In this document: positions 1 through 64,000 of the stretch, one piece after another
How positions within the stretch are numbered: the first letter of the stretch is position 1
Layout of the letters: the number at the start of each line of letters is the position of its first letter
Origin: a virus
Length of the DNA stretch: 64,000 nucleotides
Virus record (IMG/VR): IMGVR_UViG_3300047369_000650
Span: 64,001-128,000 of that record
Direction: 5' to 3' (one strand)
The notes under the pieces: model-generated
The model's input: the letters and a program-made list of their open reading frames with translations, nothing else
Told to the model about the DNA's origin: nothing
The model's database searches: none
Position numbers and translations under genes: made by a program

Positions 1-3000
1 TCTGTTGGTATTGGTTATAATACTAGAGCAGCAGATTATTCTATTGCATTAGGTTATGATATTAAAGCCGGTAATCATATACTAAACAAGATAAATTCGG
101 TATCTATAGGTCATACTGTTAATAACCAGTCAGATGGTGCTGTTGCTGTAGGTTCTAATATATCACATAGCCAACTGTATTCAGGATCTGTTTCTATTGG
201 TGAAGGAATAGTTAATAATAATAGAGCTGATGGTACAGCAATCGGTAAAGACATTTCCACTAATAGTGGAGTGTCTATCGGTAAAACAGTATCTACTGTT
301 AATTCTGCAACTAGTGTATCTATTGGTTATAACCAACGAGCCAATACTAATTCAACATCTATAGGTAAATCTTCAGGATCTAATAACAGTGGCGTAAGTA
401 TTGGTTCTTCAGCAACATCAAATAATTCTACTAGTGTAGGTAACAATGTATCTTCATCAGTCGGTGGTACTACTATTGGCGTGAGCTCATCTACATCAAA
501 CGGCGGCGTTGCAATAGGTAATAATGTTAGTGGTGGAAATCGCGGTAAAGCAATAGGTGCATCTCTTAGTGCCAACCAGGGTGCTACTGTAATTGGTACT
601 TCATCGAATGCAGATTATAGCGCAATATCAATTGGTGTTTCTAATGATATAAGACGCGGTAGTGTTGGCATCGGTTCTTCAAATAAAGCTACACATCCAT
701 ATGGTGGTTCTACCTTAATCGGTAAATCAAATACGGCAACATCAAATAATGTTACTATTGTAGGTCAAAATAACTCTGGTGGAGGTTTTTATGGTGGCCA
801 AGCAATCATAGGTAGAGACAATACAGGTAACTCTAGTAAAGGTCTTATAGTAGGTAGATCAAACACGGGACATAATGCTAATTCTGCTACTAGCAATTAT
901 ACAATATTTGGATGGGCTAATGTAAATAATAGCCCAGCGTCTAATAGGTCTACTACATCCGGCGGTCCTGTTCGGATTTTCGGTAATAGCAATAGTACTA
1001 ATGCCGGAAGTAATATATATGGTTCTTCAAATACCGATAATAAACAGGTAACCATTTATGGTAATAATAATACAGGTTCCATAGGTCCGAGCGGAACCAG
1101 TTATATCTATGGTACTAATAACGTCATTACTCGAAACGGTATGTTATTTGGTGCAAACAATACTGCAACTGATACTGGTTATGCATTCGGTGTCGGTAAT
1201 ACTACTGCTAATGGTGGCTACTCTTACGGTAAAGGTAATACAACCACATTAGGTGAAGGTTATGCATTTGGTTATAATAATACAACTGATGGAACGTCTG
1301 GCACTGACGAACCTATGGCCTTTGGTCATAATATTACAGCATCATCCGGCGGCCTTGGGTTTGGTGAAAATCTAACAGTATCCAATGGTGGTTTAGGTTT
1401 TGGTGCTAATAGTACAGCATCTGGATTTAGATCTGTAGCAATTGGTAGTGGAATAACAGTTAATGGTGTTAATTCTGTTGGTATTGGTTTATCATCAAGT
1501 ACTTCTGGAACAGTAAATGCCGCAAATACTCTTGCAATTATGGGCGGCAAAGTTGCTATAGGTCAAGCTTCTGCAGATCCAGCATATCAGGTTGATATAT
1601 ACGGTAATGTTCACGTTGGAGTATTTGGCGATTACTGGAGACACGGTAAGAGACTTAGTGATTATATTGAAGATGATGTTGTAACCGATACTTATGTTAA
1701 AAACATAGCAAATAGCGCATATGTTCAAGGAATTATAGATGTTCCTTATCTAAGAAGCACTATGACATCTCAGTTCTTCTTCTATAGTGATGCTATTTCA
1801 AATGATCTTTATACTACAACATCAGGTTCTGTTGGTATTGGTAGACAACCAACAAACTCAAGTAAGTATAAACTAGATGTTGATGGAAGTATTAATTATA
1901 CTGGTAAGCTATATCTCAATGGTGATTTACTTATCCCAAGTGAAGATTCTCTTGGTGATGTTTATATTGAACACCACGAAAATCAATACTTTATTGGTCC
2001 AGATAGTGCCGAAGAATATTTTGACTCAGCTTATGTTACAGCTCGTCAACAAATGTTCGGGTTTACTCAGGGACAGACATATACCACAGTAATTGATGAA
2101 GGTTATATCAATAGTAGATTAGATGATACACTATTTGTGGATTCAAATGAAGCACAAACTATGATCGACGCTTCAATACGTGATAAAGTTGCTTTCCAAT
2201 TCGATCCGGCTTTTGGAGATGTTGTTCTACTGGATGATCCACTTGGTAATGCTCCAAGAGTCGCGATAGGTGTTGCGGCTGAATTTGGAACAGCATTAAG
2301 AGTTAAGGGTCTCACTAAGATCGAGGGTGATTTAGACATTGAAGCTGGTGTTCTAAAATTCAATGGAGTAACATTCCAGCCTACTACAGTGTTTACTGAT
2401 GATATCAGTGGATATGTTTATTATAATGGTCCTAAGAATATAGGTATAGGAACAGTAGTACCAACAACAGAATTAGATGTTGCTGGAACAATTAATGCTG
2501 AAGCACTACAAGTAAATGGTGTTGATCTTGATGATATATATGACTCTGATTTTATTAGAGATAGACAAATATTAATTGATTCAGCATTAACTACAGCACT
2601 TATTGATTCCGATTATGTAAGAGCAAGAGCTGATTCAGATTATGTCCAATCTGCAATTACATCAGATTATATTAAATCGTATATAGATTCAGATTATATT
2701 AAATTTGTAGCTGATTCAGATTATATCCAATCTGCTGCCAATCAAGCTTGGATTAGAGCTAATGCAGATTCTGATTATGTTCTTTCAATAGCTGATTCAG
2801 ACTATATTAAGACTGCAGCTAATCAGACTTGGATTAGAACTAATGCAGATTCCGACTATATTAAGACTGCAGCTAATCAGACTTGGATTAGAACTAATGC
2901 GGATTCAGATTATATTCAATCTGCTGCAAATCAAGCTTGGATCAGAACTAACGCAGATTCAGCATATATTCTTTCAGCTGCAAATCCAGCTTATATACTT

Positions 3001-4647
3001 TCAATAGCGGATTCTGATTATGTAAAAACAGTTGTTGATTCAGCATATACACAAACTTTAACCGGTATCGGTATAAGAGATGTTGATTTTGGTATTAATA
3101 AAATCACATATAGAAATGCTTATACTGACATAGCATCTTTCCCTGCGGCAAATACTCATGGTGGTATGTTTGCATTAGAAAATGTAAATAAGAAACCATA
3201 TGTTTCCACTGGATCAGCTTGGAATCGCATTATCTTAAATGGTGATAGTGTAGAATTTTCTGATCTTATTGTAACAGGTGATCTTACTGTTCTCGGAACA
3301 CGAACAGTACTTAATACTCAAACTCTGGGTATTGACGATCCAATGATTCATCTTGGAAAAAATAATGAACTATCTGATGCCGTAGATATTGGTTTCATTG
3401 GGCATTATTCTCCAGATGGTGGTACTACAAAAGAACATACTGGTTTCTTTAGAGATGCAACAAATAGTGAATATTATATATTTAATGGATTAGATGATGC
3501 TGCTCTTGATGATAGTGATCCAACAGCTACTGTGGATAGAAGCGGCAGTGGATTTACTCTTGCTGCCTTAAATGTAGGATCTATAGCAGGTCAATATCTA
3601 GGATTTGATTCAGACTTTAGTGTTAAAACTACAACTGATCTTACCGAAGGATCTAATCTATATTATACAACTGCAAGAGCAAATACAGATTTTGATACTA
3701 GATTAGCAACTAAAACTACAACCGATCTAACAGAAGGCACAAACCTATATTATACAGATGATCGTGTAACTGCTCATGTTGATTCGGCATATGTACAACT
3801 TAGAAGCCCACAATTTGATTATCTAACAGTTATTGATTCGGCATATGTACAAGCTAGACAAGAGCCAGGTACTGACTCAGCGGCAGTAATTGCACTTATT
3901 AATGCTAATGCTACACTGGATTCTGCGGCTACAGTTTCTCTTATTGATTCGGCTTATGTTAATGCTAGAGTTTCTACAGTCGACAGTGCTCAAGTTCTTG
4001 CAATAGTTGATTCAGACTATATTTTAAGTATATCAGGATCTGGCGGAAGTGGATCAGGCGGAGTTACTGTTCTTAAGACATTTAACTATATTGCAACAGC
4101 CGGGCAAACAACTTTTGAGGATTCTGATCTTAATAGTGATATTTTAGAATACACAGTTGGTTCTCAGATTGTTACTGCAAACGGTATTACTCTTACAAGT
4201 GGTGCTGATTACACTGCAACTTCTGGTTCAAGTATAGTATTTGCGGCGGCTAGAGATAGTAATGATGAAATTTCTATTATCACAACAGTTAGTTCTGGAG
4301 ATGCCGGAGTTTCAGGATCTACTGCAACATCAGCATTTAATGTAACATCTGGATCTACTACTACATTTGATCAGACACTTCATAATAATAATTTTAAGTC
4401 TGTAGAATATGTAATTCATATGGATGATTCTGATAATAACCAATCTCAGATTAGCAAAGTATTACTTACATATAATAAATCAAACGTATTTACTACTGAA
4501 TACGGTCTTGTAAATTCTTATAGTAATGATAGTGATATGGGCGAAATTACTGCAGTAGCTACTGCTTCTATGATTCAACTTCAATTAACAAAATCGGCAG
4601 GTACAGGAACAGTTGCGGTAAAAACAACTAAAACAATAATCAGTTAA
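1..4647 (+). CDS. Large tail fibre/adhesin, 5'-truncated by the window; YadA-like head repeats, then DSDY/DSAY repeats and fibre modules
   Basis: Frame +1 is open from base 1 (SVGIGYNTRAADYSIALG...), so the listed 271 start is internal. Many S/A-[VI]-[AS]-I-G repeats resemble trimeric autotransporter head repeats. Also ADSDYIKTAANQTWIRTN repeats and TTDLTEGxNLYYT repeats. Confidence 0.8.
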   Translation, partial: SVGIGYNTRAADYSIALGYDIKAGNHILNKINSVSIGHTVNNQSDGAVAVGSNISHSQLYSGSVSIGEGIVNNNRADGTAIGKDISTNSGVSIGKTVSTVNSATSVSIGYNQRANTNSTSIGKSSGSNNSGVSIGSSATSNNSTSVGNNVSSSVGGTTIGVSSSTSNGGVAIGNNVSGGNRGKAIGASLSANQGATVIGTSSNADYSAISIGVSNDIRRGSVGIGSSNKATHPYGGSTLIGKSNTATSNNVTIVGQNNSGGGFYGGQAIIGRDNTGNSSKGLIVGRSNTGHNANSATSNYTIFGWANVNNSPASNRSTTSGGPVRIFGNSNSTNAGSNIYGSSNTDNKQVTIYGNNNTGSIGPSGTSYIYGTNNVITRNGMLFGANNTATDTGYAFGVGNTTANGGYSYGKGNTTTLGEGYAFGYNNTTDGTSGTDEPMAFGHNITASSGGLGFGENLTVSNGGLGFGANSTASGFRSVAIGSGITVNGVNSVGIGLSSSTSGTVNAANTLAIMGGKVAIGQASADPAYQVDIYGNVHVGVFGDYWRHGKRLSDYIEDDVVTDTYVKNIANSAYVQGIIDVPYLRSTMTSQFFFYSDAISNDLYTTTSGSVGIGRQPTNSSKYKLDVDGSINYTGKLYLNGDLLIPSEDSLGDVYIEHHENQYFIGPDSAEEYFDSAYVTARQQMFGFTQGQTYTTVIDEGYINSRLDDTLFVDSNEAQTMIDASIRDKVAFQFDPAFGDVVLLDDPLGNAPRVAIGVAAEFGTALRVKGLTKIEGDLDIEAGVLKFNGVTFQPTTVFTDDISGYVYYNGPKNIGIGTVVPTTELDVAGTINAEALQVNGVDLDDIYDSDFIRDRQILIDSALTTALIDSDYVRARADSDYVQSAITSDYIKSYIDSDYIKFVADSDYIQSAANQAWIRANADSDYVLSIADSDYIKTAANQTWIRTNADSDYIKTAANQTWIRTNADSDYIQSAANQAWIRTNADSAYILSAANPAYILSIADSDYVKTVVDSAYTQTLTGIGIRDVDFGINKITYRNAYTDIASFPAANTHGGMFALENVNKKPYVSTGSAWNRIILNGDSVEFSDLIVTGDLTVLGTRTVLNTQTLGIDDPMIHLGKNNELSDAVDIGFIGHYSPDGGTTKEHTGFFRDATNSEYYIFNGLDDAALDDSDPTATVDRSGSGFTLAALNVGSIAGQYLGFDSDFSVKTTTDLTEGSNLYYTTARANTDFDTRLATKTTTDLTEGTNLYYTDDRVTAHVDSAYVQLRSPQFDYLTVIDSAYVQARQEPGTDSAAVIALINANATLDSAATVSLIDSAYVNARVSTVDSAQVLAIVDSDYILSISGSGGSGSGGVTVLKTFNYIATAGQTTFEDSDLNSDILEYTVGSQIVTANGITLTSGADYTATSGSSIVFAAARDSNDEISIITTVSSGDAGVSGSTATSAFNVTSGSTTTFDQTLHNNNFKSVEYVIHMDDSDNNQSQISKVLLTYNKSNVFTTEYGLVNSYSNDSDMGEITAVATASMIQLQLTKSAGTGTVAVKTTKTIIS
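2540..3050 (+). repeat. Coding tandem repeats (DSDY/DSAY units; 54-bp/18-aa period in the core)
   Basis: gactatattaagactgcagctaatcagacttggattagaactaatgc occurs at 2800 and 2854; about 13 DS[AD] units in this stretch. Confidence 0.9.
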
Positions 4648-4666
4648 GCCACGGGGAAAGTGAACT

Positions 4667-7600
4667 ATGGCAATTAAAGACTTTAAGGTCAAAAACGGTA
4701 TTATTACTGGAGGCAGTATAATACCAGACTCAGATGAAGCATATGATCTGGGTTCTGCGACAAGAAAATGGAAAGACCTATATTTAAGTGGTAGTACACT
4801 TATATTAGGCAATATACGTCTAAAAGATAGTGGTGGAATACCAAGCTTTGAAGCTGCTGGCGGCGGAAAGGTAAAGATAGACCTTTCAGCTATGACTACA
4901 GCCGACTTAGCCGAACATAATACAGCTAAATATTTCACAGAAACCAGATCAAGATCAGCTTTTAGTACACATAGTGGTTCTTCACATTATGATTCTGGAA
5001 CTGGTATTTTTACCCTACCGTCCACAACAGATCATGTAACTGAGGGAAGTAATTTATTCTATACTCAAGGCAGATTTGACACAGCATTTACTGCTAAATC
5101 GACTACTGATCTAAGTGAAGGCACAAATCTTTATTATACAACTACTCGTCATAATACTGATTTTGATACAAGACTTGGTACTAAATCAACTGATAATCTA
5201 TCCGAAGGTTCTAATCTTTATTATACAACCGCTCGTCAAAATACTGATTTTGACACAAGACTTGGTACTAAATCAACTACTAATTTAAGTGAGGGAACAA
5301 ATCTTTATTATACAGATGCTAGAGCAGATGCTAGAGCACAATTAAAAATAGATGATCTTGTGGATGCAGCCCCAGGAACTCTCGACACTTTAAATGAGTT
5401 AGCTGCTGCACTTGGGGATGATGCTAACTTTAGTACAACAGTAACTAACAGTATAGCAACAAAACTTCCGACTATTACTGTAGTAACTGTTACTGTTGCA
5501 AGTGCAACTAATCAATACGGGTCTGGTAATAAATATCATTTTAACGGTGCTGTTAGTCCAGTTCTCCATCTACAACCTGGTAGAACATATAGATTTGATC
5601 AGTCTGACTCAAGTAACTCAAGTCATCCATTAAGGTTTTCTACTAATGCTAATAATAGCCCTTCGGCAACTTATAGTACAGGTGTAACTGTAAGTGGTAC
5701 TCCGGGAAGTGCTGGGGCTTATACAGAAATTGCTGTTAATTTTGCAACACCAAGATTACATTATTATTGCACTAACCACTCTGGTATGGGCGGATCTGGA
5801 CCTGATTATTCTGTGAATTTTAATGGAGCATTCAGTTCATTAACAGGTACTCCTACAACCATTGCTGGTTATGGTATCACAGATGCTTTTGATGGAGCTT
5901 TTAGTTCATTAACAGGTACTCCTACAACCATTGCTGGTTATGGTATCACAGATGCTTTTGATGGTGCATATGGCTCGCTAACTGGCACACCATCAACATT
6001 TACTCCATCTGCTCATAACCAAGCTTGGACAACAATTACTAGCACACCTACTACAATTAGTGGTTATGGTATTACAGATGCTCAGGCTACACTTGTGTCT
6101 GGGACTAATATAAAAACAGTAAATGGTACTTCATTACTCGGTTCTGGTAACATTACAATATCAGGCGGCGGAGGTAGTAGTGGTACCGATTCTGCTACAG
6201 TTTCATCAATTATCTTGTCTGATGTTGATTCAGCTTATGTTCAAGCTAGACAATCTGGTGGTGGTTCTGGAATAAGCTTATCAGAAGCAAGGGCAGGTAT
6301 ATCAGTCACCACGGCTTCTGCATCAGGTGGAGGTTCTTTAAGCTATAATAGTTCAACAGGTGTTCTTACCTTTGCACCATCTACTAACTCAGGTGGAGGT
6401 GGAGGCTCTGGAACCGTAGACTCTGCTCAAACTATTTCTCTTATACAGTCTACTATTGATTCGGCTTATATTCAAGCAAGAGAAATTAATAATATTTCTA
6501 TAGGTAAAGCAAGTCTTGTAGATTTTAAATTTATTGCAGATAGTGCACAAACAGCATTTTCTGGAAATGATGCTGACGGGAAATCTTTAGTATTTGAAGA
6601 TAGTAATTATGAAGTATTTGTAAACGGTATTAGACTTTTAAAATCTGATTACTCAGTTAATTCAGCCACAAACGTTGTAACTCTAGGCACGCCAGCTATA
6701 GATGAAGACGAAGTTGTTATTAAAACTATTGTTGGAGTTGACACTCTGAGTCTTATAGATTCGGCTTATGTAAATGCAAGAGTAAGATCAAGTAAGGCTC
6801 TTGATGGATTAACAACTTATAAATTTTCTGTTGATAGTGGCCAAACAACATTTACGGGAAATGATGAAAATGGATCATTACTTTCTTATTCTGCAGGTGA
6901 TGTACAAGTATTTTTAAATGGCATATTATTACTTGAAACAGATGATTATACCGCAACAAACGGGACAAGTGTTGTTCTTAGTGCGGCAGCTCCAGCAACA
7001 TCAGAATTAGTTGTTCAAGCTTATAATATATCAGAAGTTTCGACATATAGAAGCTTACCTGGATTAGATGTTTATAATTATACAGCAACTTTAAATCAAA
7101 CAAACTTTAGTGGTGCAGATGTTGATGGTAATTCTCTTATATATCATCCAGGTGCTATATTAGTTTCTCTTAATGGTATTATATTAAGTTCAGTAGATTA
7201 CACTGCAACAGATGGGTTTTCTATTGTATTGACAGATGCCGCTGAATCGGCTTCTGAACTTACAATAACTTCTTTTGCTGGTAGTGCAGCAATAGACTCT
7301 GCATATATTAATTCAAGACAGACTTTATATGCAAATGAAGATGTATTATCTTTTGTAGATTCTGCTTATGTACAAGCTAGACAAGCTCCCGGTACTGATT
7401 CAGCTGCAGTTCTTGGTATTGTAAATCAAGCATATATTAGATCAAATGTAGATCAAGCATATATTAGATCACAGCAAATTACAGGTCTTGATTCAGCTTT
7501 AGCTGATGGCTTCTTAATGACATCAGCAGAAACTACAGCTCTTGTAGATTCATCATATGTACAAGCTAGACAAGCTCCCGGTACTGATTCAGCTGCAGTT

Positions 7601-8521
7601 CTTGGTATTGTAGATTCTTCTTATATTCAATCTGTGTTTAGTTCAAGTACTGGTAGTGCAATATCAACATTTAGATATACTTCGGATTCTAATCAATCTG
7701 TATTTACTGGCGCAGACGATGCAGGAAATACTTTATCATATAACTCTGGTCAAATTCAAGCATTTTTAAATGGTATCGTAATTGTAGATGGTGTTGATTA
7801 TACTGCAACAAATGGAAATTCTTTTACTCTTACAGATCCAGTTGTAAATGGAACCGAATTACTTATTACATCTCATACTAATTCATATATTAAAGAATTT
7901 ACTAATAATAATTACTTTCATAATCAATCTTATTTTAAGAATTATGTTTATTCATCAGATTCTGGACAATTAACATTTAGTGGCGCAGATAGTAATGGAG
8001 AAACTTTATCCATTGACACAAATAATCATCAGGTATTCGTTAATGGTATTAGAATATTATCAGATGACTTTACTGCTAATACTTCAACAAATACTATTAC
8101 TCTTAACGATGCAACAGAAGCTGGAGATGAAGTTGTAATTAATACACTTCAAACAGATACTTCATCTGTATTACAAATTACTGGAGCCGATTCAGATTAT
8201 GTAACAGGTATTGTGAATAGTGTTTTAAGTAATGATTATATAGAAGTAAATGCTACACCTCACGCTGCCCAGTTTAATAAAAAATTAATTGTAGATACTT
8301 CCTCATCTTCTATAACAATAAATATGCCAAGTTCTCCTACACTAGGTAATGAAGTTAAAATTATAGATGGTGCTGGAAATGCAGAAACAAATAATATCAT
8401 AGTAAGTTCTTCGGATAAAATATTGGGTTCAGATTCTAATTTGATTATTGATGTAAATGAGGCAGCATTTGGTTTAGTATATTATAATGCAACTCGTGGT
8501 TGGATATTGACCGAAAAATAA
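4667..8521 (+). CDS. Tail fibre/virion structural protein (1284 aa)
   Basis: TDLSEGTNLYYT repeats, the common fibre motif APGTLDTLNELAAALGDD, about five copies of an FxYxxxxGQTxFxGxD...NGIxL...DYTATxG module, and a C-terminal VDTSSSSITINMPSSPTLG module resembling T4 gp34-type repeats. Confidence 0.8.
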   Translation: MAIKDFKVKNGIITGGSIIPDSDEAYDLGSATRKWKDLYLSGSTLILGNIRLKDSGGIPSFEAAGGGKVKIDLSAMTTADLAEHNTAKYFTETRSRSAFSTHSGSSHYDSGTGIFTLPSTTDHVTEGSNLFYTQGRFDTAFTAKSTTDLSEGTNLYYTTTRHNTDFDTRLGTKSTDNLSEGSNLYYTTARQNTDFDTRLGTKSTTNLSEGTNLYYTDARADARAQLKIDDLVDAAPGTLDTLNELAAALGDDANFSTTVTNSIATKLPTITVVTVTVASATNQYGSGNKYHFNGAVSPVLHLQPGRTYRFDQSDSSNSSHPLRFSTNANNSPSATYSTGVTVSGTPGSAGAYTEIAVNFATPRLHYYCTNHSGMGGSGPDYSVNFNGAFSSLTGTPTTIAGYGITDAFDGAFSSLTGTPTTIAGYGITDAFDGAYGSLTGTPSTFTPSAHNQAWTTITSTPTTISGYGITDAQATLVSGTNIKTVNGTSLLGSGNITISGGGGSSGTDSATVSSIILSDVDSAYVQARQSGGGSGISLSEARAGISVTTASASGGGSLSYNSSTGVLTFAPSTNSGGGGGSGTVDSAQTISLIQSTIDSAYIQAREINNISIGKASLVDFKFIADSAQTAFSGNDADGKSLVFEDSNYEVFVNGIRLLKSDYSVNSATNVVTLGTPAIDEDEVVIKTIVGVDTLSLIDSAYVNARVRSSKALDGLTTYKFSVDSGQTTFTGNDENGSLLSYSAGDVQVFLNGILLLETDDYTATNGTSVVLSAAAPATSELVVQAYNISEVSTYRSLPGLDVYNYTATLNQTNFSGADVDGNSLIYHPGAILVSLNGIILSSVDYTATDGFSIVLTDAAESASELTITSFAGSAAIDSAYINSRQTLYANEDVLSFVDSAYVQARQAPGTDSAAVLGIVNQAYIRSNVDQAYIRSQQITGLDSALADGFLMTSAETTALVDSSYVQARQAPGTDSAAVLGIVDSSYIQSVFSSSTGSAISTFRYTSDSNQSVFTGADDAGNTLSYNSGQIQAFLNGIVIVDGVDYTATNGNSFTLTDPVVNGTELLITSHTNSYIKEFTNNNYFHNQSYFKNYVYSSDSGQLTFSGADSNGETLSIDTNNHQVFVNGIRILSDDFTANTSTNTITLNDATEAGDEVVINTLQTDTSSVLQITGADSDYVTGIVNSVLSNDYIEVNATPHAAQFNKKLIVDTSSSSITINMPSSPTLGNEVKIIDGAGNAETNNIIVSSSDKILGSDSNLIIDVNEAAFGLVYYNATRGWILTEK
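5834..5964 (+). repeat. Direct tandem repeat: 62 bp identical, 69-bp (23-aa) period
   Basis: agttcattaacaggtactcctacaaccattgctggttatggtatcacagatgcttttgatgg at 5834-5895 and 5903-5964. Confidence 0.95.
7367..7612 (+). repeat. Dispersed 57-bp identical repeat (YVQARQAPGTDSAAVLGIV)
   Basis: Identical copies at 7367-7423 and 7556-7612. Confidence 0.9.
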
Positions 8522-8557
8522 TAATAAATACTATAGACTAATTTAAGGTTATAAAAG

Positions 8558-11029
8558 ATGGCAAAATCAAAAGGTAGATTACTTTCAGAATTAGCAGAAG
8601 CCCCTAAAAATGAAGACTATTCTGATGTTAATGCATTACCAAATACAGGAAATAAAGTTGGAGATCAGGCTTTTGTAGAAGAAACAGATAGACTCTACAT
8701 ATGGAATGGCTCGGGCTGGTATAATATAGCTTTAATTAATACTACACCAACATGGGATTCTGGTGGACAACCAGCAGGTTCTTATGTATTAGATGCAGAC
8801 AGCCCACAAACATCTACAACAATTACTTTAGCCGCTTCTGATCCAGAAGGTCTTCCTATATCATATAATTATATTACCGGTGGTTCTATGGACAGTATAG
8901 CTACTATCAGTCAAGATTCTTCAGTATTTACAATTACGCCTAAAACTTCAACTCAAGTGCCTGATGGTGGTACGGGTAGTATAACCTTTAGAGCAACTGA
9001 TGGAGTTAATATATTACCTCAAGTATCCAGCTTTACGCTTAGTTTTATTACTGTTATAGAAAACAGTAAATATACAACTTTGTTGGTCACTGCTACGGGT
9101 ACATCTGATAATAATAACATAACAGATGCATCTTCAAATAATCATAGCATCACGGTAACTGGAGATACTTACGCCGGTACTTTTAGCCCGTATCGTAGTG
9201 GTGGATATAGTATGTACTTTGACGGGTCGGGTGGAGATTATGTAAGATCACCTACACATGCCGATTTTGGTTTTAGTACAGATGATTTTACAATAGAATG
9301 TTGGTATTATCCGGTATCAAAAGCTCAGAACTATCCTAGAATATGGCATTTTGGCCCATATTGGAGTAACGCAAATTCCTTATGTTTTCAAGATAGACAT
9401 AATTCTTGGTCAACTACCTTTTCTCTAGTTGCCTTTTCAGGGGGAGAAATTTTAAATTCTACCACAACAGTAGAAAATGGTAATTGGTATCATCTAACAG
9501 TTGAAAGAAGTGGCACTACTATAACTTTATATGTAAATGGCGTAGCAGAAGATACATATAATATTGGAACTTCTCAATTCATAACAAGTTCAACTAGTTA
9601 TGTTACTCTTGGTAATGTAAGTGATGGGTCAAATTTAAACGAATCACAATTAAATGGATATATTAGAGATTTTAGATATGTTAAAGGTACAGCTGTTTAT
9701 GATGGAAACTTTACACCTACAACAGAACCTTTAGAAGAAATTACTAATACAAAGCTGTTTACATCTCACCTACCATACATTACTGATGGTTCTAATAACC
9801 ATTCGCTTACGCTTTCAGGCGATGTTTACACAAAACCATTCTCACCCTATGATTACGATGAATACTCAGCAACAAATCACGGTGGGTCTATAAATTTTGA
9901 TGGTAGTGGAGATCATTTAACTATACCAGATCATTCCTCACTTAATTTTGCTTCTAATGATTGGACTATAGAATGCTGGATATATCCAAGAACAAATGTA
10001 GGTGATTGTGGTATTTGGCACCAGTCTGCATCTGGAACAGATTGGTATAGCATTTATTTAGATGGTGCATTTAATTTAAAATTTGTTTTTTACAATCTTA
10101 GTAATGGTGTTGAGTGGGCTGGAACTGCAGCATCAAATACAGCACCACAAAATACTTGGACTCATGTTGCCTTAGTAAGACAGTTTGGAACTGGTGTTTA
10201 CCTTTATGCTAACGGCAAATTAGTTGCATCAGATACTTTAGATGCAAGTGTTACAATGTTAGATAAAACATACAATCACGTTATAGGATATGAACGGTTT
10301 GTAGGCAGCGGAACATATTTTGATGGCTTTATTAGCGACTTTAAAATGGATATAGGAACTGCACATTATACAGCAGAATTTACTCCACCAACTGCTCCAC
10401 TATCTTCATCTAGTGCTGATATGCATATAAAAGGTACAGACGCTTCTATCATAGATAAGGCTCAAGGATCTAATTTAAAACTGGTTGGAAACACTACTGG
10501 CTCAACTAGTCAAGTTAAATTTGGTGGTTCTAAATCTATGTATTTTGATGGAACTACGGATTATATTGTGTCTCAAGAACCAGTTAAGCTTGGTACACAA
10601 GATTTTACGGCCGAGTGTTGGTTGTATTATCAATCTGGTCTTGAATTAATGGGAAATAGAGTTACTAACGGCTCTGGCGGATTTAGCGTTAGAATAACCT
10701 CAACTTCTCTTACTGTAGGTAATTCTTCTGGATCTGGGTTTGGTAGTGTTTTTAGTGGTACAACGTCTTCTTTAACAAATGCTTGGCATCATATTGCAGT
10801 ATCCAGATCATCTGGTGTTACTAAGATTTATGTTGATGGCACATCTATTGCCTCACATTCTTCTTCTATAGATTTTTCTTTAAGTAATCCGTTTGTAATT
10901 GGATATGCTTACACCAATGGTTCTGGAGCTGATTCAATACAAGGCTGGATCCAAGACTTCCGCATCACTAATGGATTAGCTCGCTACACCGCAAACTTTA
11001 CACCACCAACAGCTTCATTAGAAGGTTAG
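8558..11029 (+). CDS. Virion fibre tip with Ig/cadherin-like module and LamG/concanavalin A-like domains
   Basis: Repeated FTIECWxYP...WxHxAxxR...LYxNG...F/YxGxIxDFR LamG-type motifs; paralog of 38431-40839. Confidence 0.8.
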   Translation: MAKSKGRLLSELAEAPKNEDYSDVNALPNTGNKVGDQAFVEETDRLYIWNGSGWYNIALINTTPTWDSGGQPAGSYVLDADSPQTSTTITLAASDPEGLPISYNYITGGSMDSIATISQDSSVFTITPKTSTQVPDGGTGSITFRATDGVNILPQVSSFTLSFITVIENSKYTTLLVTATGTSDNNNITDASSNNHSITVTGDTYAGTFSPYRSGGYSMYFDGSGGDYVRSPTHADFGFSTDDFTIECWYYPVSKAQNYPRIWHFGPYWSNANSLCFQDRHNSWSTTFSLVAFSGGEILNSTTTVENGNWYHLTVERSGTTITLYVNGVAEDTYNIGTSQFITSSTSYVTLGNVSDGSNLNESQLNGYIRDFRYVKGTAVYDGNFTPTTEPLEEITNTKLFTSHLPYITDGSNNHSLTLSGDVYTKPFSPYDYDEYSATNHGGSINFDGSGDHLTIPDHSSLNFASNDWTIECWIYPRTNVGDCGIWHQSASGTDWYSIYLDGAFNLKFVFYNLSNGVEWAGTAASNTAPQNTWTHVALVRQFGTGVYLYANGKLVASDTLDASVTMLDKTYNHVIGYERFVGSGTYFDGFISDFKMDIGTAHYTAEFTPPTAPLSSSSADMHIKGTDASIIDKAQGSNLKLVGNTTGSTSQVKFGGSKSMYFDGTTDYIVSQEPVKLGTQDFTAECWLYYQSGLELMGNRVTNGSGGFSVRITSTSLTVGNSSGSGFGSVFSGTTSSLTNAWHHIAVSRSSGVTKIYVDGTSIASHSSSIDFSLSNPFVIGYAYTNGSGADSIQGWIQDFRITNGLARYTANFTPPTASLEG

Positions 11030-11040
11030 TTTAAAATATT

Positions 11041-14000
11041 ATGACCTTAGCAATATATAATAATAGTGATAGTTTACCATCTCCAGTTAATGCTAATGAG
11101 GGTGATATAGCATTTGTAAAAGAAACAGGTGAAACTAAACAGTTCTTAGATTTAAGTACACTTTCTTCTTTCTCTTATAGCTTTGATGGTAATTCATATT
11201 TAAGCGTAGACTCTCCAAATATTAATCACCTTTCTAATAATATAAATGATAATTTTAGTATATCATTTTTTAGTTATTCGGTCGACTCTCCTTTCAATGG
11301 TTCATTATTAAGTTTTTATTTAGACAGTAATGTTTCAACAATAGTTGATGGGTCAGCAGTGCCAGCGACATTAACTTTATCTGATTCAATTAGTGCTTTT
11401 ACATTTACGCCTTTAGAAACATTAAATAATCCTGAAGCTAACGCTGCTAGTATATATTTCCCTGGAGTAAATTCTTCAATAACATCTAGCGCTAATCAAT
11501 CTTTGGTTAATTTTACTCAAGAGTTTTTACCGTACACGATCGAGTCTTGGACCAAAACTTTACAGACTCCTCTAGGAAGTCAGACTGTAACAGATATTCC
11601 AGGTTGCTTAAGATGGACTAATGATGGTATTATTACAAATGATGTGAAATTTAAATTTCAGACACCAGGTAATTTTATATATGATACTTGGGAACATAAT
11701 GCTTTATCTTATGATGGTTATGATCACAAATATTTTTTAAATGGAACAGAAATTCCTATGTCAATGGATGCCAATTATGAATTTAGTAATGGTAGCCTTT
11801 ATTTAAATCAATTTGAAACAGATAAAAGTGCAACCTTTCAAGCAAAGGTATTTTTCCCTTTAACACCAGTGGATGCTACACTTTTTTCTTTAGGTAATAC
11901 TGGCAATCAGACTAGTATAACATTGTCTAATGCATCAACTACTCCTACACTTACATTAGCTAAAGACGGATTAAGTGTTTCAACTACTTCAGTTCCGGCT
12001 GATAGTGATTATCATGTTGTGTCTTGGATATACGATAATGACGCTGGTTCTATAAAGCTATTATTAGATAATTCTGTTGTAGGAACGGATACTTCGGGCT
12101 CAAGCTTTACTAATTGGGCAGATCAGGGTTCTACCGAATATATTTCAGAATATCCAATATCGGCAGGTGATATAACATATCAACCATATCACTATCATCC
12201 ATCAGCGGCAAATCATGAAGTTCTACAAGATGCTACTACTATTACATCTAGTGGTAATATTAGAATGAATACAACTCGTAATAATAGATGGTCATATTTT
12301 GTAATAACTGGAGGCGATCTTATAACAACATCTCAAAATAAAATATATTATTTTGAATCTAAGTGGATAGGAAATCCAAGACCGAGTACAAGTGCAACCG
12401 ATCCATATCCATATACAAACTCTGGTGTTTTTATTGTTGATGCTGGATGGGATGGTTTACCTACTTCACCTAATGATACTGAATATACTACCGAAAGATG
12501 GCAAGGTGAACATCTTAGAAATTCTAATCTTAGACCATCCGCTTCTAATAACGGTATATATTTAGCACCGCTTTTAAATAGTACTAATGGATATGGAAGG
12601 CACGATAATGGAAAAATATATAGCTATTTTATAGACACTCGCAATAATAAATTAATATGCTTTCGAGATGGACGGTACCTATTAAGAAATTTTGCTAATG
12701 CTTTTGGTGGCGGGTCTGCCCCTGTTGCTGGAAATGGATTTAAAATAGCCATACAAAATTGGAATAATGATAGATATAGCGCAAAACCATATGATCCAGA
12801 TGCAAATGTTGAATTTGTTTTTAATAAAAATGACTGGTCTTTTGATCCGATGGAAATATATCGGACTTATTCTTCAAACTTATCAATTACAATACCAGAA
12901 GACGGTGCTTTTCTATCTAGTTCCAATTTTCAAAATTGGCCACAAGAAACTAATAGTTGGCCATATAAACTTAGATATTATCCTAAGAAAGTAGAAAAAT
13001 TAGAAGCCAAATCCATCACATTAGGTACAGGTGAGAGGCAGCTAAATACCGAAAATGAGACTGGTACTTCATATGCAAATTCATATATTGCAAATACAGG
13101 CGGCTCTATTGTTTCACATAGTGATAGTGATTTAACATCTTTAATAAGTAGCGGTTCAATTAATAGTGGTGACGCATTATTATTAGATTCTGGAACATAT
13201 TCTTTAAATGCAATTCCAGACCCTACGTATGGTAATTCTGGCAATGGAACATTTAATCCATTTGGGGGAAAAAGTATTCTTATTTGTGGCAAGACTTCAA
13301 ACCCAAATGATGTAACAATAAATTATACACCAACAAATATCTATAGAGATAAACCTCTTTTTGGTAGAACACAATCACCAAATAGTGGAATTTCATTCGT
13401 AAGATTCAAAAGAAAATTTGTAGGTGGCGCCGTTACTAATTATACAATGGCTATAAGTAATTTCTCAAATGGATTTACTTGTCATAAAACTATTTTTGAT
13501 TTTGATAATGAGAAATTTTCTTTTAGTTATGATAATAGTTATAAACCTGGCAAAAAAATATTTAATGAGTGTGTATTTACAAACTATAATGGTGAAGTTT
13601 TTCCAGATTATAGAGGAGAGCCATCTTCTATAGTTATTAACAATTGTATTTTTACCGATGAATATGATGAAAACAGTTCTTTTAGACATACTAAAAAAGG
13701 TTTAATAGAAAAAGATGTAAAAGTAAGTAATACAAACTTTTCTTTAACTAAAAAGAATTTTGAAGGTTATATGAAAAACTTTCATGTAAGAAGTTTACAA
13801 GCATATGATTCTGATTTTACTGTAAATGATTCTACTCAAAGAAGCCCTATTTTTTCTTCTAATACTCAAGGCGTTAATACAGAATTACTAGTTAAATCCA
13901 CAGGTGAAAGCCCTACAATACTTGAAGTTACAACATCAGGAAATTTATTACATAATAACAATAGAGTATATAGTGGTTCTATAGAAAAACAAGATTGGAC

Positions 14001-14976
14001 TTATCATAGAATAAAAATTGATAATAACAATTTAGAATATTATAATGATAGTTCATTATTACATACCATAAATAATTTCTTAGTCCCAGAAAAAACAGTT
14101 TCTGATATGGAAGTATTAATCGGAAATAAAAAAGTATTTCAGTCCTCTACAGGATCTTTTATTGATAATCCAGTAGAACAAGATACAATCATAAAAGATT
14201 TTCGTTTAGCTGATAGTATAGACACATCCGTGCCTAATTCAGATCATACTAGAGTTTCAGAAGATAGAGTTTTAACTGCTGATAATTCTACAGTTCCTAG
14301 TAACACTGATGTTAATGTTGTTGGTTCAGGTATTTTTGGAATTAATTTTAGCCCAGTTGCTGGTCAAAATAGAAATTGGTTTACTATATCAAAGGAAAAT
14401 CCTTCGGTAGCTATTAATACTAATATTGTTACACACAATAATGAGATTGGTGCAAATTATGATACTATTGTTAATACATATGATTCAGATCTTATTTTAT
14501 TTGATAGTGGAAATGATTATAAAACTGTCATTACATTACAAAATGTAGATGATTCAAATCAACCCATAAAATGGACATATGAAGTTTTACAGCCAGAAAA
14601 AAGAATTAATATTGGATATGATTCAACTGAAACATCTTACTTAATTAAAAAATATAAAAATGAATATAATCCTGATGATTATGATGCAGGTGGAACACAA
14701 ATAGCTAGTCTCCTTTTCTATCCACAAAAAACAGATTTAAGTGATTCTTCAGAACCAATATTTTTTAATTCTGTAGGAACACAAGAAAAAGGTCCAATTT
14801 CTTCTATAAATGTTATATGTGATAAATTTGGGTTAAATCTTGATAATGAAAATTTATTTAATGTTAATATAGTTACATTTTCCGAATTAGATTCTACACA
14901 ATCCGAATCTTCATATGTTTTTGAAAATAAATTACCAGAAATACAAATATACGATAGTATAGGAGCTTTACCATGA
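11041..14976 (+). CDS. Large virion fibre/receptor-binding protein with LamG-like and possible beta-helix segments
   Basis: Ser/Thr/Asn-rich, lies within the fibre cluster, has an N-terminal LPSPVNANEGDIAFVKET motif shared with other fibre tips, and a GDALLLDSGTY...KSILICG segment. Confidence 0.6.
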   Translation: MTLAIYNNSDSLPSPVNANEGDIAFVKETGETKQFLDLSTLSSFSYSFDGNSYLSVDSPNINHLSNNINDNFSISFFSYSVDSPFNGSLLSFYLDSNVSTIVDGSAVPATLTLSDSISAFTFTPLETLNNPEANAASIYFPGVNSSITSSANQSLVNFTQEFLPYTIESWTKTLQTPLGSQTVTDIPGCLRWTNDGIITNDVKFKFQTPGNFIYDTWEHNALSYDGYDHKYFLNGTEIPMSMDANYEFSNGSLYLNQFETDKSATFQAKVFFPLTPVDATLFSLGNTGNQTSITLSNASTTPTLTLAKDGLSVSTTSVPADSDYHVVSWIYDNDAGSIKLLLDNSVVGTDTSGSSFTNWADQGSTEYISEYPISAGDITYQPYHYHPSAANHEVLQDATTITSSGNIRMNTTRNNRWSYFVITGGDLITTSQNKIYYFESKWIGNPRPSTSATDPYPYTNSGVFIVDAGWDGLPTSPNDTEYTTERWQGEHLRNSNLRPSASNNGIYLAPLLNSTNGYGRHDNGKIYSYFIDTRNNKLICFRDGRYLLRNFANAFGGGSAPVAGNGFKIAIQNWNNDRYSAKPYDPDANVEFVFNKNDWSFDPMEIYRTYSSNLSITIPEDGAFLSSSNFQNWPQETNSWPYKLRYYPKKVEKLEAKSITLGTGERQLNTENETGTSYANSYIANTGGSIVSHSDSDLTSLISSGSINSGDALLLDSGTYSLNAIPDPTYGNSGNGTFNPFGGKSILICGKTSNPNDVTINYTPTNIYRDKPLFGRTQSPNSGISFVRFKRKFVGGAVTNYTMAISNFSNGFTCHKTIFDFDNEKFSFSYDNSYKPGKKIFNECVFTNYNGEVFPDYRGEPSSIVINNCIFTDEYDENSSFRHTKKGLIEKDVKVSNTNFSLTKKNFEGYMKNFHVRSLQAYDSDFTVNDSTQRSPIFSSNTQGVNTELLVKSTGESPTILEVTTSGNLLHNNNRVYSGSIEKQDWTYHRIKIDNNNLEYYNDSSLLHTINNFLVPEKTVSDMEVLIGNKKVFQSSTGSFIDNPVEQDTIIKDFRLADSIDTSVPNSDHTRVSEDRVLTADNSTVPSNTDVNVVGSGIFGINFSPVAGQNRNWFTISKENPSVAINTNIVTHNNEIGANYDTIVNTYDSDLILFDSGNDYKTVITLQNVDDSNQPIKWTYEVLQPEKRINIGYDSTETSYLIKKYKNEYNPDDYDAGGTQIASLLFYPQKTDLSDSSEPIFFNSVGTQEKGPISSINVICDKFGLNLDNENLFNVNIVTFSELDSTQSESSYVFENKLPEIQIYDSIGALP

Positions 14977-17900
14977 GTGTATATTCAGCAGGCTCCTTAA
15001 TCCCTGATAGCAGTAATGGTGCAGTATTTGATCGCTCACTAACTGTTAATGGATTAAAGATTGTTGTAGCTGGTGCTGTAGGTGGACAGAGTACAGTACC
15101 CGATTCTTGGGCTCTAAAGATTGCAAGAGTAGTACAATTAATAATTGACCCTAATGCACCAAATATTAATATACCAGATCAAATAAAATTAATTAATACT
15201 TTAAGAGGTGCCGCTGGAACTTTTCATGCTGGTTACCCAACGGCACAAAGAATAGGTTATGGTGGTGGTTCAACTTACACACCAAATTGGTTAGAAGATA
15301 CCGGCATTCCTAGTTATTCTGGCTATCAAGGGTTTTTAAATACTCATTTATCAAATGATATGATATGGTATAGAAATATTAATGGGCCAAATCCAACGAC
15401 AAGTGATAGTGAAATTGAAGAAGTTATGGAGCATATATTCCATACTATTCATTTATTTGGCATACCGGGTGCCGTAACAGGAAGTTCAACTGCTGTAAAC
15501 TGGAGAGCAACAGATTTTGCCAATAATGATTGGAAATTAACTGAACTTCATTTAGCTATGGCTGAAGCTATTAATTCTGGAAAGTTTGATCCTAGCGACT
15601 ATGCTGCAAATTGGAATACTGTTGCCGATGCGGCAGAAGTTGCATATAAAGAATATATGTATTTGCTTAACTGGGGTATGTGGGAAATGTCTGAATTTTG
15701 GGATGGCGAAAGTTTATCTCCAGAATGGTCTGACGATATGCGAACAGTATCCGGAATACAGACTAATAACCCTTTAGGTTATGCTTTATTTAACTCATAT
15801 TTTAATAAAGTATTGAGTAAACCAAATTTCTCAACTTTAAAAAACATATTTCAAGGTAATGATATTGGCATATCAGGTTATGTTCAAGATTATATACAAG
15901 ATTCAATAGAAGATGCTTTTAGCCAAACTGCATTTATAGATGGTTCTTATTATAATAATATTGATAGTCAGTGGTTTAAAACGGGAATACAAACCCCTGG
16001 ATTTAATTCTTATGCAATAATTGGTGGTAAATTAGTTATTAACTATGATTCAGATTTTGATATATTAAGAAATGGATTAACTCCATTTTTAAATTTTAAT
16101 AATGTGGATAGCAATGGTAATAGTATTATTTGGTCTAGCTCAATTAAATATGATGATGGTGCTAATGTTCCAAATAGTAGATTTGCAACAATATCGATAG
16201 TAGGTTCAACTCCACAATTTTCTGTTGTACCATCTAAAGATCCATATGAACAATATAAAACAAATATAATAAGATTTGAAACATCTTCGTTACCTGCGTT
16301 TTCACTATATGATAGTGACAAACAAATTGAGTATAATAATCTTTCAAAATTAAGTGTTGATATTAATTTTTCATATTCTTCTGCTAATATTACTAGTAAT
16401 CACGGTAAAGGATATTCATTAGTAACAATAGGATCTCCACTCGTAAACTTTTTTAATAATTCAAGCATAAAACCGTTTGGAGACAATCAAGGATTACACT
16501 TCAACAGTAACGGCACGAGATTATTTGTCAATAATAATTCAAAGATTAATCAGTACGATTTAACTGTGCCATATGATACTCTAACCATGTCAAATGTAAA
16601 ATCATATACACCACACTTAAACGACGGTACTGGGCTTACAGATTTGACTTTTAATGATTCTGGAAATAAAATGTATCTCGTTAATAATTCGGGCAATAAG
16701 ATACATGAATATGATGTAGATACTCCTTTTGATATAACTACAGCTATTAAAAGAGACAATATTTTAACCCAAGCTAATATGGATAAAGATATTGTCATAG
16801 TTGATAATGGTTCTAAATTAATTACGAAAACTGGATCAACTGTTGTAGCTCACGATTTAGAAGAAAATTATAATATTTCTACTTGGAATAATACAGCAAC
16901 TTCAAGTAAATCTTTAACTACATTAACATATCGAGTCACCGAAAATAGGTACCCTTCTGCTTATGAAAGAAGATATAGTGGTGTTTATTATTTTAGACAA
17001 ACATATTATTCATCACCTTTTTATAGAACTCGTTGGGTAAGTCAATGGGATCATTCTTCTACCGCTAAGTCATATTGTTTTTCTAGTAATGGTCAGTATA
17101 TTTTCTGGGTCACTGGTTTAGCATCTTATTTCGGAAGAGTTTATAGACAAAGTCTTACAACGCCTTGGGATATTACATCAGCTACTTCAACTCAGACAAG
17201 AAATCATACTATAGGAAAAGCAACTAGTGATACATTTGAAAGAAATGATAAAAATAATGGTGTTCAATGCATTCGCATTTCGCCTGATGGTTTAAAATTA
17301 TTTTTATTAGATACATATACGCATTCTATATTTCAACATAATATGACAACAGCATATAGTTTATCATCAATTGGTAGTAATATAAGAGAATTAGACAAAG
17401 CTATTGAACCCAACGGTGGCTATGAAGTTAAATTCACATATAGTGAAATTCCTAATCCTACACCATCGTCATCATATACAGATACAAGTAATGTGAGAAA
17501 TTTTTCATTTAATAGTGGAGGAACTAAACTTTATATTACCAATGATAATGACGTTTATGAGTATAATCTTATAGCTCCTTTTGATTTAAGTTCTGTAACA
17601 TATGTTACATCGTACAGTATCTTTTCTTCCGATATATCAGTCGATGGTGGTATATTTATTGGAGATAGTGATCAAAGAATATATGCATATGGAAGTAATT
17701 TTATTCGTCAATATAATTTAGATTCTAATTTAAGCACAATATCGGATCCTTTTAAGTCTAAAGAATTAGTTGTAACTGCAGAAGATAATCAACCTACAGG
17801 AATTTATTTTAATAATTCTGGATCCACTTTATATATGTGTGGCACTCAAACAAATAATGTATTTAAATATACTTTAACAGATAAAGATAAAATTTACTCA

Positions 17901-18197
17901 GCATCTTTTGATTCTGCATATTCAACACCATCTTTAATTACAAATCTTAATGGTATAGTAACAAATGAAAATGAAGATAAAATGTATTTATTATCAGATA
18001 GATTGGTAGCAGAAATAAACATAAACTCACAGTTTTCTACTTCCACAGATCCAGGAGTTAGCTATACTACAGTAAAAGGTAATTCGGTTAATGGAGGAAT
18101 AAGATGGAATAATGATGGAAGTCAGTTTATAATAGCAGGAAATTCCACCTTAGAAACATATAAAACTGATAATCCATTTAGAGTTATTCCGATATAA
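14973..18197 (+). CDS. Virion protein: N-terminal zincin-like domain and C-terminal beta-propeller repeats
   Basis: EEVMEHIFHTIH...KEYMY cluster; repeats such as FNSNGTRLFV..INQYDL, FNDSGNKMYL..IHEYDV and FNSGGTKLYI..VYEYNL; ATGA overlap with the previous gene. Confidence 0.6.
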   Translation: MSVYSAGSLIPDSSNGAVFDRSLTVNGLKIVVAGAVGGQSTVPDSWALKIARVVQLIIDPNAPNINIPDQIKLINTLRGAAGTFHAGYPTAQRIGYGGGSTYTPNWLEDTGIPSYSGYQGFLNTHLSNDMIWYRNINGPNPTTSDSEIEEVMEHIFHTIHLFGIPGAVTGSSTAVNWRATDFANNDWKLTELHLAMAEAINSGKFDPSDYAANWNTVADAAEVAYKEYMYLLNWGMWEMSEFWDGESLSPEWSDDMRTVSGIQTNNPLGYALFNSYFNKVLSKPNFSTLKNIFQGNDIGISGYVQDYIQDSIEDAFSQTAFIDGSYYNNIDSQWFKTGIQTPGFNSYAIIGGKLVINYDSDFDILRNGLTPFLNFNNVDSNGNSIIWSSSIKYDDGANVPNSRFATISIVGSTPQFSVVPSKDPYEQYKTNIIRFETSSLPAFSLYDSDKQIEYNNLSKLSVDINFSYSSANITSNHGKGYSLVTIGSPLVNFFNNSSIKPFGDNQGLHFNSNGTRLFVNNNSKINQYDLTVPYDTLTMSNVKSYTPHLNDGTGLTDLTFNDSGNKMYLVNNSGNKIHEYDVDTPFDITTAIKRDNILTQANMDKDIVIVDNGSKLITKTGSTVVAHDLEENYNISTWNNTATSSKSLTTLTYRVTENRYPSAYERRYSGVYYFRQTYYSSPFYRTRWVSQWDHSSTAKSYCFSSNGQYIFWVTGLASYFGRVYRQSLTTPWDITSATSTQTRNHTIGKATSDTFERNDKNNGVQCIRISPDGLKLFLLDTYTHSIFQHNMTTAYSLSSIGSNIRELDKAIEPNGGYEVKFTYSEIPNPTPSSSYTDTSNVRNFSFNSGGTKLYITNDNDVYEYNLIAPFDLSSVTYVTSYSIFSSDISVDGGIFIGDSDQRIYAYGSNFIRQYNLDSNLSTISDPFKSKELVVTAEDNQPTGIYFNNSGSTLYMCGTQTNNVFKYTLTDKDKIYSASFDSAYSTPSLITNLNGIVTNENEDKMYLLSDRLVAEININSQFSTSTDPGVSYTTVKGNSVNGGIRWNNDGSQFIIAGNSTLETYKTDNPFRVIPI

Positions 18198-18200
18198 ATA
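18193..18200 (+). promoter_or_regulatory. T4-type late promoter TATAAATA
   Basis: Exact gp55 consensus about 30 bp upstream of the 18230 start. Confidence 0.75.
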
Positions 18201-18229
18201 GAATTATATTTAGTTTATAGGACATTAAT

Positions 18230-19582
18230 ATGCCATCAGCAGCAAGAAATTTAGCTAATCTATTAGGCGGATCCGCTACGATACCACAGGAAAAACTTGG
18301 AGATGATATATCCACAATTGAACAAGTGGCTACAACGGCACAATTAAGTGATACAGGAAACTCTGTTGGTGACCAAAGAGTTGTAGGGAATAATCTTTAC
18401 ATCTGGAATGGATCAGGCTGGTTTAGAATTGCTTTAATAAATGAAACTCCGACATGGGATTCAGGCGGTCAACCACTATCCTCATATGATTTAAGCTCAG
18501 ATAGCCCACAAACAGCTACAACAATTACTCTTGCTGCTACAGATCCAGATGGATTCCCTATCAACTATTCTTATGTGACTGGCGGTTCTATGGATTCTAT
18601 AGCAACTATCGGTCAAGATTCGTCCGTATTTACGATTACACCTAAAACAGAAGCTCAAGCACCAGATGGTGGTACTGGAACTATTACATTCAGAGCAAGT
18701 GATGGTATTAATATTCTACCTCAAGTGTCCAGCTTTACACTCTCATTTTCTGAAAATGCTTACTATATTGATCCTAGAGATCATGGTATGACTACTGGAA
18801 ATTTTTCTGGTGTTGGTATTAATTCTAATGATGAAGACCTCTATGTTTTGGGATATAGTGGAGACCAAAGAGTCTATAAATGGGAATTAGGAACACCAAC
18901 GGAACTAGCTTCAATTCCTAGTACCTATACTCAGAGGGCAGGTATATCCAACGGCACACCTTCTGGATTTTATATAAACCATGCTGGAACTTATTATTAT
19001 TACTGTAGTTATGGTAATGTATATCAAGTTAGTTTATCAACAGCAAACGATTTAACTACTGGTTCAGAGACATATACTGGCACTACTACTAGTGGACAAG
19101 CCTTTAATAACAGTGGACTTATTTTTGGTGCTACTATGAGTCATACTGGTCATAGACTTTATATAAGTGAAACAAATACCAATAATATACATGAATATCC
19201 TCTCAATACCAATTGGGATATATCAACTGCGCAAAATCGAACAAATTCTTTTGATCCTAATAATATCACCTATGCTTATGGATTAGGATGGAGCTCAGAT
19301 GGTATGAAACTTTGGGCTGCTGAAAACAGGTATGTACGTGAATATTCTGCATCATCCGCATATTCATTATCGGGTATGAGTGCAACTCCAAGCGCATCAT
19401 TTGATATGCAAGATTTAAATGGTAATGTTGATAACGGTGTAAATAATCTTAATAATCAGGAAATTAGGGGTATAGCCGTATCATCTGATGGAAATAGATT
19501 GTATCTGAACATAAGAGGTAAAGGTGTATATAAACTTACCATGACATCTCAAAATACAATTGCAGATGGTTTTGAACTTTAA
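18230..19582 (+). CDS. Fibre tip protein: shared N-terminal docking/Ig-like module plus beta-propeller
   Basis: LYIWNGSGW..IALINETPTWDSGGQP...ILPQVSSFTLSF is nearly identical to 8558 and 38431; the C-terminus has propeller repeats like those of 14973. Confidence 0.75.
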   Translation: MPSAARNLANLLGGSATIPQEKLGDDISTIEQVATTAQLSDTGNSVGDQRVVGNNLYIWNGSGWFRIALINETPTWDSGGQPLSSYDLSSDSPQTATTITLAATDPDGFPINYSYVTGGSMDSIATIGQDSSVFTITPKTEAQAPDGGTGTITFRASDGINILPQVSSFTLSFSENAYYIDPRDHGMTTGNFSGVGINSNDEDLYVLGYSGDQRVYKWELGTPTELASIPSTYTQRAGISNGTPSGFYINHAGTYYYYCSYGNVYQVSLSTANDLTTGSETYTGTTTSGQAFNNSGLIFGATMSHTGHRLYISETNTNNIHEYPLNTNWDISTAQNRTNSFDPNNITYAYGLGWSSDGMKLWAAENRYVREYSASSAYSLSGMSATPSASFDMQDLNGNVDNGVNNLNNQEIRGIAVSSDGNRLYLNIRGKGVYKLTMTSQNTIADGFEL

Positions 19583-19585
19583 AAG

Positions 19586-19614
19586 TTAGTGTTCCCTATC
19601 CTCAAGTAATTACT
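19586..19614. repeat. 29-nt intergenic element, copy 1
   Basis: ttagtgttccctatcctcaagtaattact; 26/29 identical to 63972-64000. Confidence 0.85.
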
Positions 19615-19619
19615 CTTTT

Positions 19620-19648
19620 AGTATATACTAGATTCTCTGAATTGTAAA
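19620..19648 (-). promoter_or_regulatory. Early sigma70-type promoter on the minus strand, no downstream ORF
   Basis: Minus strand reads ttttaggggTTTACA-17 nt-TATACT, the same extended motif as the other early promoters. Confidence 0.75.
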
Positions 19649-19664
19649 CCCCTAAAATAAGGTA

Positions 19665-19693
19665 TTTACATTGTATAGATATTAGAGTATAAT
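19665..19693 (+). promoter_or_regulatory. Sigma70-type promoter for the glycosylation island
   Basis: TTTACA-17 nt-TATAAT, followed by an AGGA Shine-Dalgarno and the 19722 ATG. Confidence 0.85.
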
Positions 19694-19721
19694 AGATTAT
19701 AAACAACAGGATGATTTCGTC

Positions 19722-20501
19722 ATGAAACGATTGATTTATCAAGTGTACGTTGGAAAGCGTTCAAAACTCTATGACCACTGTGTTAACTCAGTAGCAGAAT
19801 ACTGTAAAGCACACGGCATTGTACACGAAGTACAAAAAACTCCCATACTCATGATTAAACCAGATGTATTTTCTACAAATCGCAGTAGAGAATCTTATGA
19901 AAAACATGGTGGTTACTTACCAATCTATGAAAAAGAAAACGCCTTTTCATATCTTAAAACATATGATCAAGTAGCAATAGTAGATGCTGATGTATGGATT
20001 CGTCCTGGCGCTCCAAATATCTTTGACGATTTAGAACCACAGTATGATTTTGGTGGTGTCGTTGAACGTGAGATGCCTATTACAAATCAATACAAAGGTA
20101 AGATAGCAAACTATTCACGTATGCAATACCAGACTATTAAGAAAGTGGATTGGAAGTGGAATAATCTTGGTGCGGAATTTATGAATATGGGCATTATGGT
20201 TATGAACCAAAAGATCCAAAAATATTTAAGAGGAGAAACTCCAACACAATTTATTCGTCGTCCGGAGTTTAAACCATTTGTTGATGGTATGGGTGCTTGG
20301 AAATGGTCCACTGATCAGACACTATTAAATACATGGATTCGTGAAGAAAATATGAAGATTAAAAATATGGACTGGAGATGGAACGGATTATTTACTGCTA
20401 ATACTCGCATTAAAGAGTGTCACTTTGTTCATTTCTTTTTAAAGGACCATCTTCCAAACAGAGGTGAGAATGTGGAACAATTAAGGGAATTGGTGGAATG
20501 A
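19722..20501 (+). CDS. GT-A fold glycosyltransferase (GT8-like)
   Basis: DxD motif IVDADVW, NMGIMVMN, DQTLLN and a C-terminal FVHF. Confidence 0.75.
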   Translation: MKRLIYQVYVGKRSKLYDHCVNSVAEYCKAHGIVHEVQKTPILMIKPDVFSTNRSRESYEKHGGYLPIYEKENAFSYLKTYDQVAIVDADVWIRPGAPNIFDDLEPQYDFGGVVEREMPITNQYKGKIANYSRMQYQTIKKVDWKWNNLGAEFMNMGIMVMNQKIQKYLRGETPTQFIRRPEFKPFVDGMGAWKWSTDQTLLNTWIREENMKIKNMDWRWNGLFTANTRIKECHFVHFFLKDHLPNRGENVEQLRELVE

Positions 20502-21202
20502 GTTTATGGGATGATTTTTTAAAGGATATAACTAAAGAATTTAAAAACAAAGAAAATTTTTTAAAAGGAAATACTATTAGACGTTGTCTTCATCCTACAA
20601 TGGATTCAATGACAGCAATAAAATATCTTAACAAAGTTAATCATTTAGATTTTTTAAAACCAGATCCACAAACTGGAAATCCTATACACTGTATAGACAA
20701 ATTTAGTTTAGTGACTTTACAATCATCACTATATCTAAAAACTATGATAAAAAAATCTAAGTTAGATACTATTAGTGAAATACATGATATTGGTGGTGGT
20801 TATGGAAATATGGCATGGACACTAAAAAACTATGGATATGATAAAAAATATATTATATATGATTTTCCAATTATGCATGATATTCAGAAGTACTGGTTAG
20901 GAAAACAAAATATTAAAGTTGAATATAAATCATTAGATGAGTTAGATCCGGGTAAAAACTCGCATCTTATAGGCACACATAGTATAAATGAAATGGACTT
21001 ATCTGATAGAGAAAAAATACCATTTAATAAATTTAAATCGTTTTTCATTGCACATAATAAAATATTCAATGGAATAGATAATGTAAAATATTTTAGAAAT
21101 TTAGCAAAAAAATTAGATCATACTACTGAACATTTATTTTTCGGAGATGATGATGGACCATTACAGGCATCGCACTATTGGTTAACAGGGGTTAAACCAT
21201 GA
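20498..21202 (+). CDS. Putative sugar O-methyltransferase
   Basis: SAM motif I (IHDIGGGYGNMA), YIIYDFP and THSINEM. Confidence 0.65.
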   Translation: MSLWDDFLKDITKEFKNKENFLKGNTIRRCLHPTMDSMTAIKYLNKVNHLDFLKPDPQTGNPIHCIDKFSLVTLQSSLYLKTMIKKSKLDTISEIHDIGGGYGNMAWTLKNYGYDKKYIIYDFPIMHDIQKYWLGKQNIKVEYKSLDELDPGKNSHLIGTHSINEMDLSDREKIPFNKFKSFFIAHNKIFNGIDNVKYFRNLAKKLDHTTEHLFFGDDDGPLQASHYWLTGVKP

Positions 21203-21870
21203 AAAATTTAATTATTCAACACTTTGATGGCGAACTTCGAGACCTTGATAAACTTTCAATAAAAAATATTCAAGAGTATGCTGAGATGGTTGGTGCTGAA
21301 TATCAATTAATAAGAGGCAAGCCATTTAGAAAACATCTTACATCCCCTTGTCAAAAAGTACACATGATAAATCAAGAATTTGATGAGTATGATCAAGTTT
21401 TAATGTTAGATATAGATATGTTTGCTCCGAAGAATATGAACGTAAATATATTTAAACAAGAAGGTGTTGGTTTATATGCTGATACACAGATTAGACTTCA
21501 TAGAAGATTAACTGAGTATTATCCCATGCAATCAAGTATTGAAGCACCTTATTGGGGTGGTGCAATATATAAATTAGATAGAAAACTAAGAAAAAAACTA
21601 AGAGCTGGTCTCGGCGGAAATGAAAATTGGATGAATAACTATAATAAGTTATATCATTTTGAAGATGAAGGCATTATGCACACATTAGCTTGGAAAGCTG
21701 GAATACCAATAAAAGGTATGATATTAGATAGAAAATGGTGTCAATGCAGTTTTCTTCCGAATCCAGAAAAAGCTGGATTTATTCATATTCGCACAAAGAT
21801 TACACCATCGGGACCGAAAAGAGAAAAAATAGAAAATTACAATGAACTAGTTTCAAAAGGAATATTGTAA
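21199..21870 (+). CDS. GT-A fold glycosyltransferase
   Basis: LMLDIDMF DxD motif, DEGIMH and FIHIR; N-terminal MKNLIIQH is paralogous to 19722 and 23057. Confidence 0.7.
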   Translation: MKNLIIQHFDGELRDLDKLSIKNIQEYAEMVGAEYQLIRGKPFRKHLTSPCQKVHMINQEFDEYDQVLMLDIDMFAPKNMNVNIFKQEGVGLYADTQIRLHRRLTEYYPMQSSIEAPYWGGAIYKLDRKLRKKLRAGLGGNENWMNNYNKLYHFEDEGIMHTLAWKAGIPIKGMILDRKWCQCSFLPNPEKAGFIHIRTKITPSGPKREKIENYNELVSKGIL

Positions 21871-21888
21871 AAAACAAGGACATACGTT

Positions 21889-23055
21889 TTGGAAATAAGA
21901 AACCCAATTGATTTATTGACACATAAAAGATTTGATGTTCCTATTAAATATATGTATGCATCAAATTTATCAAGTAATTTTTATAAAAATGCATATAAAG
22001 AACATTTAAGAGTTTGGAATAATTTTCGTGAAGGAACACCAAATAAAAATGGTTTTGAAGATTTTGATAATGCATTTAAATCAATAATTAATAGTGTTGT
22101 TGATGAGCCAGTTCCAGTAAATAATGAAGGACACCTTGCAAACGGCGCTCATAGATTAGCAGCAGCATTATATCATCAAAGACCTATTAATACTAGAAAT
22201 ACAAATGATAGAGAAAATTATCACATAGAATGTGATTATAGTTTTTTTATTAAAAAAGGTTTATCGCAAACAATTTTAAAAAGAACAGCATTAGAATATG
22301 CAAAACTTAAATCTAATACACACGTTATTTGTTTATTTCCTATTGCACATACTCGTATTCAAGAAGTTATGAATATAATTAGTAAATATTGTAATATATT
22401 TTATCATTCATCTACACAATTAAATTCTGAAGGGCAACTCGGATTAATGAAAGAAATATATCTCGATGATGGTTGGGCAAATGAAGAAGGCATAAGGAGA
22501 AAGGGAAATCAATGCTTTATGGGATATCCTAATGTTACATTTGTATTAGTGGATGGAAAAAATCTTGAAACTGTGAAAGAAATGAAGAAAAAAATTAGAG
22601 CATTGTTTAATGTCGGTAACCATTCTGTTCATATTAATGATTCGCATGAAGAAACTGTTAGGATAGCAAAAACTGTATTCAATGACAATAGCATACACTT
22701 TCTTAATAATAGAAAGAATATTTCTTTTCCGAAGTATAAAAAACTTATGGCTAATATGAAACCAAACGATAATGAAGTAATTACTGGTTCAACGGTATTA
22801 TCGCTATATGGTTTAAGAGATTGTAAGGATATAGATTTAATCTATTATAATAATCCGCCTGCTGACTCTCATAATCAATATTTAGAAACACACTATAAAC
22901 TAACTCTTGATGATATTATTAATAATCCACTATATCACTTGTATTATCAAGGTTTTAAATATGTGTCTTTAAATGTAATAAAGAATATGAAAAAATTAAG
23001 AAATGAACAAAAAGATATTATAGATGTAAATCTAATAGAGAAAATAAGAGCTTAA
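21889..23055 (+). CDS. ParB/Srx-like domain fused to a nucleotidyltransferase-like domain
   Basis: TTG start; LANGAHRLAAA (ParB-like GxHR) and ITGSTVLSLYGLRDCKDIDL (GS...DxD NTase motif). Confidence 0.5.
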   Translation: MEIRNPIDLLTHKRFDVPIKYMYASNLSSNFYKNAYKEHLRVWNNFREGTPNKNGFEDFDNAFKSIINSVVDEPVPVNNEGHLANGAHRLAAALYHQRPINTRNTNDRENYHIECDYSFFIKKGLSQTILKRTALEYAKLKSNTHVICLFPIAHTRIQEVMNIISKYCNIFYHSSTQLNSEGQLGLMKEIYLDDGWANEEGIRRKGNQCFMGYPNVTFVLVDGKNLETVKEMKKKIRALFNVGNHSVHINDSHEETVRIAKTVFNDNSIHFLNNRKNISFPKYKKLMANMKPNDNEVITGSTVLSLYGLRDCKDIDLIYYNNPPADSHNQYLETHYKLTLDDIINNPLYHLYYQGFKYVSLNVIKNMKKLRNEQKDIIDVNLIEKIRA

Positions 23056-23056
23056 A

Positions 23057-23878
23057 ATGAAAAACTTAATTTATCAAGTGTGGGCTGGAAAGCTTTCAGA
23101 AGAAGCAAAAGTTAGTAGTAAATTGATGAAAGCCTATGCTGAAAAAATTGGTGCAGAATATATACTTGATTTAAATCCAAATATTGCTAGTAAAATATGC
23201 GATGTTCCTATGTACTTCGAATGGTTAAATCCGATAATAGATGATAGATTTCTAAAGTACGATAAAATTCTATCAGTTGACTTAGATGTATTTCCGGTAG
23301 AAAATTTAAAAGAAAATATATTTAAAGAAGACGTTGGTGACATAGGCGCATGTACTGAACCGTTTCAAGGAAAACAGAGAGCAACAGTGACTGTAGGTGG
23401 TCACATAAATAGACAAAATGATGAAAAATGGGCAGCTGTTGTAAAGAAAAATTGGGGTATTAGTCTTCCAAGAGATGAAGACGATAATCTTAAAGTATAT
23501 AACGCTGGTATGGTGGTTTTTACTAAAGAAGGAATAGAAAAAGCAAAAGAATGGATGCCTTTCCAAGAATATATTGATTTCATGAGAAATAAAGGATTTG
23601 GAAGATTCTATACGGTAGATCAAAATTATTTCCACTTAATGGTATTTGCAAACGCAAATATAGATTTTAGAGAAATGAATAACGGATGGAATTCTCAAAT
23701 ACATTATGTTAGAGGTCCATTAGCAATAACTAACAATATAAATGATGAGAGAAATGAAAATACAAAATTTGTACATGTACAAATGACCGGACATAAGTGG
23801 AATGAACAAAGCCTTTATGAAATTGTAAATCTTTCACGAAGTAAATGGAGATTTAAATATAGTGAAATTAGTAGATAA
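23057..23878 (+). CDS. GT-A fold glycosyltransferase (GT8-like)
   Basis: SVDLDVF, YNAGMVVF, DQNYF and FVHVQ. Confidence 0.75.
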   Translation: MKNLIYQVWAGKLSEEAKVSSKLMKAYAEKIGAEYILDLNPNIASKICDVPMYFEWLNPIIDDRFLKYDKILSVDLDVFPVENLKENIFKEDVGDIGACTEPFQGKQRATVTVGGHINRQNDEKWAAVVKKNWGISLPRDEDDNLKVYNAGMVVFTKEGIEKAKEWMPFQEYIDFMRNKGFGRFYTVDQNYFHLMVFANANIDFREMNNGWNSQIHYVRGPLAITNNINDERNENTKFVHVQMTGHKWNEQSLYEIVNLSRSKWRFKYSEISR

Positions 23879-23894
23879 TCTGTAAGGAGAGCAA

Positions 23895-24533
23895 ATGGCC
23901 AAAAAGTTAAAGGATACATTACAAAGCATAATGGTTAATTACGACCCGTTTAGAATAAAAGAAAGAGAAAGTAAAAGTGGTAAACCAGTGGGTAGATCAC
24001 TAGTGTTAGAAAATTTGATTAAAGAAAATAATCTGAAAACTGGAGCTGAATTAGGCGTAAGAGCTGGTGAAAATTATTATTATCTACTAGCGCACTGCCC
24101 TGATCTTGAATTACTCGGAGTGGATCTATTTCAAATACAACCAGAAGGTGCTGGTGAAGGCCATAGGCGCAAAACTTTTGAAAAGCCAGAGCACGGCTTT
24201 TCATATGACTTTGAATCATATTATAAATTTATTCAAGAACTACAAAAAGAATTTGGGCCTCGAGCAAAGTTTATTCGCGATTGGACTACAGAAGCAGTTA
24301 AACAAATACCAGATAATAGTTTAGATTTTATTTTTCTTGACGCTGACCACGCATATAAAACAGTAGTAAGAGATATTGAAGATTGGAATCCAAAAGTCAA
24401 AAAAGGTGGATATATTACCGGTCATGACTGGTACCAGTCTCCAGTTAAAAAGGCAGTTACGGATGTTTTAGGTAGAAAAGATATTCAAATAAAACAAGAC
24501 AACGTATGGATATATAGGAAAAAGAATGATTAA
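23895..24533 (+). CDS. Class I SAM methyltransferase (Methyltransf_24-like)
   Basis: GAELGVRAG, LDFIFLDADHAY and GGYITGHD. Confidence 0.85.
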   Translation: MAKKLKDTLQSIMVNYDPFRIKERESKSGKPVGRSLVLENLIKENNLKTGAELGVRAGENYYYLLAHCPDLELLGVDLFQIQPEGAGEGHRRKTFEKPEHGFSYDFESYYKFIQELQKEFGPRAKFIRDWTTEAVKQIPDNSLDFIFLDADHAYKTVVRDIEDWNPKVKKGGYITGHDWYQSPVKKAVTDVLGRKDIQIKQDNVWIYRKKND

Positions 24534-25098
24534 TTCTGAATTAGGACATGTAAAAACTCTTGAAGAGTTTAATAGTGAAATTCGTAGACAGCAAGAAGAA
24601 GCGCATGGTAAGGGTTATACCGATATTCATGATGCAATACAAAAATATCTAAAAAAAGAAGATGTTTATATGGAATTTGGTACACACCAGGGTGGAACCG
24701 CTTCTGCTGCTATGTTAGCTAAACCTAAAAGTGTTATTATGGTAGATATAGATCCTTCAAGATATTATAAATTTCTAAGCCCTATTGCTAATAAGTTTTG
24801 TGAAGAAAATAATATTGAACTAAAGATGAAACAGACTAGTTCAATAGGGCTAGGAGCAGTTGCAAATTGTGATATGCTTGTAATAGATTCAGTTCATACC
24901 ACTACTTTTATGAATCAAGAGTTATCTTTACATGGGGGAAATGTAAATAAGTATATTATAGCACATGATACCAGTGAACTATTCGGAAAGAAAAATGACA
25001 GTTTATTCCAAGTCTTAAATAATTTTGCAATTGCAAATAATTGGAAAATTATTGAAAGAGGGACAATAAATGTTGGATACACAGTTTTAGGAAAGTAA
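24526..25098 (+). CDS. Class I SAM methyltransferase
   Basis: MEFGTHQGGT, DMLVIDSVH and IIAHDT. Confidence 0.7.
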   Translation: MINSELGHVKTLEEFNSEIRRQQEEAHGKGYTDIHDAIQKYLKKEDVYMEFGTHQGGTASAAMLAKPKSVIMVDIDPSRYYKFLSPIANKFCEENNIELKMKQTSSIGLGAVANCDMLVIDSVHTTTFMNQELSLHGGNVNKYIIAHDTSELFGKKNDSLFQVLNNFAIANNWKIIERGTINVGYTVLGK

Positions 25099-25102
25099 TC
25101 AA

Positions 25103-25669
25103 ATGGAAGTTTATAAGTACGAAGATTATGATGACTATATCAGATGGCAAAAGAAAATTAATAAGTCAAAAAAAGGATGGGTATATGTAAAAGAAAAGAC
25201 GATTGAAAATATATCTAAAGAATGCCCGTTTGCTTCTCAGATATTATGCCATGGAACTAGAGCAGGTGCTGAACAAAAATATTTTAAAAAATATCTGCCA
25301 AATGCAGAAATAATAGGTACTGAAATAGGCGATAATGCTTTAGAATATGAAATGACCATACAACACGATTTTAATAAACAGTTACCCGAGTTTATTAATA
25401 AATTTGACATTGTTTATTCAAATTCTTTTGATCACAGTATAAACCCAAAAGAAACTTTAAAGGTATGGGGAAATCAATTAAATAATAATGGAAAATTATT
25501 TTTAGAATTTAATGAAAGAGATAGCGTTAAAAATTATGCTCCAGATCCCGTTTATGCAACTAATAAAGAAATAGAAAAATTGCTGATTCAAGAAAATCTT
25601 AACATTATTAAAAAATTAACTAAAGATAATAAAAGTGGTGGTGTAGTTTTTGTTTGTAAGAAAGGATAA
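25103..25669 (+). CDS. SAM-dependent methyltransferase-like protein
   Basis: LCHGTRAGAE, IIGTEI, FDIVYSNSFDHS and GKLFLE. Confidence 0.7.
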   Translation: MEVYKYEDYDDYIRWQKKINKSKKGWVYVKEKTIENISKECPFASQILCHGTRAGAEQKYFKKYLPNAEIIGTEIGDNALEYEMTIQHDFNKQLPEFINKFDIVYSNSFDHSINPKETLKVWGNQLNNNGKLFLEFNERDSVKNYAPDPVYATNKEIEKLLIQENLNIIKKLTKDNKSGGVVFVCKKG

Positions 25670-25680
25670 AAAGTTTTAAA

Positions 25681-26379
25681 ATGGAAGCTTATGCTATAGT
25701 AATTGAAGGTAATGAAATATCTGAAGCTGGATATGCAGCTTTAGCTAAAAGTTCATATGATGTAAAAAATGAATTTAAACTGAAACAGTTTAAAGCCATT
25801 ACTCCCGATGTAGTAGAAAAAGATATGTATGATCAAGATGTTCAATGGACATATCCTTGGGAAGGTTCTGTTGTTGATTTTGCTTCGGGTCTTACAAAGT
25901 CTGCTTATGTGACTGCCAACCCAAAGGCAAGAATGGCATGTGCCATGAGTCATTTTTCTTTATGGCAACTTTGCTTTGAAAGAAGACAACCTATTATTAT
26001 ATTAGAACACGATGCTATCTTTACTCAGAAAATAGATTTTATACCAGATGATACCGGATTTGATATTGTTGGTTTAAATAATCCTCTTGGTGCTACTCGT
26101 AGAGCAAAACAATATCATGATTCCATATTAAAAAATAAGCAAGCATTTCAGCTAACACCTTATGTGGATGAAGATATGAAAGCTCCTCAAGGGCTTGCTG
26201 GAAACTCAGCATACTTCATAAAACCAGAGGGTGCCGAACAAATGATTTCTTTGGTTTATAAGTATGGTATGTGGCCAAATGATGCACTTATGTGTAGACA
26301 ACTTGTAAATGGGTTAGGAGTAACTAGAAAATTCTATACTAGAATACAAGGCCTTAAATCAACTACAACAAGGAGTTAA
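25681..26379 (+). CDS. Glycosyltransferase family 25-like
   Basis: ACAMSHFSLW, IILEHDA, GNSAYFIKPEGA and PNDAL. Confidence 0.8.
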   Translation: MEAYAIVIEGNEISEAGYAALAKSSYDVKNEFKLKQFKAITPDVVEKDMYDQDVQWTYPWEGSVVDFASGLTKSAYVTANPKARMACAMSHFSLWQLCFERRQPIIILEHDAIFTQKIDFIPDDTGFDIVGLNNPLGATRRAKQYHDSILKNKQAFQLTPYVDEDMKAPQGLAGNSAYFIKPEGAEQMISLVYKYGMWPNDALMCRQLVNGLGVTRKFYTRIQGLKSTTTRS

Positions 26380-26382
26380 AAT

Positions 26383-26562
26383 ATGTGGACTGTGAAAAGA
26401 GAAAAAGATGGTGAAATTATTGCAATGTGTTCTACACTTAAAGATGCTGAAGCAATGGCATGCAAAGATTTAAATCATGGAATACACTATACAATTGAAG
26501 AAATGGAAGACGGTCCAGAAATAAGAGAAGTGTACCGTTCGGTTTATAAAACAAGGTTATAA
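26383..26562 (+). CDS. Hypothetical protein (59 aa, not in the ORF track)
   Basis: AGGAG Shine-Dalgarno, ATG 26383 to TAA 26562; fills the gap exactly. Confidence 0.7.
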   Translation: MWTVKREKDGEIIAMCSTLKDAEAMACKDLNHGIHYTIEEMEDGPEIREVYRSVYKTRL

Positions 26563-26563
26563 T

Positions 26564-26896
26564 ATGAAATATGTGATAGATATTGATGGTACTATTTGCA
26601 AAGAAGTTATTATGGAAAATGGTAAGAAAGATTATGAAAATCATATACCCCTTCCCGAAAGAATTGCAAAGGTAAATAGACTGTATGAGGCTGGTCATAC
26701 TATTAAATATATGACAGCACGTGGTATTACTAGTGGTATAGATTATGAACCACTAACTAGACGACAACTTATGGCTTGGGGTGCAAAATATCACGAATTA
26801 AGTGTTGGTAAGAAAGAACACTATGATGTATGGATAGACGATAAAGCTTTTTGGAGTGAGAACTTCTTCCGTGAAACAGGAGAGACATATGAATGA
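26564..26896 (+). CDS. HAD-superfamily phosphatase (capsule-biosynthesis phosphatase type)
   Basis: YVIDIDGTIC, YMTARG and WIDDKA motifs. Confidence 0.85.
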   Translation: MKYVIDIDGTICKEVIMENGKKDYENHIPLPERIAKVNRLYEAGHTIKYMTARGITSGIDYEPLTRRQLMAWGAKYHELSVGKKEHYDVWIDDKAFWSENFFRETGETYE

Positions 26897-27734
26897 TCTA
26901 AAGTTCACATCGGCTGGTGATTTTCTAAAGAGTCAAGAACCCGTTAAACAGTTTATTGCAGCTATGGATAATAGTGGCGGTAGTGCTGGTGGTGTTCTTG
27001 ATCTATATGATAGAGAATGGGATGAGAAAAATAAAATGGAACGCATACACGAATTTCGTCTTAGAATGATGTCTGCTCCAGAATTTACAAGTGATAATAT
27101 CTTTGGTGCTATTCTCTATAAAGATAGTGTAGAACGTGGTGCTGTTAATGTTTTAGATAAAAAATGTATTCGTAGTATTATTAAGATTGATGATGGATGC
27201 GAAGCTGATGGAACATTAAAGCCCTTTGATATAGATGGTATGATACAATATACTTTAGATCATGGTTGCTACGGGACTAAAATGAGAAGTGTTGTAAAAT
27301 CTGAAAATATTATGATACCAATCGTAAAACAACAAATGATATATGCAGAAAAAATAGCTGAAGCGGGATTGGTTCCTATTATAGAACCAGAAGTACCTAT
27401 TGATCACCCATTAAAAGAAAAAATTGAAAGTAATCTTTCTGTTTATTTGGAATCTTGTCTTACTAAATTTCAAGGTGATTGTATATTAAAAGTAACACCT
27501 CCTGAAAAACCAGGCTTATATGATTATTTTACAAAATTAAAAAATGTAAAAGTAGTGTTTCTTAGTGGTGGCTATTCTACAAAAGAAGCATGTAAAAGAT
27601 TATCCAAAAATTCTGGAGTCTCGGCAAGTTTTAGTAGAGCATTAAGTGAAGGTTTAGAATATCCACAGTCGGATAAAGAGTTTAATGACGTAATAGATAG
27701 TAATATAAGAAAAATTGTATTAGCTTCTGGATAA
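26889..27734 (+). CDS. fba: Class I fructose-1,6-bisphosphate aldolase (bacterial type), auxiliary metabolic gene
   Basis: FIAAMDNSGGS, GTKMRSV, PIIEPEV, ILKVTPP (Schiff-base Lys), FLSGGYS and SFSRALSEGL. The real start is probably the ATG at 26889. Confidence 0.9.
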   Translation: MNDLKFTSAGDFLKSQEPVKQFIAAMDNSGGSAGGVLDLYDREWDEKNKMERIHEFRLRMMSAPEFTSDNIFGAILYKDSVERGAVNVLDKKCIRSIIKIDDGCEADGTLKPFDIDGMIQYTLDHGCYGTKMRSVVKSENIMIPIVKQQMIYAEKIAEAGLVPIIEPEVPIDHPLKEKIESNLSVYLESCLTKFQGDCILKVTPPEKPGLYDYFTKLKNVKVVFLSGGYSTKEACKRLSKNSGVSASFSRALSEGLEYPQSDKEFNDVIDSNIRKIVLASG

Positions 27735-27737
27735 AAT

Positions 27738-27962
27738 ATGCAACATACTATTGAAGAATTAATTAGAAGAATAGATTTAATGAAAGATAAAGCTATTCAA
27801 GTTCATAGATTAAGAAATGAATTTTCAGAGATTTCTTACAGAGAATATGATCACGAAACGTGTAAACATCTTATATCCGATATACAGTCTATAGCTATGG
27901 GTATAGCAAATGATAGACAAGGGTCTGAAATTAAAACTGAAATGGATGAATGGAAAAAATGA
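27738..27962 (+). CDS. Hypothetical protein
   Basis: 74-aa ORF tightly packed in the operon. Confidence 0.7.
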   Translation: MQHTIEELIRRIDLMKDKAIQVHRLRNEFSEISYREYDHETCKHLISDIQSIAMGIANDRQGSEIKTEMDEWKK

Positions 27963-28612
27963 AAGCTTTTGTTATAACAGTTGAAAATATTGAAGAGTCT
28001 GTACAGGCAGCAGAAAGATGTATTAACTCTGCAAGTCAGAATGGTTTTATAGTAAATAAACACTTTGGAATCACACCAGAAGATGATCCAGTAAAATTAT
28101 TTAAAGACAAGGGTCTTCCAACAAAGAATTTTGAGAATAATAAATATTCAAGATATGAAAGATGTTTATCTGCATTTCTATCTCATAGATCACTTTGGGA
28201 GTTATGTGCTGCAGATAAAAGAAATTACCTTATACTAGAGCATGATGCGATAATTAATAATGCACTATCAACTAGTATAATGCACGGAAACGAAATGATT
28301 GTTTCTCTTGGCGAACCATCTTACGGTAAATATAACACACCTCAGTCCATTGGTATAGGACCTTTAGTTTCTAAACAATATTTTCCGGGTGCTCATGCAT
28401 ATGTAATGTCTCCAAAAGGGGCAAAGGCTGCTCTTGAAAAATCTTTAACCGATGCAGCACCTACTGATATATTCTTTAATAATAATAATTTTCCATGGCT
28501 GAAAGAATTTTATCCTTGGCCAATATCGGTAAAAGAAAATTTCACTACAATTCAGAAGACTGAAGGATGCTTAGCCAAACATGGTTATAGTGAAGGATAT
28601 AGTTTATTATGA
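27950..28612 (+). CDS. Glycosyltransferase family 25-like
   Basis: AFLSHRSLW, LILEHDA and GAHAYVMSPKGA; paralog of 25681. Confidence 0.8.
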   Translation: MEKMKAFVITVENIEESVQAAERCINSASQNGFIVNKHFGITPEDDPVKLFKDKGLPTKNFENNKYSRYERCLSAFLSHRSLWELCAADKRNYLILEHDAIINNALSTSIMHGNEMIVSLGEPSYGKYNTPQSIGIGPLVSKQYFPGAHAYVMSPKGAKAALEKSLTDAAPTDIFFNNNNFPWLKEFYPWPISVKENFTTIQKTEGCLAKHGYSEGYSLL

Positions 28613-29295
28613 TTACAATAGCATGTGTATATTGGGGTGATAAATTTCCTATAGCATATCTTGAAAATCTTAGATCAATGATTAAGAGAAATACTACAGT
28701 TGAACATAAGTTTGTTGTTCTTACTGATAGACATAGAAAAGGTTTTGATTGCAGAATACTTAAACCAGGATTTACTGGTTGGTGGAATAAACTACAGCTA
28801 TTTGATACATTTCATAAACTAGGGGATAGATGTTTCTATTTTGATTTAGACACTGTAATCACTAGTGATCTTGATTGGCTATTTAAATATGATGGAGACT
28901 TTCTTGGAATTGAAGATGTTGGTTCTGTAAATTCACATCAACCGCACTTAAAAAATGTATTACAGTCGGCAGTAATGTCTTGGACTCCTATGGTTGGTGC
29001 AAGTATATGGAATGAATTTATATTAAGAAAAGATTGGGCAGTAAAATCTTTTCGTGGTGATGGAGAATATTTGCATGCATCGGTTCCAAAATATCAGAGA
29101 GAATTATTACAGAAGAAGTATCCAGGCAAATTAAAGTCATATAAGTACCAGATATATAATAAGGGTTTAGATAAAGACACATCTATTGTATGCTTTCATG
29201 GGAGACCTAGTATTATTCAAGCAATGGATGAAACAGTAGTCACGCCTATGCAAACATTTGAACCACAGGATTGGATTAAAGATTATTGGAGATAA
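28609..29295 (+). CDS. GT-A fold glycosyltransferase-like protein
   Basis: ACVYWGDKF, GWWNKLQLF, FYFDLDTVI, GDGEYL and VCFHGRP. Confidence 0.7.
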   Translation: MITIACVYWGDKFPIAYLENLRSMIKRNTTVEHKFVVLTDRHRKGFDCRILKPGFTGWWNKLQLFDTFHKLGDRCFYFDLDTVITSDLDWLFKYDGDFLGIEDVGSVNSHQPHLKNVLQSAVMSWTPMVGASIWNEFILRKDWAVKSFRGDGEYLHASVPKYQRELLQKKYPGKLKSYKYQIYNKGLDKDTSIVCFHGRPSIIQAMDETVVTPMQTFEPQDWIKDYWR

Positions 29296-29298
29296 TTT

Positions 29299-29973
29299 AT
29301 GGGTGATGTAGCACATCTAATAGGAAATGGTAAAAGTTCTGGTTTTTATCAGCACGCAAAAGGATTAAAGATTGCTTGTAATCTTCCGCCATTTGAAGTA
29401 CAGAATCTTTATACTACTGTTATGGTTGATTTTAAGATGATGAACGCTATTCATAAGCAGAATATAACAGTACCTGGAGATTGGGTTCTTGGTGCTAGAC
29501 CTCATAAATGGATGGAAATGAAAAATGATTTCTATGTAAAATATTCAAAACAAATCAAAGAATTTTATCTTACTCTTCCTAAGTATGCAGCAAATTATAC
29601 AGACTTTAACTGCGGCCATATGGCTACACATTGGATTGCAAATAAACTGAAACGTAAAGAGATTCATATGTATGGTTTTGACTCAATCTTTGAGTTTGAT
29701 ACTACAAGTATGTCTGATACTTTTATGGAGTCTGCCAGAGATAATTTAAATACTCAAAGATTAACGTCTAAGTGGAGACCCATCTGGCATGGAATTTTTA
29801 ATGAGTTTAAGGATACACAGTTTATACTTTATCATGATGTAGGTAAGTCCCAGGTTCCTCTTCCAAAAAATGTTGAAGTAAGAGATAATAATAAAGGTCG
29901 CAGAGCCAAGCGTACTCGTAATAAAGATTATAAGCCAGAACCTTTTGATAAAAGTAAAGTTTCTGATGCATAA
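29299..29973 (+). CDS. Rossmann-like putative sugar transferase (sialyltransferase/Maf-like N-terminus)
   Basis: AHLIGNGKS, NCGHMA and IHMYGFD pattern; last gene of the glycosylation island. Confidence 0.45.
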   Translation: MGDVAHLIGNGKSSGFYQHAKGLKIACNLPPFEVQNLYTTVMVDFKMMNAIHKQNITVPGDWVLGARPHKWMEMKNDFYVKYSKQIKEFYLTLPKYAANYTDFNCGHMATHWIANKLKRKEIHMYGFDSIFEFDTTSMSDTFMESARDNLNTQRLTSKWRPIWHGIFNEFKDTQFILYHDVGKSQVPLPKNVEVRDNNKGRRAKRTRNKDYKPEPFDKSKVSDA

Positions 29974-30006
29974 GGGGTTTACATTCTCTGAAAAATAGTT
30001 TATTAT
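29974..30006 (+). promoter_or_regulatory. Early promoter
   Basis: GGGGTTTACA-17 nt-TATTAT. Confidence 0.7.
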
Positions 30007-30016
30007 AATTACAGAG

Positions 30017-30430
30017 GTGCTAGAAATGTATTACTATATAGACAACAGACCATCAACTCTTTCAATGGATTTCCTTGATGAAGTTCTTGACTTTGGGCAA
30101 TACTATCTCGGATTGGATAGCGATTTTATTATAAAGCTAGTTTTTCTTTCAGACTTGGGTAAACAAGTCTGGGGCTATTGTAATGGGCTGGAAGATGAAG
30201 ACTATGTAATTGAAATCAGTTCTAATATAAATACTTCTGATATGGTAGAAACCATATTTCATGAGTTAGTTCATGTGAAACAAATCATAGACGGGCGCCT
30301 AGATGAAGACGGTCGGACATGGAAAGGTAAAACGTATGACACAACAAAAACTCCCTATAAGGAGCTTCCTTGGGAAATAGAAGCTTTTAGGCTTCAAAGA
30401 CTCATGACAAAAGAATTTTTCTCAGCATAA
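30017..30430 (+). CDS. Small HExxH metallopeptidase-like protein
   Basis: TIFHELVHVKQ...PWEIEAF. Confidence 0.7.
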   Translation: MLEMYYYIDNRPSTLSMDFLDEVLDFGQYYLGLDSDFIIKLVFLSDLGKQVWGYCNGLEDEDYVIEISSNINTSDMVETIFHELVHVKQIIDGRLDEDGRTWKGKTYDTTKTPYKELPWEIEAFRLQRLMTKEFFSA

Positions 30431-30443
30431 TAGGAATACTGCA

Positions 30444-30515
30444 ATGGCAGATAGCGACGATCCTTGTGATGACGTAAGTGGGCGTGACTTAAGTAAATGG
30501 TTATATTGGAATTAA
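30444..30515 (+). CDS. Putative 23-aa peptide MADSDDPCDDVSGRDLSKWLYWN
   Basis: AGGA Shine-Dalgarno, ATG and in-frame TAA; very short. Confidence 0.4.
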   Translation: MADSDDPCDDVSGRDLSKWLYWN

Positions 30516-30530
30516 AAAAAAAATAAAAAA

Positions 30531-30573
30531 ATGCATTTTAGGGGTTTACAAATGGGTTAGGATATACTATATT
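30531..30573 (+). promoter_or_regulatory. Early promoter with A-tract UP element
   Basis: A-run, then tgcattttaGGGGTTTACA-17 nt-TATATT. Confidence 0.8.
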
Positions 30574-30605
30574 AGTAGTATAAAGAGAATCGGAAGGAAC
30601 TAAAA

Positions 30606-30854
30606 ATGATTGATTATATCTCAGCTAACAACGGAAACATCCAGCTATGGAATGGAAACCAAATCGTAGCAGAAGCTTGTACTGCTAAATCAATTGTTTA
30701 TTTTCTTCAAGAGAATGGTTTTAATGAAGATGGAATTCTTGCTTCGTCTTCAATGGAATTTGCTTCAGAAGAAGGCTTTGATACAGATGACTGTGCTAAG
30801 AATCTTTGGAATGAATCACTTAATCGTTACTATGCATCAGTATGCTATTCTTAA
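30606..30854 (+). CDS. Hypothetical early protein
   Basis: AAGGA Shine-Dalgarno, directly behind an early promoter. Confidence 0.75.
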   Translation: MIDYISANNGNIQLWNGNQIVAEACTAKSIVYFLQENGFNEDGILASSSMEFASEEGFDTDDCAKNLWNESLNRYYASVCYS

Positions 30855-30870
30855 CTTAAAGGAAAAAATT

Positions 30871-31113
30871 ATGAATACTCCTTGGATTCAAGAAACTCGC
30901 AATGGCTTTGACATAGCCGAAGAAGAAATGAATCGACTCGAAGCTTTACCTGCTCAAGGTGAACAGTCTTCTATGGTTCAGTCTGATATGAAAGCATGGG
31001 CTGTTAAAAAAGGCATTTGGCTATCAGAACCATATAAGAACATTATTGTTCTTCATGCTATTGACCGCGGATGGCTTCAAGAGTATTCAACTGGAATGGA
31101 GATTTGTAATTAA
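30871..31113 (+). CDS. Hypothetical protein
   Basis: AAGGA Shine-Dalgarno and ATG at 30871; the track's 30694 start is an over-extension. Confidence 0.7.
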   Translation: MNTPWIQETRNGFDIAEEEMNRLEALPAQGEQSSMVQSDMKAWAVKKGIWLSEPYKNIIVLHAIDRGWLQEYSTGMEICN

Positions 31114-31334
31114 TGTTACAGGATGCAATTTATCATGGTCAAGTAGCACTTGATATTTTAGAGTTTGATTTCCACAGACCATTTAAAAATGGTAAGTGTA
31201 ATCGTGAAAATATCGAAGAAAAGATCATTGAGGGTATTCTTTCAAATGAACTTGAGCCCATGAACGATCAAGATGTTGATATTATTTGTGATTTAATTGA
31301 TAGTTTAATACTTGAACTAGGAGTGAAGAAGTGA
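31113..31334 (+). CDS. Hypothetical protein
   Basis: TAATG coupling to the previous gene. Confidence 0.7.
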   Translation: MLQDAIYHGQVALDILEFDFHRPFKNGKCNRENIEEKIIEGILSNELEPMNDQDVDIICDLIDSLILELGVKK

Positions 31335-31510
31335 CTGAAGGGCCATTCAAGAGTGCATTTGATGCAGATACTGCTGGTGTAATTCGCAGAGAGATTATAA
31401 CATATCGAAGAAAAGATAATATTATGGTAAAAGAAACCGCAACAAGAGATTATTATAAAAGCGGTGATTATCATGATACAAGTTCAACAACACCGATTGT
31501 GGAAAGATAG
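31331..31510 (+). CDS. Hypothetical protein (59 aa, GTG start)
   Basis: GGAG Shine-Dalgarno, GTGA overlap with the previous stop, TAG at 31508-31510. Confidence 0.65.
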   Translation: MTEGPFKSAFDADTAGVIRREIITYRRKDNIMVKETATRDYYKSGDYHDTSSTTPIVER

Positions 31511-31522
31511 ATAAGTTAAATA

Positions 31523-31599
31523 GGTTCCTTAGCTCAGCTGGATAGAGCAACTGCCTTCTAAGCAGTAGGTCATAGGTTCGAATCCTATAGGGACCACCA
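31523..31599 (+). tRNA. tRNA-Arg(UCU)
   Basis: Full cloverleaf; anticodon arm ACTGC-CTTCTAA-GCAGT, TTCGAAT T-loop, encoded CCA. Confidence 0.95.
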
Positions 31600-31604
31600 A
31601 TAAT

Positions 31605-31679
31605 ATGGGTGAAGTGTTAATGGTTGCACGTCGGATTCCAAATCCGAAAGACAGAGTTCGATTCTTTGCACCCATGCCA
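31605..31679 (+). tRNA. tRNA-Trp(CCA)
   Basis: ATGGGTG/CACCCAT acceptor stem, TCGGA-TTCCAAA-TCCGA anticodon arm, G73 discriminator plus CCA. Confidence 0.9.
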
Positions 31680-31696
31680 AACAAAAAGGATATATT

Positions 31697-31864
31697 ATGC
31701 GTAGAGGAAACAAACCTGAAGCAGAAGACTATATAAAGGTAAGGTTAGAGTTTCTTCACGAAGAAAAGAAAAAGAACGATAATCAAACTGCACATCTAGT
31801 ATTAGATAAAGCAATTTATGAATTAAGTATTGTTCTTGATCTTTTGACAAGAAACGGAGTTTAG
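31697..31864 (+). CDS. Hypothetical protein (55 aa) within the tRNA cluster
   Basis: AAGGA Shine-Dalgarno; the stop codon lies inside the 5' end of tRNA-Pro. Confidence 0.65.
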   Translation: MRRGNKPEAEDYIKVRLEFLHEEKKKNDNQTAHLVLDKAIYELSIVLDLLTRNGV

Positions 31865-31931
31865 CGCAGTCTGGTAGCGCATCTGCTTTGGGAGCAGAGG
31901 GTCAGAGGTTCGAATCCTCTAACTCCGACCA
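31855..31931 (+). tRNA. tRNA-Pro(UGG)
   Basis: CGGAGTT/AACTCCG acceptor stem, TCTGC-TTTGGGA-GCAGA arm, CCA. Confidence 0.95.
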
Positions 31932-31938
31932 AAAATAT

Positions 31939-32013
31939 TCCGGCGTAGCTCAGTGGTAGAGCAGTTGACTGTTAATCAATTGGTCGTAGGTTCGACCCCT
32001 ACCGCCGGAGCCA
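31939..32013 (+). tRNA. tRNA-Asn(GUU)
   Basis: TCCGGCG/CGCCGGA acceptor stem, GTTGA-CTGTTAA-TCAAT arm, GCCA end. Confidence 0.95.
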
Positions 32014-32018
32014 AATTA

Positions 32019-32094
32019 GGGTCTGTAGCTTAGTGGTTAAAGCTGCCCGCTCATAACGGGTAGATCGTAGGTTCAAATCCTACCGGACCCACCA
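32019..32094 (+). tRNA. tRNA with CAU anticodon, most likely Ile2 (lysidine-modified); elongator Met is the alternative
   Basis: GGGTCTG/CGGACCC acceptor stem and GCCCG-CTCATAA-CGGGT arm; no C1:A72 mismatch, so not an initiator; the body resembles bacterial Ile2 tRNAs. Confidence 0.85.
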
Positions 32095-32115
32095 TATATA
32101 ATGAGGAGAAGTGAA

Positions 32116-32205
32116 TTGGAACTTTTATATACTATAGCAATTATAATTGGTGTTTTTCAAGATGGGAGCCCATTCTCACTTTGTTTAACAAATTGTATCG
32201 GATAG
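32116..32205 (+). CDS. Putative 29-aa hydrophobic peptide (MELLYTIAIIIGVFQDGSPFSLCLTNCIG)
   Basis: Strong GAGGAG Shine-Dalgarno before a TTG; an in-frame ATG also exists at 32101. Confidence 0.45.
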   Translation: MELLYTIAIIIGVFQDGSPFSLCLTNCIG

Positions 32206-32378
32206 GCGCAGGGGAAAGCCTAGCAATTTCGCTAAACGTACCCACTAAAAACCCTATTCACGTTAAACGCTCGAGCGGTGTTTAGGTTGGTATACGATCT
32301 GGTACCAGGAAACCCAGACGGTTGTTGCATACGTTAAATGCAAATAGAAAGGGGGGCTCTGCAGTAAGCTCCCCTTTT
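32205..32378 (+). ncRNA. Candidate structured ncRNA, family unassigned
   Basis: ORF-free and GC-richer than its flanks, with six consecutive hairpins ending in an intrinsic terminator. Confidence 0.55.
32348..32378 (+). terminator. Rho-independent terminator
   Basis: AAA-GGGGGGCT-ctgcagta-AGCTCCCC-TTTT. Confidence 0.85.
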
Positions 32379-32380
32379 GA

Positions 32381-32388
32381 TATAAATA
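32381..32388 (+). promoter_or_regulatory. T4-type late promoter TATAAATA
   Basis: Exact consensus upstream of an AGGAG Shine-Dalgarno and the 32414 start. Confidence 0.75.
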
Positions 32389-32413
32389 TTAATGTCTAAA
32401 AGGAGATATTAAT

Positions 32414-32719
32414 ATGAATATGAAAGATGTTGCGGATCTACAAAAATATGCTGTAATGCAAGCATCTATGTATAGACCGCCTGTAGATCAATACCCAAAC
32501 TCGGAAAATATTAAACCGCCTATGAAAAAAGACAAAGTGCGTGTTATAGAGCAAATGGATCGGTCTCCGGTTGCATATGATAGCACAAAAGATTTCCATA
32601 AAAAATTAGATGAGCTTATGTCGCAAAGACAAAACGCTGAAATAATTAAATATAAAAAGGACGGATCTATAGATCCCGCCATGGTTGATGTAGGGCAACT
32701 ATTAAATATAAGTGTTTAA
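32414..32719 (+). CDS. Hypothetical late protein
   Basis: Late promoter plus Shine-Dalgarno; 101 aa. Confidence 0.75.
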   Translation: MNMKDVADLQKYAVMQASMYRPPVDQYPNSENIKPPMKKDKVRVIEQMDRSPVAYDSTKDFHKKLDELMSQRQNAEIIKYKKDGSIDPAMVDVGQLLNISV

Positions 32720-32720
32720 A

Positions 32721-33494
32721 TTATTTATTGTACCAATCTAAATCTGGATTTACAATACTAACAGATTTGCCTTTTATTGGTGCAATATTCATCGGAGATT
32801 TCTTAACGCTTCTTATAGACATCTCGAAAGTAAACTGGTAATTACCGCCACCTTTTGCTTGTACTCTCGCTCTATAACCTAGAGTTGCTGCTTGACTAAA
32901 TCTAGGAACACCTTTAAATTTTAAAGGATTAGATGCACCAAGTAAATAGAATCCTGTAGTACCTACATTCATATAATATGTTTTCTTTTTATTGTAATAT
33001 TGTTCAATGTTTGTTGCAGGTATTTCAGCTTTAATTTCTTCAAATCTTTTTAACTCTTTTGCATAGATAGCTCGTTTATCAAGGTCTTTTATTTCATCTC
33101 TGAGTTCTGGTTTGTTTGAAAACTTATAAGGCTCATTTTTCCATTTTTTGTTAATAGCATCTAAAACACCATATCTCATAGCCAGATCACGAATAAATAT
33201 TTTTTCTTCTTCATTTGGTTTTGGTTCATCAAAATACCATTTACCATTTGCATATTTAATTACTAAAGATCCGCCAGAAGCTCCTGGGGATATTTTTAAT
33301 TCACACCCCGCTTCCTTACCTGCTCTTTGAATCATTAAATCTGGGATATCAGAACCAGCACCAGCCGGAGTAAATTTTTTCGGTACAATGCCCATAGGTT
33401 TTAAAACCTTTACCGCATTTATTTCATATTGAAACCCTTGTTGTGCAGTACTAGCCATTTCTGTAATATACCCTTTAAATGATTGCATAATCAT
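32721..33494 (-). CDS. Putative PD-(D/E)xK nuclease
   Basis: GFQYE...IPDLMIQ...GCELK motif; basic composition; minus-strand TATAAATA upstream. Confidence 0.55.
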   Translation of the reverse strand: MIMQSFKGYITEMASTAQQGFQYEINAVKVLKPMGIVPKKFTPAGAGSDIPDLMIQRAGKEAGCELKISPGASGGSLVIKYANGKWYFDEPKPNEEEKIFIRDLAMRYGVLDAINKKWKNEPYKFSNKPELRDEIKDLDKRAIYAKELKRFEEIKAEIPATNIEQYYNKKKTYYMNVGTTGFYLLGASNPLKFKGVPRFSQAATLGYRARVQAKGGGNYQFTFEMSIRSVKKSPMNIAPIKGKSVSIVNPDLDWYNK

Positions 33495-33520
33495 AGTCCT
33501 ATTAAAATGATGCTTTATGT

Positions 33521-33547
33521 TATTTATACTTTTATTTTTTATAAATA
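33521..33547. promoter_or_regulatory. Divergent pair of late promoters
   Basis: TATAAATA on the minus strand at 33521-33528 and on the plus strand at 33540-33547. Confidence 0.75.
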
Positions 33548-33574
33548 CTTTCTATAGGAACATAGGAGCTAAAA

Positions 33575-34330
33575 ATGTTATCCAGATTATCATTTAAGGA
33601 AAGAAGTTTATTATTTGGTAGACTAGCAACTATAGCATATTTGCCTTTTGAAGATGCAAAAAGAGCTGCTAGACGATTAGGTTTTTCACAAACCACTTTT
33701 TATGATAGAGATGGAGCACAAGCATATAGATTTATGAGTAAATATGATATTGTTATTGCTTGTAGAGGCACTGAACCAACTCAATGGAATGATGTAAAAG
33801 CAGATTTAAAAGCAATTCCTGTTATGGCAGAAACTATAAGCAGAGTACATCAAGGATTTAAAGCCGAAGTTGACGATTTATGGCCAATGATTAAACCGCA
33901 TCTTGAAGTCAAAGTAAATGTAAGAAAAAAGCTATGGTTCTGCGGACATAGTTTAGGTGCTGCAATGACAACTATTATGGCTAGTAGAGCATTTCATGAT
34001 GAGAAGCTCGCAGATCCAGTTGAAGTTTATACATATGGCTCACCAAGAGTTGGTTGGAAAAAATATGTTAAGAGTCTAGGAATGATTCATCACCGATTCG
34101 TAAATAATAATGATGTAGTTACTCGTGTTCCTCTTTGGATTATGGGCTATAGACATCATGGTACTATGCACTATTTTAATAGACATGGAGATTATAGTAA
34201 AGCCACAGGTTGGAGACGAGTAAAAGATAGATTAATGGGAATGTGGATGGGCTTAAAGAAAGGTAAGATAGACAACATTGGTGATCATCCAATGGGTGCT
34301 TATATGCCATGTTTAGAAAAAATGCAGTAG
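33575..34330 (+). CDS. Class 3 lipase (alpha/beta hydrolase)
   Basis: IACRGTE, VHQGF, GHSLG nucleophile, YTYGSPRVG, NNNDVVTRVP and a C-terminal DH. Confidence 0.9.
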   Translation: MLSRLSFKERSLLFGRLATIAYLPFEDAKRAARRLGFSQTTFYDRDGAQAYRFMSKYDIVIACRGTEPTQWNDVKADLKAIPVMAETISRVHQGFKAEVDDLWPMIKPHLEVKVNVRKKLWFCGHSLGAAMTTIMASRAFHDEKLADPVEVYTYGSPRVGWKKYVKSLGMIHHRFVNNNDVVTRVPLWIMGYRHHGTMHYFNRHGDYSKATGWRRVKDRLMGMWMGLKKGKIDNIGDHPMGAYMPCLEKMQ

Positions 34331-34797
34331 GTGTTTTCTGTTTAAGTTTTCTTATAGCGTGTCAACCTATAGAAGAAACTTTAGATATATCCAAACCGGC
34401 TGAGCAATATATCGGTTTAGACGAATATAAAAACAGAAAACAATTAAAAGAATTAGTGGGAGTTGATCCTGTTCATACTGAATGGTGTGCAGCATTTGTA
34501 AATTTTGTTCTTGATATACAAGATATACCTGGTTCTGAATCAGTAAGTGATTATCCTCTCATGGCTAGATCATTTTTGACTTGGGGCGAAGAAGTTTTAG
34601 ATAAGCCCATAAAAGGAGATATTGTAATATTTCCAAGAGGCGGTAAACTATGGCAAGGTCATGTCGGATTCTTTATAAGAGAAGTTCAGTATGAAAATAG
34701 AACAAGATGGATTATACTAGGCGGAAATCAAGATAATACTGTAAGTTATGCAGAATTTAATCCTAAAAAAGCAATAGCAATTAGAAGAAAAAAGTAA
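34309..34797 (+). CDS. TIGR02594-like CHAP/NlpC-type cell-wall hydrolase with a lipoprotein signal
   Basis: Lipobox LIAC after a hydrophobic stretch; WCAAFVN, GHVGFF and LGGNQ. Confidence 0.8.
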   Translation: MFRKNAVGVFCLSFLIACQPIEETLDISKPAEQYIGLDEYKNRKQLKELVGVDPVHTEWCAAFVNFVLDIQDIPGSESVSDYPLMARSFLTWGEEVLDKPIKGDIVIFPRGGKLWQGHVGFFIREVQYENRTRWIILGGNQDNTVSYAEFNPKKAIAIRRKK

Positions 34798-34800
34798 ATT

Positions 34801-34834
34801 AGGGGTTTACTTTTCTTAAAAAATATATTAGAAT
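34801..34834 (+). promoter_or_regulatory. Early promoter
   Basis: AGGGGTTTACT-17 nt-TAGAAT. Confidence 0.75.
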
Positions 34835-34845
34835 AGTAAAATCTA

Positions 34846-35355
34846 ATGGAGATAAAAATGAAAAAAACTTTAACTGCAATGGTATTAGCTATGGCTGCAT
34901 CTGCATCATTAGCTGCTACAAAGAGTGCTGAAGTTTGGTATATAGAAAATGTTAATGTTCAGCAACAAACCCAAGAACCTGTACAAGAGTGTTCGATGCA
35001 ACAAGTACCAGTATATGGTACTGTTCATAATCAACATGCCACTGGTATTAATAATAATGTTCTTGCTGGAGCTATTATTGGTGGCTTAATTGGTGGGACA
35101 TCTAGAGGCAGTGACTCTGGTATTTTACCTGGAGTGATTGTTGGAGGCCTACTTGGTAGCACAACACCTGGTGCTCAGAAACAAAAAATAATTGGTTATA
35201 AGTCTCAACAAGTTTGTAATACTGTTTATCAACCAATAAATCAACAAGTGCAAACTCAGATTGTACACTGGAAACATGGAAATCAGCGTGGCTATTTTTA
35301 TAGTAACGAAAAGCACTATGTTGGTCAGACCGTAATGGTTGATGTTGGAATGTAA
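34846..35355 (+). CDS. Secreted glycine-zipper protein
   Basis: Signal peptide (LTAMVLAMAASASLA) and GAIIGGLIGG...GVIVGGLLG. Confidence 0.75.
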   Translation: MEIKMKKTLTAMVLAMAASASLAATKSAEVWYIENVNVQQQTQEPVQECSMQQVPVYGTVHNQHATGINNNVLAGAIIGGLIGGTSRGSDSGILPGVIVGGLLGSTTPGAQKQKIIGYKSQQVCNTVYQPINQQVQTQIVHWKHGNQRGYFYSNEKHYVGQTVMVDVGM

Positions 35356-35372
35356 ATTGGAAAGATTATATT

Positions 35373-35558
35373 ATGAGAAATTCAAATACACAGAATAGTT
35401 TTTCTGTAGATAATGATGGTCATATTCGACTGAAGACAAATCTATCACCTAAAGATTTAGGTATCCAAAGTGCAGATACATTTGTGGTTCTAATTGTAGA
35501 TGATGAAGCAATTTTAGTTAAAATGGAATTAGAACTAAAAGCTCATGTAAATGTTTAG
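35373..35558 (+). CDS. Hypothetical protein
   Basis: 61-aa ORF in the operon. Confidence 0.6.
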   Translation: MRNSNTQNSFSVDNDGHIRLKTNLSPKDLGIQSADTFVVLIVDDEAILVKMELELKAHVNV

Positions 35559-36021
35559 TCAGAAAAAAATTGAAGAAATTGTTGACTTACTCATTACTCT
35601 AACGCCAGAAACAAAAATTTACTTTGGTTGTGATTCAGTAAGATACTTTAAAAAGAATAAACCCTATGCTCGTTATGCTACTGTGATGATTGTTCACAAG
35701 AATGGTAATAACGGATGTAGAATTTTCTCAGAGGTATCCTATGAAAGAGACTATGATCTAAAAAAAGATCGACCGAAAATGAGAATGATAAACGAAGCAA
35801 AGAAAGTATGCGAATTATATTTGCATATAATACCATTTATTGATGAATTTGATGTCGAGATACATTTAGATGTTAATACTGATCCTAAACATGGATCCTA
35901 TTGTGCAGTAAATGAGGCAGCTGGTTATGTTCTAGGTATGACTGGTATCGAGCCAAAATTAAAACCGCATGGCTTTGCTGCAAGTTACGGTGCTGATGGA
36001 GTTGCTCATGGAAGAGGATAA
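35551..36021 (+). CDS. RNase H-like protein (YkuK/DUF458 family)
   Basis: IYFGCDS, RMINEA, IHLDVN and ASYGAD. Confidence 0.75.
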   Translation: MFSQKKIEEIVDLLITLTPETKIYFGCDSVRYFKKNKPYARYATVMIVHKNGNNGCRIFSEVSYERDYDLKKDRPKMRMINEAKKVCELYLHIIPFIDEFDVEIHLDVNTDPKHGSYCAVNEAAGYVLGMTGIEPKLKPHGFAASYGADGVAHGRG

Positions 36022-36253
36022 TATAAGATCACCAAAACTAATTTTTCTAAAAGATATTCTTGAAACTAAAGTTCGTAAAGAACAAGAGTTAGCATACTAT
36101 CAAAAGAAATTGGAAGAACTTGAAGTAAAGATGGGTTATCTTCGACAAGATATAAATTTAACAAATACTATTATTAATATTATTGAAGAAGAACAAGTGA
36201 TTGATTTTAAAGAACAGATGGAAAAAAGATTACTTATAAAGGACCCTAAATGA
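36008..36253 (+). CDS. Coiled-coil hypothetical protein
   Basis: Probable start is MEEDNI at 36008; heptad-like composition. Confidence 0.7.
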   Translation: MEEDNIRSPKLIFLKDILETKVRKEQELAYYQKKLEELEVKMGYLRQDINLTNTIINIIEEEQVIDFKEQMEKRLLIKDPK

Positions 36254-36552
36254 CTCAACCATCATATGCATTTAAAAAAGATTTACAGTTATTAATTCAA
36301 AGACATCGAATAGATGATCTTTGTGGAAAACCATCATATACAGTAACGGAATATATAATGAAACAAATTGAAGCTTATCAAAGAGAACACGTGCAGCCAA
36401 AAAACTGGTGGGGCGATATAAATAGTATTGCACCCTCACCAGTTTACGAAAAAGGCTACCCTTCTTACGAAGCGGTCAATATAGAAAAGCCTATCCAAGA
36501 AAGATACCACGAATATATGGGTCGAATGTTAAAGGAAGAAAAAGATGAGTGA
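36250..36552 (+). CDS. Hypothetical protein
   Basis: ATGA overlap with the previous gene. Confidence 0.7.
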   Translation: MTQPSYAFKKDLQLLIQRHRIDDLCGKPSYTVTEYIMKQIEAYQREHVQPKNWWGDINSIAPSPVYEKGYPSYEAVNIEKPIQERYHEYMGRMLKEEKDE

Positions 36553-36805
36553 TATATTTGATTTTGGTTTTACCGCCGTAGATGAAGATGAACTTCAGGC
36601 AGTACAACAAACACAAGCTTTGGCCAGTAGTGCAGAACAAGTAGCTACTACAACACAGGATAAACTTGATAAACTTTATAATGCTGTTATTCCTCTTTTA
36701 AATAATCTTAAGGCTAATCCAGAGAAGGAATATATTCTCTGGCCGAATCGGTTAGCAAAGGTAGAAGCCTTTGAAACACATCTAACAGATATATACAAAT
36801 CATAA
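36545..36805 (+). CDS. Hypothetical protein
   Basis: AGGA Shine-Dalgarno and overlapping start; MSDIFDFGFTAVDEDEL. Confidence 0.7.
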   Translation: MSDIFDFGFTAVDEDELQAVQQTQALASSAEQVATTTQDKLDKLYNAVIPLLNNLKANPEKEYILWPNRLAKVEAFETHLTDIYKS

Positions 36806-36842
36806 AAATCATAAGTTATTCTTTTTATTAGATTCTTTTTTC

Positions 36843-36871
36843 TTTACATTACACATAAAATATGCTATTTT
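36843..36871 (+). promoter_or_regulatory. Probable early promoter
   Basis: TTTACA-17 nt-TATTTT, followed by a GAGGA Shine-Dalgarno. Confidence 0.6.
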
Positions 36872-36899
36872 GTAAGAGTAGAAAGAAAGAGGATCTATA

Positions 36900-37544
36900 A
36901 TGCAAATCGTAATTACTTCAGACCAAAGAGAACTATTCCACAGTCTTAAAGCAAAAGACTGGAATCGTGAAGCTATTGCTGCTTATCTAAAGTATGAAAG
37001 TAAAAAGAAATCTGTAATTCGCAATAAAAGAATTACGCTTGGATCTGATTCTCAAAGATCAAAAACTTATAGTGCAGAATTTGCTTACCATAAAAAGTTT
37101 GGTTACGGTAAGCAATTCGAGACAATCAAAGATTGCCAAAAATATACTAATAAAATAACTAATTCAGCTACTTGGAAAAAACTAGTAAAAGAATCTAGGC
37201 ACGAACATCGCAGAAATGTTTCAGTAGAGACTCTTGGTGGCCATAGATTTGCTGGCATGTCTCACGGATATAAAATTCGTCTTAATACTACAGGTATGAA
37301 TGAGTATGTCATACTTCACGAATTAGCACATAGTGCAGGATACATGCACCATGATGTTGGATTCCGTATTTGTTTACTAAAGCTTGTATCACGTTTCTTA
37401 GGTAGAGAACAAGCTCAGGAATTAAAGAGCCAATTTAAAGCTCGTAAACTTAAAGTAACGATTAGTAATCATATTAAATCTCCAGAGCAGTGGCTCAAGA
37501 CATATGAAAGATTAGAAAGTGCTAGGGCTGCGAGAGCAGCCTAA
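36900..37544 (+). CDS. HExxH (SprT-like) metallopeptidase-like protein
   Basis: YVILHELAHS...HDVGF. Confidence 0.65.
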   Translation: MQIVITSDQRELFHSLKAKDWNREAIAAYLKYESKKKSVIRNKRITLGSDSQRSKTYSAEFAYHKKFGYGKQFETIKDCQKYTNKITNSATWKKLVKESRHEHRRNVSVETLGGHRFAGMSHGYKIRLNTTGMNEYVILHELAHSAGYMHHDVGFRICLLKLVSRFLGREQAQELKSQFKARKLKVTISNHIKSPEQWLKTYERLESARAARAA

Positions 37545-37580
37545 TACTTTTGGATATGGAAAAGATAATGAGTATAGGTA

Positions 37581-37622
37581 TGCATTTTAGGGGTTTACAA
37601 ATCATTAGAAATATGATATGTT
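37581..37622 (+). promoter_or_regulatory. Early promoter
   Basis: tgcattttaGGGGTTTACA-17 nt-TATGTT. Confidence 0.8.
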
Positions 37623-37647
37623 GTAACTATAATAAAAAGGAATAAAT

Positions 37648-38235
37648 ATGATTGACAATATGAATAAAATAATCTTAACCGACTGCGACGGTGTTCTTAT
37701 GAACTGGGAGTTTGCTTTTAATCTTTGGATGAAACATAAAGGTTATAATATCTCTCCAGAAAATGAACATGCCTATGATATGGGTCAACGTTATGGTTTA
37801 GATAGCCAGACTAAAAAATTAGTTGTTCAAACTTTTAATGAGTCTGCAGCTATTGGCTTTTTGCCACCACTACGTGATGCAATGTATTATGTAGATTTGC
37901 TCCATCGGAAACATGGTTATGTTTTTCATATGGTCACTTCTTTGTCATTAGATCCTTCAGCTCAAGCTCTTCGGATTGAAAATACTAAAAAGTTATTCGG
38001 AGAAACCGCTTTTACTAGTTTCTCTTTTGCAGACACTGGTGCAGATAAAGATGATGTACTAGAACCCTACAAAGGTAGTGGTTATCTTTGGTTAGAAGAT
38101 AAAACAGAAAATGCCGAACTTGGTGATCGGCTTGGATTAGAAAGTATCCTAATTGAACATGGTCACAATATGAATAATAAACAATTCCCTTTAATGAAAA
38201 ACTGGAGCGATCTGTATGAGTATATCACTGGCTGA
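37648..38235 (+). CDS. HAD-family 5'-nucleotidase/deoxyribonucleotidase-like protein
   Basis: ILTDCDGVL, MVTSLS and WLEDKTEN. Confidence 0.75.
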   Translation: MIDNMNKIILTDCDGVLMNWEFAFNLWMKHKGYNISPENEHAYDMGQRYGLDSQTKKLVVQTFNESAAIGFLPPLRDAMYYVDLLHRKHGYVFHMVTSLSLDPSAQALRIENTKKLFGETAFTSFSFADTGADKDDVLEPYKGSGYLWLEDKTENAELGDRLGLESILIEHGHNMNNKQFPLMKNWSDLYEYITG

Positions 38236-38428
38236 ACTATTAAGACTAAGATCAGAATATGAAGACTTGGCAAGAAGTTTTGATATTGCTGAGGATAAAC
38301 GTCATGGAGTTATAAATAGCTTAGAGTGGTTTAAACGATATGGTAATCGTAAAAACAGATTTAGAAATGGTTATGACAGAGCAATAGAAATATGCAATGT
38401 CATGCTAAGAGAAATTAAAAGGGAATAG
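38216..38428 (+). CDS. Hypothetical protein
   Basis: 70-aa ORF; contains an internal TATAAATA. Confidence 0.65.
   Translation: MSISLAELLRLRSEYEDLARSFDIAEDKRHGVINSLEWFKRYGNRKNRFRNGYDRAIEICNVMLREIKRE
38311..38318 (+). promoter_or_regulatory. Late promoter embedded in the upstream ORF, probably serving the 38431 fibre gene
   Basis: Exact TATAAATA about 110 bp before 38431. Confidence 0.55.
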
Positions 38429-38430
38429 GA

Positions 38431-40839
38431 ATGCCATCAAAGTCAGTCCTTATAGCACAAGCTTTTAGTAAAACGGGAGTCTTATCTACAGTTGTAGATT
38501 CGGCTCCTTCAGTTAATACTGGACAAGTAGATGTAGCTACATCAGCCGATTTACCTAATACAGGTAATGATGTAGGCGATCAAGCTTTTGTTCAGGAAAC
38601 TAATAGATTATACATATGGAGTGGTTCAGGTTGGTATAACATTGCATTAATTAATACTACTCCTACGTGGGATTCTAACGGTCAACCAGAAAGTTCTTAT
38701 GTGTTGGATGTTGATAGCCCACAAGATGCAACAGTTATTACTCTTGCTGCTAGTGACCCAGAAGGAATTCCGATAACCTATGAATATATTACGAGTGGTC
38801 AAATGGATAGTATTGCTACCGTATCTCAGGATTCCTCCGTGTTTACTATTACACCAAAAACAGAAGCTCAGGTGCCTGATGGTGGTACGGGATCCATTAC
38901 TTTTAGAGCATCTGATGGAGTTAATATTTTACCTCAAGTATCAAGTTTCACTCTTAATTTTAGTACAAGTATTGCAAATACCAAATATAACACGTTATTA
39001 GTTACAGTAACTGACACGTCGGATAACAATAACATTACTGATGCATCAGTTAATAACCATTTAATTACTGTAAATGGTGATGCTCATGCTGGTACGTTTA
39101 GCCCATATAGAAGTGGTGGATATTCTACTTACTTTGACGGCTCTGGCGATTATTTGACTGCAACAGGCACAGCTATAGGAACAGGAGATTTTACACTAGA
39201 GGCATGGATATATACTGCATCATTTTCAAACTACCGAACTATTTTTACAAATAGAGGTTCATCAAATTCCACTGGCAACTTTGTATTGGGTGTAGATTCA
39301 GCGGCTCAAGTTTATCTTTATAGCAATAACTTTTTAATTACTTCATCGAGTACATTATCGGCAAACACTTGGCACCATGTTGCACTCGTTCGTAATGGCA
39401 CTGGCTCAGGATCAACAGTTTTATATATTGATGGTTCTTCTGTTGGTTCTGCAGATGTCAGCAATAATTTTTCAGACACAGCCTATGATATTGGTGGAGA
39501 TACAGTCGATAGCTATCACTGGAACGGTTATATCTCAGACCTTAGAGTTAATATAGGTACAGCAATATATATCTCTGCCTTTACTCCACCAACTAAGAGA
39601 CTAACAGCTATAACAAATACTTCCCTGCTTACCTGTCACTTGCCATACATTGCTGATGGCTCAACTAATAATTACTCTATCACAGTAAACGGCAATGTTA
39701 CTACAAAACCATACTCACCTTACGACTACGACGAATACGATGCAGACGTTCACGGCGGGTCTGTGTACTTTGATGACACATTTGATTCTTTGCAGCTTCC
39801 AGGCAATATTAATTTAGGTGGTGATTTTACCGTAAGTGCTTGGATTTATATGCAAGGAACAAGTAAAGCGGTTATATTAGGATCTACCTACCCGCCTAAC
39901 TATCAGTTTTTTATTGATAGTAGTAATGTAATCGGTTTTCACGATAACACAACAACGGTAAATGGCACTGGAATAGTCCAAAGAGATAAATGGAATTATT
40001 GTGTTTGGTCAAGGTCTGGATCAAATATTAGTATGTATGTCAATGGTGAATCTAGGGGAACCGGAACTTCTAGTGCAACCTTTCAAATGAGATATGTAAG
40101 CAGTCTTGGTAACCAATATGATTTTTTTAATGGGTATATATCTGATCTGCAAATAAAAACAACTTCAACTTCGGCAGCTAATGCAGTTCCACCAACAGCA
40201 CCACTATCTTCATCTGGCACATCTCTACACATCAAAGGCACAGACGCTTCTATCATAGATAAATCTCAAGTTTCTAACCTAAAGCTTGTTGGTAATACTA
40301 CTGGATCAACTACTCAGGTTAAGTTTGCTAATACTAAGTCTATGTATTTTGATGGGAGTGGAGATTATATTGATACCAATAAAAATTTACAGGGAGATTT
40401 TGGTACAGGTGATTTTACTGTTGAAGGATGGTTTTACTTAAATGAGGCTATTGGTGCTGTCAGAGTTTTATTGGGTTCTGGTACAGGTGATGGCAATGAT
40501 GAGTTTATGCTGGTTCTTGAATCAAATGGTAAACTGACTTATGATTGGTTTAGCGTGTCGGATTATATTCAAAGCACCTCAACGATTACTGCATATACTT
40601 GGCATCATATAGCACTTACCAGATCAGGAACACAACTTGATCTTTGGTTAGACGGTACTAGTGTTGCTAGTAATTCAAGTCATTCATACAACTATAACGG
40701 AACATCTACTTTTAAAATCGGAATGTCAAGAGCTGGCGCCTTTTTTTGGAATGGATATATCCAAGATGTGCGAATTACAAATGGTCTAGCAAGATACACC
40801 GCAAACTTTACACCACCAACAGCTTCATTAGAAGGTTAA
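38431..40839 (+). CDS. LamG-domain fibre tip, paralog of 8558-11029
   Basis: Same N-terminal module and near-identical C-terminus RITNGLARYTANFTPPTASLEG. Confidence 0.8.
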   Translation: MPSKSVLIAQAFSKTGVLSTVVDSAPSVNTGQVDVATSADLPNTGNDVGDQAFVQETNRLYIWSGSGWYNIALINTTPTWDSNGQPESSYVLDVDSPQDATVITLAASDPEGIPITYEYITSGQMDSIATVSQDSSVFTITPKTEAQVPDGGTGSITFRASDGVNILPQVSSFTLNFSTSIANTKYNTLLVTVTDTSDNNNITDASVNNHLITVNGDAHAGTFSPYRSGGYSTYFDGSGDYLTATGTAIGTGDFTLEAWIYTASFSNYRTIFTNRGSSNSTGNFVLGVDSAAQVYLYSNNFLITSSSTLSANTWHHVALVRNGTGSGSTVLYIDGSSVGSADVSNNFSDTAYDIGGDTVDSYHWNGYISDLRVNIGTAIYISAFTPPTKRLTAITNTSLLTCHLPYIADGSTNNYSITVNGNVTTKPYSPYDYDEYDADVHGGSVYFDDTFDSLQLPGNINLGGDFTVSAWIYMQGTSKAVILGSTYPPNYQFFIDSSNVIGFHDNTTTVNGTGIVQRDKWNYCVWSRSGSNISMYVNGESRGTGTSSATFQMRYVSSLGNQYDFFNGYISDLQIKTTSTSAANAVPPTAPLSSSGTSLHIKGTDASIIDKSQVSNLKLVGNTTGSTTQVKFANTKSMYFDGSGDYIDTNKNLQGDFGTGDFTVEGWFYLNEAIGAVRVLLGSGTGDGNDEFMLVLESNGKLTYDWFSVSDYIQSTSTITAYTWHHIALTRSGTQLDLWLDGTSVASNSSHSYNYNGTSTFKIGMSRAGAFFWNGYIQDVRITNGLARYTANFTPPTASLEG

Positions 40840-40862
40840 TTTCAAGTTCTAATAATTTTTTA

Positions 40863-40870
40863 TATAAATA
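40863..40870 (+). promoter_or_regulatory. T4-type late promoter
   Basis: TATAAATA upstream of gp13. Confidence 0.8.
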
Positions 40871-40901
40871 GTAGCAAATACTATTTTATAGGAAAGTTAT
40901 A

Positions 40902-41657
40902 ATGGCTGCAGTTACCTCAAGAGATGAATTATCAGAGTATTGTTTAAGAAGACTTGGCGCTCCGGTTATCGACATTAATGTAGATCCAGATCAAATAGAA
41001 GATAGAATAGATGAAGCACTTGAGTTTTTTCAAGAGTTTCATTCTGATGCCACTGTTCGTACTTACTTTAAGCATCTTATAACAGCAGATGATGTAACCA
41101 ACGAATATATCACAATGCCTAATAACATAGACATTGTTTCTAAACTTTTTCCAGTATCAAGTTCAAGTAATAATAGCATTGATATGTTCAGTGTTAAGTA
41201 TCAAATGATGCTTAATGACATTACTGATTTACAGAATTTTGCAGGTGATCTTGCATACTATACTCAGCTACAGCAATATTTAACTTTAATTGATATGAAG
41301 TTAAATGGCTTGCCTCAAGTTCAGTTTTCGAGACATCAACGCAGATTATATATTTTTGGTGACTTTAAAGATAATGATATAAAAGCTGGTGACTATATTG
41401 TAGCTGAGGTATATCAACTAATTGATCCAGAAACTCATACTAGTGTATATAATGATAAATTTATAAAAGCCTATACTACCGCTCTGATCAAGAGACAGTG
41501 GGGAGCTAATCTTATAAAATTTGAAGGTATGCAACTTCCAGGCGGCGTAATGCTAAATGGTAGACAAATTTTTGAGGATGCAATGCAGGACATTGAAAAG
41601 CTTGAAGAGAATATTCGTCTTGAGCACGAAATGCCAGCTGACTTTTTTGTAGGATAA
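40902..41657 (+). CDS. gp13: Neck protein gp13
   Basis: YCLRRLGAPVIDINV, KRQWGANLIKFEGMQLPGG; synteny. Confidence 0.9.
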   Translation: MAAVTSRDELSEYCLRRLGAPVIDINVDPDQIEDRIDEALEFFQEFHSDATVRTYFKHLITADDVTNEYITMPNNIDIVSKLFPVSSSSNNSIDMFSVKYQMMLNDITDLQNFAGDLAYYTQLQQYLTLIDMKLNGLPQVQFSRHQRRLYIFGDFKDNDIKAGDYIVAEVYQLIDPETHTSVYNDKFIKAYTTALIKRQWGANLIKFEGMQLPGGVMLNGRQIFEDAMQDIEKLEENIRLEHEMPADFFVG

Positions 41658-41660
41658 CAA

Positions 41661-42623
41661 ATGGCCTTAAATCACTATTTTAATCAAAAGGCTAAAAATG
41701 AACAGAGTCTCTATGAAGATATAATCATAGAAAGTCTAAAAATATATGGTCAAGATGTTTATTACTTACCTCGTGAGATAGTAAATGAAAATGATATTTT
41801 TGGCGAAGATGTTCCATCTAAATTTTCTTCTGCTCATAAGATAGAAATGTATATTGAAAATACTGAAGGCTTTGATGGAGAAGGTGATCTATTTACAAAG
41901 TTTGGTGTTGAGATAAGAGATGCTGCTACATTTATAGTTTCAAGAAAAAGATGGGCTAATGTAGTCGGTCAGATGAATAATCAAATAGAAAGTATTAGAC
42001 CAAGAGAAGGAGATTTAATTTATCTTACTCTGACTAATAAACTATTTGAAATTATGCATGTTGAACATGAGCAACCTTTTTATCAATTAAGTAATTTGCC
42101 CACATTTAAACTTAGATGCGAATTATTTACATATAGCGATGAGAGACTCAATACAAATATTGGAGCTATTGATGATATTGAAAAATTGGGTTACAATCTT
42201 CAGTTAAATATGGATCAAGGTGTCGATAGTATTAATTCAGCATTTTCATATGACTTTATGGAAGGCGAATTTGTACAACAAACTCAATCAAGTGGTAAAA
42301 TTCTATCTGCGGAAGTTCTTGAATACAATCAAGCAGAAAACTATATTGTTGTGTCACATATAAGTACAAGTGATGGTACTTATGGTACATTTGTGCCTGG
42401 CATTATTACCAATACGAGACTAAGAAATATCTCTGGTGCTCTTGCATTCTTAGGTGATTCAGAAAGATCAGTATCAAGAACACTTATTTCTATAGACGAA
42501 AATGTTTATGGAGATAGCAGCTTTGCTCAAAATGATATATTTGATACAACAGAAAACTCATTTGATTTGGACTTCTTAGATTTCTCTGAGAACAATCCAT
42601 TCGGCGATCCAGAGGATTTATAA
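41661..42623 (+). CDS. gp14: Neck protein gp14
   Basis: ESLKIYGQDVYYLPRE, FTKFGVEIRD and ENNPFG; synteny. Confidence 0.9.
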   Translation: MALNHYFNQKAKNEQSLYEDIIIESLKIYGQDVYYLPREIVNENDIFGEDVPSKFSSAHKIEMYIENTEGFDGEGDLFTKFGVEIRDAATFIVSRKRWANVVGQMNNQIESIRPREGDLIYLTLTNKLFEIMHVEHEQPFYQLSNLPTFKLRCELFTYSDERLNTNIGAIDDIEKLGYNLQLNMDQGVDSINSAFSYDFMEGEFVQQTQSSGKILSAEVLEYNQAENYIVVSHISTSDGTYGTFVPGIITNTRLRNISGALAFLGDSERSVSRTLISIDENVYGDSSFAQNDIFDTTENSFDLDFLDFSENNPFGDPEDL

Positions 42624-43402
42624 TGTTTACATATTTTTATCATCAGAGAATTAGAAAATCAGTTGCTTTATTTGGTACTCTTTTTAATGACATTTATGTT
42701 ATTCGTAAAGATAAGACTGGTAAATCTATTAGTCAGATAAAAGTACCTTTAGCATACGCACCAAGAGAAAAATATCTTGAAAGAATTAGAACAAATCCTG
42801 ATTTACAAAATAATTCACAAATTGCTCTTAAACTTCCAAGAATGTCTTTTGAGATTACAAGTATTGGATATGATCCTGAAAGAAAACTTCCAAAATTAAA
42901 TAATTATCATAAAGGTGTCACTAATACAACACGTGATAAATTCTTTTCTCCAAGCCCGTATCAAATTACGTTTCAGTTAAATATATTTGCAAAGAATCAA
43001 GACGATGCTTTACAAGTAGTAGAGCAAATACTTCCATATTTTAATCCACAATATACTATTAGTATTAAACCATTTACTGATACACACTCAGATATTGTGG
43101 AAGATGTTCCTATTACAATTCAAGGTGTTAATTTTAGTGATGATTTTGAGGGTGCGCTTGAGAATAGAAGAACAATTATTTACACACTAGATTTTGGAAT
43201 GTCTGTTAACTTCTATGGTCCGATAGATGCTAAGAGCATTATTCGTCAGACAGATACTACTATTCATGATGCTATTGATTTTAGTATTACAACAGATCCT
43301 AAACTGCAAAGAATTACTACAACACCTAATCCACTATCTATTAATCCAGATAGTGATTATGGTTTTACCACAACAATATTAGAAGATTTTGATTCAGGTT
43401 AA
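42623..43402 (+). CDS. gp15: Tail sheath stabilizer/terminator gp15
   Basis: FGTLFNDI, VPLAYAPREK, LPRMSFE and EQILPYFNP. Confidence 0.92.
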   Translation: MFTYFYHQRIRKSVALFGTLFNDIYVIRKDKTGKSISQIKVPLAYAPREKYLERIRTNPDLQNNSQIALKLPRMSFEITSIGYDPERKLPKLNNYHKGVTNTTRDKFFSPSPYQITFQLNIFAKNQDDALQVVEQILPYFNPQYTISIKPFTDTHSDIVEDVPITIQGVNFSDDFEGALENRRTIIYTLDFGMSVNFYGPIDAKSIIRQTDTTIHDAIDFSITTDPKLQRITTTPNPLSINPDSDYGFTTTILEDFDSG

Positions 43403-43416
43403 ATCGGAGTAAATTT

Positions 43417-43794
43417 ATGAGTGATGAAAAACACGAAAATGTAGATGATGATTTTGAATATTCAAGAAGAACATACTACGATTTAATTGAAAAAGGTCAA
43501 GGCGCTCTTGAGGAGATGATGGAGGTTGCCAAGCAACTTGAACACCCAAGAGCATTTGAGGTGGTTTCTGGTATGATAAAAAATATATCAGATGTTAATG
43601 ATCGTCTTATGGATCTTCATAAAAAGAAAAAAGATTATAATAAAAAAGATATAGTCAAACCTGTTGATGGTACAACTAATAATAATCTTTTTGTTGGTTC
43701 TACAGTGGAACTACAACGTATGCTTCAAGATATGAATAAAGAACAAGATAACGTAATTGATATTACTGATAGATTAAATGATGAACCAAAATGA
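43417..43794 (+). CDS. gp16: Terminase small subunit gp16
   Basis: HPRAFEVV...NNNLFVGST.ELQ; synteny. Confidence 0.9.
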   Translation: MSDEKHENVDDDFEYSRRTYYDLIEKGQGALEEMMEVAKQLEHPRAFEVVSGMIKNISDVNDRLMDLHKKKKDYNKKDIVKPVDGTTNNNLFVGSTVELQRMLQDMNKEQDNVIDITDRLNDEPK

Positions 43795-45373
43795 ATCGTA
43801 CTTAGGTAACCCAAACGTAAAGCGTGATGGTGTTGTACAACAATGGACACAACAGGAAATAGCCGAGTATATGAAATGCTCTCAAGATGCTGGGTATTTT
43901 GCAAAAAAGTATTGTAAAATTATATCTCTTGATAAGGGTTTGGTGCCCTTCACCTTATATGCATATCAAGAAAAAATGTTTAAACATTTTAATGATAATA
44001 GATTTTCTATTGTTCTTGCTTGTCGACAATCGGGTAAATCTATCTCGTCTGTTGCTTACTTACTTTGGTTTGCTCTATTTCATCCAGAAAAAACTATTGC
44101 TGTAATGGCAAATAAAGGTGCTACTGCCAGAGAAATGCTGGGTAGAATTACTCTTATGCTTGAAAACTTACCATTCTTTTTACAGCCAGGATGTAAAGCA
44201 CTTAATAAAGGTTCTATAGAATTTAGCAATAATTCAAGAATAGTTGCAGCTGCCACATCTGGTTCTTCTATTCGTGGTATGTCTGTTAACTTACTATATC
44301 TCGACGAGTTTGCTTTTGTAGAAAGAGCAAATGAATTTTATACATCTACATATCCGGTTGTATCTTCTGGTAAAGATACCAAGGTTATTATTACCTCTAC
44401 AGCAAATGGTATCGGTAATGTATTTCACAAGATATGGGAAGGTGCTACGCAGGGTGTTAATGAGTATAAGTCATTTAGAGTAGATTGGTGGGATGTTCCA
44501 GGAAGAGATAAGGAATGGGCAAAGCAAACTATTGCTAATACATCTCAATTGCAGTTTGACCAAGAATTTGGTAATACATTCTTTGGAACCGGGGATACTC
44601 TCATTGGCGCAGAAACTTTATTATCTCTAAGGCGTAGAGATCCTATTCAGACTACTAAAGAAGGTGTTAAAATATATGAAAAGCCCATAAAGGGGCATCA
44701 GTATATTATGACTGTGGATGTCGCGAAGGGTAGAGGTCAAGATTATTCGACTTTTAATTTACTCGATGTGACTGCTAATCCGTTTAAACAGGTTGCTGTC
44801 TATCGCAACAATACTATCTCTCCATTACTCTACCCAAATATTATTTATAAATTTGCAGAAAGCTACAATCAAGCAATGGTAGTAATTGAATCAAATGATT
44901 CTGGTCAAGTTGTTTGTAATGGATTATATCATGAACTAGAATATGAAAACATGTTTGTTGAATCAACCGTGAAAGCAAATTCTCTTGGTCTACTTATGAC
45001 TAGAAAAGTTAAACGTATTGGTTGTTCTTCTTTTAAAGATTTATTAGAAAACCAAAAAATAGAAATAGTAGATGAAGATACTATACTTGAGATATCCACT
45101 TTTGTTGCAAAGGGTCAATCATATGAAGCATCTCAAGGTAATCACGATGACCTAGTTATGAACTTTATTATGTTTAGTTATTTTAGTGGAACAATATTCT
45201 TTAATGAAATAACAGACATTAATATTAAACAAATGATGTTTGAAGAAAGAATGCAAGAGATTGAAAATGATGTACTTCCATTTGGGTTTATAGATGATGG
45301 ATTAGATCAACAACCGCAATATGATCCAGATCGTGATGGATGGGCTGTAGAATATAGTCACGAAAACTTCTAA
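43778..45373 (+). CDS. gp17: Terminase large subunit gp17
   Basis: RQSGKS Walker A, LYLDEFAF Walker B, and nuclease motifs VDVAKGRGQDYS and HDDLVM. Confidence 0.97.
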   Translation: MMNQNESYLGNPNVKRDGVVQQWTQQEIAEYMKCSQDAGYFAKKYCKIISLDKGLVPFTLYAYQEKMFKHFNDNRFSIVLACRQSGKSISSVAYLLWFALFHPEKTIAVMANKGATAREMLGRITLMLENLPFFLQPGCKALNKGSIEFSNNSRIVAAATSGSSIRGMSVNLLYLDEFAFVERANEFYTSTYPVVSSGKDTKVIITSTANGIGNVFHKIWEGATQGVNEYKSFRVDWWDVPGRDKEWAKQTIANTSQLQFDQEFGNTFFGTGDTLIGAETLLSLRRRDPIQTTKEGVKIYEKPIKGHQYIMTVDVAKGRGQDYSTFNLLDVTANPFKQVAVYRNNTISPLLYPNIIYKFAESYNQAMVVIESNDSGQVVCNGLYHELEYENMFVESTVKANSLGLLMTRKVKRIGCSSFKDLLENQKIEIVDEDTILEISTFVAKGQSYEASQGNHDDLVMNFIMFSYFSGTIFFNEITDINIKQMMFEERMQEIENDVLPFGFIDDGLDQQPQYDPDRDGWAVEYSHENF

Positions 45374-45384
45374 ACTCTTTTTTA

Positions 45385-45392
45385 TATAAATA
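45385..45392 (+). promoter_or_regulatory. T4-type late promoter
   Basis: TATAAATA upstream of gp18. Confidence 0.8.
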
Positions 45393-45461
45393 CTATTAAT
45401 TGAATATAACCGTATTATGAAATAGCTTATAATTTACCAAAATGGAAAAAAGGAAAGAGAC

Positions 45462-47492
45462 ATGGCTTTATATACAGCATCAGAGTCTCCGGCAATTATT
45501 ACTCGTGAAGTAGACCTTACTAACGGAGTCCCAAATGTACCAACATCGACAGGTGCATTTGTAGGTGACTTTCGCTGGGGTCCTGTAAATGAGCCGGTAC
45601 TCGTCAACAACGAAGCAACTCTTGCAAACAAATTTGGAAATCCTGATGCCGATAGAGCAATAGATTTCCTAAGTGCTTCAAGTTACTTACAATATTCAGA
45701 CGATCTTTATATCGTTAGAGCAATTACAACTTCAACAGCTACCGGTGGCGCACAGATTCCAGCAGTACTTACTTCAACCCTTGACGGAAATGGCGTTGTT
45801 ACTGCGGTTGCTGTAGCACCAAATGGTGGCTATACTTCAGAACCAACAGTTACAATTTCTACACCCGATTCAGGTGTAACTCCAACATTAACTGTTACAT
45901 ATGATTCCGCAAATGATGAAATTGATGCAATCACTGTATCAGGTTCAGGGTATAGATACGACACAGATCCAGTGTTTACTATTACTGGTGGTGGAAGAGA
46001 AACAGTTGCTGTTAACGCATATGATGCCACAAATACACCAGAAACTTTACCAGTAGTACAAAATGCTGATGGATGGGATACTGATAAAGCAGGTCATGCA
46101 GCTAATAATCATATTACTATTGCTAAGTGGCCAGGTGAACTAGGAAACTCTTTGAAAGTTTGCTATTGCGGCGCTAATGATTCAGACTTTGCCAACTGGA
46201 AATATACAACAACTAGTGGCACAGAAGTTAAATTAAATTCATATTTTGACGGCGCTCCTGGTACATCAAACTTTGCGCAAGAGCGAGGCGCTTCTAATGA
46301 TGAAGTTCACGTGATTGTTATTGATGAAGACGGAGAGTTTAGTGGGGTTCCTAACAGAGTTCTTGAAACTTTCTCATATTTGTCACTTGCTTCTAATGCA
46401 AAAACAACACAAGGTACGGGAAACTATGCTCCTGATGTAATTGCCAGAAGTTCAAATTACATTTGGATTGCAGCAATGCCAGCAGCACTTGGGTCTAATG
46501 CAGGAACTACAGCAGCAAATGGTAAAAACTATGCCGGATCTGGTGTATTAACACATTCAGTAAGTCTTGTAAATGGTTCAAATTCTGGTCCCCTCGGATC
46601 TGGAGAATATGATACAGGTTTTGCTACAGTAAATGATCCAAATGGAACTGCGGTTGATTTCTTAATTGCTCCAGGTATGAGTTCAGCTAGTGATCAGCAA
46701 ACTGTAGTTAATAATATGGTAGTTATTGCTGAAAATACTAGAAAAGACTGTGTTGTTGTTGCTTCTCCAAATAGAGCAGCAGTGGTTGGCAATGCTACAC
46801 CACGGGCATCTATTATTACAGCTCAAGATACTAATAACTTTACACGTAGTTCATATCTATTTGCAGACGCTAACTATCTTAAAGTATATGATAAATTTAA
46901 TGATAGCTATGTGTTTATTCCAGCTGCGGCATCTACAGCCGGTATTATGGCAGCTTCAGATAATAATCAAGCACCTTGGTTTTCACCAGCTGGTACAAGA
47001 AGAGGTCGTTACTTTGGTGTAACATCTCTATCATTTAATCCAGATAAATCAGATAGAGATGAGCTTTATAAAGCTGGATATAATCCGATTGCTAATCTAC
47101 CAGGTCAAGGGATTACACTATTTGGTGATAAAACTCACTTGTCAAGACCTTCAGCATTCGATAGAATTAATGTTCGTAGATTGTTTCTTACTCTTGAAAA
47201 AGCAATATCTTCAGCTGCTCAAAATATTCTCTTTGAATTCAATGATGAATTTACTAGAGCCGAGTTCGTAAATATTGTAGAACCAGTCCTTAGAAATGTT
47301 CAGGGCAGAAGAGGTATTACTGACTTTAAATTAGTATGCGATGAAACTAATAACACCGCAGAAATAATTGATACTAATCAATTTATAGCAAATATCTTCA
47401 TTAAGCCCGCAAGATCAATCAACTTCATTACTCTTAATTTTGTAGCTGTACGATCTGGCGTTTCTTTTGAAGAAGTCGTCGGCGCAGTATAA
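45462..47492 (+). CDS. gp18: Tail sheath protein gp18
   Basis: SPAIITREVDLT, FRWGP, PWFSPAG, FDRINVRRLF and IKPARSINFITLNF. Confidence 0.97.
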   Translation: MALYTASESPAIITREVDLTNGVPNVPTSTGAFVGDFRWGPVNEPVLVNNEATLANKFGNPDADRAIDFLSASSYLQYSDDLYIVRAITTSTATGGAQIPAVLTSTLDGNGVVTAVAVAPNGGYTSEPTVTISTPDSGVTPTLTVTYDSANDEIDAITVSGSGYRYDTDPVFTITGGGRETVAVNAYDATNTPETLPVVQNADGWDTDKAGHAANNHITIAKWPGELGNSLKVCYCGANDSDFANWKYTTTSGTEVKLNSYFDGAPGTSNFAQERGASNDEVHVIVIDEDGEFSGVPNRVLETFSYLSLASNAKTTQGTGNYAPDVIARSSNYIWIAAMPAALGSNAGTTAANGKNYAGSGVLTHSVSLVNGSNSGPLGSGEYDTGFATVNDPNGTAVDFLIAPGMSSASDQQTVVNNMVVIAENTRKDCVVVASPNRAAVVGNATPRASIITAQDTNNFTRSSYLFADANYLKVYDKFNDSYVFIPAAASTAGIMAASDNNQAPWFSPAGTRRGRYFGVTSLSFNPDKSDRDELYKAGYNPIANLPGQGITLFGDKTHLSRPSAFDRINVRRLFLTLEKAISSAAQNILFEFNDEFTRAEFVNIVEPVLRNVQGRRGITDFKLVCDETNNTAEIIDTNQFIANIFIKPARSINFITLNFVAVRSGVSFEEVVGAV

Positions 47493-47507
47493 TAGGGGTA
47501 CAAAAAA

Positions 47508-48050
47508 ATGGCAATTTTAGGCGTAAATGATTTTAAATCAAAACTTAAAGGTGGTGGGGCACGTCCTAACCTCTTTCAAGTAATACTTAGTTTCCCTGCT
47601 TATGTAGCGGGGGATGTTGAACTCGCATCATTCATGATCAAAGCAGCTCAAATGCCGGCTTCTGTTATGGGAACTATTCCTGTGGCATATAGAGGGCGTC
47701 AGTTGCAAATGGCTGGGGATAGAACTTTCGAACCTTGGGCAGTTACTGTTATCAATGATACTGATTTTAATATCAGAAAATCAATGGAACAGTGGATGAA
47801 TGGTATTAACCAACACCAAGCAAATACTGGTATCACTAATCCAGATGATTACCAAGTTGATGCAGCTGTACAACAGTTAGATAAAGATGGTTCTGTTCTC
47901 TATGAATATAGATTTAGAGGTATCTTTCCAACTGCTATTAGTGCAATTGATGTATCATATGAAAATGTGGATACAATTGAAGAGTTCGGCGTAGAATTTC
48001 AGATTCAGTATTGGGAGTCAATCGCTCCTGATGGATTTGTAACTTCTTAA
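47508..48050 (+). CDS. gp19: Tail tube protein gp19
   Basis: GGARPNLF, GDRTFEPW and IEEFGVEF. Confidence 0.95.
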   Translation: MAILGVNDFKSKLKGGGARPNLFQVILSFPAYVAGDVELASFMIKAAQMPASVMGTIPVAYRGRQLQMAGDRTFEPWAVTVINDTDFNIRKSMEQWMNGINQHQANTGITNPDDYQVDAAVQQLDKDGSVLYEYRFRGIFPTAISAIDVSYENVDTIEEFGVEFQIQYWESIAPDGFVTS

Positions 48051-48070
48051 AAGTTGAATAAATATAATTT

Positions 48071-48099
48071 GGTTAGGGGAGTTATTCCCCTAACCTTTA
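48071..48099 (+). terminator. Hairpin between gp19 and gp20 (terminator-like)
   Basis: GGTTAGGGGA-GTTAT-TCCCCTAACC followed by TTTA. Confidence 0.7.
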
Positions 48100-48117
48100 T
48101 ATAGTTAAAGGATAGTT

Positions 48118-49635
48118 ATGGCAGATAATTCACTTAAACTCTTTGGATTTGAAATCAAAAGAGCCAATTCATCTGAAAAAGCCCAGCAGAAGATTAAATC
48201 AGTTGTACCAAAAGCTGATGATGACGGTGCTGGTTACATTACTGCATCTGGTAGTCACTTTGGTCAATACTTAGATATTGATGGAAGTGCTGCAAAAGAT
48301 AACTATCAGATGATAAGAAAATATCGTGGTGTAGCAGTACACCCCGAAGTTGACAATGCTATTGAAGACATTGTTAATGAATCAATAGTAGGAAGCGACG
48401 ATACTGATCCTATTAGCCTTACGCTTGAGGATGTTGATTTTCCAGAAAACATTAAAAAGCAAGTACAAGAAGAATTTACTAATATTTTGGGTATGTTAAA
48501 CTTTGAAGAAAATGGCCACGATATATTTAGAAGATGGTATGTTGATGGTAGAATATATCACCATTTAGTAGTTGACGAAAAGAATGAAAAAGCTGGCATT
48601 CAAGATATTCGTTTTATTGATGCTATGAAGATTCGTAAAATGAAGGAGGTAAAGAAGAAAAAAGATCCTCTTACTAATGCCGATATTATAGATAGCGTAA
48701 ACGAATATTATGTTTATCAAGAAAAACCAGGACAGCAGAAAGATGCAGTTAAGTTTACTCTTGATTCAATTAGTTATGTCACATCTGGTTTGCTTGATGA
48801 GACTCGAAAAAAAGTAGTATCTCATCTACACAAATCAATTAAACCGATTAACCAGTTAAGAATGATGGAAGACTCGCTTGTTATCTATAGACTTGCTAGA
48901 GCACCAGAAAGAAGAATTTTTTATATTGATGTAGGTAATCTTCCGAAGGGTAAAGCAGAAGAATATATGAAAAATATTATGACAAAGTATCGTAATAAAT
49001 TAGTATATGATGCTCAGAACGGAGAGTTAAGAGACGATCGCAAACATATGTCTATGTTGGAAGATTTTTGGTTACCTCGTAGAGAGGGCGGTAGAGGTAC
49101 TGAAATCTCTACTCTACCAGGAGGTGAAAATCTTGGTCAGATAGATGATATTGTTTATTTTCAAAAACGTGTATATAGATCACTCAATGTTCCTATTAGT
49201 AGATTAGAACAAGAAGCACAATTTTCTCTCGGTCGATCAAATGAAATATCAAGAGATGAAGTTAAATTTCAAAAATTTATTGATAGACTACGCAAAAAGT
49301 TTAGTCATCTATTCTTAAATATTTTAAAGAAACAGCTTATCTTAAAAAAGATTATTACCGATGCTGATTGGGATAATCATAAAATTAATTTTAAGATTGA
49401 CTATGCTAGAGATAATTATTTTGCGGAATCTAAAGAAAGTGAGATATTAAAAGAACGTATTCAAACTCTTGATATGATGCAACAGTATGTTGGAGAGTAC
49501 TATACTAAAGATTGGGTTATGAGAAATGTTCTAAAGTTTTCTGAAGAAGATATGAAAAATATGGAACAAGATGTAGAAGACGAAAATAAAGAAAAAGCGG
49601 ATGAGATAGATAATATTGAATCTGATAACGAATAG
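48118..49635 (+). CDS. gp20: Portal protein gp20
   Basis: RRWYVDGR, YRLARAPERRIFYIDVG and EDFWLPRREGGRGTEI. Confidence 0.97.
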   Translation: MADNSLKLFGFEIKRANSSEKAQQKIKSVVPKADDDGAGYITASGSHFGQYLDIDGSAAKDNYQMIRKYRGVAVHPEVDNAIEDIVNESIVGSDDTDPISLTLEDVDFPENIKKQVQEEFTNILGMLNFEENGHDIFRRWYVDGRIYHHLVVDEKNEKAGIQDIRFIDAMKIRKMKEVKKKKDPLTNADIIDSVNEYYVYQEKPGQQKDAVKFTLDSISYVTSGLLDETRKKVVSHLHKSIKPINQLRMMEDSLVIYRLARAPERRIFYIDVGNLPKGKAEEYMKNIMTKYRNKLVYDAQNGELRDDRKHMSMLEDFWLPRREGGRGTEISTLPGGENLGQIDDIVYFQKRVYRSLNVPISRLEQEAQFSLGRSNEISRDEVKFQKFIDRLRKKFSHLFLNILKKQLILKKIITDADWDNHKINFKIDYARDNYFAESKESEILKERIQTLDMMQQYVGEYYTKDWVMRNVLKFSEEDMKNMEQDVEDENKEKADEIDNIESDNE

Positions 49636-49650
49636 CTCGAAGTTTAAATA

Positions 49651-52600
49651 ATGTATGATTTAGTTTCCTATATCACGAACAAAGGGCAAAGAGGGACAAT
49701 AGATCCCTCTAGTTCCCCTGGCGTAATTGCTAGAACGATTGATTATGATACCGTTTGGGTTGAGTTTTCGGTCGACTTAGAAACTCCACCTAATCCAGAT
49801 TATATTCGTGGTTGGTTTTTTACCGATGAAACATTACCTGGTTATAGTTTTTTTCCTAATTCTTCAGCCATACAAACTGGAACTAATCCACCAGATAAAA
49901 AGTTATATACGTCTAATGTTCCAGTTAGACTATATCTTGATGAAGACACAATAATTGATCCTCAAGGAAATAGAGTATTAGATTTTAGATTAAGTACTGC
50001 AGTTGCTCAATCTGAAAGTTCTTTAAAAAATGGGCAGTGGATAGAAAGCACAGCCGCCGATATTATATTTACAATATATGCAAATGGTAATCCTGCGCAA
50101 GTATTTTTAGATGTGTTGCCAGTGGACGAATTTGAATCTGATTTTGGTTCACCAACAAATAGTCTTACTATAGATTCCGCATATATTAATGGAATGAGAG
50201 TTGACTCAGCTCATATTAGACATTTAGCATATGTGAATCTTATTGAAGGTGATTCTGCTCAATTTGAACATATTGCCACAAATACTTTGGCAGCTAACAC
50301 TCTTATCACAGATTTAGAAATTAATGGTCAGAAAATATATGGTGTTGGATCAGCACTTAGCGGTAATACATTAGATTTAGATTACGACGAGCCAACTGAT
50401 AGAGACAATAGTGTAGCAATTACTTCGTTACAATCTATACATAATTTTTTAGATGTCAATAATAGCGAAACCGGAAATTATTGGGCACTATATAACAATT
50501 TAAATGCATATACTGATACTATTAATAAAAATAATGCCATTTTTAGTATTGATGAAACTGGTGCTGTTGTAGCAAAATCTCTTGAAGTCAACCAGTATAT
50601 TTTAGATAGTGGCGGATTAAAATGGTCTAAAGATAGTAATGTAAAAATATACTATGATAGCGATGTTCAAGCTTGGAGAATAGAACCAGATTTATTTGGT
50701 TATGCAGACTCTGTAACACCAGGCGCTGATTCAGACTTATCTTTATCTTCAGATAATTTACTTTTAAATCTTTCTGGAAAAGATGGACAATTCTTATCTT
50801 ATGGAGAAGCATCTGAAGCATATTATTTAGATTATGCACTTAAAACTGGTAGATTTATATTTGACGATGATCAGTTAAATGAAGAAAAAGAGTTTATTCC
50901 AGACACTCAACTTGAGTCTATGGATTCTCAGGGTAAGTACAAATACTACGATCAGTTCAGTAATTTTTCTCACTATAATATAAGAGAATTTGATAGTGAT
51001 CCCGTTGAAAATTTTACCTTTCCTTTTAATGATTCAGACGCTCAAGTATTAAGATATGACGAAATCACTAATAGCATTTATAGTGATTTTGCACCAAGAA
51101 CATTTGCTGGTTTTATATCACCTAAAAGATATAACTCATATAATATAAAAGCAACATTTAGTTCTACTACAGCTACAGATTTTCCAATATTTCTAGTAGT
51201 AGCACAGCTAAAAATAAGAGGTAGAGAATATACTATTAGTGCTTTTAGGAGACCAAAAGGCATTCTTCAAGAGCATAGTGATTATTTAGAGCTTGACCAT
51301 ATTGCTGTAAACCCACCTTCATGGGGCTTAGTTTACAACTACGGACAATCAGATGAATATTACTTTGATTTTGATTGGGTGACAAGAGGAATGGCACCAG
51401 CACCAGTTACACCAACATTTGATGGGCAATCTACTAGCGATTGGGTTTCTGCTGGTCAGACAACTGTATGGGGATATAAAGATAATAATATATTATTTGT
51501 TGCAACAAATCAATTTGGTTCTACAGATATAGAAAATCCAGAATTAAAAACTGTAATTTTATTAAATATAGAAGAAGAAATAGCAGCGGGCAGTACATTT
51601 TTAGAGCCGTTTTTAAATGCAGAAACATCTTATGGATTTGGTACACAAAACCAGACTAATGCTGTTATAACAAACATTTTATTTACAACCGAAGATAACG
51701 ATAAAAATATATTTGATTTAAAAAATGATTTAATTTATACCTTTGTTTCAGATAGAGAAAAAGATGAATTTGGGGTTAATTCTTCTGGATATTATATTTT
51801 AGATAGTAGTGTCGGTGTTGATCAAGTAATGAATACTGGTAGACTATTTTATAATGATAGATCAAAAATACTATACTGGAAAGATCCAGATAATTCGTAT
51901 CAGCTTATAAAAGAAGTTGATTTAAGTGGCTTACCTCAAAGTTCTGCATATGTAGAAATGAGGGGAACCGGATTAAATAATAATTCTCCAGCATATCTTT
52001 ACATCGATAACGAAACAGAATATTTTGAGTTTAATCAAAATCCTATTTTATTAAAAGGTTATCATGGGCATGGTAGAGGATTAAATCTTACTACATTTGA
52101 TACTGTCGGCACAAAACTTTCTTCGACTACATTTGATACACACGGATCAGACTCAAATTCCACTTTACTTTCTGATGCAATTAATAATATGACTAATGGT
52201 CATATTGGTGCAATAACATCATATGATGCTTGGATAGCAAATGTAAATGATACTCTCAGAACTACTGCCTTCGACCAAGGATTAATGAAACTCTATAATG
52301 CACCAACAAGTCCTATTAGAAATCCGTATGCTGCAGTATTTCAGAAAACCGGTATTAATGGGACCGTAAAAGCACATGAAATAAGTAGTGATGATTCTTC
52401 AGCTTCTCTATATGCAGATTTAACATTTAGTATTACAAGAGGCACATTTCACACATATGGTCCAGAGCAGCCAAACTCTTTATCGTCTTGGAACGGTAAA
52501 AGAGAGGCTTGGATAGATGAAAATCATAATACTAAAATTAATAATACTCTTATGCTTACCGAAGGTAGATATAAAGGTATGGCATTTGAAGGAACATCTT

Positions 52601-55600
52601 TTACTGCTAGTGGTATTAATGAAGATAGTGCTAGAATTTATCTTACATCAGAAGAAGATTCTCAGAGAACAATGGTTCTTAAAGTTGGAGATAATCTTAG
52701 TGATAAGATAGCATTTGAAGTTCCTGATAATGATGGCGTATTACAAAACGGGTTTATAAATTTTCATAGAGGTAATTTACATATTGTATTTGATCAAACA
52801 CCACAACTAGGTGGCGATTTAGATGTACAACAGTTTAGAATGTATAGAGAAAATTTAAATAATGAAATGATTGATCTTGGTTATACTTTAGGTTACGGTA
52901 GTAATAGTATAGCAATTTCGGCACGGCAAAGTATATTTAATTTCTTAGACAATAATAATAACGAAGAAGATAATTTCTTTGGTATATTTTCCAATAAAAA
53001 TGCTAATTTAGAAGCCACAACTGTAGATGATGCTGTTTTTGCTGTTATGGAAGACGGGTCTATAAAATTTAATTTCGAAGATTCTTCGACTACCATAACA
53101 GAAATAGGGACTAGTACCGGAAGACAAGAGGGTTTAACAACCGATGACGTTCCGGAAGGACCATCAGGATTAAATCTATATTTTGATTCTGCTAGAATGT
53201 TTATAGCACTAAAGCACGAAAATACTAATAATAACTCTGTATATGATGCTGCCGGTGGCGGTATAGGTAATATTAATGTTAATCAAGCAACTAAAACAAT
53301 TGAATTTGAAGGTATTACTAATACAGATGGATTACCAGAAGGTGCTAATAATTTATACTTTACAGACGAAAGAGCACAAGATGCTGTTGGTAATATTATG
53401 TCTGGTGATGATGATATATTAGTTACTTATACTGATAATGGCGGCGCAGCGGGCACTATAGAAATAACATCGACACTTACGCAAGGATCGGTATTTGGAT
53501 TACAAACTAAGTATGAATTACAGGGCGATGGAACAGCATCTAATAATGGACAAATAAAATTAAATATTGATTCTAATGGGGTCTCAAGAACTGAAACTAT
53601 TACAGTTACTGGTCTTAATGGAATCAATATTGATGGTTCTGGTACAAACTCATTAGTAGTTGATGCAGGTTCTTTAGTTAAAACTTATTCAGTATCAAGC
53701 GGTGATGTAACGGGCGGATCTAAACTAATTCTCACTGAAACTGATGTTGATAATAATACGGTAGATGATCAGGTTAGCTTTTTAGGTGCCGATGGTATTT
53801 CAGTATCTCAAGCCTCTGATGCAATAACAATATCTGGAATTGATCTTCAAGCTGTAAGTACGATTACAGCAAATCAGACTGGTGGTAATAGTTTTATAAC
53901 TTTAAATGATTCTAGCCCTGTTGCTGGAATTACTACAACTAATTTAGGTGTTACTGGAGCAAACGGTATTGAAATTAGTGTTGATAGTAATGGTGCAGGT
54001 AATGCTACTTTGGGTATCAGTGCAGCCGCTCTTCAAATTACTTCTACGCTACAAGCTAATGCATCTGCTGCCGGTGTTGATACTAGAATTACTTTTACCG
54101 AAACAGATGCTGCATCAAATTCTACAGCACAATTTATAGAATTTACTGGTACTGGCGGTATAACAGTTTCGTCTATAGCACCAGCCGGTGTTCATGACGG
54201 AATAATAACAATTGGTGCGGATAGTATGCACCACCCAAATACTACATATATTGCCAAGTTTGCTGATCCGCCTGGTGTTACAGAGAATGAAGTTGATTTT
54301 AAATTAATACACCAAGGTCCAGATAGTGGCGAAGATACAACACTAAAGATTAAATCTGTCGATGGTATTTTAACAAGAGAATCTGATGGAGAACTTGTTA
54401 TTGGTGCAATAGTTCAGATTGAACAGATTAATAACGAGACAATTACATTTTCAACTGATGCAACTGATGCTGCAATTTCTCTTGGCACTACAACCGAGTT
54501 TACAACAAATAGTTCTACATCAGAAACAATTACAATTAATCATGGTGCTACAGGATCTGGCGCTGCCCAAACTTCTGCAAATAGTGGTCAAACTGTTATA
54601 CAGAATATTTCACTGGATAAATTTGGCCATGTACAATCAATTACTAATGGTACAGTTGTTGGTCAATATCTTATGGCTGCAACTGGTGTTAATGAAGCCA
54701 ATCTAAGATTTGATACTCAGGCTAATGGACAAAGTGGTTCTGCACAAGATGTAACCCTTAAGGGTGGTGGGGCTGTTGTAGTAAGGTACGTAAACTCAAC
54801 AGAAATAGAAATTGATGTAGATAGTTCACAGTTTGCGCTTGGTTCTATAGGTGGTCATACCGACGTAGATATTACTACGAACGCACCAACTAATGGTCAA
54901 GCTTTAAAATGGAATGGAACAAATTTTGTTCCTGGCGATGTTGCTGTTTCTCTTGCAATGGATGATCTTTCAGATGTTAGTACAGCGGGTATAACTAATG
55001 GTCAAGCTATAATTTATAATGGAACATCTTTTGTTGCAGGTGATGCAGGAGAGACATATACCGCAGGAACTGGACTTTCTCTTGATGTAAATAATGAATT
55101 TACTAATACCGCCCCTGATCAAACAGTATCTTTAACAGGTAGTGGAGCAACATCTGTCAGTGGAACATATCCTAGCTTTACTATTAGTAGCACAGATACG
55201 AACACTGACACAACATATTCAGCTGGTAACGGCATTAGTTTAAGCGGTACCACATTTAGTGTTGGTGCTGGTAGTGGATTAACTCAAACTACGGGCGGCT
55301 TAGGAATGTCTGGGTCTTACACTGGTAATTTCCTTCTTACTGGCGCCTTTACAGCAACTGGAGATATTACTGCATTCGGAACATCTGATAAAAGATTAAA
55401 GACTAATATTTCTGTAATTGATAATGCTTTAGATAAGATAAATAAAATTTCTGGATATACATTTAACTGGAATGAATTAGCGGAAGATAAAGATCAAACT
55501 CTTAGAGAGGCTGGAGTTTTAGCCCAAGAAGTTGAAGAAGTATTACCAGAAGTTACTACAACAAGAGAAGATGGGTATAAAGCTGTTAGATATGAAAAAC

Positions 55601-55671
55601 TGGTTCCATTATTAATTGAAGCAATTAAAGAACTTTCCGAAAAAGTTGAAAGACTTGAAAGGGAAAAATAA
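49651..55671 (+). CDS. 2006-aa tail fibre with ILEI/PANDER-like domain and C-terminal peptidase S74 intramolecular chaperone
   Basis: C-terminal SDKRLKTNI...GVLAQEVEEVLPE...VRYEKLVPLLIEAIKEL; GRGLNLTTFD...TFDTH...AITSYDAW; EGxNNLYFT repeats. Confidence 0.85.
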   Translation: MYDLVSYITNKGQRGTIDPSSSPGVIARTIDYDTVWVEFSVDLETPPNPDYIRGWFFTDETLPGYSFFPNSSAIQTGTNPPDKKLYTSNVPVRLYLDEDTIIDPQGNRVLDFRLSTAVAQSESSLKNGQWIESTAADIIFTIYANGNPAQVFLDVLPVDEFESDFGSPTNSLTIDSAYINGMRVDSAHIRHLAYVNLIEGDSAQFEHIATNTLAANTLITDLEINGQKIYGVGSALSGNTLDLDYDEPTDRDNSVAITSLQSIHNFLDVNNSETGNYWALYNNLNAYTDTINKNNAIFSIDETGAVVAKSLEVNQYILDSGGLKWSKDSNVKIYYDSDVQAWRIEPDLFGYADSVTPGADSDLSLSSDNLLLNLSGKDGQFLSYGEASEAYYLDYALKTGRFIFDDDQLNEEKEFIPDTQLESMDSQGKYKYYDQFSNFSHYNIREFDSDPVENFTFPFNDSDAQVLRYDEITNSIYSDFAPRTFAGFISPKRYNSYNIKATFSSTTATDFPIFLVVAQLKIRGREYTISAFRRPKGILQEHSDYLELDHIAVNPPSWGLVYNYGQSDEYYFDFDWVTRGMAPAPVTPTFDGQSTSDWVSAGQTTVWGYKDNNILFVATNQFGSTDIENPELKTVILLNIEEEIAAGSTFLEPFLNAETSYGFGTQNQTNAVITNILFTTEDNDKNIFDLKNDLIYTFVSDREKDEFGVNSSGYYILDSSVGVDQVMNTGRLFYNDRSKILYWKDPDNSYQLIKEVDLSGLPQSSAYVEMRGTGLNNNSPAYLYIDNETEYFEFNQNPILLKGYHGHGRGLNLTTFDTVGTKLSSTTFDTHGSDSNSTLLSDAINNMTNGHIGAITSYDAWIANVNDTLRTTAFDQGLMKLYNAPTSPIRNPYAAVFQKTGINGTVKAHEISSDDSSASLYADLTFSITRGTFHTYGPEQPNSLSSWNGKREAWIDENHNTKINNTLMLTEGRYKGMAFEGTSFTASGINEDSARIYLTSEEDSQRTMVLKVGDNLSDKIAFEVPDNDGVLQNGFINFHRGNLHIVFDQTPQLGGDLDVQQFRMYRENLNNEMIDLGYTLGYGSNSIAISARQSIFNFLDNNNNEEDNFFGIFSNKNANLEATTVDDAVFAVMEDGSIKFNFEDSSTTITEIGTSTGRQEGLTTDDVPEGPSGLNLYFDSARMFIALKHENTNNNSVYDAAGGGIGNINVNQATKTIEFEGITNTDGLPEGANNLYFTDERAQDAVGNIMSGDDDILVTYTDNGGAAGTIEITSTLTQGSVFGLQTKYELQGDGTASNNGQIKLNIDSNGVSRTETITVTGLNGINIDGSGTNSLVVDAGSLVKTYSVSSGDVTGGSKLILTETDVDNNTVDDQVSFLGADGISVSQASDAITISGIDLQAVSTITANQTGGNSFITLNDSSPVAGITTTNLGVTGANGIEISVDSNGAGNATLGISAAALQITSTLQANASAAGVDTRITFTETDAASNSTAQFIEFTGTGGITVSSIAPAGVHDGIITIGADSMHHPNTTYIAKFADPPGVTENEVDFKLIHQGPDSGEDTTLKIKSVDGILTRESDGELVIGAIVQIEQINNETITFSTDATDAAISLGTTTEFTTNSSTSETITINHGATGSGAAQTSANSGQTVIQNISLDKFGHVQSITNGTVVGQYLMAATGVNEANLRFDTQANGQSGSAQDVTLKGGGAVVVRYVNSTEIEIDVDSSQFALGSIGGHTDVDITTNAPTNGQALKWNGTNFVPGDVAVSLAMDDLSDVSTAGITNGQAIIYNGTSFVAGDAGETYTAGTGLSLDVNNEFTNTAPDQTVSLTGSGATSVSGTYPSFTISSTDTNTDTTYSAGNGISLSGTTFSVGAGSGLTQTTGGLGMSGSYTGNFLLTGAFTATGDITAFGTSDKRLKTNISVIDNALDKINKISGYTFNWNELAEDKDQTLREAGVLAQEVEEVLPEVTTTREDGYKAVRYEKLVPLLIEAIKELSEKVERLEREK

Positions 55672-56894
55672 TGCCATTTATACCAAACACCGGAGCTATA
55701 TCATTTAATAATAACATAGAAGATGTATTTGAAGATCAGTCAACTCCTGCAATGAGTTTATCAGAGTTTTATAGAAATGGAACTAATGTTCAAACAGCTA
55801 TATCCGCAACTAATGTTATAACTAATTCTGTAGTTACATCTGGAATCCCTACAAGCGGTCAAATTAGTTTTAGCGATTTTAGAAATCAAGGATTTAATAC
55901 TATACCGGTATCGGCAATATTTGATAGAAGTAATGTTACACTTGGTTCAAATGTTACTTTTACTGTACCAGCCAACGTCACCCAAATATCTGCTGTTTGT
56001 GTAGGCGCTGGAGGCGGCGGAGGAGGTAATTCATCTACTTCATTTACTGGAGCATCTGCAGGCGGTGGGGGCGGTACAGTCTATGGTAATATTTCAGTAT
56101 CTCCAGGTGATACTTTTACTGTAGTGGTCGGCGCGGGTGGTGCTGGCGGAACAAGTTCCGGAGCAGATGGGTCTGATGGTGGTGATACTTATATTCTTGA
56201 CTCGAGTGGTTCTACAAGACTAATTGCATATGGCGGTGAGGGCGGACTAACTGATGTAAACAATAACACTGCAGGTGGTGCCGGTGGTATGAGTGGCGGC
56301 TCTGATAAAACGGGCGGAGGTACTGGTGGCCGCGGCGGTTCTAGTTCAACAGCTATCCCACATAAATCTCCAGGTGGTGGTGGTGCAGGTGGTTATCAGA
56401 GTTCTGGTGGTCGTGGTTGGCATGCGGATGGATCCCCGTCGGCTGGTACTGGCTTTGCAGGTGGTGGTGGGGGTGGCTCAAGAACACAGTCAAGTTCTTC
56501 AAATAATGGGTTTCCAGAAGATTTTCAAGCTGGTGGCGCTACTGGAATATACGGTATGGGTGATGGTGGGCAAGCATTCATCAACTCACCGCTTGGTGTA
56601 CATGTGCAATACTCAAGACACGGAAGCAATTGGAAATCAGCAGCTTTCTTTGCTGGTCCGTTAGGACCATCAAGCGGTGCAGGTTCGATAACTCCACCAA
56701 CTTCTGGTTCAGCTAATCATCCATCATTTAGCGGTCAAGCTGCTTCACCTGGCGGTGGTGGTGCTGGTATTATTCAAAGTACTATTGGTCATGGACAAAA
56801 AGGCGGTGATGGGGCTGTAAGAATTGTTTGGGGCAATCAAAGTAATGGAGCAACAAGGCAATATCCCGATTATGATGATGTATTGGGAGATTAA
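55671..56894 (+). CDS. Glycine-rich adhesin (gp38-like role)
   Basis: Repeated GGGGG tracts; translationally coupled (TAATG) to the S74 fibre. Confidence 0.65.
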   Translation: MPFIPNTGAISFNNNIEDVFEDQSTPAMSLSEFYRNGTNVQTAISATNVITNSVVTSGIPTSGQISFSDFRNQGFNTIPVSAIFDRSNVTLGSNVTFTVPANVTQISAVCVGAGGGGGGNSSTSFTGASAGGGGGTVYGNISVSPGDTFTVVVGAGGAGGTSSGADGSDGGDTYILDSSGSTRLIAYGGEGGLTDVNNNTAGGAGGMSGGSDKTGGGTGGRGGSSSTAIPHKSPGGGGAGGYQSSGGRGWHADGSPSAGTGFAGGGGGGSRTQSSSSNNGFPEDFQAGGATGIYGMGDGGQAFINSPLGVHVQYSRHGSNWKSAAFFAGPLGPSSGAGSITPPTSGSANHPSFSGQAASPGGGGAGIIQSTIGHGQKGGDGAVRIVWGNQSNGATRQYPDYDDVLGD

Positions 56895-56913
56895 AAGTCA
56901 AAAACTTAATTTA

Positions 56914-56921
56914 TATAAATA
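56914..56921 (+). promoter_or_regulatory. T4-type late promoter
   Basis: TATAAATA upstream of the prohead genes. Confidence 0.8.
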
Positions 56922-56943
56922 ATCTAAAATATGGAGAATAATT

Positions 56944-57273
56944 ATGGATGATGAATTAAATAATGTTACAGATGTTTCAGACGAAAACATCGAAAGTCTT
57001 GAAGATATTGATACAGTAGATACATCTGCTGAAGAAGATACAAGTGATGAACCAGAAGTAGAACTAGATCCAATCGAAGCGATGATATCGTCTATTGAGG
57101 ATAAAGATTTTGTAAATTCTTCAAATATTTTTAATAATTTGGTTTCTGATAAATTAGCAGATGCAATTGATAATAAAAGAATTGAATTAGCTAATAGATT
57201 ATATAATAACGCACCTGAAGAAGTAGATGCAGAAGTAGATATGGAAGTAGAAGTAGAAGATGAAATCGTTTAA
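56944..57273 (+). CDS. Acidic prohead core protein (gp67 position)
   Basis: Very acidic 109 aa, between gp20 and gp21. Confidence 0.55.
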   Translation: MDDELNNVTDVSDENIESLEDIDTVDTSAEEDTSDEPEVELDPIEAMISSIEDKDFVNSSNIFNNLVSDKLADAIDNKRIELANRLYNNAPEEVDAEVDMEVEVEDEIV

Positions 57274-57454
57274 AACTTTAAAAGCCAGCTTAGATGAATC
57301 TAAGAAGATGAAAGTTAAAGGCATTGCAATTGAGATTGTAAAGGTCAAAAATAAGTTTCAGGCTAAAGTTGATGGTGACGTTTTAGATACTTATGCTTCG
57401 GAAAAAGAAGCTGAGAAAATGGCGAAAGAATTCGTCAAACAGTATAAAGGATAA
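57260..57454 (+). CDS. Small head-assembly protein (gp68 position)
   Basis: 64 aa, immediately before gp21. Confidence 0.5.
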   Translation: MKSFKTLKASLDESKKMKVKGIAIEIVKVKNKFQAKVDGDVLDTYASEKEAEKMAKEFVKQYKG

Positions 57455-57458
57455 AACT

Positions 57459-58112
57459 ATGAAGCTTATTGCGGAATACAATGATCAAGAACTATCTTAT
57501 GTTACCGAAGAGGTAGATGAGAGTGGTAAGAAAAACTATGTGATCGAAGGTATCTTCGCACAAGCTGAAAGTAAGAATAGAAACGGCAGAATCTACCCTA
57601 GAGGTATTATGGAGTCTGCAGTTCATAAATTTGCGACTGAACAAGTTGCAACTAAGAGAGCGGTTGGAGAGTTAAATCATCCAGAAGGACCAACTGTTAA
57701 CTTAGATAAGGTTTCGCATCGCATTACCGAGATGACTTGGGAAGGTAATAATGTGATGGGGAAAGCGCTTATATTAGATACTCCAATGGGAAACATTGTA
57801 AAAGGTCTCCTCGATGGTGGTGTTCAACTAGGCGTTTCAACTCGTGGTATGGGAAGTCTTGAGAATCGTAATGGGACAATGTATGTAAAGGAAGACTTTA
57901 TGTTAAACACTGTCGACATTGTACAAGATCCATCTGCTCCAGAAGCTTTCGTTAATGGGATTATGGAAGGTGTAGAGTGGGTTTGGAACAATGGTGTTAT
58001 TCAACCTCAAGATATTGAAGAAATTGAGACTGAAATTAAAAAAGCTCCGCGTGCTGATATGCATTTAGTGCAGGAACGTGAGTTTAAGAATTTCCTCTCG
58101 TTGCTCAAATAA
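57459..58112 (+). CDS. gp21: Prohead protease gp21
   Basis: IEGIFAQAE.KNRNGRIYP, GELNHP and GVSTRGMGSL; real start is MKLIAEY at 57459. Confidence 0.95.
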   Translation: MKLIAEYNDQELSYVTEEVDESGKKNYVIEGIFAQAESKNRNGRIYPRGIMESAVHKFATEQVATKRAVGELNHPEGPTVNLDKVSHRITEMTWEGNNVMGKALILDTPMGNIVKGLLDGGVQLGVSTRGMGSLENRNGTMYVKEDFMLNTVDIVQDPSAPEAFVNGIMEGVEWVWNNGVIQPQDIEEIETEIKKAPRADMHLVQEREFKNFLSLLK

Positions 58113-58126
58113 AAGAGGAGTCAAAC

Positions 58127-59179
58127 ATGACTGATCAAATACAAGACCAGGAAGTTGAGCTCGATGAAGCAGCGGAAGTTGTGGACGAAGCTCATGATCC
58201 TAAAAATGCAGAAGCTCAATCAGTCGACAGTGTCGATAAAGCAGCTAAAGCAGTAACAAAACAGGCGCCAATTCCGAAAACAAAAGCGGGAATGGTTAAT
58301 GCTATGTACGGTAAGCTACAAGCAATGAAAAAAGCGGATCTTCAAGCGTCATATAAAACTATGATGGGCGAAGAAGTTGAAATCGAAGATGAGATTGTTG
58401 TCTCAGAACATAAAGAAGACCTTCAAGCACTTATTGCTAACGAAGAGGGTCTTGCGGAAGGTTTCAAAGAAAAAGCCGCTACAATTTTTGAAGCAGCTGT
58501 TAATTCAAAAGTGAATGAAGCAGTAGCTAAGAAAGAAGCTGAACTCGAAGCAACTATTGCTGAAAGAGTAACAGCCCTTGAAGAGCATTATGCAACAGAA
58601 ATTGAAGAAGGTCTCAACGAAACACGTGGAGAGCTTGTTGAGAAAATCGACAGCTATCTAAACTATGTAGTTGAAACTTGGATGGAAGAAAACAAATTGG
58701 CTGTAGAAGCTGGTTTGAGAACAGAGATTGCAGAAACATTCATGAACAATTTGAAAGACTTGTTTACTGAATCTTATATCGAAGTTCCAGAATCCAAAAT
58801 TGATCTTGTGGACGATTTGGTAGAGCAAGTTGAAGAGCTTGAAAGCCAATTGAATTCACAAACAGAGAAAAACATGGAAATGTCAGAATCTGTAAAATCA
58901 ATGAAAAAAGAAGTTTGCATTCGTGAAGCTTCTAAAGACCTAGCAGAAACACAAGTTGAAAAACTTAGAAGTCTTGCTGAAAGTGTTGACTTTACAACCG
59001 AAGAAGATTTTGCTTCAAAAATCTCTACACTTAAAGAATCATATTTTGCTCAGAAACCTGTAGAAACTACAGAAGCACCAGTAGAAATGGTTAATGAAAG
59101 TGTTGTAGAAGAAGAAGCTGATGAAACAGAAATTTCAAGCAACATGGATAAATATCTCTCAGCATTGAGAACATCTTAA
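58127..59179 (+). CDS. gp22: Prohead scaffold gp22
   Basis: KAATIFEAAV, DSYLNYVVETW and MDKYLSAL; acidic coiled coil. Confidence 0.92.
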   Translation: MTDQIQDQEVELDEAAEVVDEAHDPKNAEAQSVDSVDKAAKAVTKQAPIPKTKAGMVNAMYGKLQAMKKADLQASYKTMMGEEVEIEDEIVVSEHKEDLQALIANEEGLAEGFKEKAATIFEAAVNSKVNEAVAKKEAELEATIAERVTALEEHYATEIEEGLNETRGELVEKIDSYLNYVVETWMEENKLAVEAGLRTEIAETFMNNLKDLFTESYIEVPESKIDLVDDLVEQVEELESQLNSQTEKNMEMSESVKSMKKEVCIREASKDLAETQVEKLRSLAESVDFTTEEDFASKISTLKESYFAQKPVETTEAPVEMVNESVVEEEADETEISSNMDKYLSALRTS

Positions 59180-59198
59180 TTTAAGGGGACAAAAGAAA

Positions 59199-60530
59199 AT
59201 GTCTAATACATATAAAAATCTCACAGAGAAATGGGCACCAGTGCTCAACGAAGAATCAGCAGGTAAAATCGATGATTCTTACAGAAAATCAGTAACAGCT
59301 GTAGTTCTTGAGAATCAAGAAAAAGCTCTTGCTGAGCAGCGTCAAGCAGAGCAAGGTTTCTTGTCAGAAAACGCTCCATCAAATAACACCGGTTCAGTAG
59401 GTAACTGGGATCCAATCCTTATCTCACTTGTACGTCGTGCAATGCCAAACATGATGGCTTATGATGTATGTGGTGTGCAGCCAATGACTGGACCAACAGG
59501 CTTGATCTTCGCAATGAAGTCACGCTATGGTGCAGGTGCAACAACCTCAACTGAAGCTCTATATAACGAAGCAAATACTGCTTGGGGCGGAGATTCAACA
59601 GGTGCTAACGGTTCAGCAGGTCCATCAGGTCTTTCTGGTGTAACTGATGCTGCAGCAGATGGTTCACTCGATAATGACCGTGTAGCTAACGGCTTTGCTG
59701 GTGGTATGCCATTAACAGATGGTGAAGCACTTGGTAATACATCATCTACTTTCAACGAAATGGGTTTCACCATTGAAAAAGCAACTGTGTCTGCAAAAAC
59801 ACGTGCGTTGAAAGCAGAGTATAGCCTAGAGCTAGCACAAGACTTGAAAGCAATTCATGGTCTTGATGCAGAATCAGAATTGGCAAATATCTTGTCAACA
59901 GAGATTCTTGCGGAAATCAACCGTGAAGTAATCCGTACAATTAACTCACAAGCTAAGACTGGTGCTGCTACAGCTCAAACCGCTCTTAATGGTGTGTTTG
60001 ATCTTGCAAACGATGCTGATGGCCGTTGGTCAGTAGAGAAGTTTAAAGGTCTTATGGTACAAATCGAGCGTGAAGCAAATACAATTGCTAAAGAAACTCG
60101 TAGAGGCCGCGGTAACTTCATCATCACATCATCAGACGTAGCATCATGCTTGTCTGCAACAGGTATGCTTGATTATGCTCCGGCATTAGCAACTAACCTA
60201 AATGTAGATGATACAGGTAATACTTTTGCTGGTGTTCTTAACGGACGCACAAAAGTATATATCGATCCATATGCAACAACCGATTATGTAACCGTAGGTT
60301 ATAAAGGTACTAATGCATATGACGCCGGTGTATTCTATTGCCCATATGTACCACTAACTATGGTACGTGCCGTAGGTGAGAATGACTTCCAGCCAAAAAT
60401 CGGGTTTAAAACTCGTTACGGCATGGTATCAAACCCATTCGTAGGTGCAAACCCAGCGAGCGGTCTTGCTGCAGCAAAAACCAATCAGTACTACAGAATC
60501 TTCCGTGTGGATAACATCCTTAACGCATAA
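59199..60530 (+). CDS. gp23: Major capsid protein gp23
   Basis: GVQPMTGPTGLIFAM, TRALKAEYSLELAQDLKAIHGLDAE and FQPKIGFKTRYG. Confidence 0.98.
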   Translation: MSNTYKNLTEKWAPVLNEESAGKIDDSYRKSVTAVVLENQEKALAEQRQAEQGFLSENAPSNNTGSVGNWDPILISLVRRAMPNMMAYDVCGVQPMTGPTGLIFAMKSRYGAGATTSTEALYNEANTAWGGDSTGANGSAGPSGLSGVTDAAADGSLDNDRVANGFAGGMPLTDGEALGNTSSTFNEMGFTIEKATVSAKTRALKAEYSLELAQDLKAIHGLDAESELANILSTEILAEINREVIRTINSQAKTGAATAQTALNGVFDLANDADGRWSVEKFKGLMVQIEREANTIAKETRRGRGNFIITSSDVASCLSATGMLDYAPALATNLNVDDTGNTFAGVLNGRTKVYIDPYATTDYVTVGYKGTNAYDAGVFYCPYVPLTMVRAVGENDFQPKIGFKTRYGMVSNPFVGANPASGLAAAKTNQYYRIFRVDNILNA

Positions 60531-60541
60531 GATTTAAATAT

Positions 60542-60598
60542 AAAAAAAGGGAGGGGTTCAACCCTCCCAACTAAGCTCCATTCGTGGGGCTTTTTTTT
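60542..60598. terminator. Back-to-back intrinsic terminators for convergent transcripts
   Basis: A7-GGGAGGG-gttcaa-CCCTCCC (minus-strand terminator), then AAGCTCCA-TTCG-TGGGGCTT-T run (plus-strand terminator). Confidence 0.9.
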
Positions 60599-60947
60599 AT
60601 GCCATCTTATTAGACATTTTCTTTAACCATTGAAACATGATTTTATCTGCCCACTCAGGATTTTTATTTTTTAAGATTTCAAGAGGAGCACCCTCAGGGC
60701 CTTCTTTTTTGCGGGCTTCTACATATTCTTCAATAGTAAAGCTTTTAATTAATTCTTTTAGAAATTTAGCCTTGGTGAAAGGACCGTTATACTTAAACCG
60801 AGCTATGAATAATTCCATTGGCATACCTACACGTGATGGGTGACAGTTAGGAGCAACTTGATCCCAAGTGGGTTGACCTTCATAAGTACCAGTGTACTCA
60901 AGATAACCACCGTGAAAAGTAAATTTAGATTTATCAAACTTAGTCAT
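60597..60947 (-). CDS. Hypothetical early protein inserted antisense between gp23 and gp3
   Basis: Has its own early promoter, GGAG Shine-Dalgarno and terminator. Confidence 0.8.
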   Translation of the reverse strand: MTKFDKSKFTFHGGYLEYTGTYEGQPTWDQVAPNCHPSRVGMPMELFIARFKYNGPFTKAKFLKELIKSFTIEEYVEARKKEGPEGAPLEILKNKNPEWADKIMFQWLKKMSNKMA

Positions 60948-60975
60948 ATCTTTCTCCGATTCTATTTACTCTTAC

Positions 60976-61017
60976 AACATATACTAAAAAACATCACTTG
61001 TAAACCCCTAAAATGCA
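60976..61017 (-). promoter_or_regulatory. Early promoter (minus strand)
   Basis: Minus strand reads tgcattttaGGGGTTTACA-17 nt-TATGTT. Confidence 0.8.
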
Positions 61018-61028
61018 CTTTTTTTCAA

Positions 61029-61036
61029 TATAAATA
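61029..61036 (+). promoter_or_regulatory. T4-type late promoter
   Basis: TATAAATA upstream of gp3. Confidence 0.8.
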
Positions 61037-61060
61037 GATATAACTTCAACGGAGAGGCAT

Positions 61061-61558
61061 ATGGCAGACCTTACTGAAAATTTTAACTTTTTACAGGCTA
61101 GCAACTTTAAGGTTGTTATAGATAGAAAAAAGTATGGTAATTTAGAATTTTTTGCTCAAAGAGTTATCCACCCTGGAGTAACAGTTACTGCACCTATAGT
61201 ACCATTTAAACGTATTCAAAGTATTGCTGTTCCAGGAGATACAATCGGTGTTGATGATTTAGCATTTGATGTATTAGTAGATGAGAATATGACAAGCTAT
61301 ACTGAGGTTTATAATTGGTTAGAAAGTCTTGTAGTCACTCCGTCAAATAATAAAAATAAAATAATAGCAGATGACGAAAACGTTGTTGATATAACATTGT
61401 CTATACTAAGTAGTCATAATAATGTTGTTAAAAAAATTAGATATATAGACTGTGTAGTAACAAACATAGGAACACTATTATTAGAAGCATCTGGTACCGA
61501 AACTCCAGTTATTACCTTTCCGGTAAACTTTAAAATATCATACTTTGAATTAGTATAG
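61061..61558 (+). CDS. gp3: Tail completion/tube terminator gp3-like protein
   Basis: NFLQASNFK, EFFAQRVIHPG and VDENMTSY.EVYNWL; synteny after gp23. Confidence 0.8.
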   Translation: MADLTENFNFLQASNFKVVIDRKKYGNLEFFAQRVIHPGVTVTAPIVPFKRIQSIAVPGDTIGVDDLAFDVLVDENMTSYTEVYNWLESLVVTPSNNKNKIIADDENVVDITLSILSSHNNVVKKIRYIDCVVTNIGTLLLEASGTETPVITFPVNFKISYFELV

Positions 61559-61586
61559 ATACTATTAATATTGAAATTTATTTATT

Positions 61587-62048
61587 ATGGAGATGCACTT
61601 GTTGAATCTTGAAGATATACTTAATGATTGGAAAAAAGACTGTATAATTGATGAAAGCCATTTGGATAAATCATCAATTGATATAGCAAAACTTCACGCA
61701 AAATATTTACAACTTCTTTCTATTTCTAAACTACAGCTAAAAAAGACTGAGTTAAAGCAGAAAATTTTACTCAAAGATAAGTGGTTATATTATAATGATA
61801 AAATGACCCAAGAGCAAATTGAAGAGAAAGGTTGGGAATACGATCCTTTTAACGGAATGAAAGTCATGAAAGGTGATATGAATCACTACTATGATTCCGA
61901 TATAGATATTCAAAAGAGTGAAGAAAGAGTAACTTATTATAAAACCTTAGTTGAAACACTACAAGAAATTGTAACCAATATTAATTGGAAACATCAGACT
62001 ATAGGTAATATCATAAAATGGAAACAATTTGAAGCTGGTGGTTTTTAG
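61587..62048 (+). CDS. uvsY: Recombination mediator UvsY
   Basis: WKKDCIID, LHAKYL, YYDSDIDI and WKHQTIGNIIKW; the start is probably a TTG at 61599 or 61602. Confidence 0.9.
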   Translation: MEMHLLNLEDILNDWKKDCIIDESHLDKSSIDIAKLHAKYLQLLSISKLQLKKTELKQKILLKDKWLYYNDKMTQEQIEEKGWEYDPFNGMKVMKGDMNHYYDSDIDIQKSEERVTYYKTLVETLQEIVTNINWKHQTIGNIIKWKQFEAGGF

Positions 62049-63556
62049 TGGATATAGTTAAAGTACAGAAGAAAGATCATGCTAATATGATTATTGGGTG
62101 CGATTGGGGTATTGCTCAAGAGCTATCTGATTATTTTTCTTTTTTTGTTCCTGGTTATAAATTTATGCCTCTATATAAAAATAAGGTATGGGATGGCAAG
62201 ATAAGATTATTTAATGTGAATAACTGCGAGTTATCATGTGGGCTTATATCTTATGTAAAAGATTTCTGTGAAAAAAGAAATTATCCGTTAGAATATGAAA
62301 AAAGTAAATACGGTTTACCCGAATCATATAATAAAATAGATCCTAATAAGATTATGGAATTTATAAAAAGTCTTGATCTAAAAAGTAAAGGCGAACCTAT
62401 ATCCATAAGAGATTACCAATTTAATGCTATCTGTGAAGGTCTACAAAGAAAAAGATCCATACTATTATCGCCTACGGGTTCGGGTAAATCTTTAATTCTA
62501 TATTGTTTGGCTAAGTATTGGCTTCAGATGCTTACAGATGGATTTAATTATCCTAGAGCAGGTAAGGTTTTAATCATTGTTCCTACAACATCTTTAGTTG
62601 AACAAATGTATGGAGACTTTGCAGATTATGGACAAAATCCTACTGGTATGCATAAAATCTATTCAGGTAAAGATAAAGAATTTGATAGTGCTATCTGTAT
62701 AAGCACATGGCAATCCATTTATAAAATGCCACCCGCTTGGTTTGATCAGTTTGGTATGATTTTAGGTGATGAGTGTCACGGTTTTAAATCCAAATCACTT
62801 ACTAATATTATGAATAAATGTAAACTAGCAGAATATCGCTATGGTACTACTGGCACACTTGATGGAACACAAACGCACCAATTGGTATTAGAGGGTCTTT
62901 TTGGAAAGGTAATGAAAGTTACTACGACTAGAACTTTACAAGATAATCAAACTCTTGCTGATTTAGAAATTCTTATGATTCAACTACAATATAGTGAAGA
63001 GATAAAAAAGCAAATGGTCGGTCTACAATATCAGGATGAAATAGACTACATTGTAAAATATGAACAAAGAAATAAATTTATAAGAAATCTTGCTCTGGAT
63101 CAAAAAGGTAATACTTTAGTTTTATTTCAGTTTGTGGAGAAGCACGGAAAGCCTCTTTTTGAGCTGATAAATAGTAAGGCTAAAGAAGGAAGAAAAGTAT
63201 TTTTTGTAAGTGGTGCTACAGAAACATCTGATAGGGAAGCTATTAGAAAAATAACAGAGGGTCAGAAAGATGCTATCATCGTCGCTAGTCTTGGTACTTT
63301 TAGTACTGGTATTAACATACGGAACTTGCATAATATCATATTTGCTTCTCCGTCAAAATCCCAGATCAAAGTTCTCCAGTCTATTGGGAGGGGATTACGG
63401 AAATCAGAGGATGGAACGACTACTAAACTCTATGATATATCAGATGATTTCCAACACAAATCAAGAAAAAACTATGCACTCCTTCACAGCGAAGAAAGAT
63501 TAAAGATTTATAAAAAAGAAAAGTTTAAATTTAAATTTTACAAGGTTTCAATATGA
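62048..63556 (+). CDS. uvsW: DNA helicase UvsW
   Basis: SPTGSGKS, DECH, GTTGT, STGINI and QSIGRGLR. Confidence 0.96.
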   Translation: MDIVKVQKKDHANMIIGCDWGIAQELSDYFSFFVPGYKFMPLYKNKVWDGKIRLFNVNNCELSCGLISYVKDFCEKRNYPLEYEKSKYGLPESYNKIDPNKIMEFIKSLDLKSKGEPISIRDYQFNAICEGLQRKRSILLSPTGSGKSLILYCLAKYWLQMLTDGFNYPRAGKVLIIVPTTSLVEQMYGDFADYGQNPTGMHKIYSGKDKEFDSAICISTWQSIYKMPPAWFDQFGMILGDECHGFKSKSLTNIMNKCKLAEYRYGTTGTLDGTQTHQLVLEGLFGKVMKVTTTRTLQDNQTLADLEILMIQLQYSEEIKKQMVGLQYQDEIDYIVKYEQRNKFIRNLALDQKGNTLVLFQFVEKHGKPLFELINSKAKEGRKVFFVSGATETSDREAIRKITEGQKDAIIVASLGTFSTGINIRNLHNIIFASPSKSQIKVLQSIGRGLRKSEDGTTTKLYDISDDFQHKSRKNYALLHSEERLKIYKKEKFKFKFYKVSI

Positions 63557-63975
63557 TCGATATAAACAATGTTAAACAATTAAAAATAGCAGACGGTTCT
63601 GAAATTATTTGTGAAATAATGGAAGAGCTTGAAGAAGATATCGTTGTAAGAGGTGCTTTTAGAATAGCCAGAGTAGATTTGGATAACGAAAGAAGTTATT
63701 ATATGTTTAAGCCATGGATGACTTATGTTGAAGAATCAGATCATTTTATAACAATTAATCTATATCATCTAATAGCAGCTACTGTACCATCTAAAGATAT
63801 TTTGGATCAGTATGAGAATGCTATAGAAAAAATCAGTGAAGCGGTATCAGAAAGAAATGATAGTCTTGATGAAATACCAGAAGAAGAAATAAAAGAAAAA
63901 TTAAGTTTAACAAATGATTCAGAAGTTGATAATGTGCTTAAGTTTAATTTTATTGATAAAACTAAGCTTCATTAG
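63553..63975 (+). CDS. Conserved T4-like protein downstream of uvsW (Sm-like fold suggested)
   Basis: KQLKIADGSEIICE and FKPWM; position typical of marine T4-like phages. Confidence 0.6.
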   Translation: MIDINNVKQLKIADGSEIICEIMEELEEDIVVRGAFRIARVDLDNERSYYMFKPWMTYVEESDHFITINLYHLIAATVPSKDILDQYENAIEKISEAVSERNDSLDEIPEEEIKEKLSLTNDSEVDNVLKFNFIDKTKLH

Positions 63976-64000
63976 TATTCCCTATCCTCAACTAACTACT
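63972..64000. repeat. 29-nt intergenic element, copy 2 (runs to the window edge)
   Basis: ttagtattccctatcctcaactaactact; 26/29 identical to 19586-19614. Confidence 0.85.

Follow-up and report, generated by a model that had tools for sequence, protein, structure and literature searches.

An early promoter with a conserved, G-rich leader and no gene behind it occurs three times in the genome of this phage, each time inverted with respect to its neighbours and pointing into late genes. We tentatively propose that this gene-less, inverted cassette of the PeSL (promoter-early stem-loop) type gives rise to a cis-acting early antisense transcript, the most likely role of which would be to prime replication. 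The analysis started from a window of 64,000 nucleotides, by which we mean the whole stretch of DNA under study, bases 64001-128000 of a 177,535-bp virus record (34% GC). About 156 of the 166 open reading frames (ORFs) of at least 80 aa are on the plus strand.

Judged by its marker genes, the record is that of a marine T4-like phage. The markers are a UvsW-type helicase, a gp55-type late sigma factor, the small subunit of ribonucleotide reductase and baseplate-like giant proteins, and the genes for the major head protein and UvsY were found under the DNA matches. Its closest named relative is Phage C48C1 (Kyanoviridae), with an identity of 61% in gp55, followed by cyanophages and pelagiphages at 45-52%; a megablast search of 18200-21200 against cultured phages gave zero matches. 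Five clustered tRNA genes lie at 31523-32091 on the plus strand of the window.

A sequence-only reading of the window had described an orphan minus-strand promoter followed by a 29-nt element that recurs at the window's end, and had taken the pair for a candidate small RNA family. Its coordinates are exact: the plus strand at 19586-19614 is TTAGTGTTCCCTATCCTCAAGTAATTACT, and a copy identical at 26 of 29 positions lies at 63972-64000. The promoter is as well formed as had been described (Table 1), and no ORF starts after it or after any other copy of the element. Searching past position 64000, which had been set as the test of the idea, shows that the second copy has a minus-strand promoter at an equal distance, and the same is true of a third copy, at genome positions 6501-6534, outside the window. 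In genome order, the copy outside the window is referred to here as copy 1, that at 19586-19614 as copy 2 and that at the end of the window as copy 3.

In all three copies, GTTTACA-N17-TATA(A/C)T runs straight into AAAAGAGTA-N5-TTGAGGATAGGGAAyACTA. The conserved block spans the region from the -35 to about +27, that is, to 33 nt past the -10, and is longer than the 29 nt first noted. Among the copies, the promoter hexamers are kept and the spacer between them differs; the leader does not differ in this way. Transcription is predicted to start near 19612-19614, and from there the leader is unstructured and purine-rich. The gene upstream ends 4 nt short of the element at copy 2 and about 50 nt short of it at copy 1; at copy 3, its stop codon TAG (63973-63975) falls inside the element.

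A strict scan for TTTACA-N17-TATA[AC]T found 12 sites on the plus strand, nearly all of them just before the start of an ORF, and only 3 on the minus strand, which are the three cassettes. When the genome was searched with a profile of the cassette, the three copies alone were recovered, at E values of 1e-16 to 9e-14, and the next match stood at E 0.79; a profile of the leader only gave E values of 3e-9 to 1e-8 for the three copies and zero matches in the plus orientation. By contrast with the whole cassette, the 14-nt core alone is weak in the window, where 7 of 100 shuffles gave at least 2 matches at up to 2 mismatches, and the significance therefore derives from the cassette as a unit and not from the core by itself.

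Table 1. Features of the orphan promoter cassette and its surroundings (positions in the window)
Feature	Position	Strand	Remark
-35 hexamer TTTACA, orphan early promoter	19643..19648	-	invariant in all three copies
-10 hexamer TATACT (TATAAT in copies 1 and 3), 17-nt spacer	19620..19625	-	
Conserved 33-nt block past the -10, AAAAGAGTAATTACTTGAGGATAGGGAACACTA	19587..19619	-	alignment; leader-only profile
Invariant core TTGAGGATAGGGAA (plus strand TTCCCTATCCTCAA)	19592..19605	-	
Copy 3 leader, clipped by the window end	63972..64000	-	promoter at window-equivalent 64006-64034
Partner early promoter TTTACA-N17-TATAAT of the operon starting at 19722	19665..19693	+	
Last gene of the late fibre cluster, 450 aa	18230..19582	+	no family match
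259-aa gene, first in the early operon to the right of copy 2	19722..20501	+	
140-aa gene, phrog_527, downstream of uvsW	63553..63975	+	

The positions of the three copies share a pattern. We drew a rough map of the plus strand from T4-type late boxes TATAAATA lying no more than 60 nt from a gene start and from early sigma70-type promoters. On this map, the nearest plus-strand signal upstream of each cassette is late (genome positions 4025, 82193 and 125029) and the nearest downstream is early (6618, 83665 and 128069). At copy 1, the late side is a fibre-like gene and the early side is nrdB; at copy 2, the last gene of a giant fibre cluster is followed by the 259-aa gene; at copy 3, uvsY, uvsW and the 140-aa gene are followed by gp55, the gene for the late sigma factor, at 64121. 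On the same rough map, a cassette is found at three of the four internal late-to-early transitions, the one at genome position 140.6 kb being without such a promoter. Every cassette stands back to back with a strict plus-strand early promoter, their -35 boxes lying 17-55 bp apart. The 450-aa gene of the fibre cluster is preceded by a late box TATAAATA at 18193-18200, and the orphan promoter points into the 3' end of this gene. At the other end of the window, the 140-aa phrog_527 protein and its orthologues share a conserved C-terminal K-hydrophobic-H motif, and their gene usually has its stop codon in the antisense leader or within a few bases of it.

The supposition that the element represents a family was borne out, in that it is found also in related genomes. 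A pattern scan of IMG/VR gave 32 loci with the cassette, a sample that is biased because the pattern already fixes most of the core. Over 25 distinct cassette contexts in this pattern-biased sample, the leader AAA(A)GAGTA-N5-TTGAGGATAGGG is nearly invariant; the promoter spacers at the cassette loci are of several types, unrelated to one another, and what lies downstream at one site is unrelated to that at another. Given this bias, orthologous sites were sampled also by way of their neighbouring proteins. In the relative L088, the flanks are 79-82% identical and the leader differs at only 1 of 33 positions. Better conserved than both flanks and spacer, the leader is under selection.

The site upstream of gp55, that of copy 3, was followed through 72 loci in which gp55 is 64-98% identical. 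In 60 of these 72 distinct relatives, the 160 nt preceding gp55 contain an antisense promoter that scores 11 or more out of 13, compared with 0 of 72 and 2 of 71 in control windows; Phage C48C1, cyanophage Syn1 and pelagiphage Mosig each gave a single example as well. In most of the IMG/VR leaders at this site, the -10 is followed by a short A-rich stretch, often in a small palindrome, and then by a T run, past which come a G-rich purine tract of 10-14 nt, the sequence ATATAC and the stop codon of the upstream gene. These leaders hold a mean of 9.95 G per 30 nt, and 90% of them have a run of at least three G; the corresponding values for the 30 nt that precede ordinary genes of these loci are 5.27 and 5%. 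The G tract of the gp55 site far exceeds a normal Shine-Dalgarno sequence. C, on the other hand, makes up merely 5-10% of the family profile at positions 10-30 past the -10. The G tract drifts in the relatives yet stays G-rich, and the palindrome covaries, with a stem of at least 5 bp in 17 of 61 leaders against 0.95 expected. Variants of the palindrome seen at the gp55-site loci L145-L224 (for example, L149, L152, L157 and L163) are AAAGA/TCTTT, AAGGA/TCCTT, AAATC/GATTT and AACGG/CCGTT, and its form in the relatives resembles the subclass of PeSL stem-loops placed just past the -10.

At the nrdB site (copy 1), several lineages have the module, each with leaders of its own, and about half of the loci lack it. 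The module at the 259-aa gene (copy 2) is restricted to a close clade; elsewhere the gene context differs, and no antisense promoter was found upstream of the 259-aa gene in distant relatives. The asymmetry between the strands recurs in four long, plus-oriented relatives: the gene strand has 6-14 strict promoters and the opposite strand 0-2, which, where present, usually include the copy at the gp55 site.

The core had also been noted to hold a Shine-Dalgarno-like run, and this run turns out to be a real ribosome-binding site in sister phages, in which the leader is followed by ATG and an ORF. In the sister lineage L139, the promoter and leader (...GAGGATAGGGATAT-ATG) head a conserved reverse-strand gene of 146 aa, and in the relative L389 a reverse-strand ORF of no fewer than 184 aa stands behind a module of similar build. 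The 146-aa ORF (L139:6402-6842, minus strand; also in L122, L123, L126 and L138) belongs to no Pfam family and adjoins rnh and a DUF6433 gene. No homologue or remnant of its product was found in the present genome. The possibility that the gp55-site promoter serves a small coding gene was considered and rejected: the antisense frames there amount to only 0-32 codons in nearly all relatives, so nothing is encoded. The ATG or GTG that follows the G tract in 52 of 61 relatives is the reverse of the conserved C-terminal His codon of the upstream gene.

The anatomy of the cassette recalls that of the PeSLs. In T4-type phages, a PeSL consists of a sigma70 promoter close to consensus with AT-rich DNA upstream of it, an adjacent stem-loop that can serve as a terminator and may follow the -10 immediately, and a Shine-Dalgarno tract with the start codon of the ORF. 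PeSLs recur within a genome, next to its most variable genes, and unrelated sequences are exchanged at them (PMC2839356, PMC4122927). The promoter of the T4/PST type is TTTACW-N17-TAYWAT (Arbiol et al. 2010, PMC2839356; Comeau et al. 2014, PMC4122927). The present cassettes share with PeSLs the promoter TTTACA-N17-TATA(A/C)T in 3 copies, an AT-rich approach (91% AT just upstream of the -35 in the gp55-site profile), a Shine-Dalgarno-like tract, the repetition and, at copy 1, a position at an exchange point between unrelated sequences; in relatives, they also share a stem-loop just past the -10. However, this stem-loop is missing from the 3 copies, leaders of the copy-3 type having at most 2-3 bp near the -10. 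Furthermore, PeSLs sit directly upstream of the ORF that they serve, whereas these copies are inverted with respect to their neighbours and gene-less: a Shine-Dalgarno sequence with a downstream ORF in gene orientation is absent from the 3 copies and present in L139 and L389. Unlike a PeSL, too, one of the copies lies between conserved core genes and is kept gene-less across the whole phage group.

At copy 1, the cassette coincides with a break in homology: 7 relatives are 91-97.5% identical over 800 nt to the right and have no detectable similarity over 800 nt to the left, and at copy 3 both flanks are equally conserved (79-99.8%). A fibre C-terminus of one type abuts the cassette at site 1 or at site 2, depending on the phage. 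In L234, L237, L238 and L241, the operon of the 259-aa gene directly follows a homologue of the 115-aa gene that here lies near copy 1 (G000:C1:4314-4661), so that whole modules have moved between cassette-bearing junctions. The fibre-side cassettes are sharp recombination junctions.

What might such a cassette do? The events that we infer are the production of an RNA, the formation of an R-loop and the priming of DNA synthesis. The host RNA polymerase would initiate near 19613 early in infection and read leftward into a silent late operon, and the product would be a non-coding RNA, the first 27 nt or so of which are G-rich, C-poor and unstructured. This RNA would act in cis at the late-to-early junction and not as a diffusible small RNA. 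The minus strand downstream of the leader is C-rich and G-poor, and Rho would shorten such an untranslated RNA, if the host has Rho. Its G cluster would keep it hybridised to the C-rich template as an R-loop, and the R-loop would start leading-strand synthesis into the untranscribed late region, as at oriF and oriG of T4. The cassette, repeated three times at module borders, is at the same time a recombination joint for swaps of fibre modules. Priming would explain both the wide retention of the empty form and the presence of a G cluster at the start of the non-template strand, and it would also explain why the sites match those of oriF and oriG and why they serve as recombination joints.

The comparison with T4 has two sides. 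In the T4 record, the primer RNA of oriF (ori uvsY) is the uvsY transcript, which converges on uvsW, and the primer RNA of oriG (ori 34) runs opposite to the fibre gene 34. The T4 origins require a promoter, there are several of them per genome, and most early T4 synthesis begins in regions dominated by late transcription (PMC3016281). In likeness to these origins, copy 3 converges on uvsW together with one small gene, and copies 1 and 2 run antisense into fibre-type genes. However, the promoters of the T4 origins are MotA-dependent middle promoters, whereas those described here are of the early sigma70 type. The T4 origins also need an A+T-rich unwinding element of about 50 bp downstream, and none is evident here: at 72-77% AT, the first 60 bp downstream of the cassettes rank between the 77th and 93rd percentiles genome-wide, and an AT-rich dip is missing from the family profile. 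Finally, the start is G-rich here and the T4 origins have no G tract, so that the argument from the G cluster is not derived from T4. Membership of the T4 R-loop class is accordingly uncertain, and a similar working mode is plausible. It is possible, if doubtful, that the cassette family represents R-loop origins of marine T4-like phages, in which the gp55 copy would correspond to oriF, and the fibre copies to oriG and, at the same time, to hot spots of host-range swapping.

Some observations tell against priming. The leader is an ordinary ribosome-binding site in sister phages, and its conservation could be translational in origin; copy 2 is limited to a narrow clade; and GC skew has no origin-like inflection beyond the effect of gene class.

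Alternatively, the same transcript might work as an anti-late antisense RNA, or its promoter as a transcriptional-interference insulator, with expression of the fibre and uvsW clusters kept off or late through convergent transcription early on and through pairing to the 3' ends of late mRNAs; an insulator could also block late transcripts from entering the early operon. Silencing of late fibre mRNA had been among the functions offered by the sequence-only reading, and it stays a live option here: the promoter does converge on late genes, and it does so at late-to-early borders. We regard this reading as possible, while slightly preferring priming. It has in its favour that the plus strand is without an intrinsic terminator at the cassette borders, though GC-rich hairpins occur elsewhere in the genome. 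One of them, AGAGGGCGGGAGATCGCCCTCT, follows a gene at G000:C1 ~137290-137320, outside the window, which indicates that the phage uses canonical terminator-like hairpins, but not at the three cassette junctions. In a genome of 34% GC, moreover, a G-rich 5' end would pair strongly with a C-rich 3' untranslated region. There is precedent in lambda OOP, directed against cII, and P22 sar, directed against ant, in both of which a non-coding RNA arises from a promoter of host type directed at the leader or 3' end of a gene, and in the early antisense transcripts over structural genes of the Pseudomonas phage PAK_P3. OOP and sar, however, are short and have their own terminators and defined targets, whereas the transcripts predicted here have neither a terminator nor a conserved body. 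Silencing is further weakened by the lack of an early promoter for tens of kb in the late operons upstream, which would leave little early sense RNA to silence, and by the late-to-early transition at 140.6 kb, where no such promoter is found. Interference needs only a promoter, and it would leave the leader, the best-conserved and an unusually G-rich part of the cassette, unexplained. It is rather unlikely, in our estimation, that the cassettes are solo PeSLs without an RNA function, that is, leftovers of, or docking sites for, reverse cassettes of a promoter and an ORFan, kept as patches of homology for recombination. Such an origin agrees with the anatomy of PeSLs as described (PMC2839356, PMC4122927), with the filled form of the sister lineages (a reverse ORF of 146 or 184 aa), with the sharp loss of homology at copy 1 and the rearrangement of modules at cassette junctions, and with the adjoining of one type of fibre C-terminus to the cassette at site 1 and site 2 in different phages. 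It agrees less well with the copy at the gp55 site, which lies between core genes with equally conserved flanks and is gene-less in 60 of 72 relatives, and this argues for a function of the empty form. The absence of the PeSL-defining stem-loop from the three copies speaks against it too, as does the invariance of both hexamers while the spacer drifts, which is the behaviour of a working promoter.

We consider a trans-acting small RNA family, be it a sponge for CsrA/RsmA, a decoy for ribosomes or their anti-Shine-Dalgarno sequence, or an RNA acting through a seed pairing, to be improbable. The idea arose from the sequence-only reading, of which the promoter, the repeated promoter and the family have held up, while the discrete small RNA, the CsrA sponge and the trans target have not. 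It draws on a conserved, single-stranded and purine-rich 5' end with two GGA motifs, on three promoters of equal build and on the capacity that the leader might have to bind 30S subunits, being a ribosome-binding site elsewhere. Yet similarity among the copies ends about 33 nt past the -10, and the sequences downstream of about +27 are unrelated, with no common 3' end. Past copies 2 and 3, the minus strand is free of intrinsic terminators for at least 1.5 kb, and past copy 1 it has only weak terminator-like sites, about 570 and 1350 nt away. The predicted RNAs fold no better than shuffles over their first 33 or 100 nt (z -0.68 to +0.85), and no common fold was found among the three copies. In Rfam, only tRNAs (the cluster at 31.5-32.1 kb) reach the gathering score, and nothing at E <=1 falls in 19300-19720. 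As to a sponge, CsrB and RsmZ likewise carry GGA motifs in a purine-rich RNA, but they are discrete, structured RNAs with many GGA motifs in hairpin loops; here there are only two, outside hairpin loops, one of them is missing in the natural variant GAGAATAGGG, and the phage has no CsrA gene. Nor, with up to 2 mismatches allowed, does the rest of the genome contain a complement of the core. Together, the missing terminator, fold, Rfam match, partner site and CsrA gene argue against a discrete trans-acting small RNA or sponge, which is unlikely. A protein-binding DNA site, an operator or initiator that overlaps the promoter start and is read as double-stranded DNA, strikes us as slightly more improbable still. 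An invariant block at a fixed distance from the -10 would suit such a site, as would the small palindrome that spans the predicted start in relatives (17 of 61, where 0.95 is expected). The core, however, is neither palindromic nor iterated, and a palindrome that covaries, beside a G tract that drifts while staying rich in G, points to a constraint on composition or structure more than to a fixed protein site. Least probable of all, in our view, is that the cassettes are the decaying starts of lost reverse-strand genes with no present function. They do have the form of a gene start, with promoter, Shine-Dalgarno tract and AT-rich spacer, and filled versions exist. Decay would, however, hardly leave a leader more conserved than its flanks or keep the gp55-site promoter across deep divergence; there is no remnant of the 146-aa gene here, and the antisense frames behind the promoter are random, with their 0-32 codons in nearly all relatives.

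To our knowledge, no replication origin has been mapped by experiment in the T4-like phages that abound in the ocean, whether cyanophages, pelagiphages or uncultured relatives of these. The middle promoters of the T4 origins depend on MotA and AsiA, and we know of no report of MotA or AsiA homologues in ocean T4-like phages. A gene-less, conserved promoter that points into late genes, at places like those of oriF and oriG, is a concrete, short and clonable candidate for an origin. If silencing is true instead, the cassette would represent a general timing device for co-directional phage genomes. In either role, it marks the exact joints at which tail-fibre modules, and with them host range, are exchanged in this group.

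Four RNA-labelled runs were compared with the region 14000-25000; these are assembled contigs, carrying neither strand nor end information. Two metatranscriptome runs each contain a 711-nt contig that covers 19596-20306 of the window at about 95% identity and begins inside the element. We rejected the contig edge at 19596 as a transcript start, as the element is a repeat and an assembly break is the simplest reading. One contig from an oligo-dT library spans the cassette of copy 3, including the region upstream of the minus-strand start, and therefore represents plus-strand RNA or DNA.

Several further readings of the element and its surroundings were tried and set aside. GC skew rises from about 0.03 to about 0.2 at copies 1 and 2 (G000:C1 ~4000-8000 and 82000-86000) and makes no step at copy 3. 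Neither GC nor AT skew was accepted as a marker of an origin, because skew tracks gene direction and class and its steps coincide with the change from late to early genes. A plus-strand terminator was dismissed for want of a usable hairpin in the element, and a plus-strand promoter (with TAGTAT as the -10) because a -35 is present in copy 1 only. An anti-Shine-Dalgarno tract that masks a downstream ribosome-binding site was likewise discarded, no matching complement being seen downstream on inspection. The palindrome of the relatives does not suit a hairpin at the 5' end of the RNA: it begins right past the -10, so that its 5' arm precedes the expected start. Counts of G-U pairs gave no strand for the palindrome, because the T run and the G run are adjacent.

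The spacer of copy 2 contains GAATC, a GANTC site (plus-strand GATTC at 19631-19635, within ...CGAATCTAGTATA...). The same GAATC is present in the spacer of copy 3 and in those of several relatives, and it is absent from copy 1. If the host has methylation of the CcrM type, promoters with GAATC in the spacer could fire according to their methylation state.
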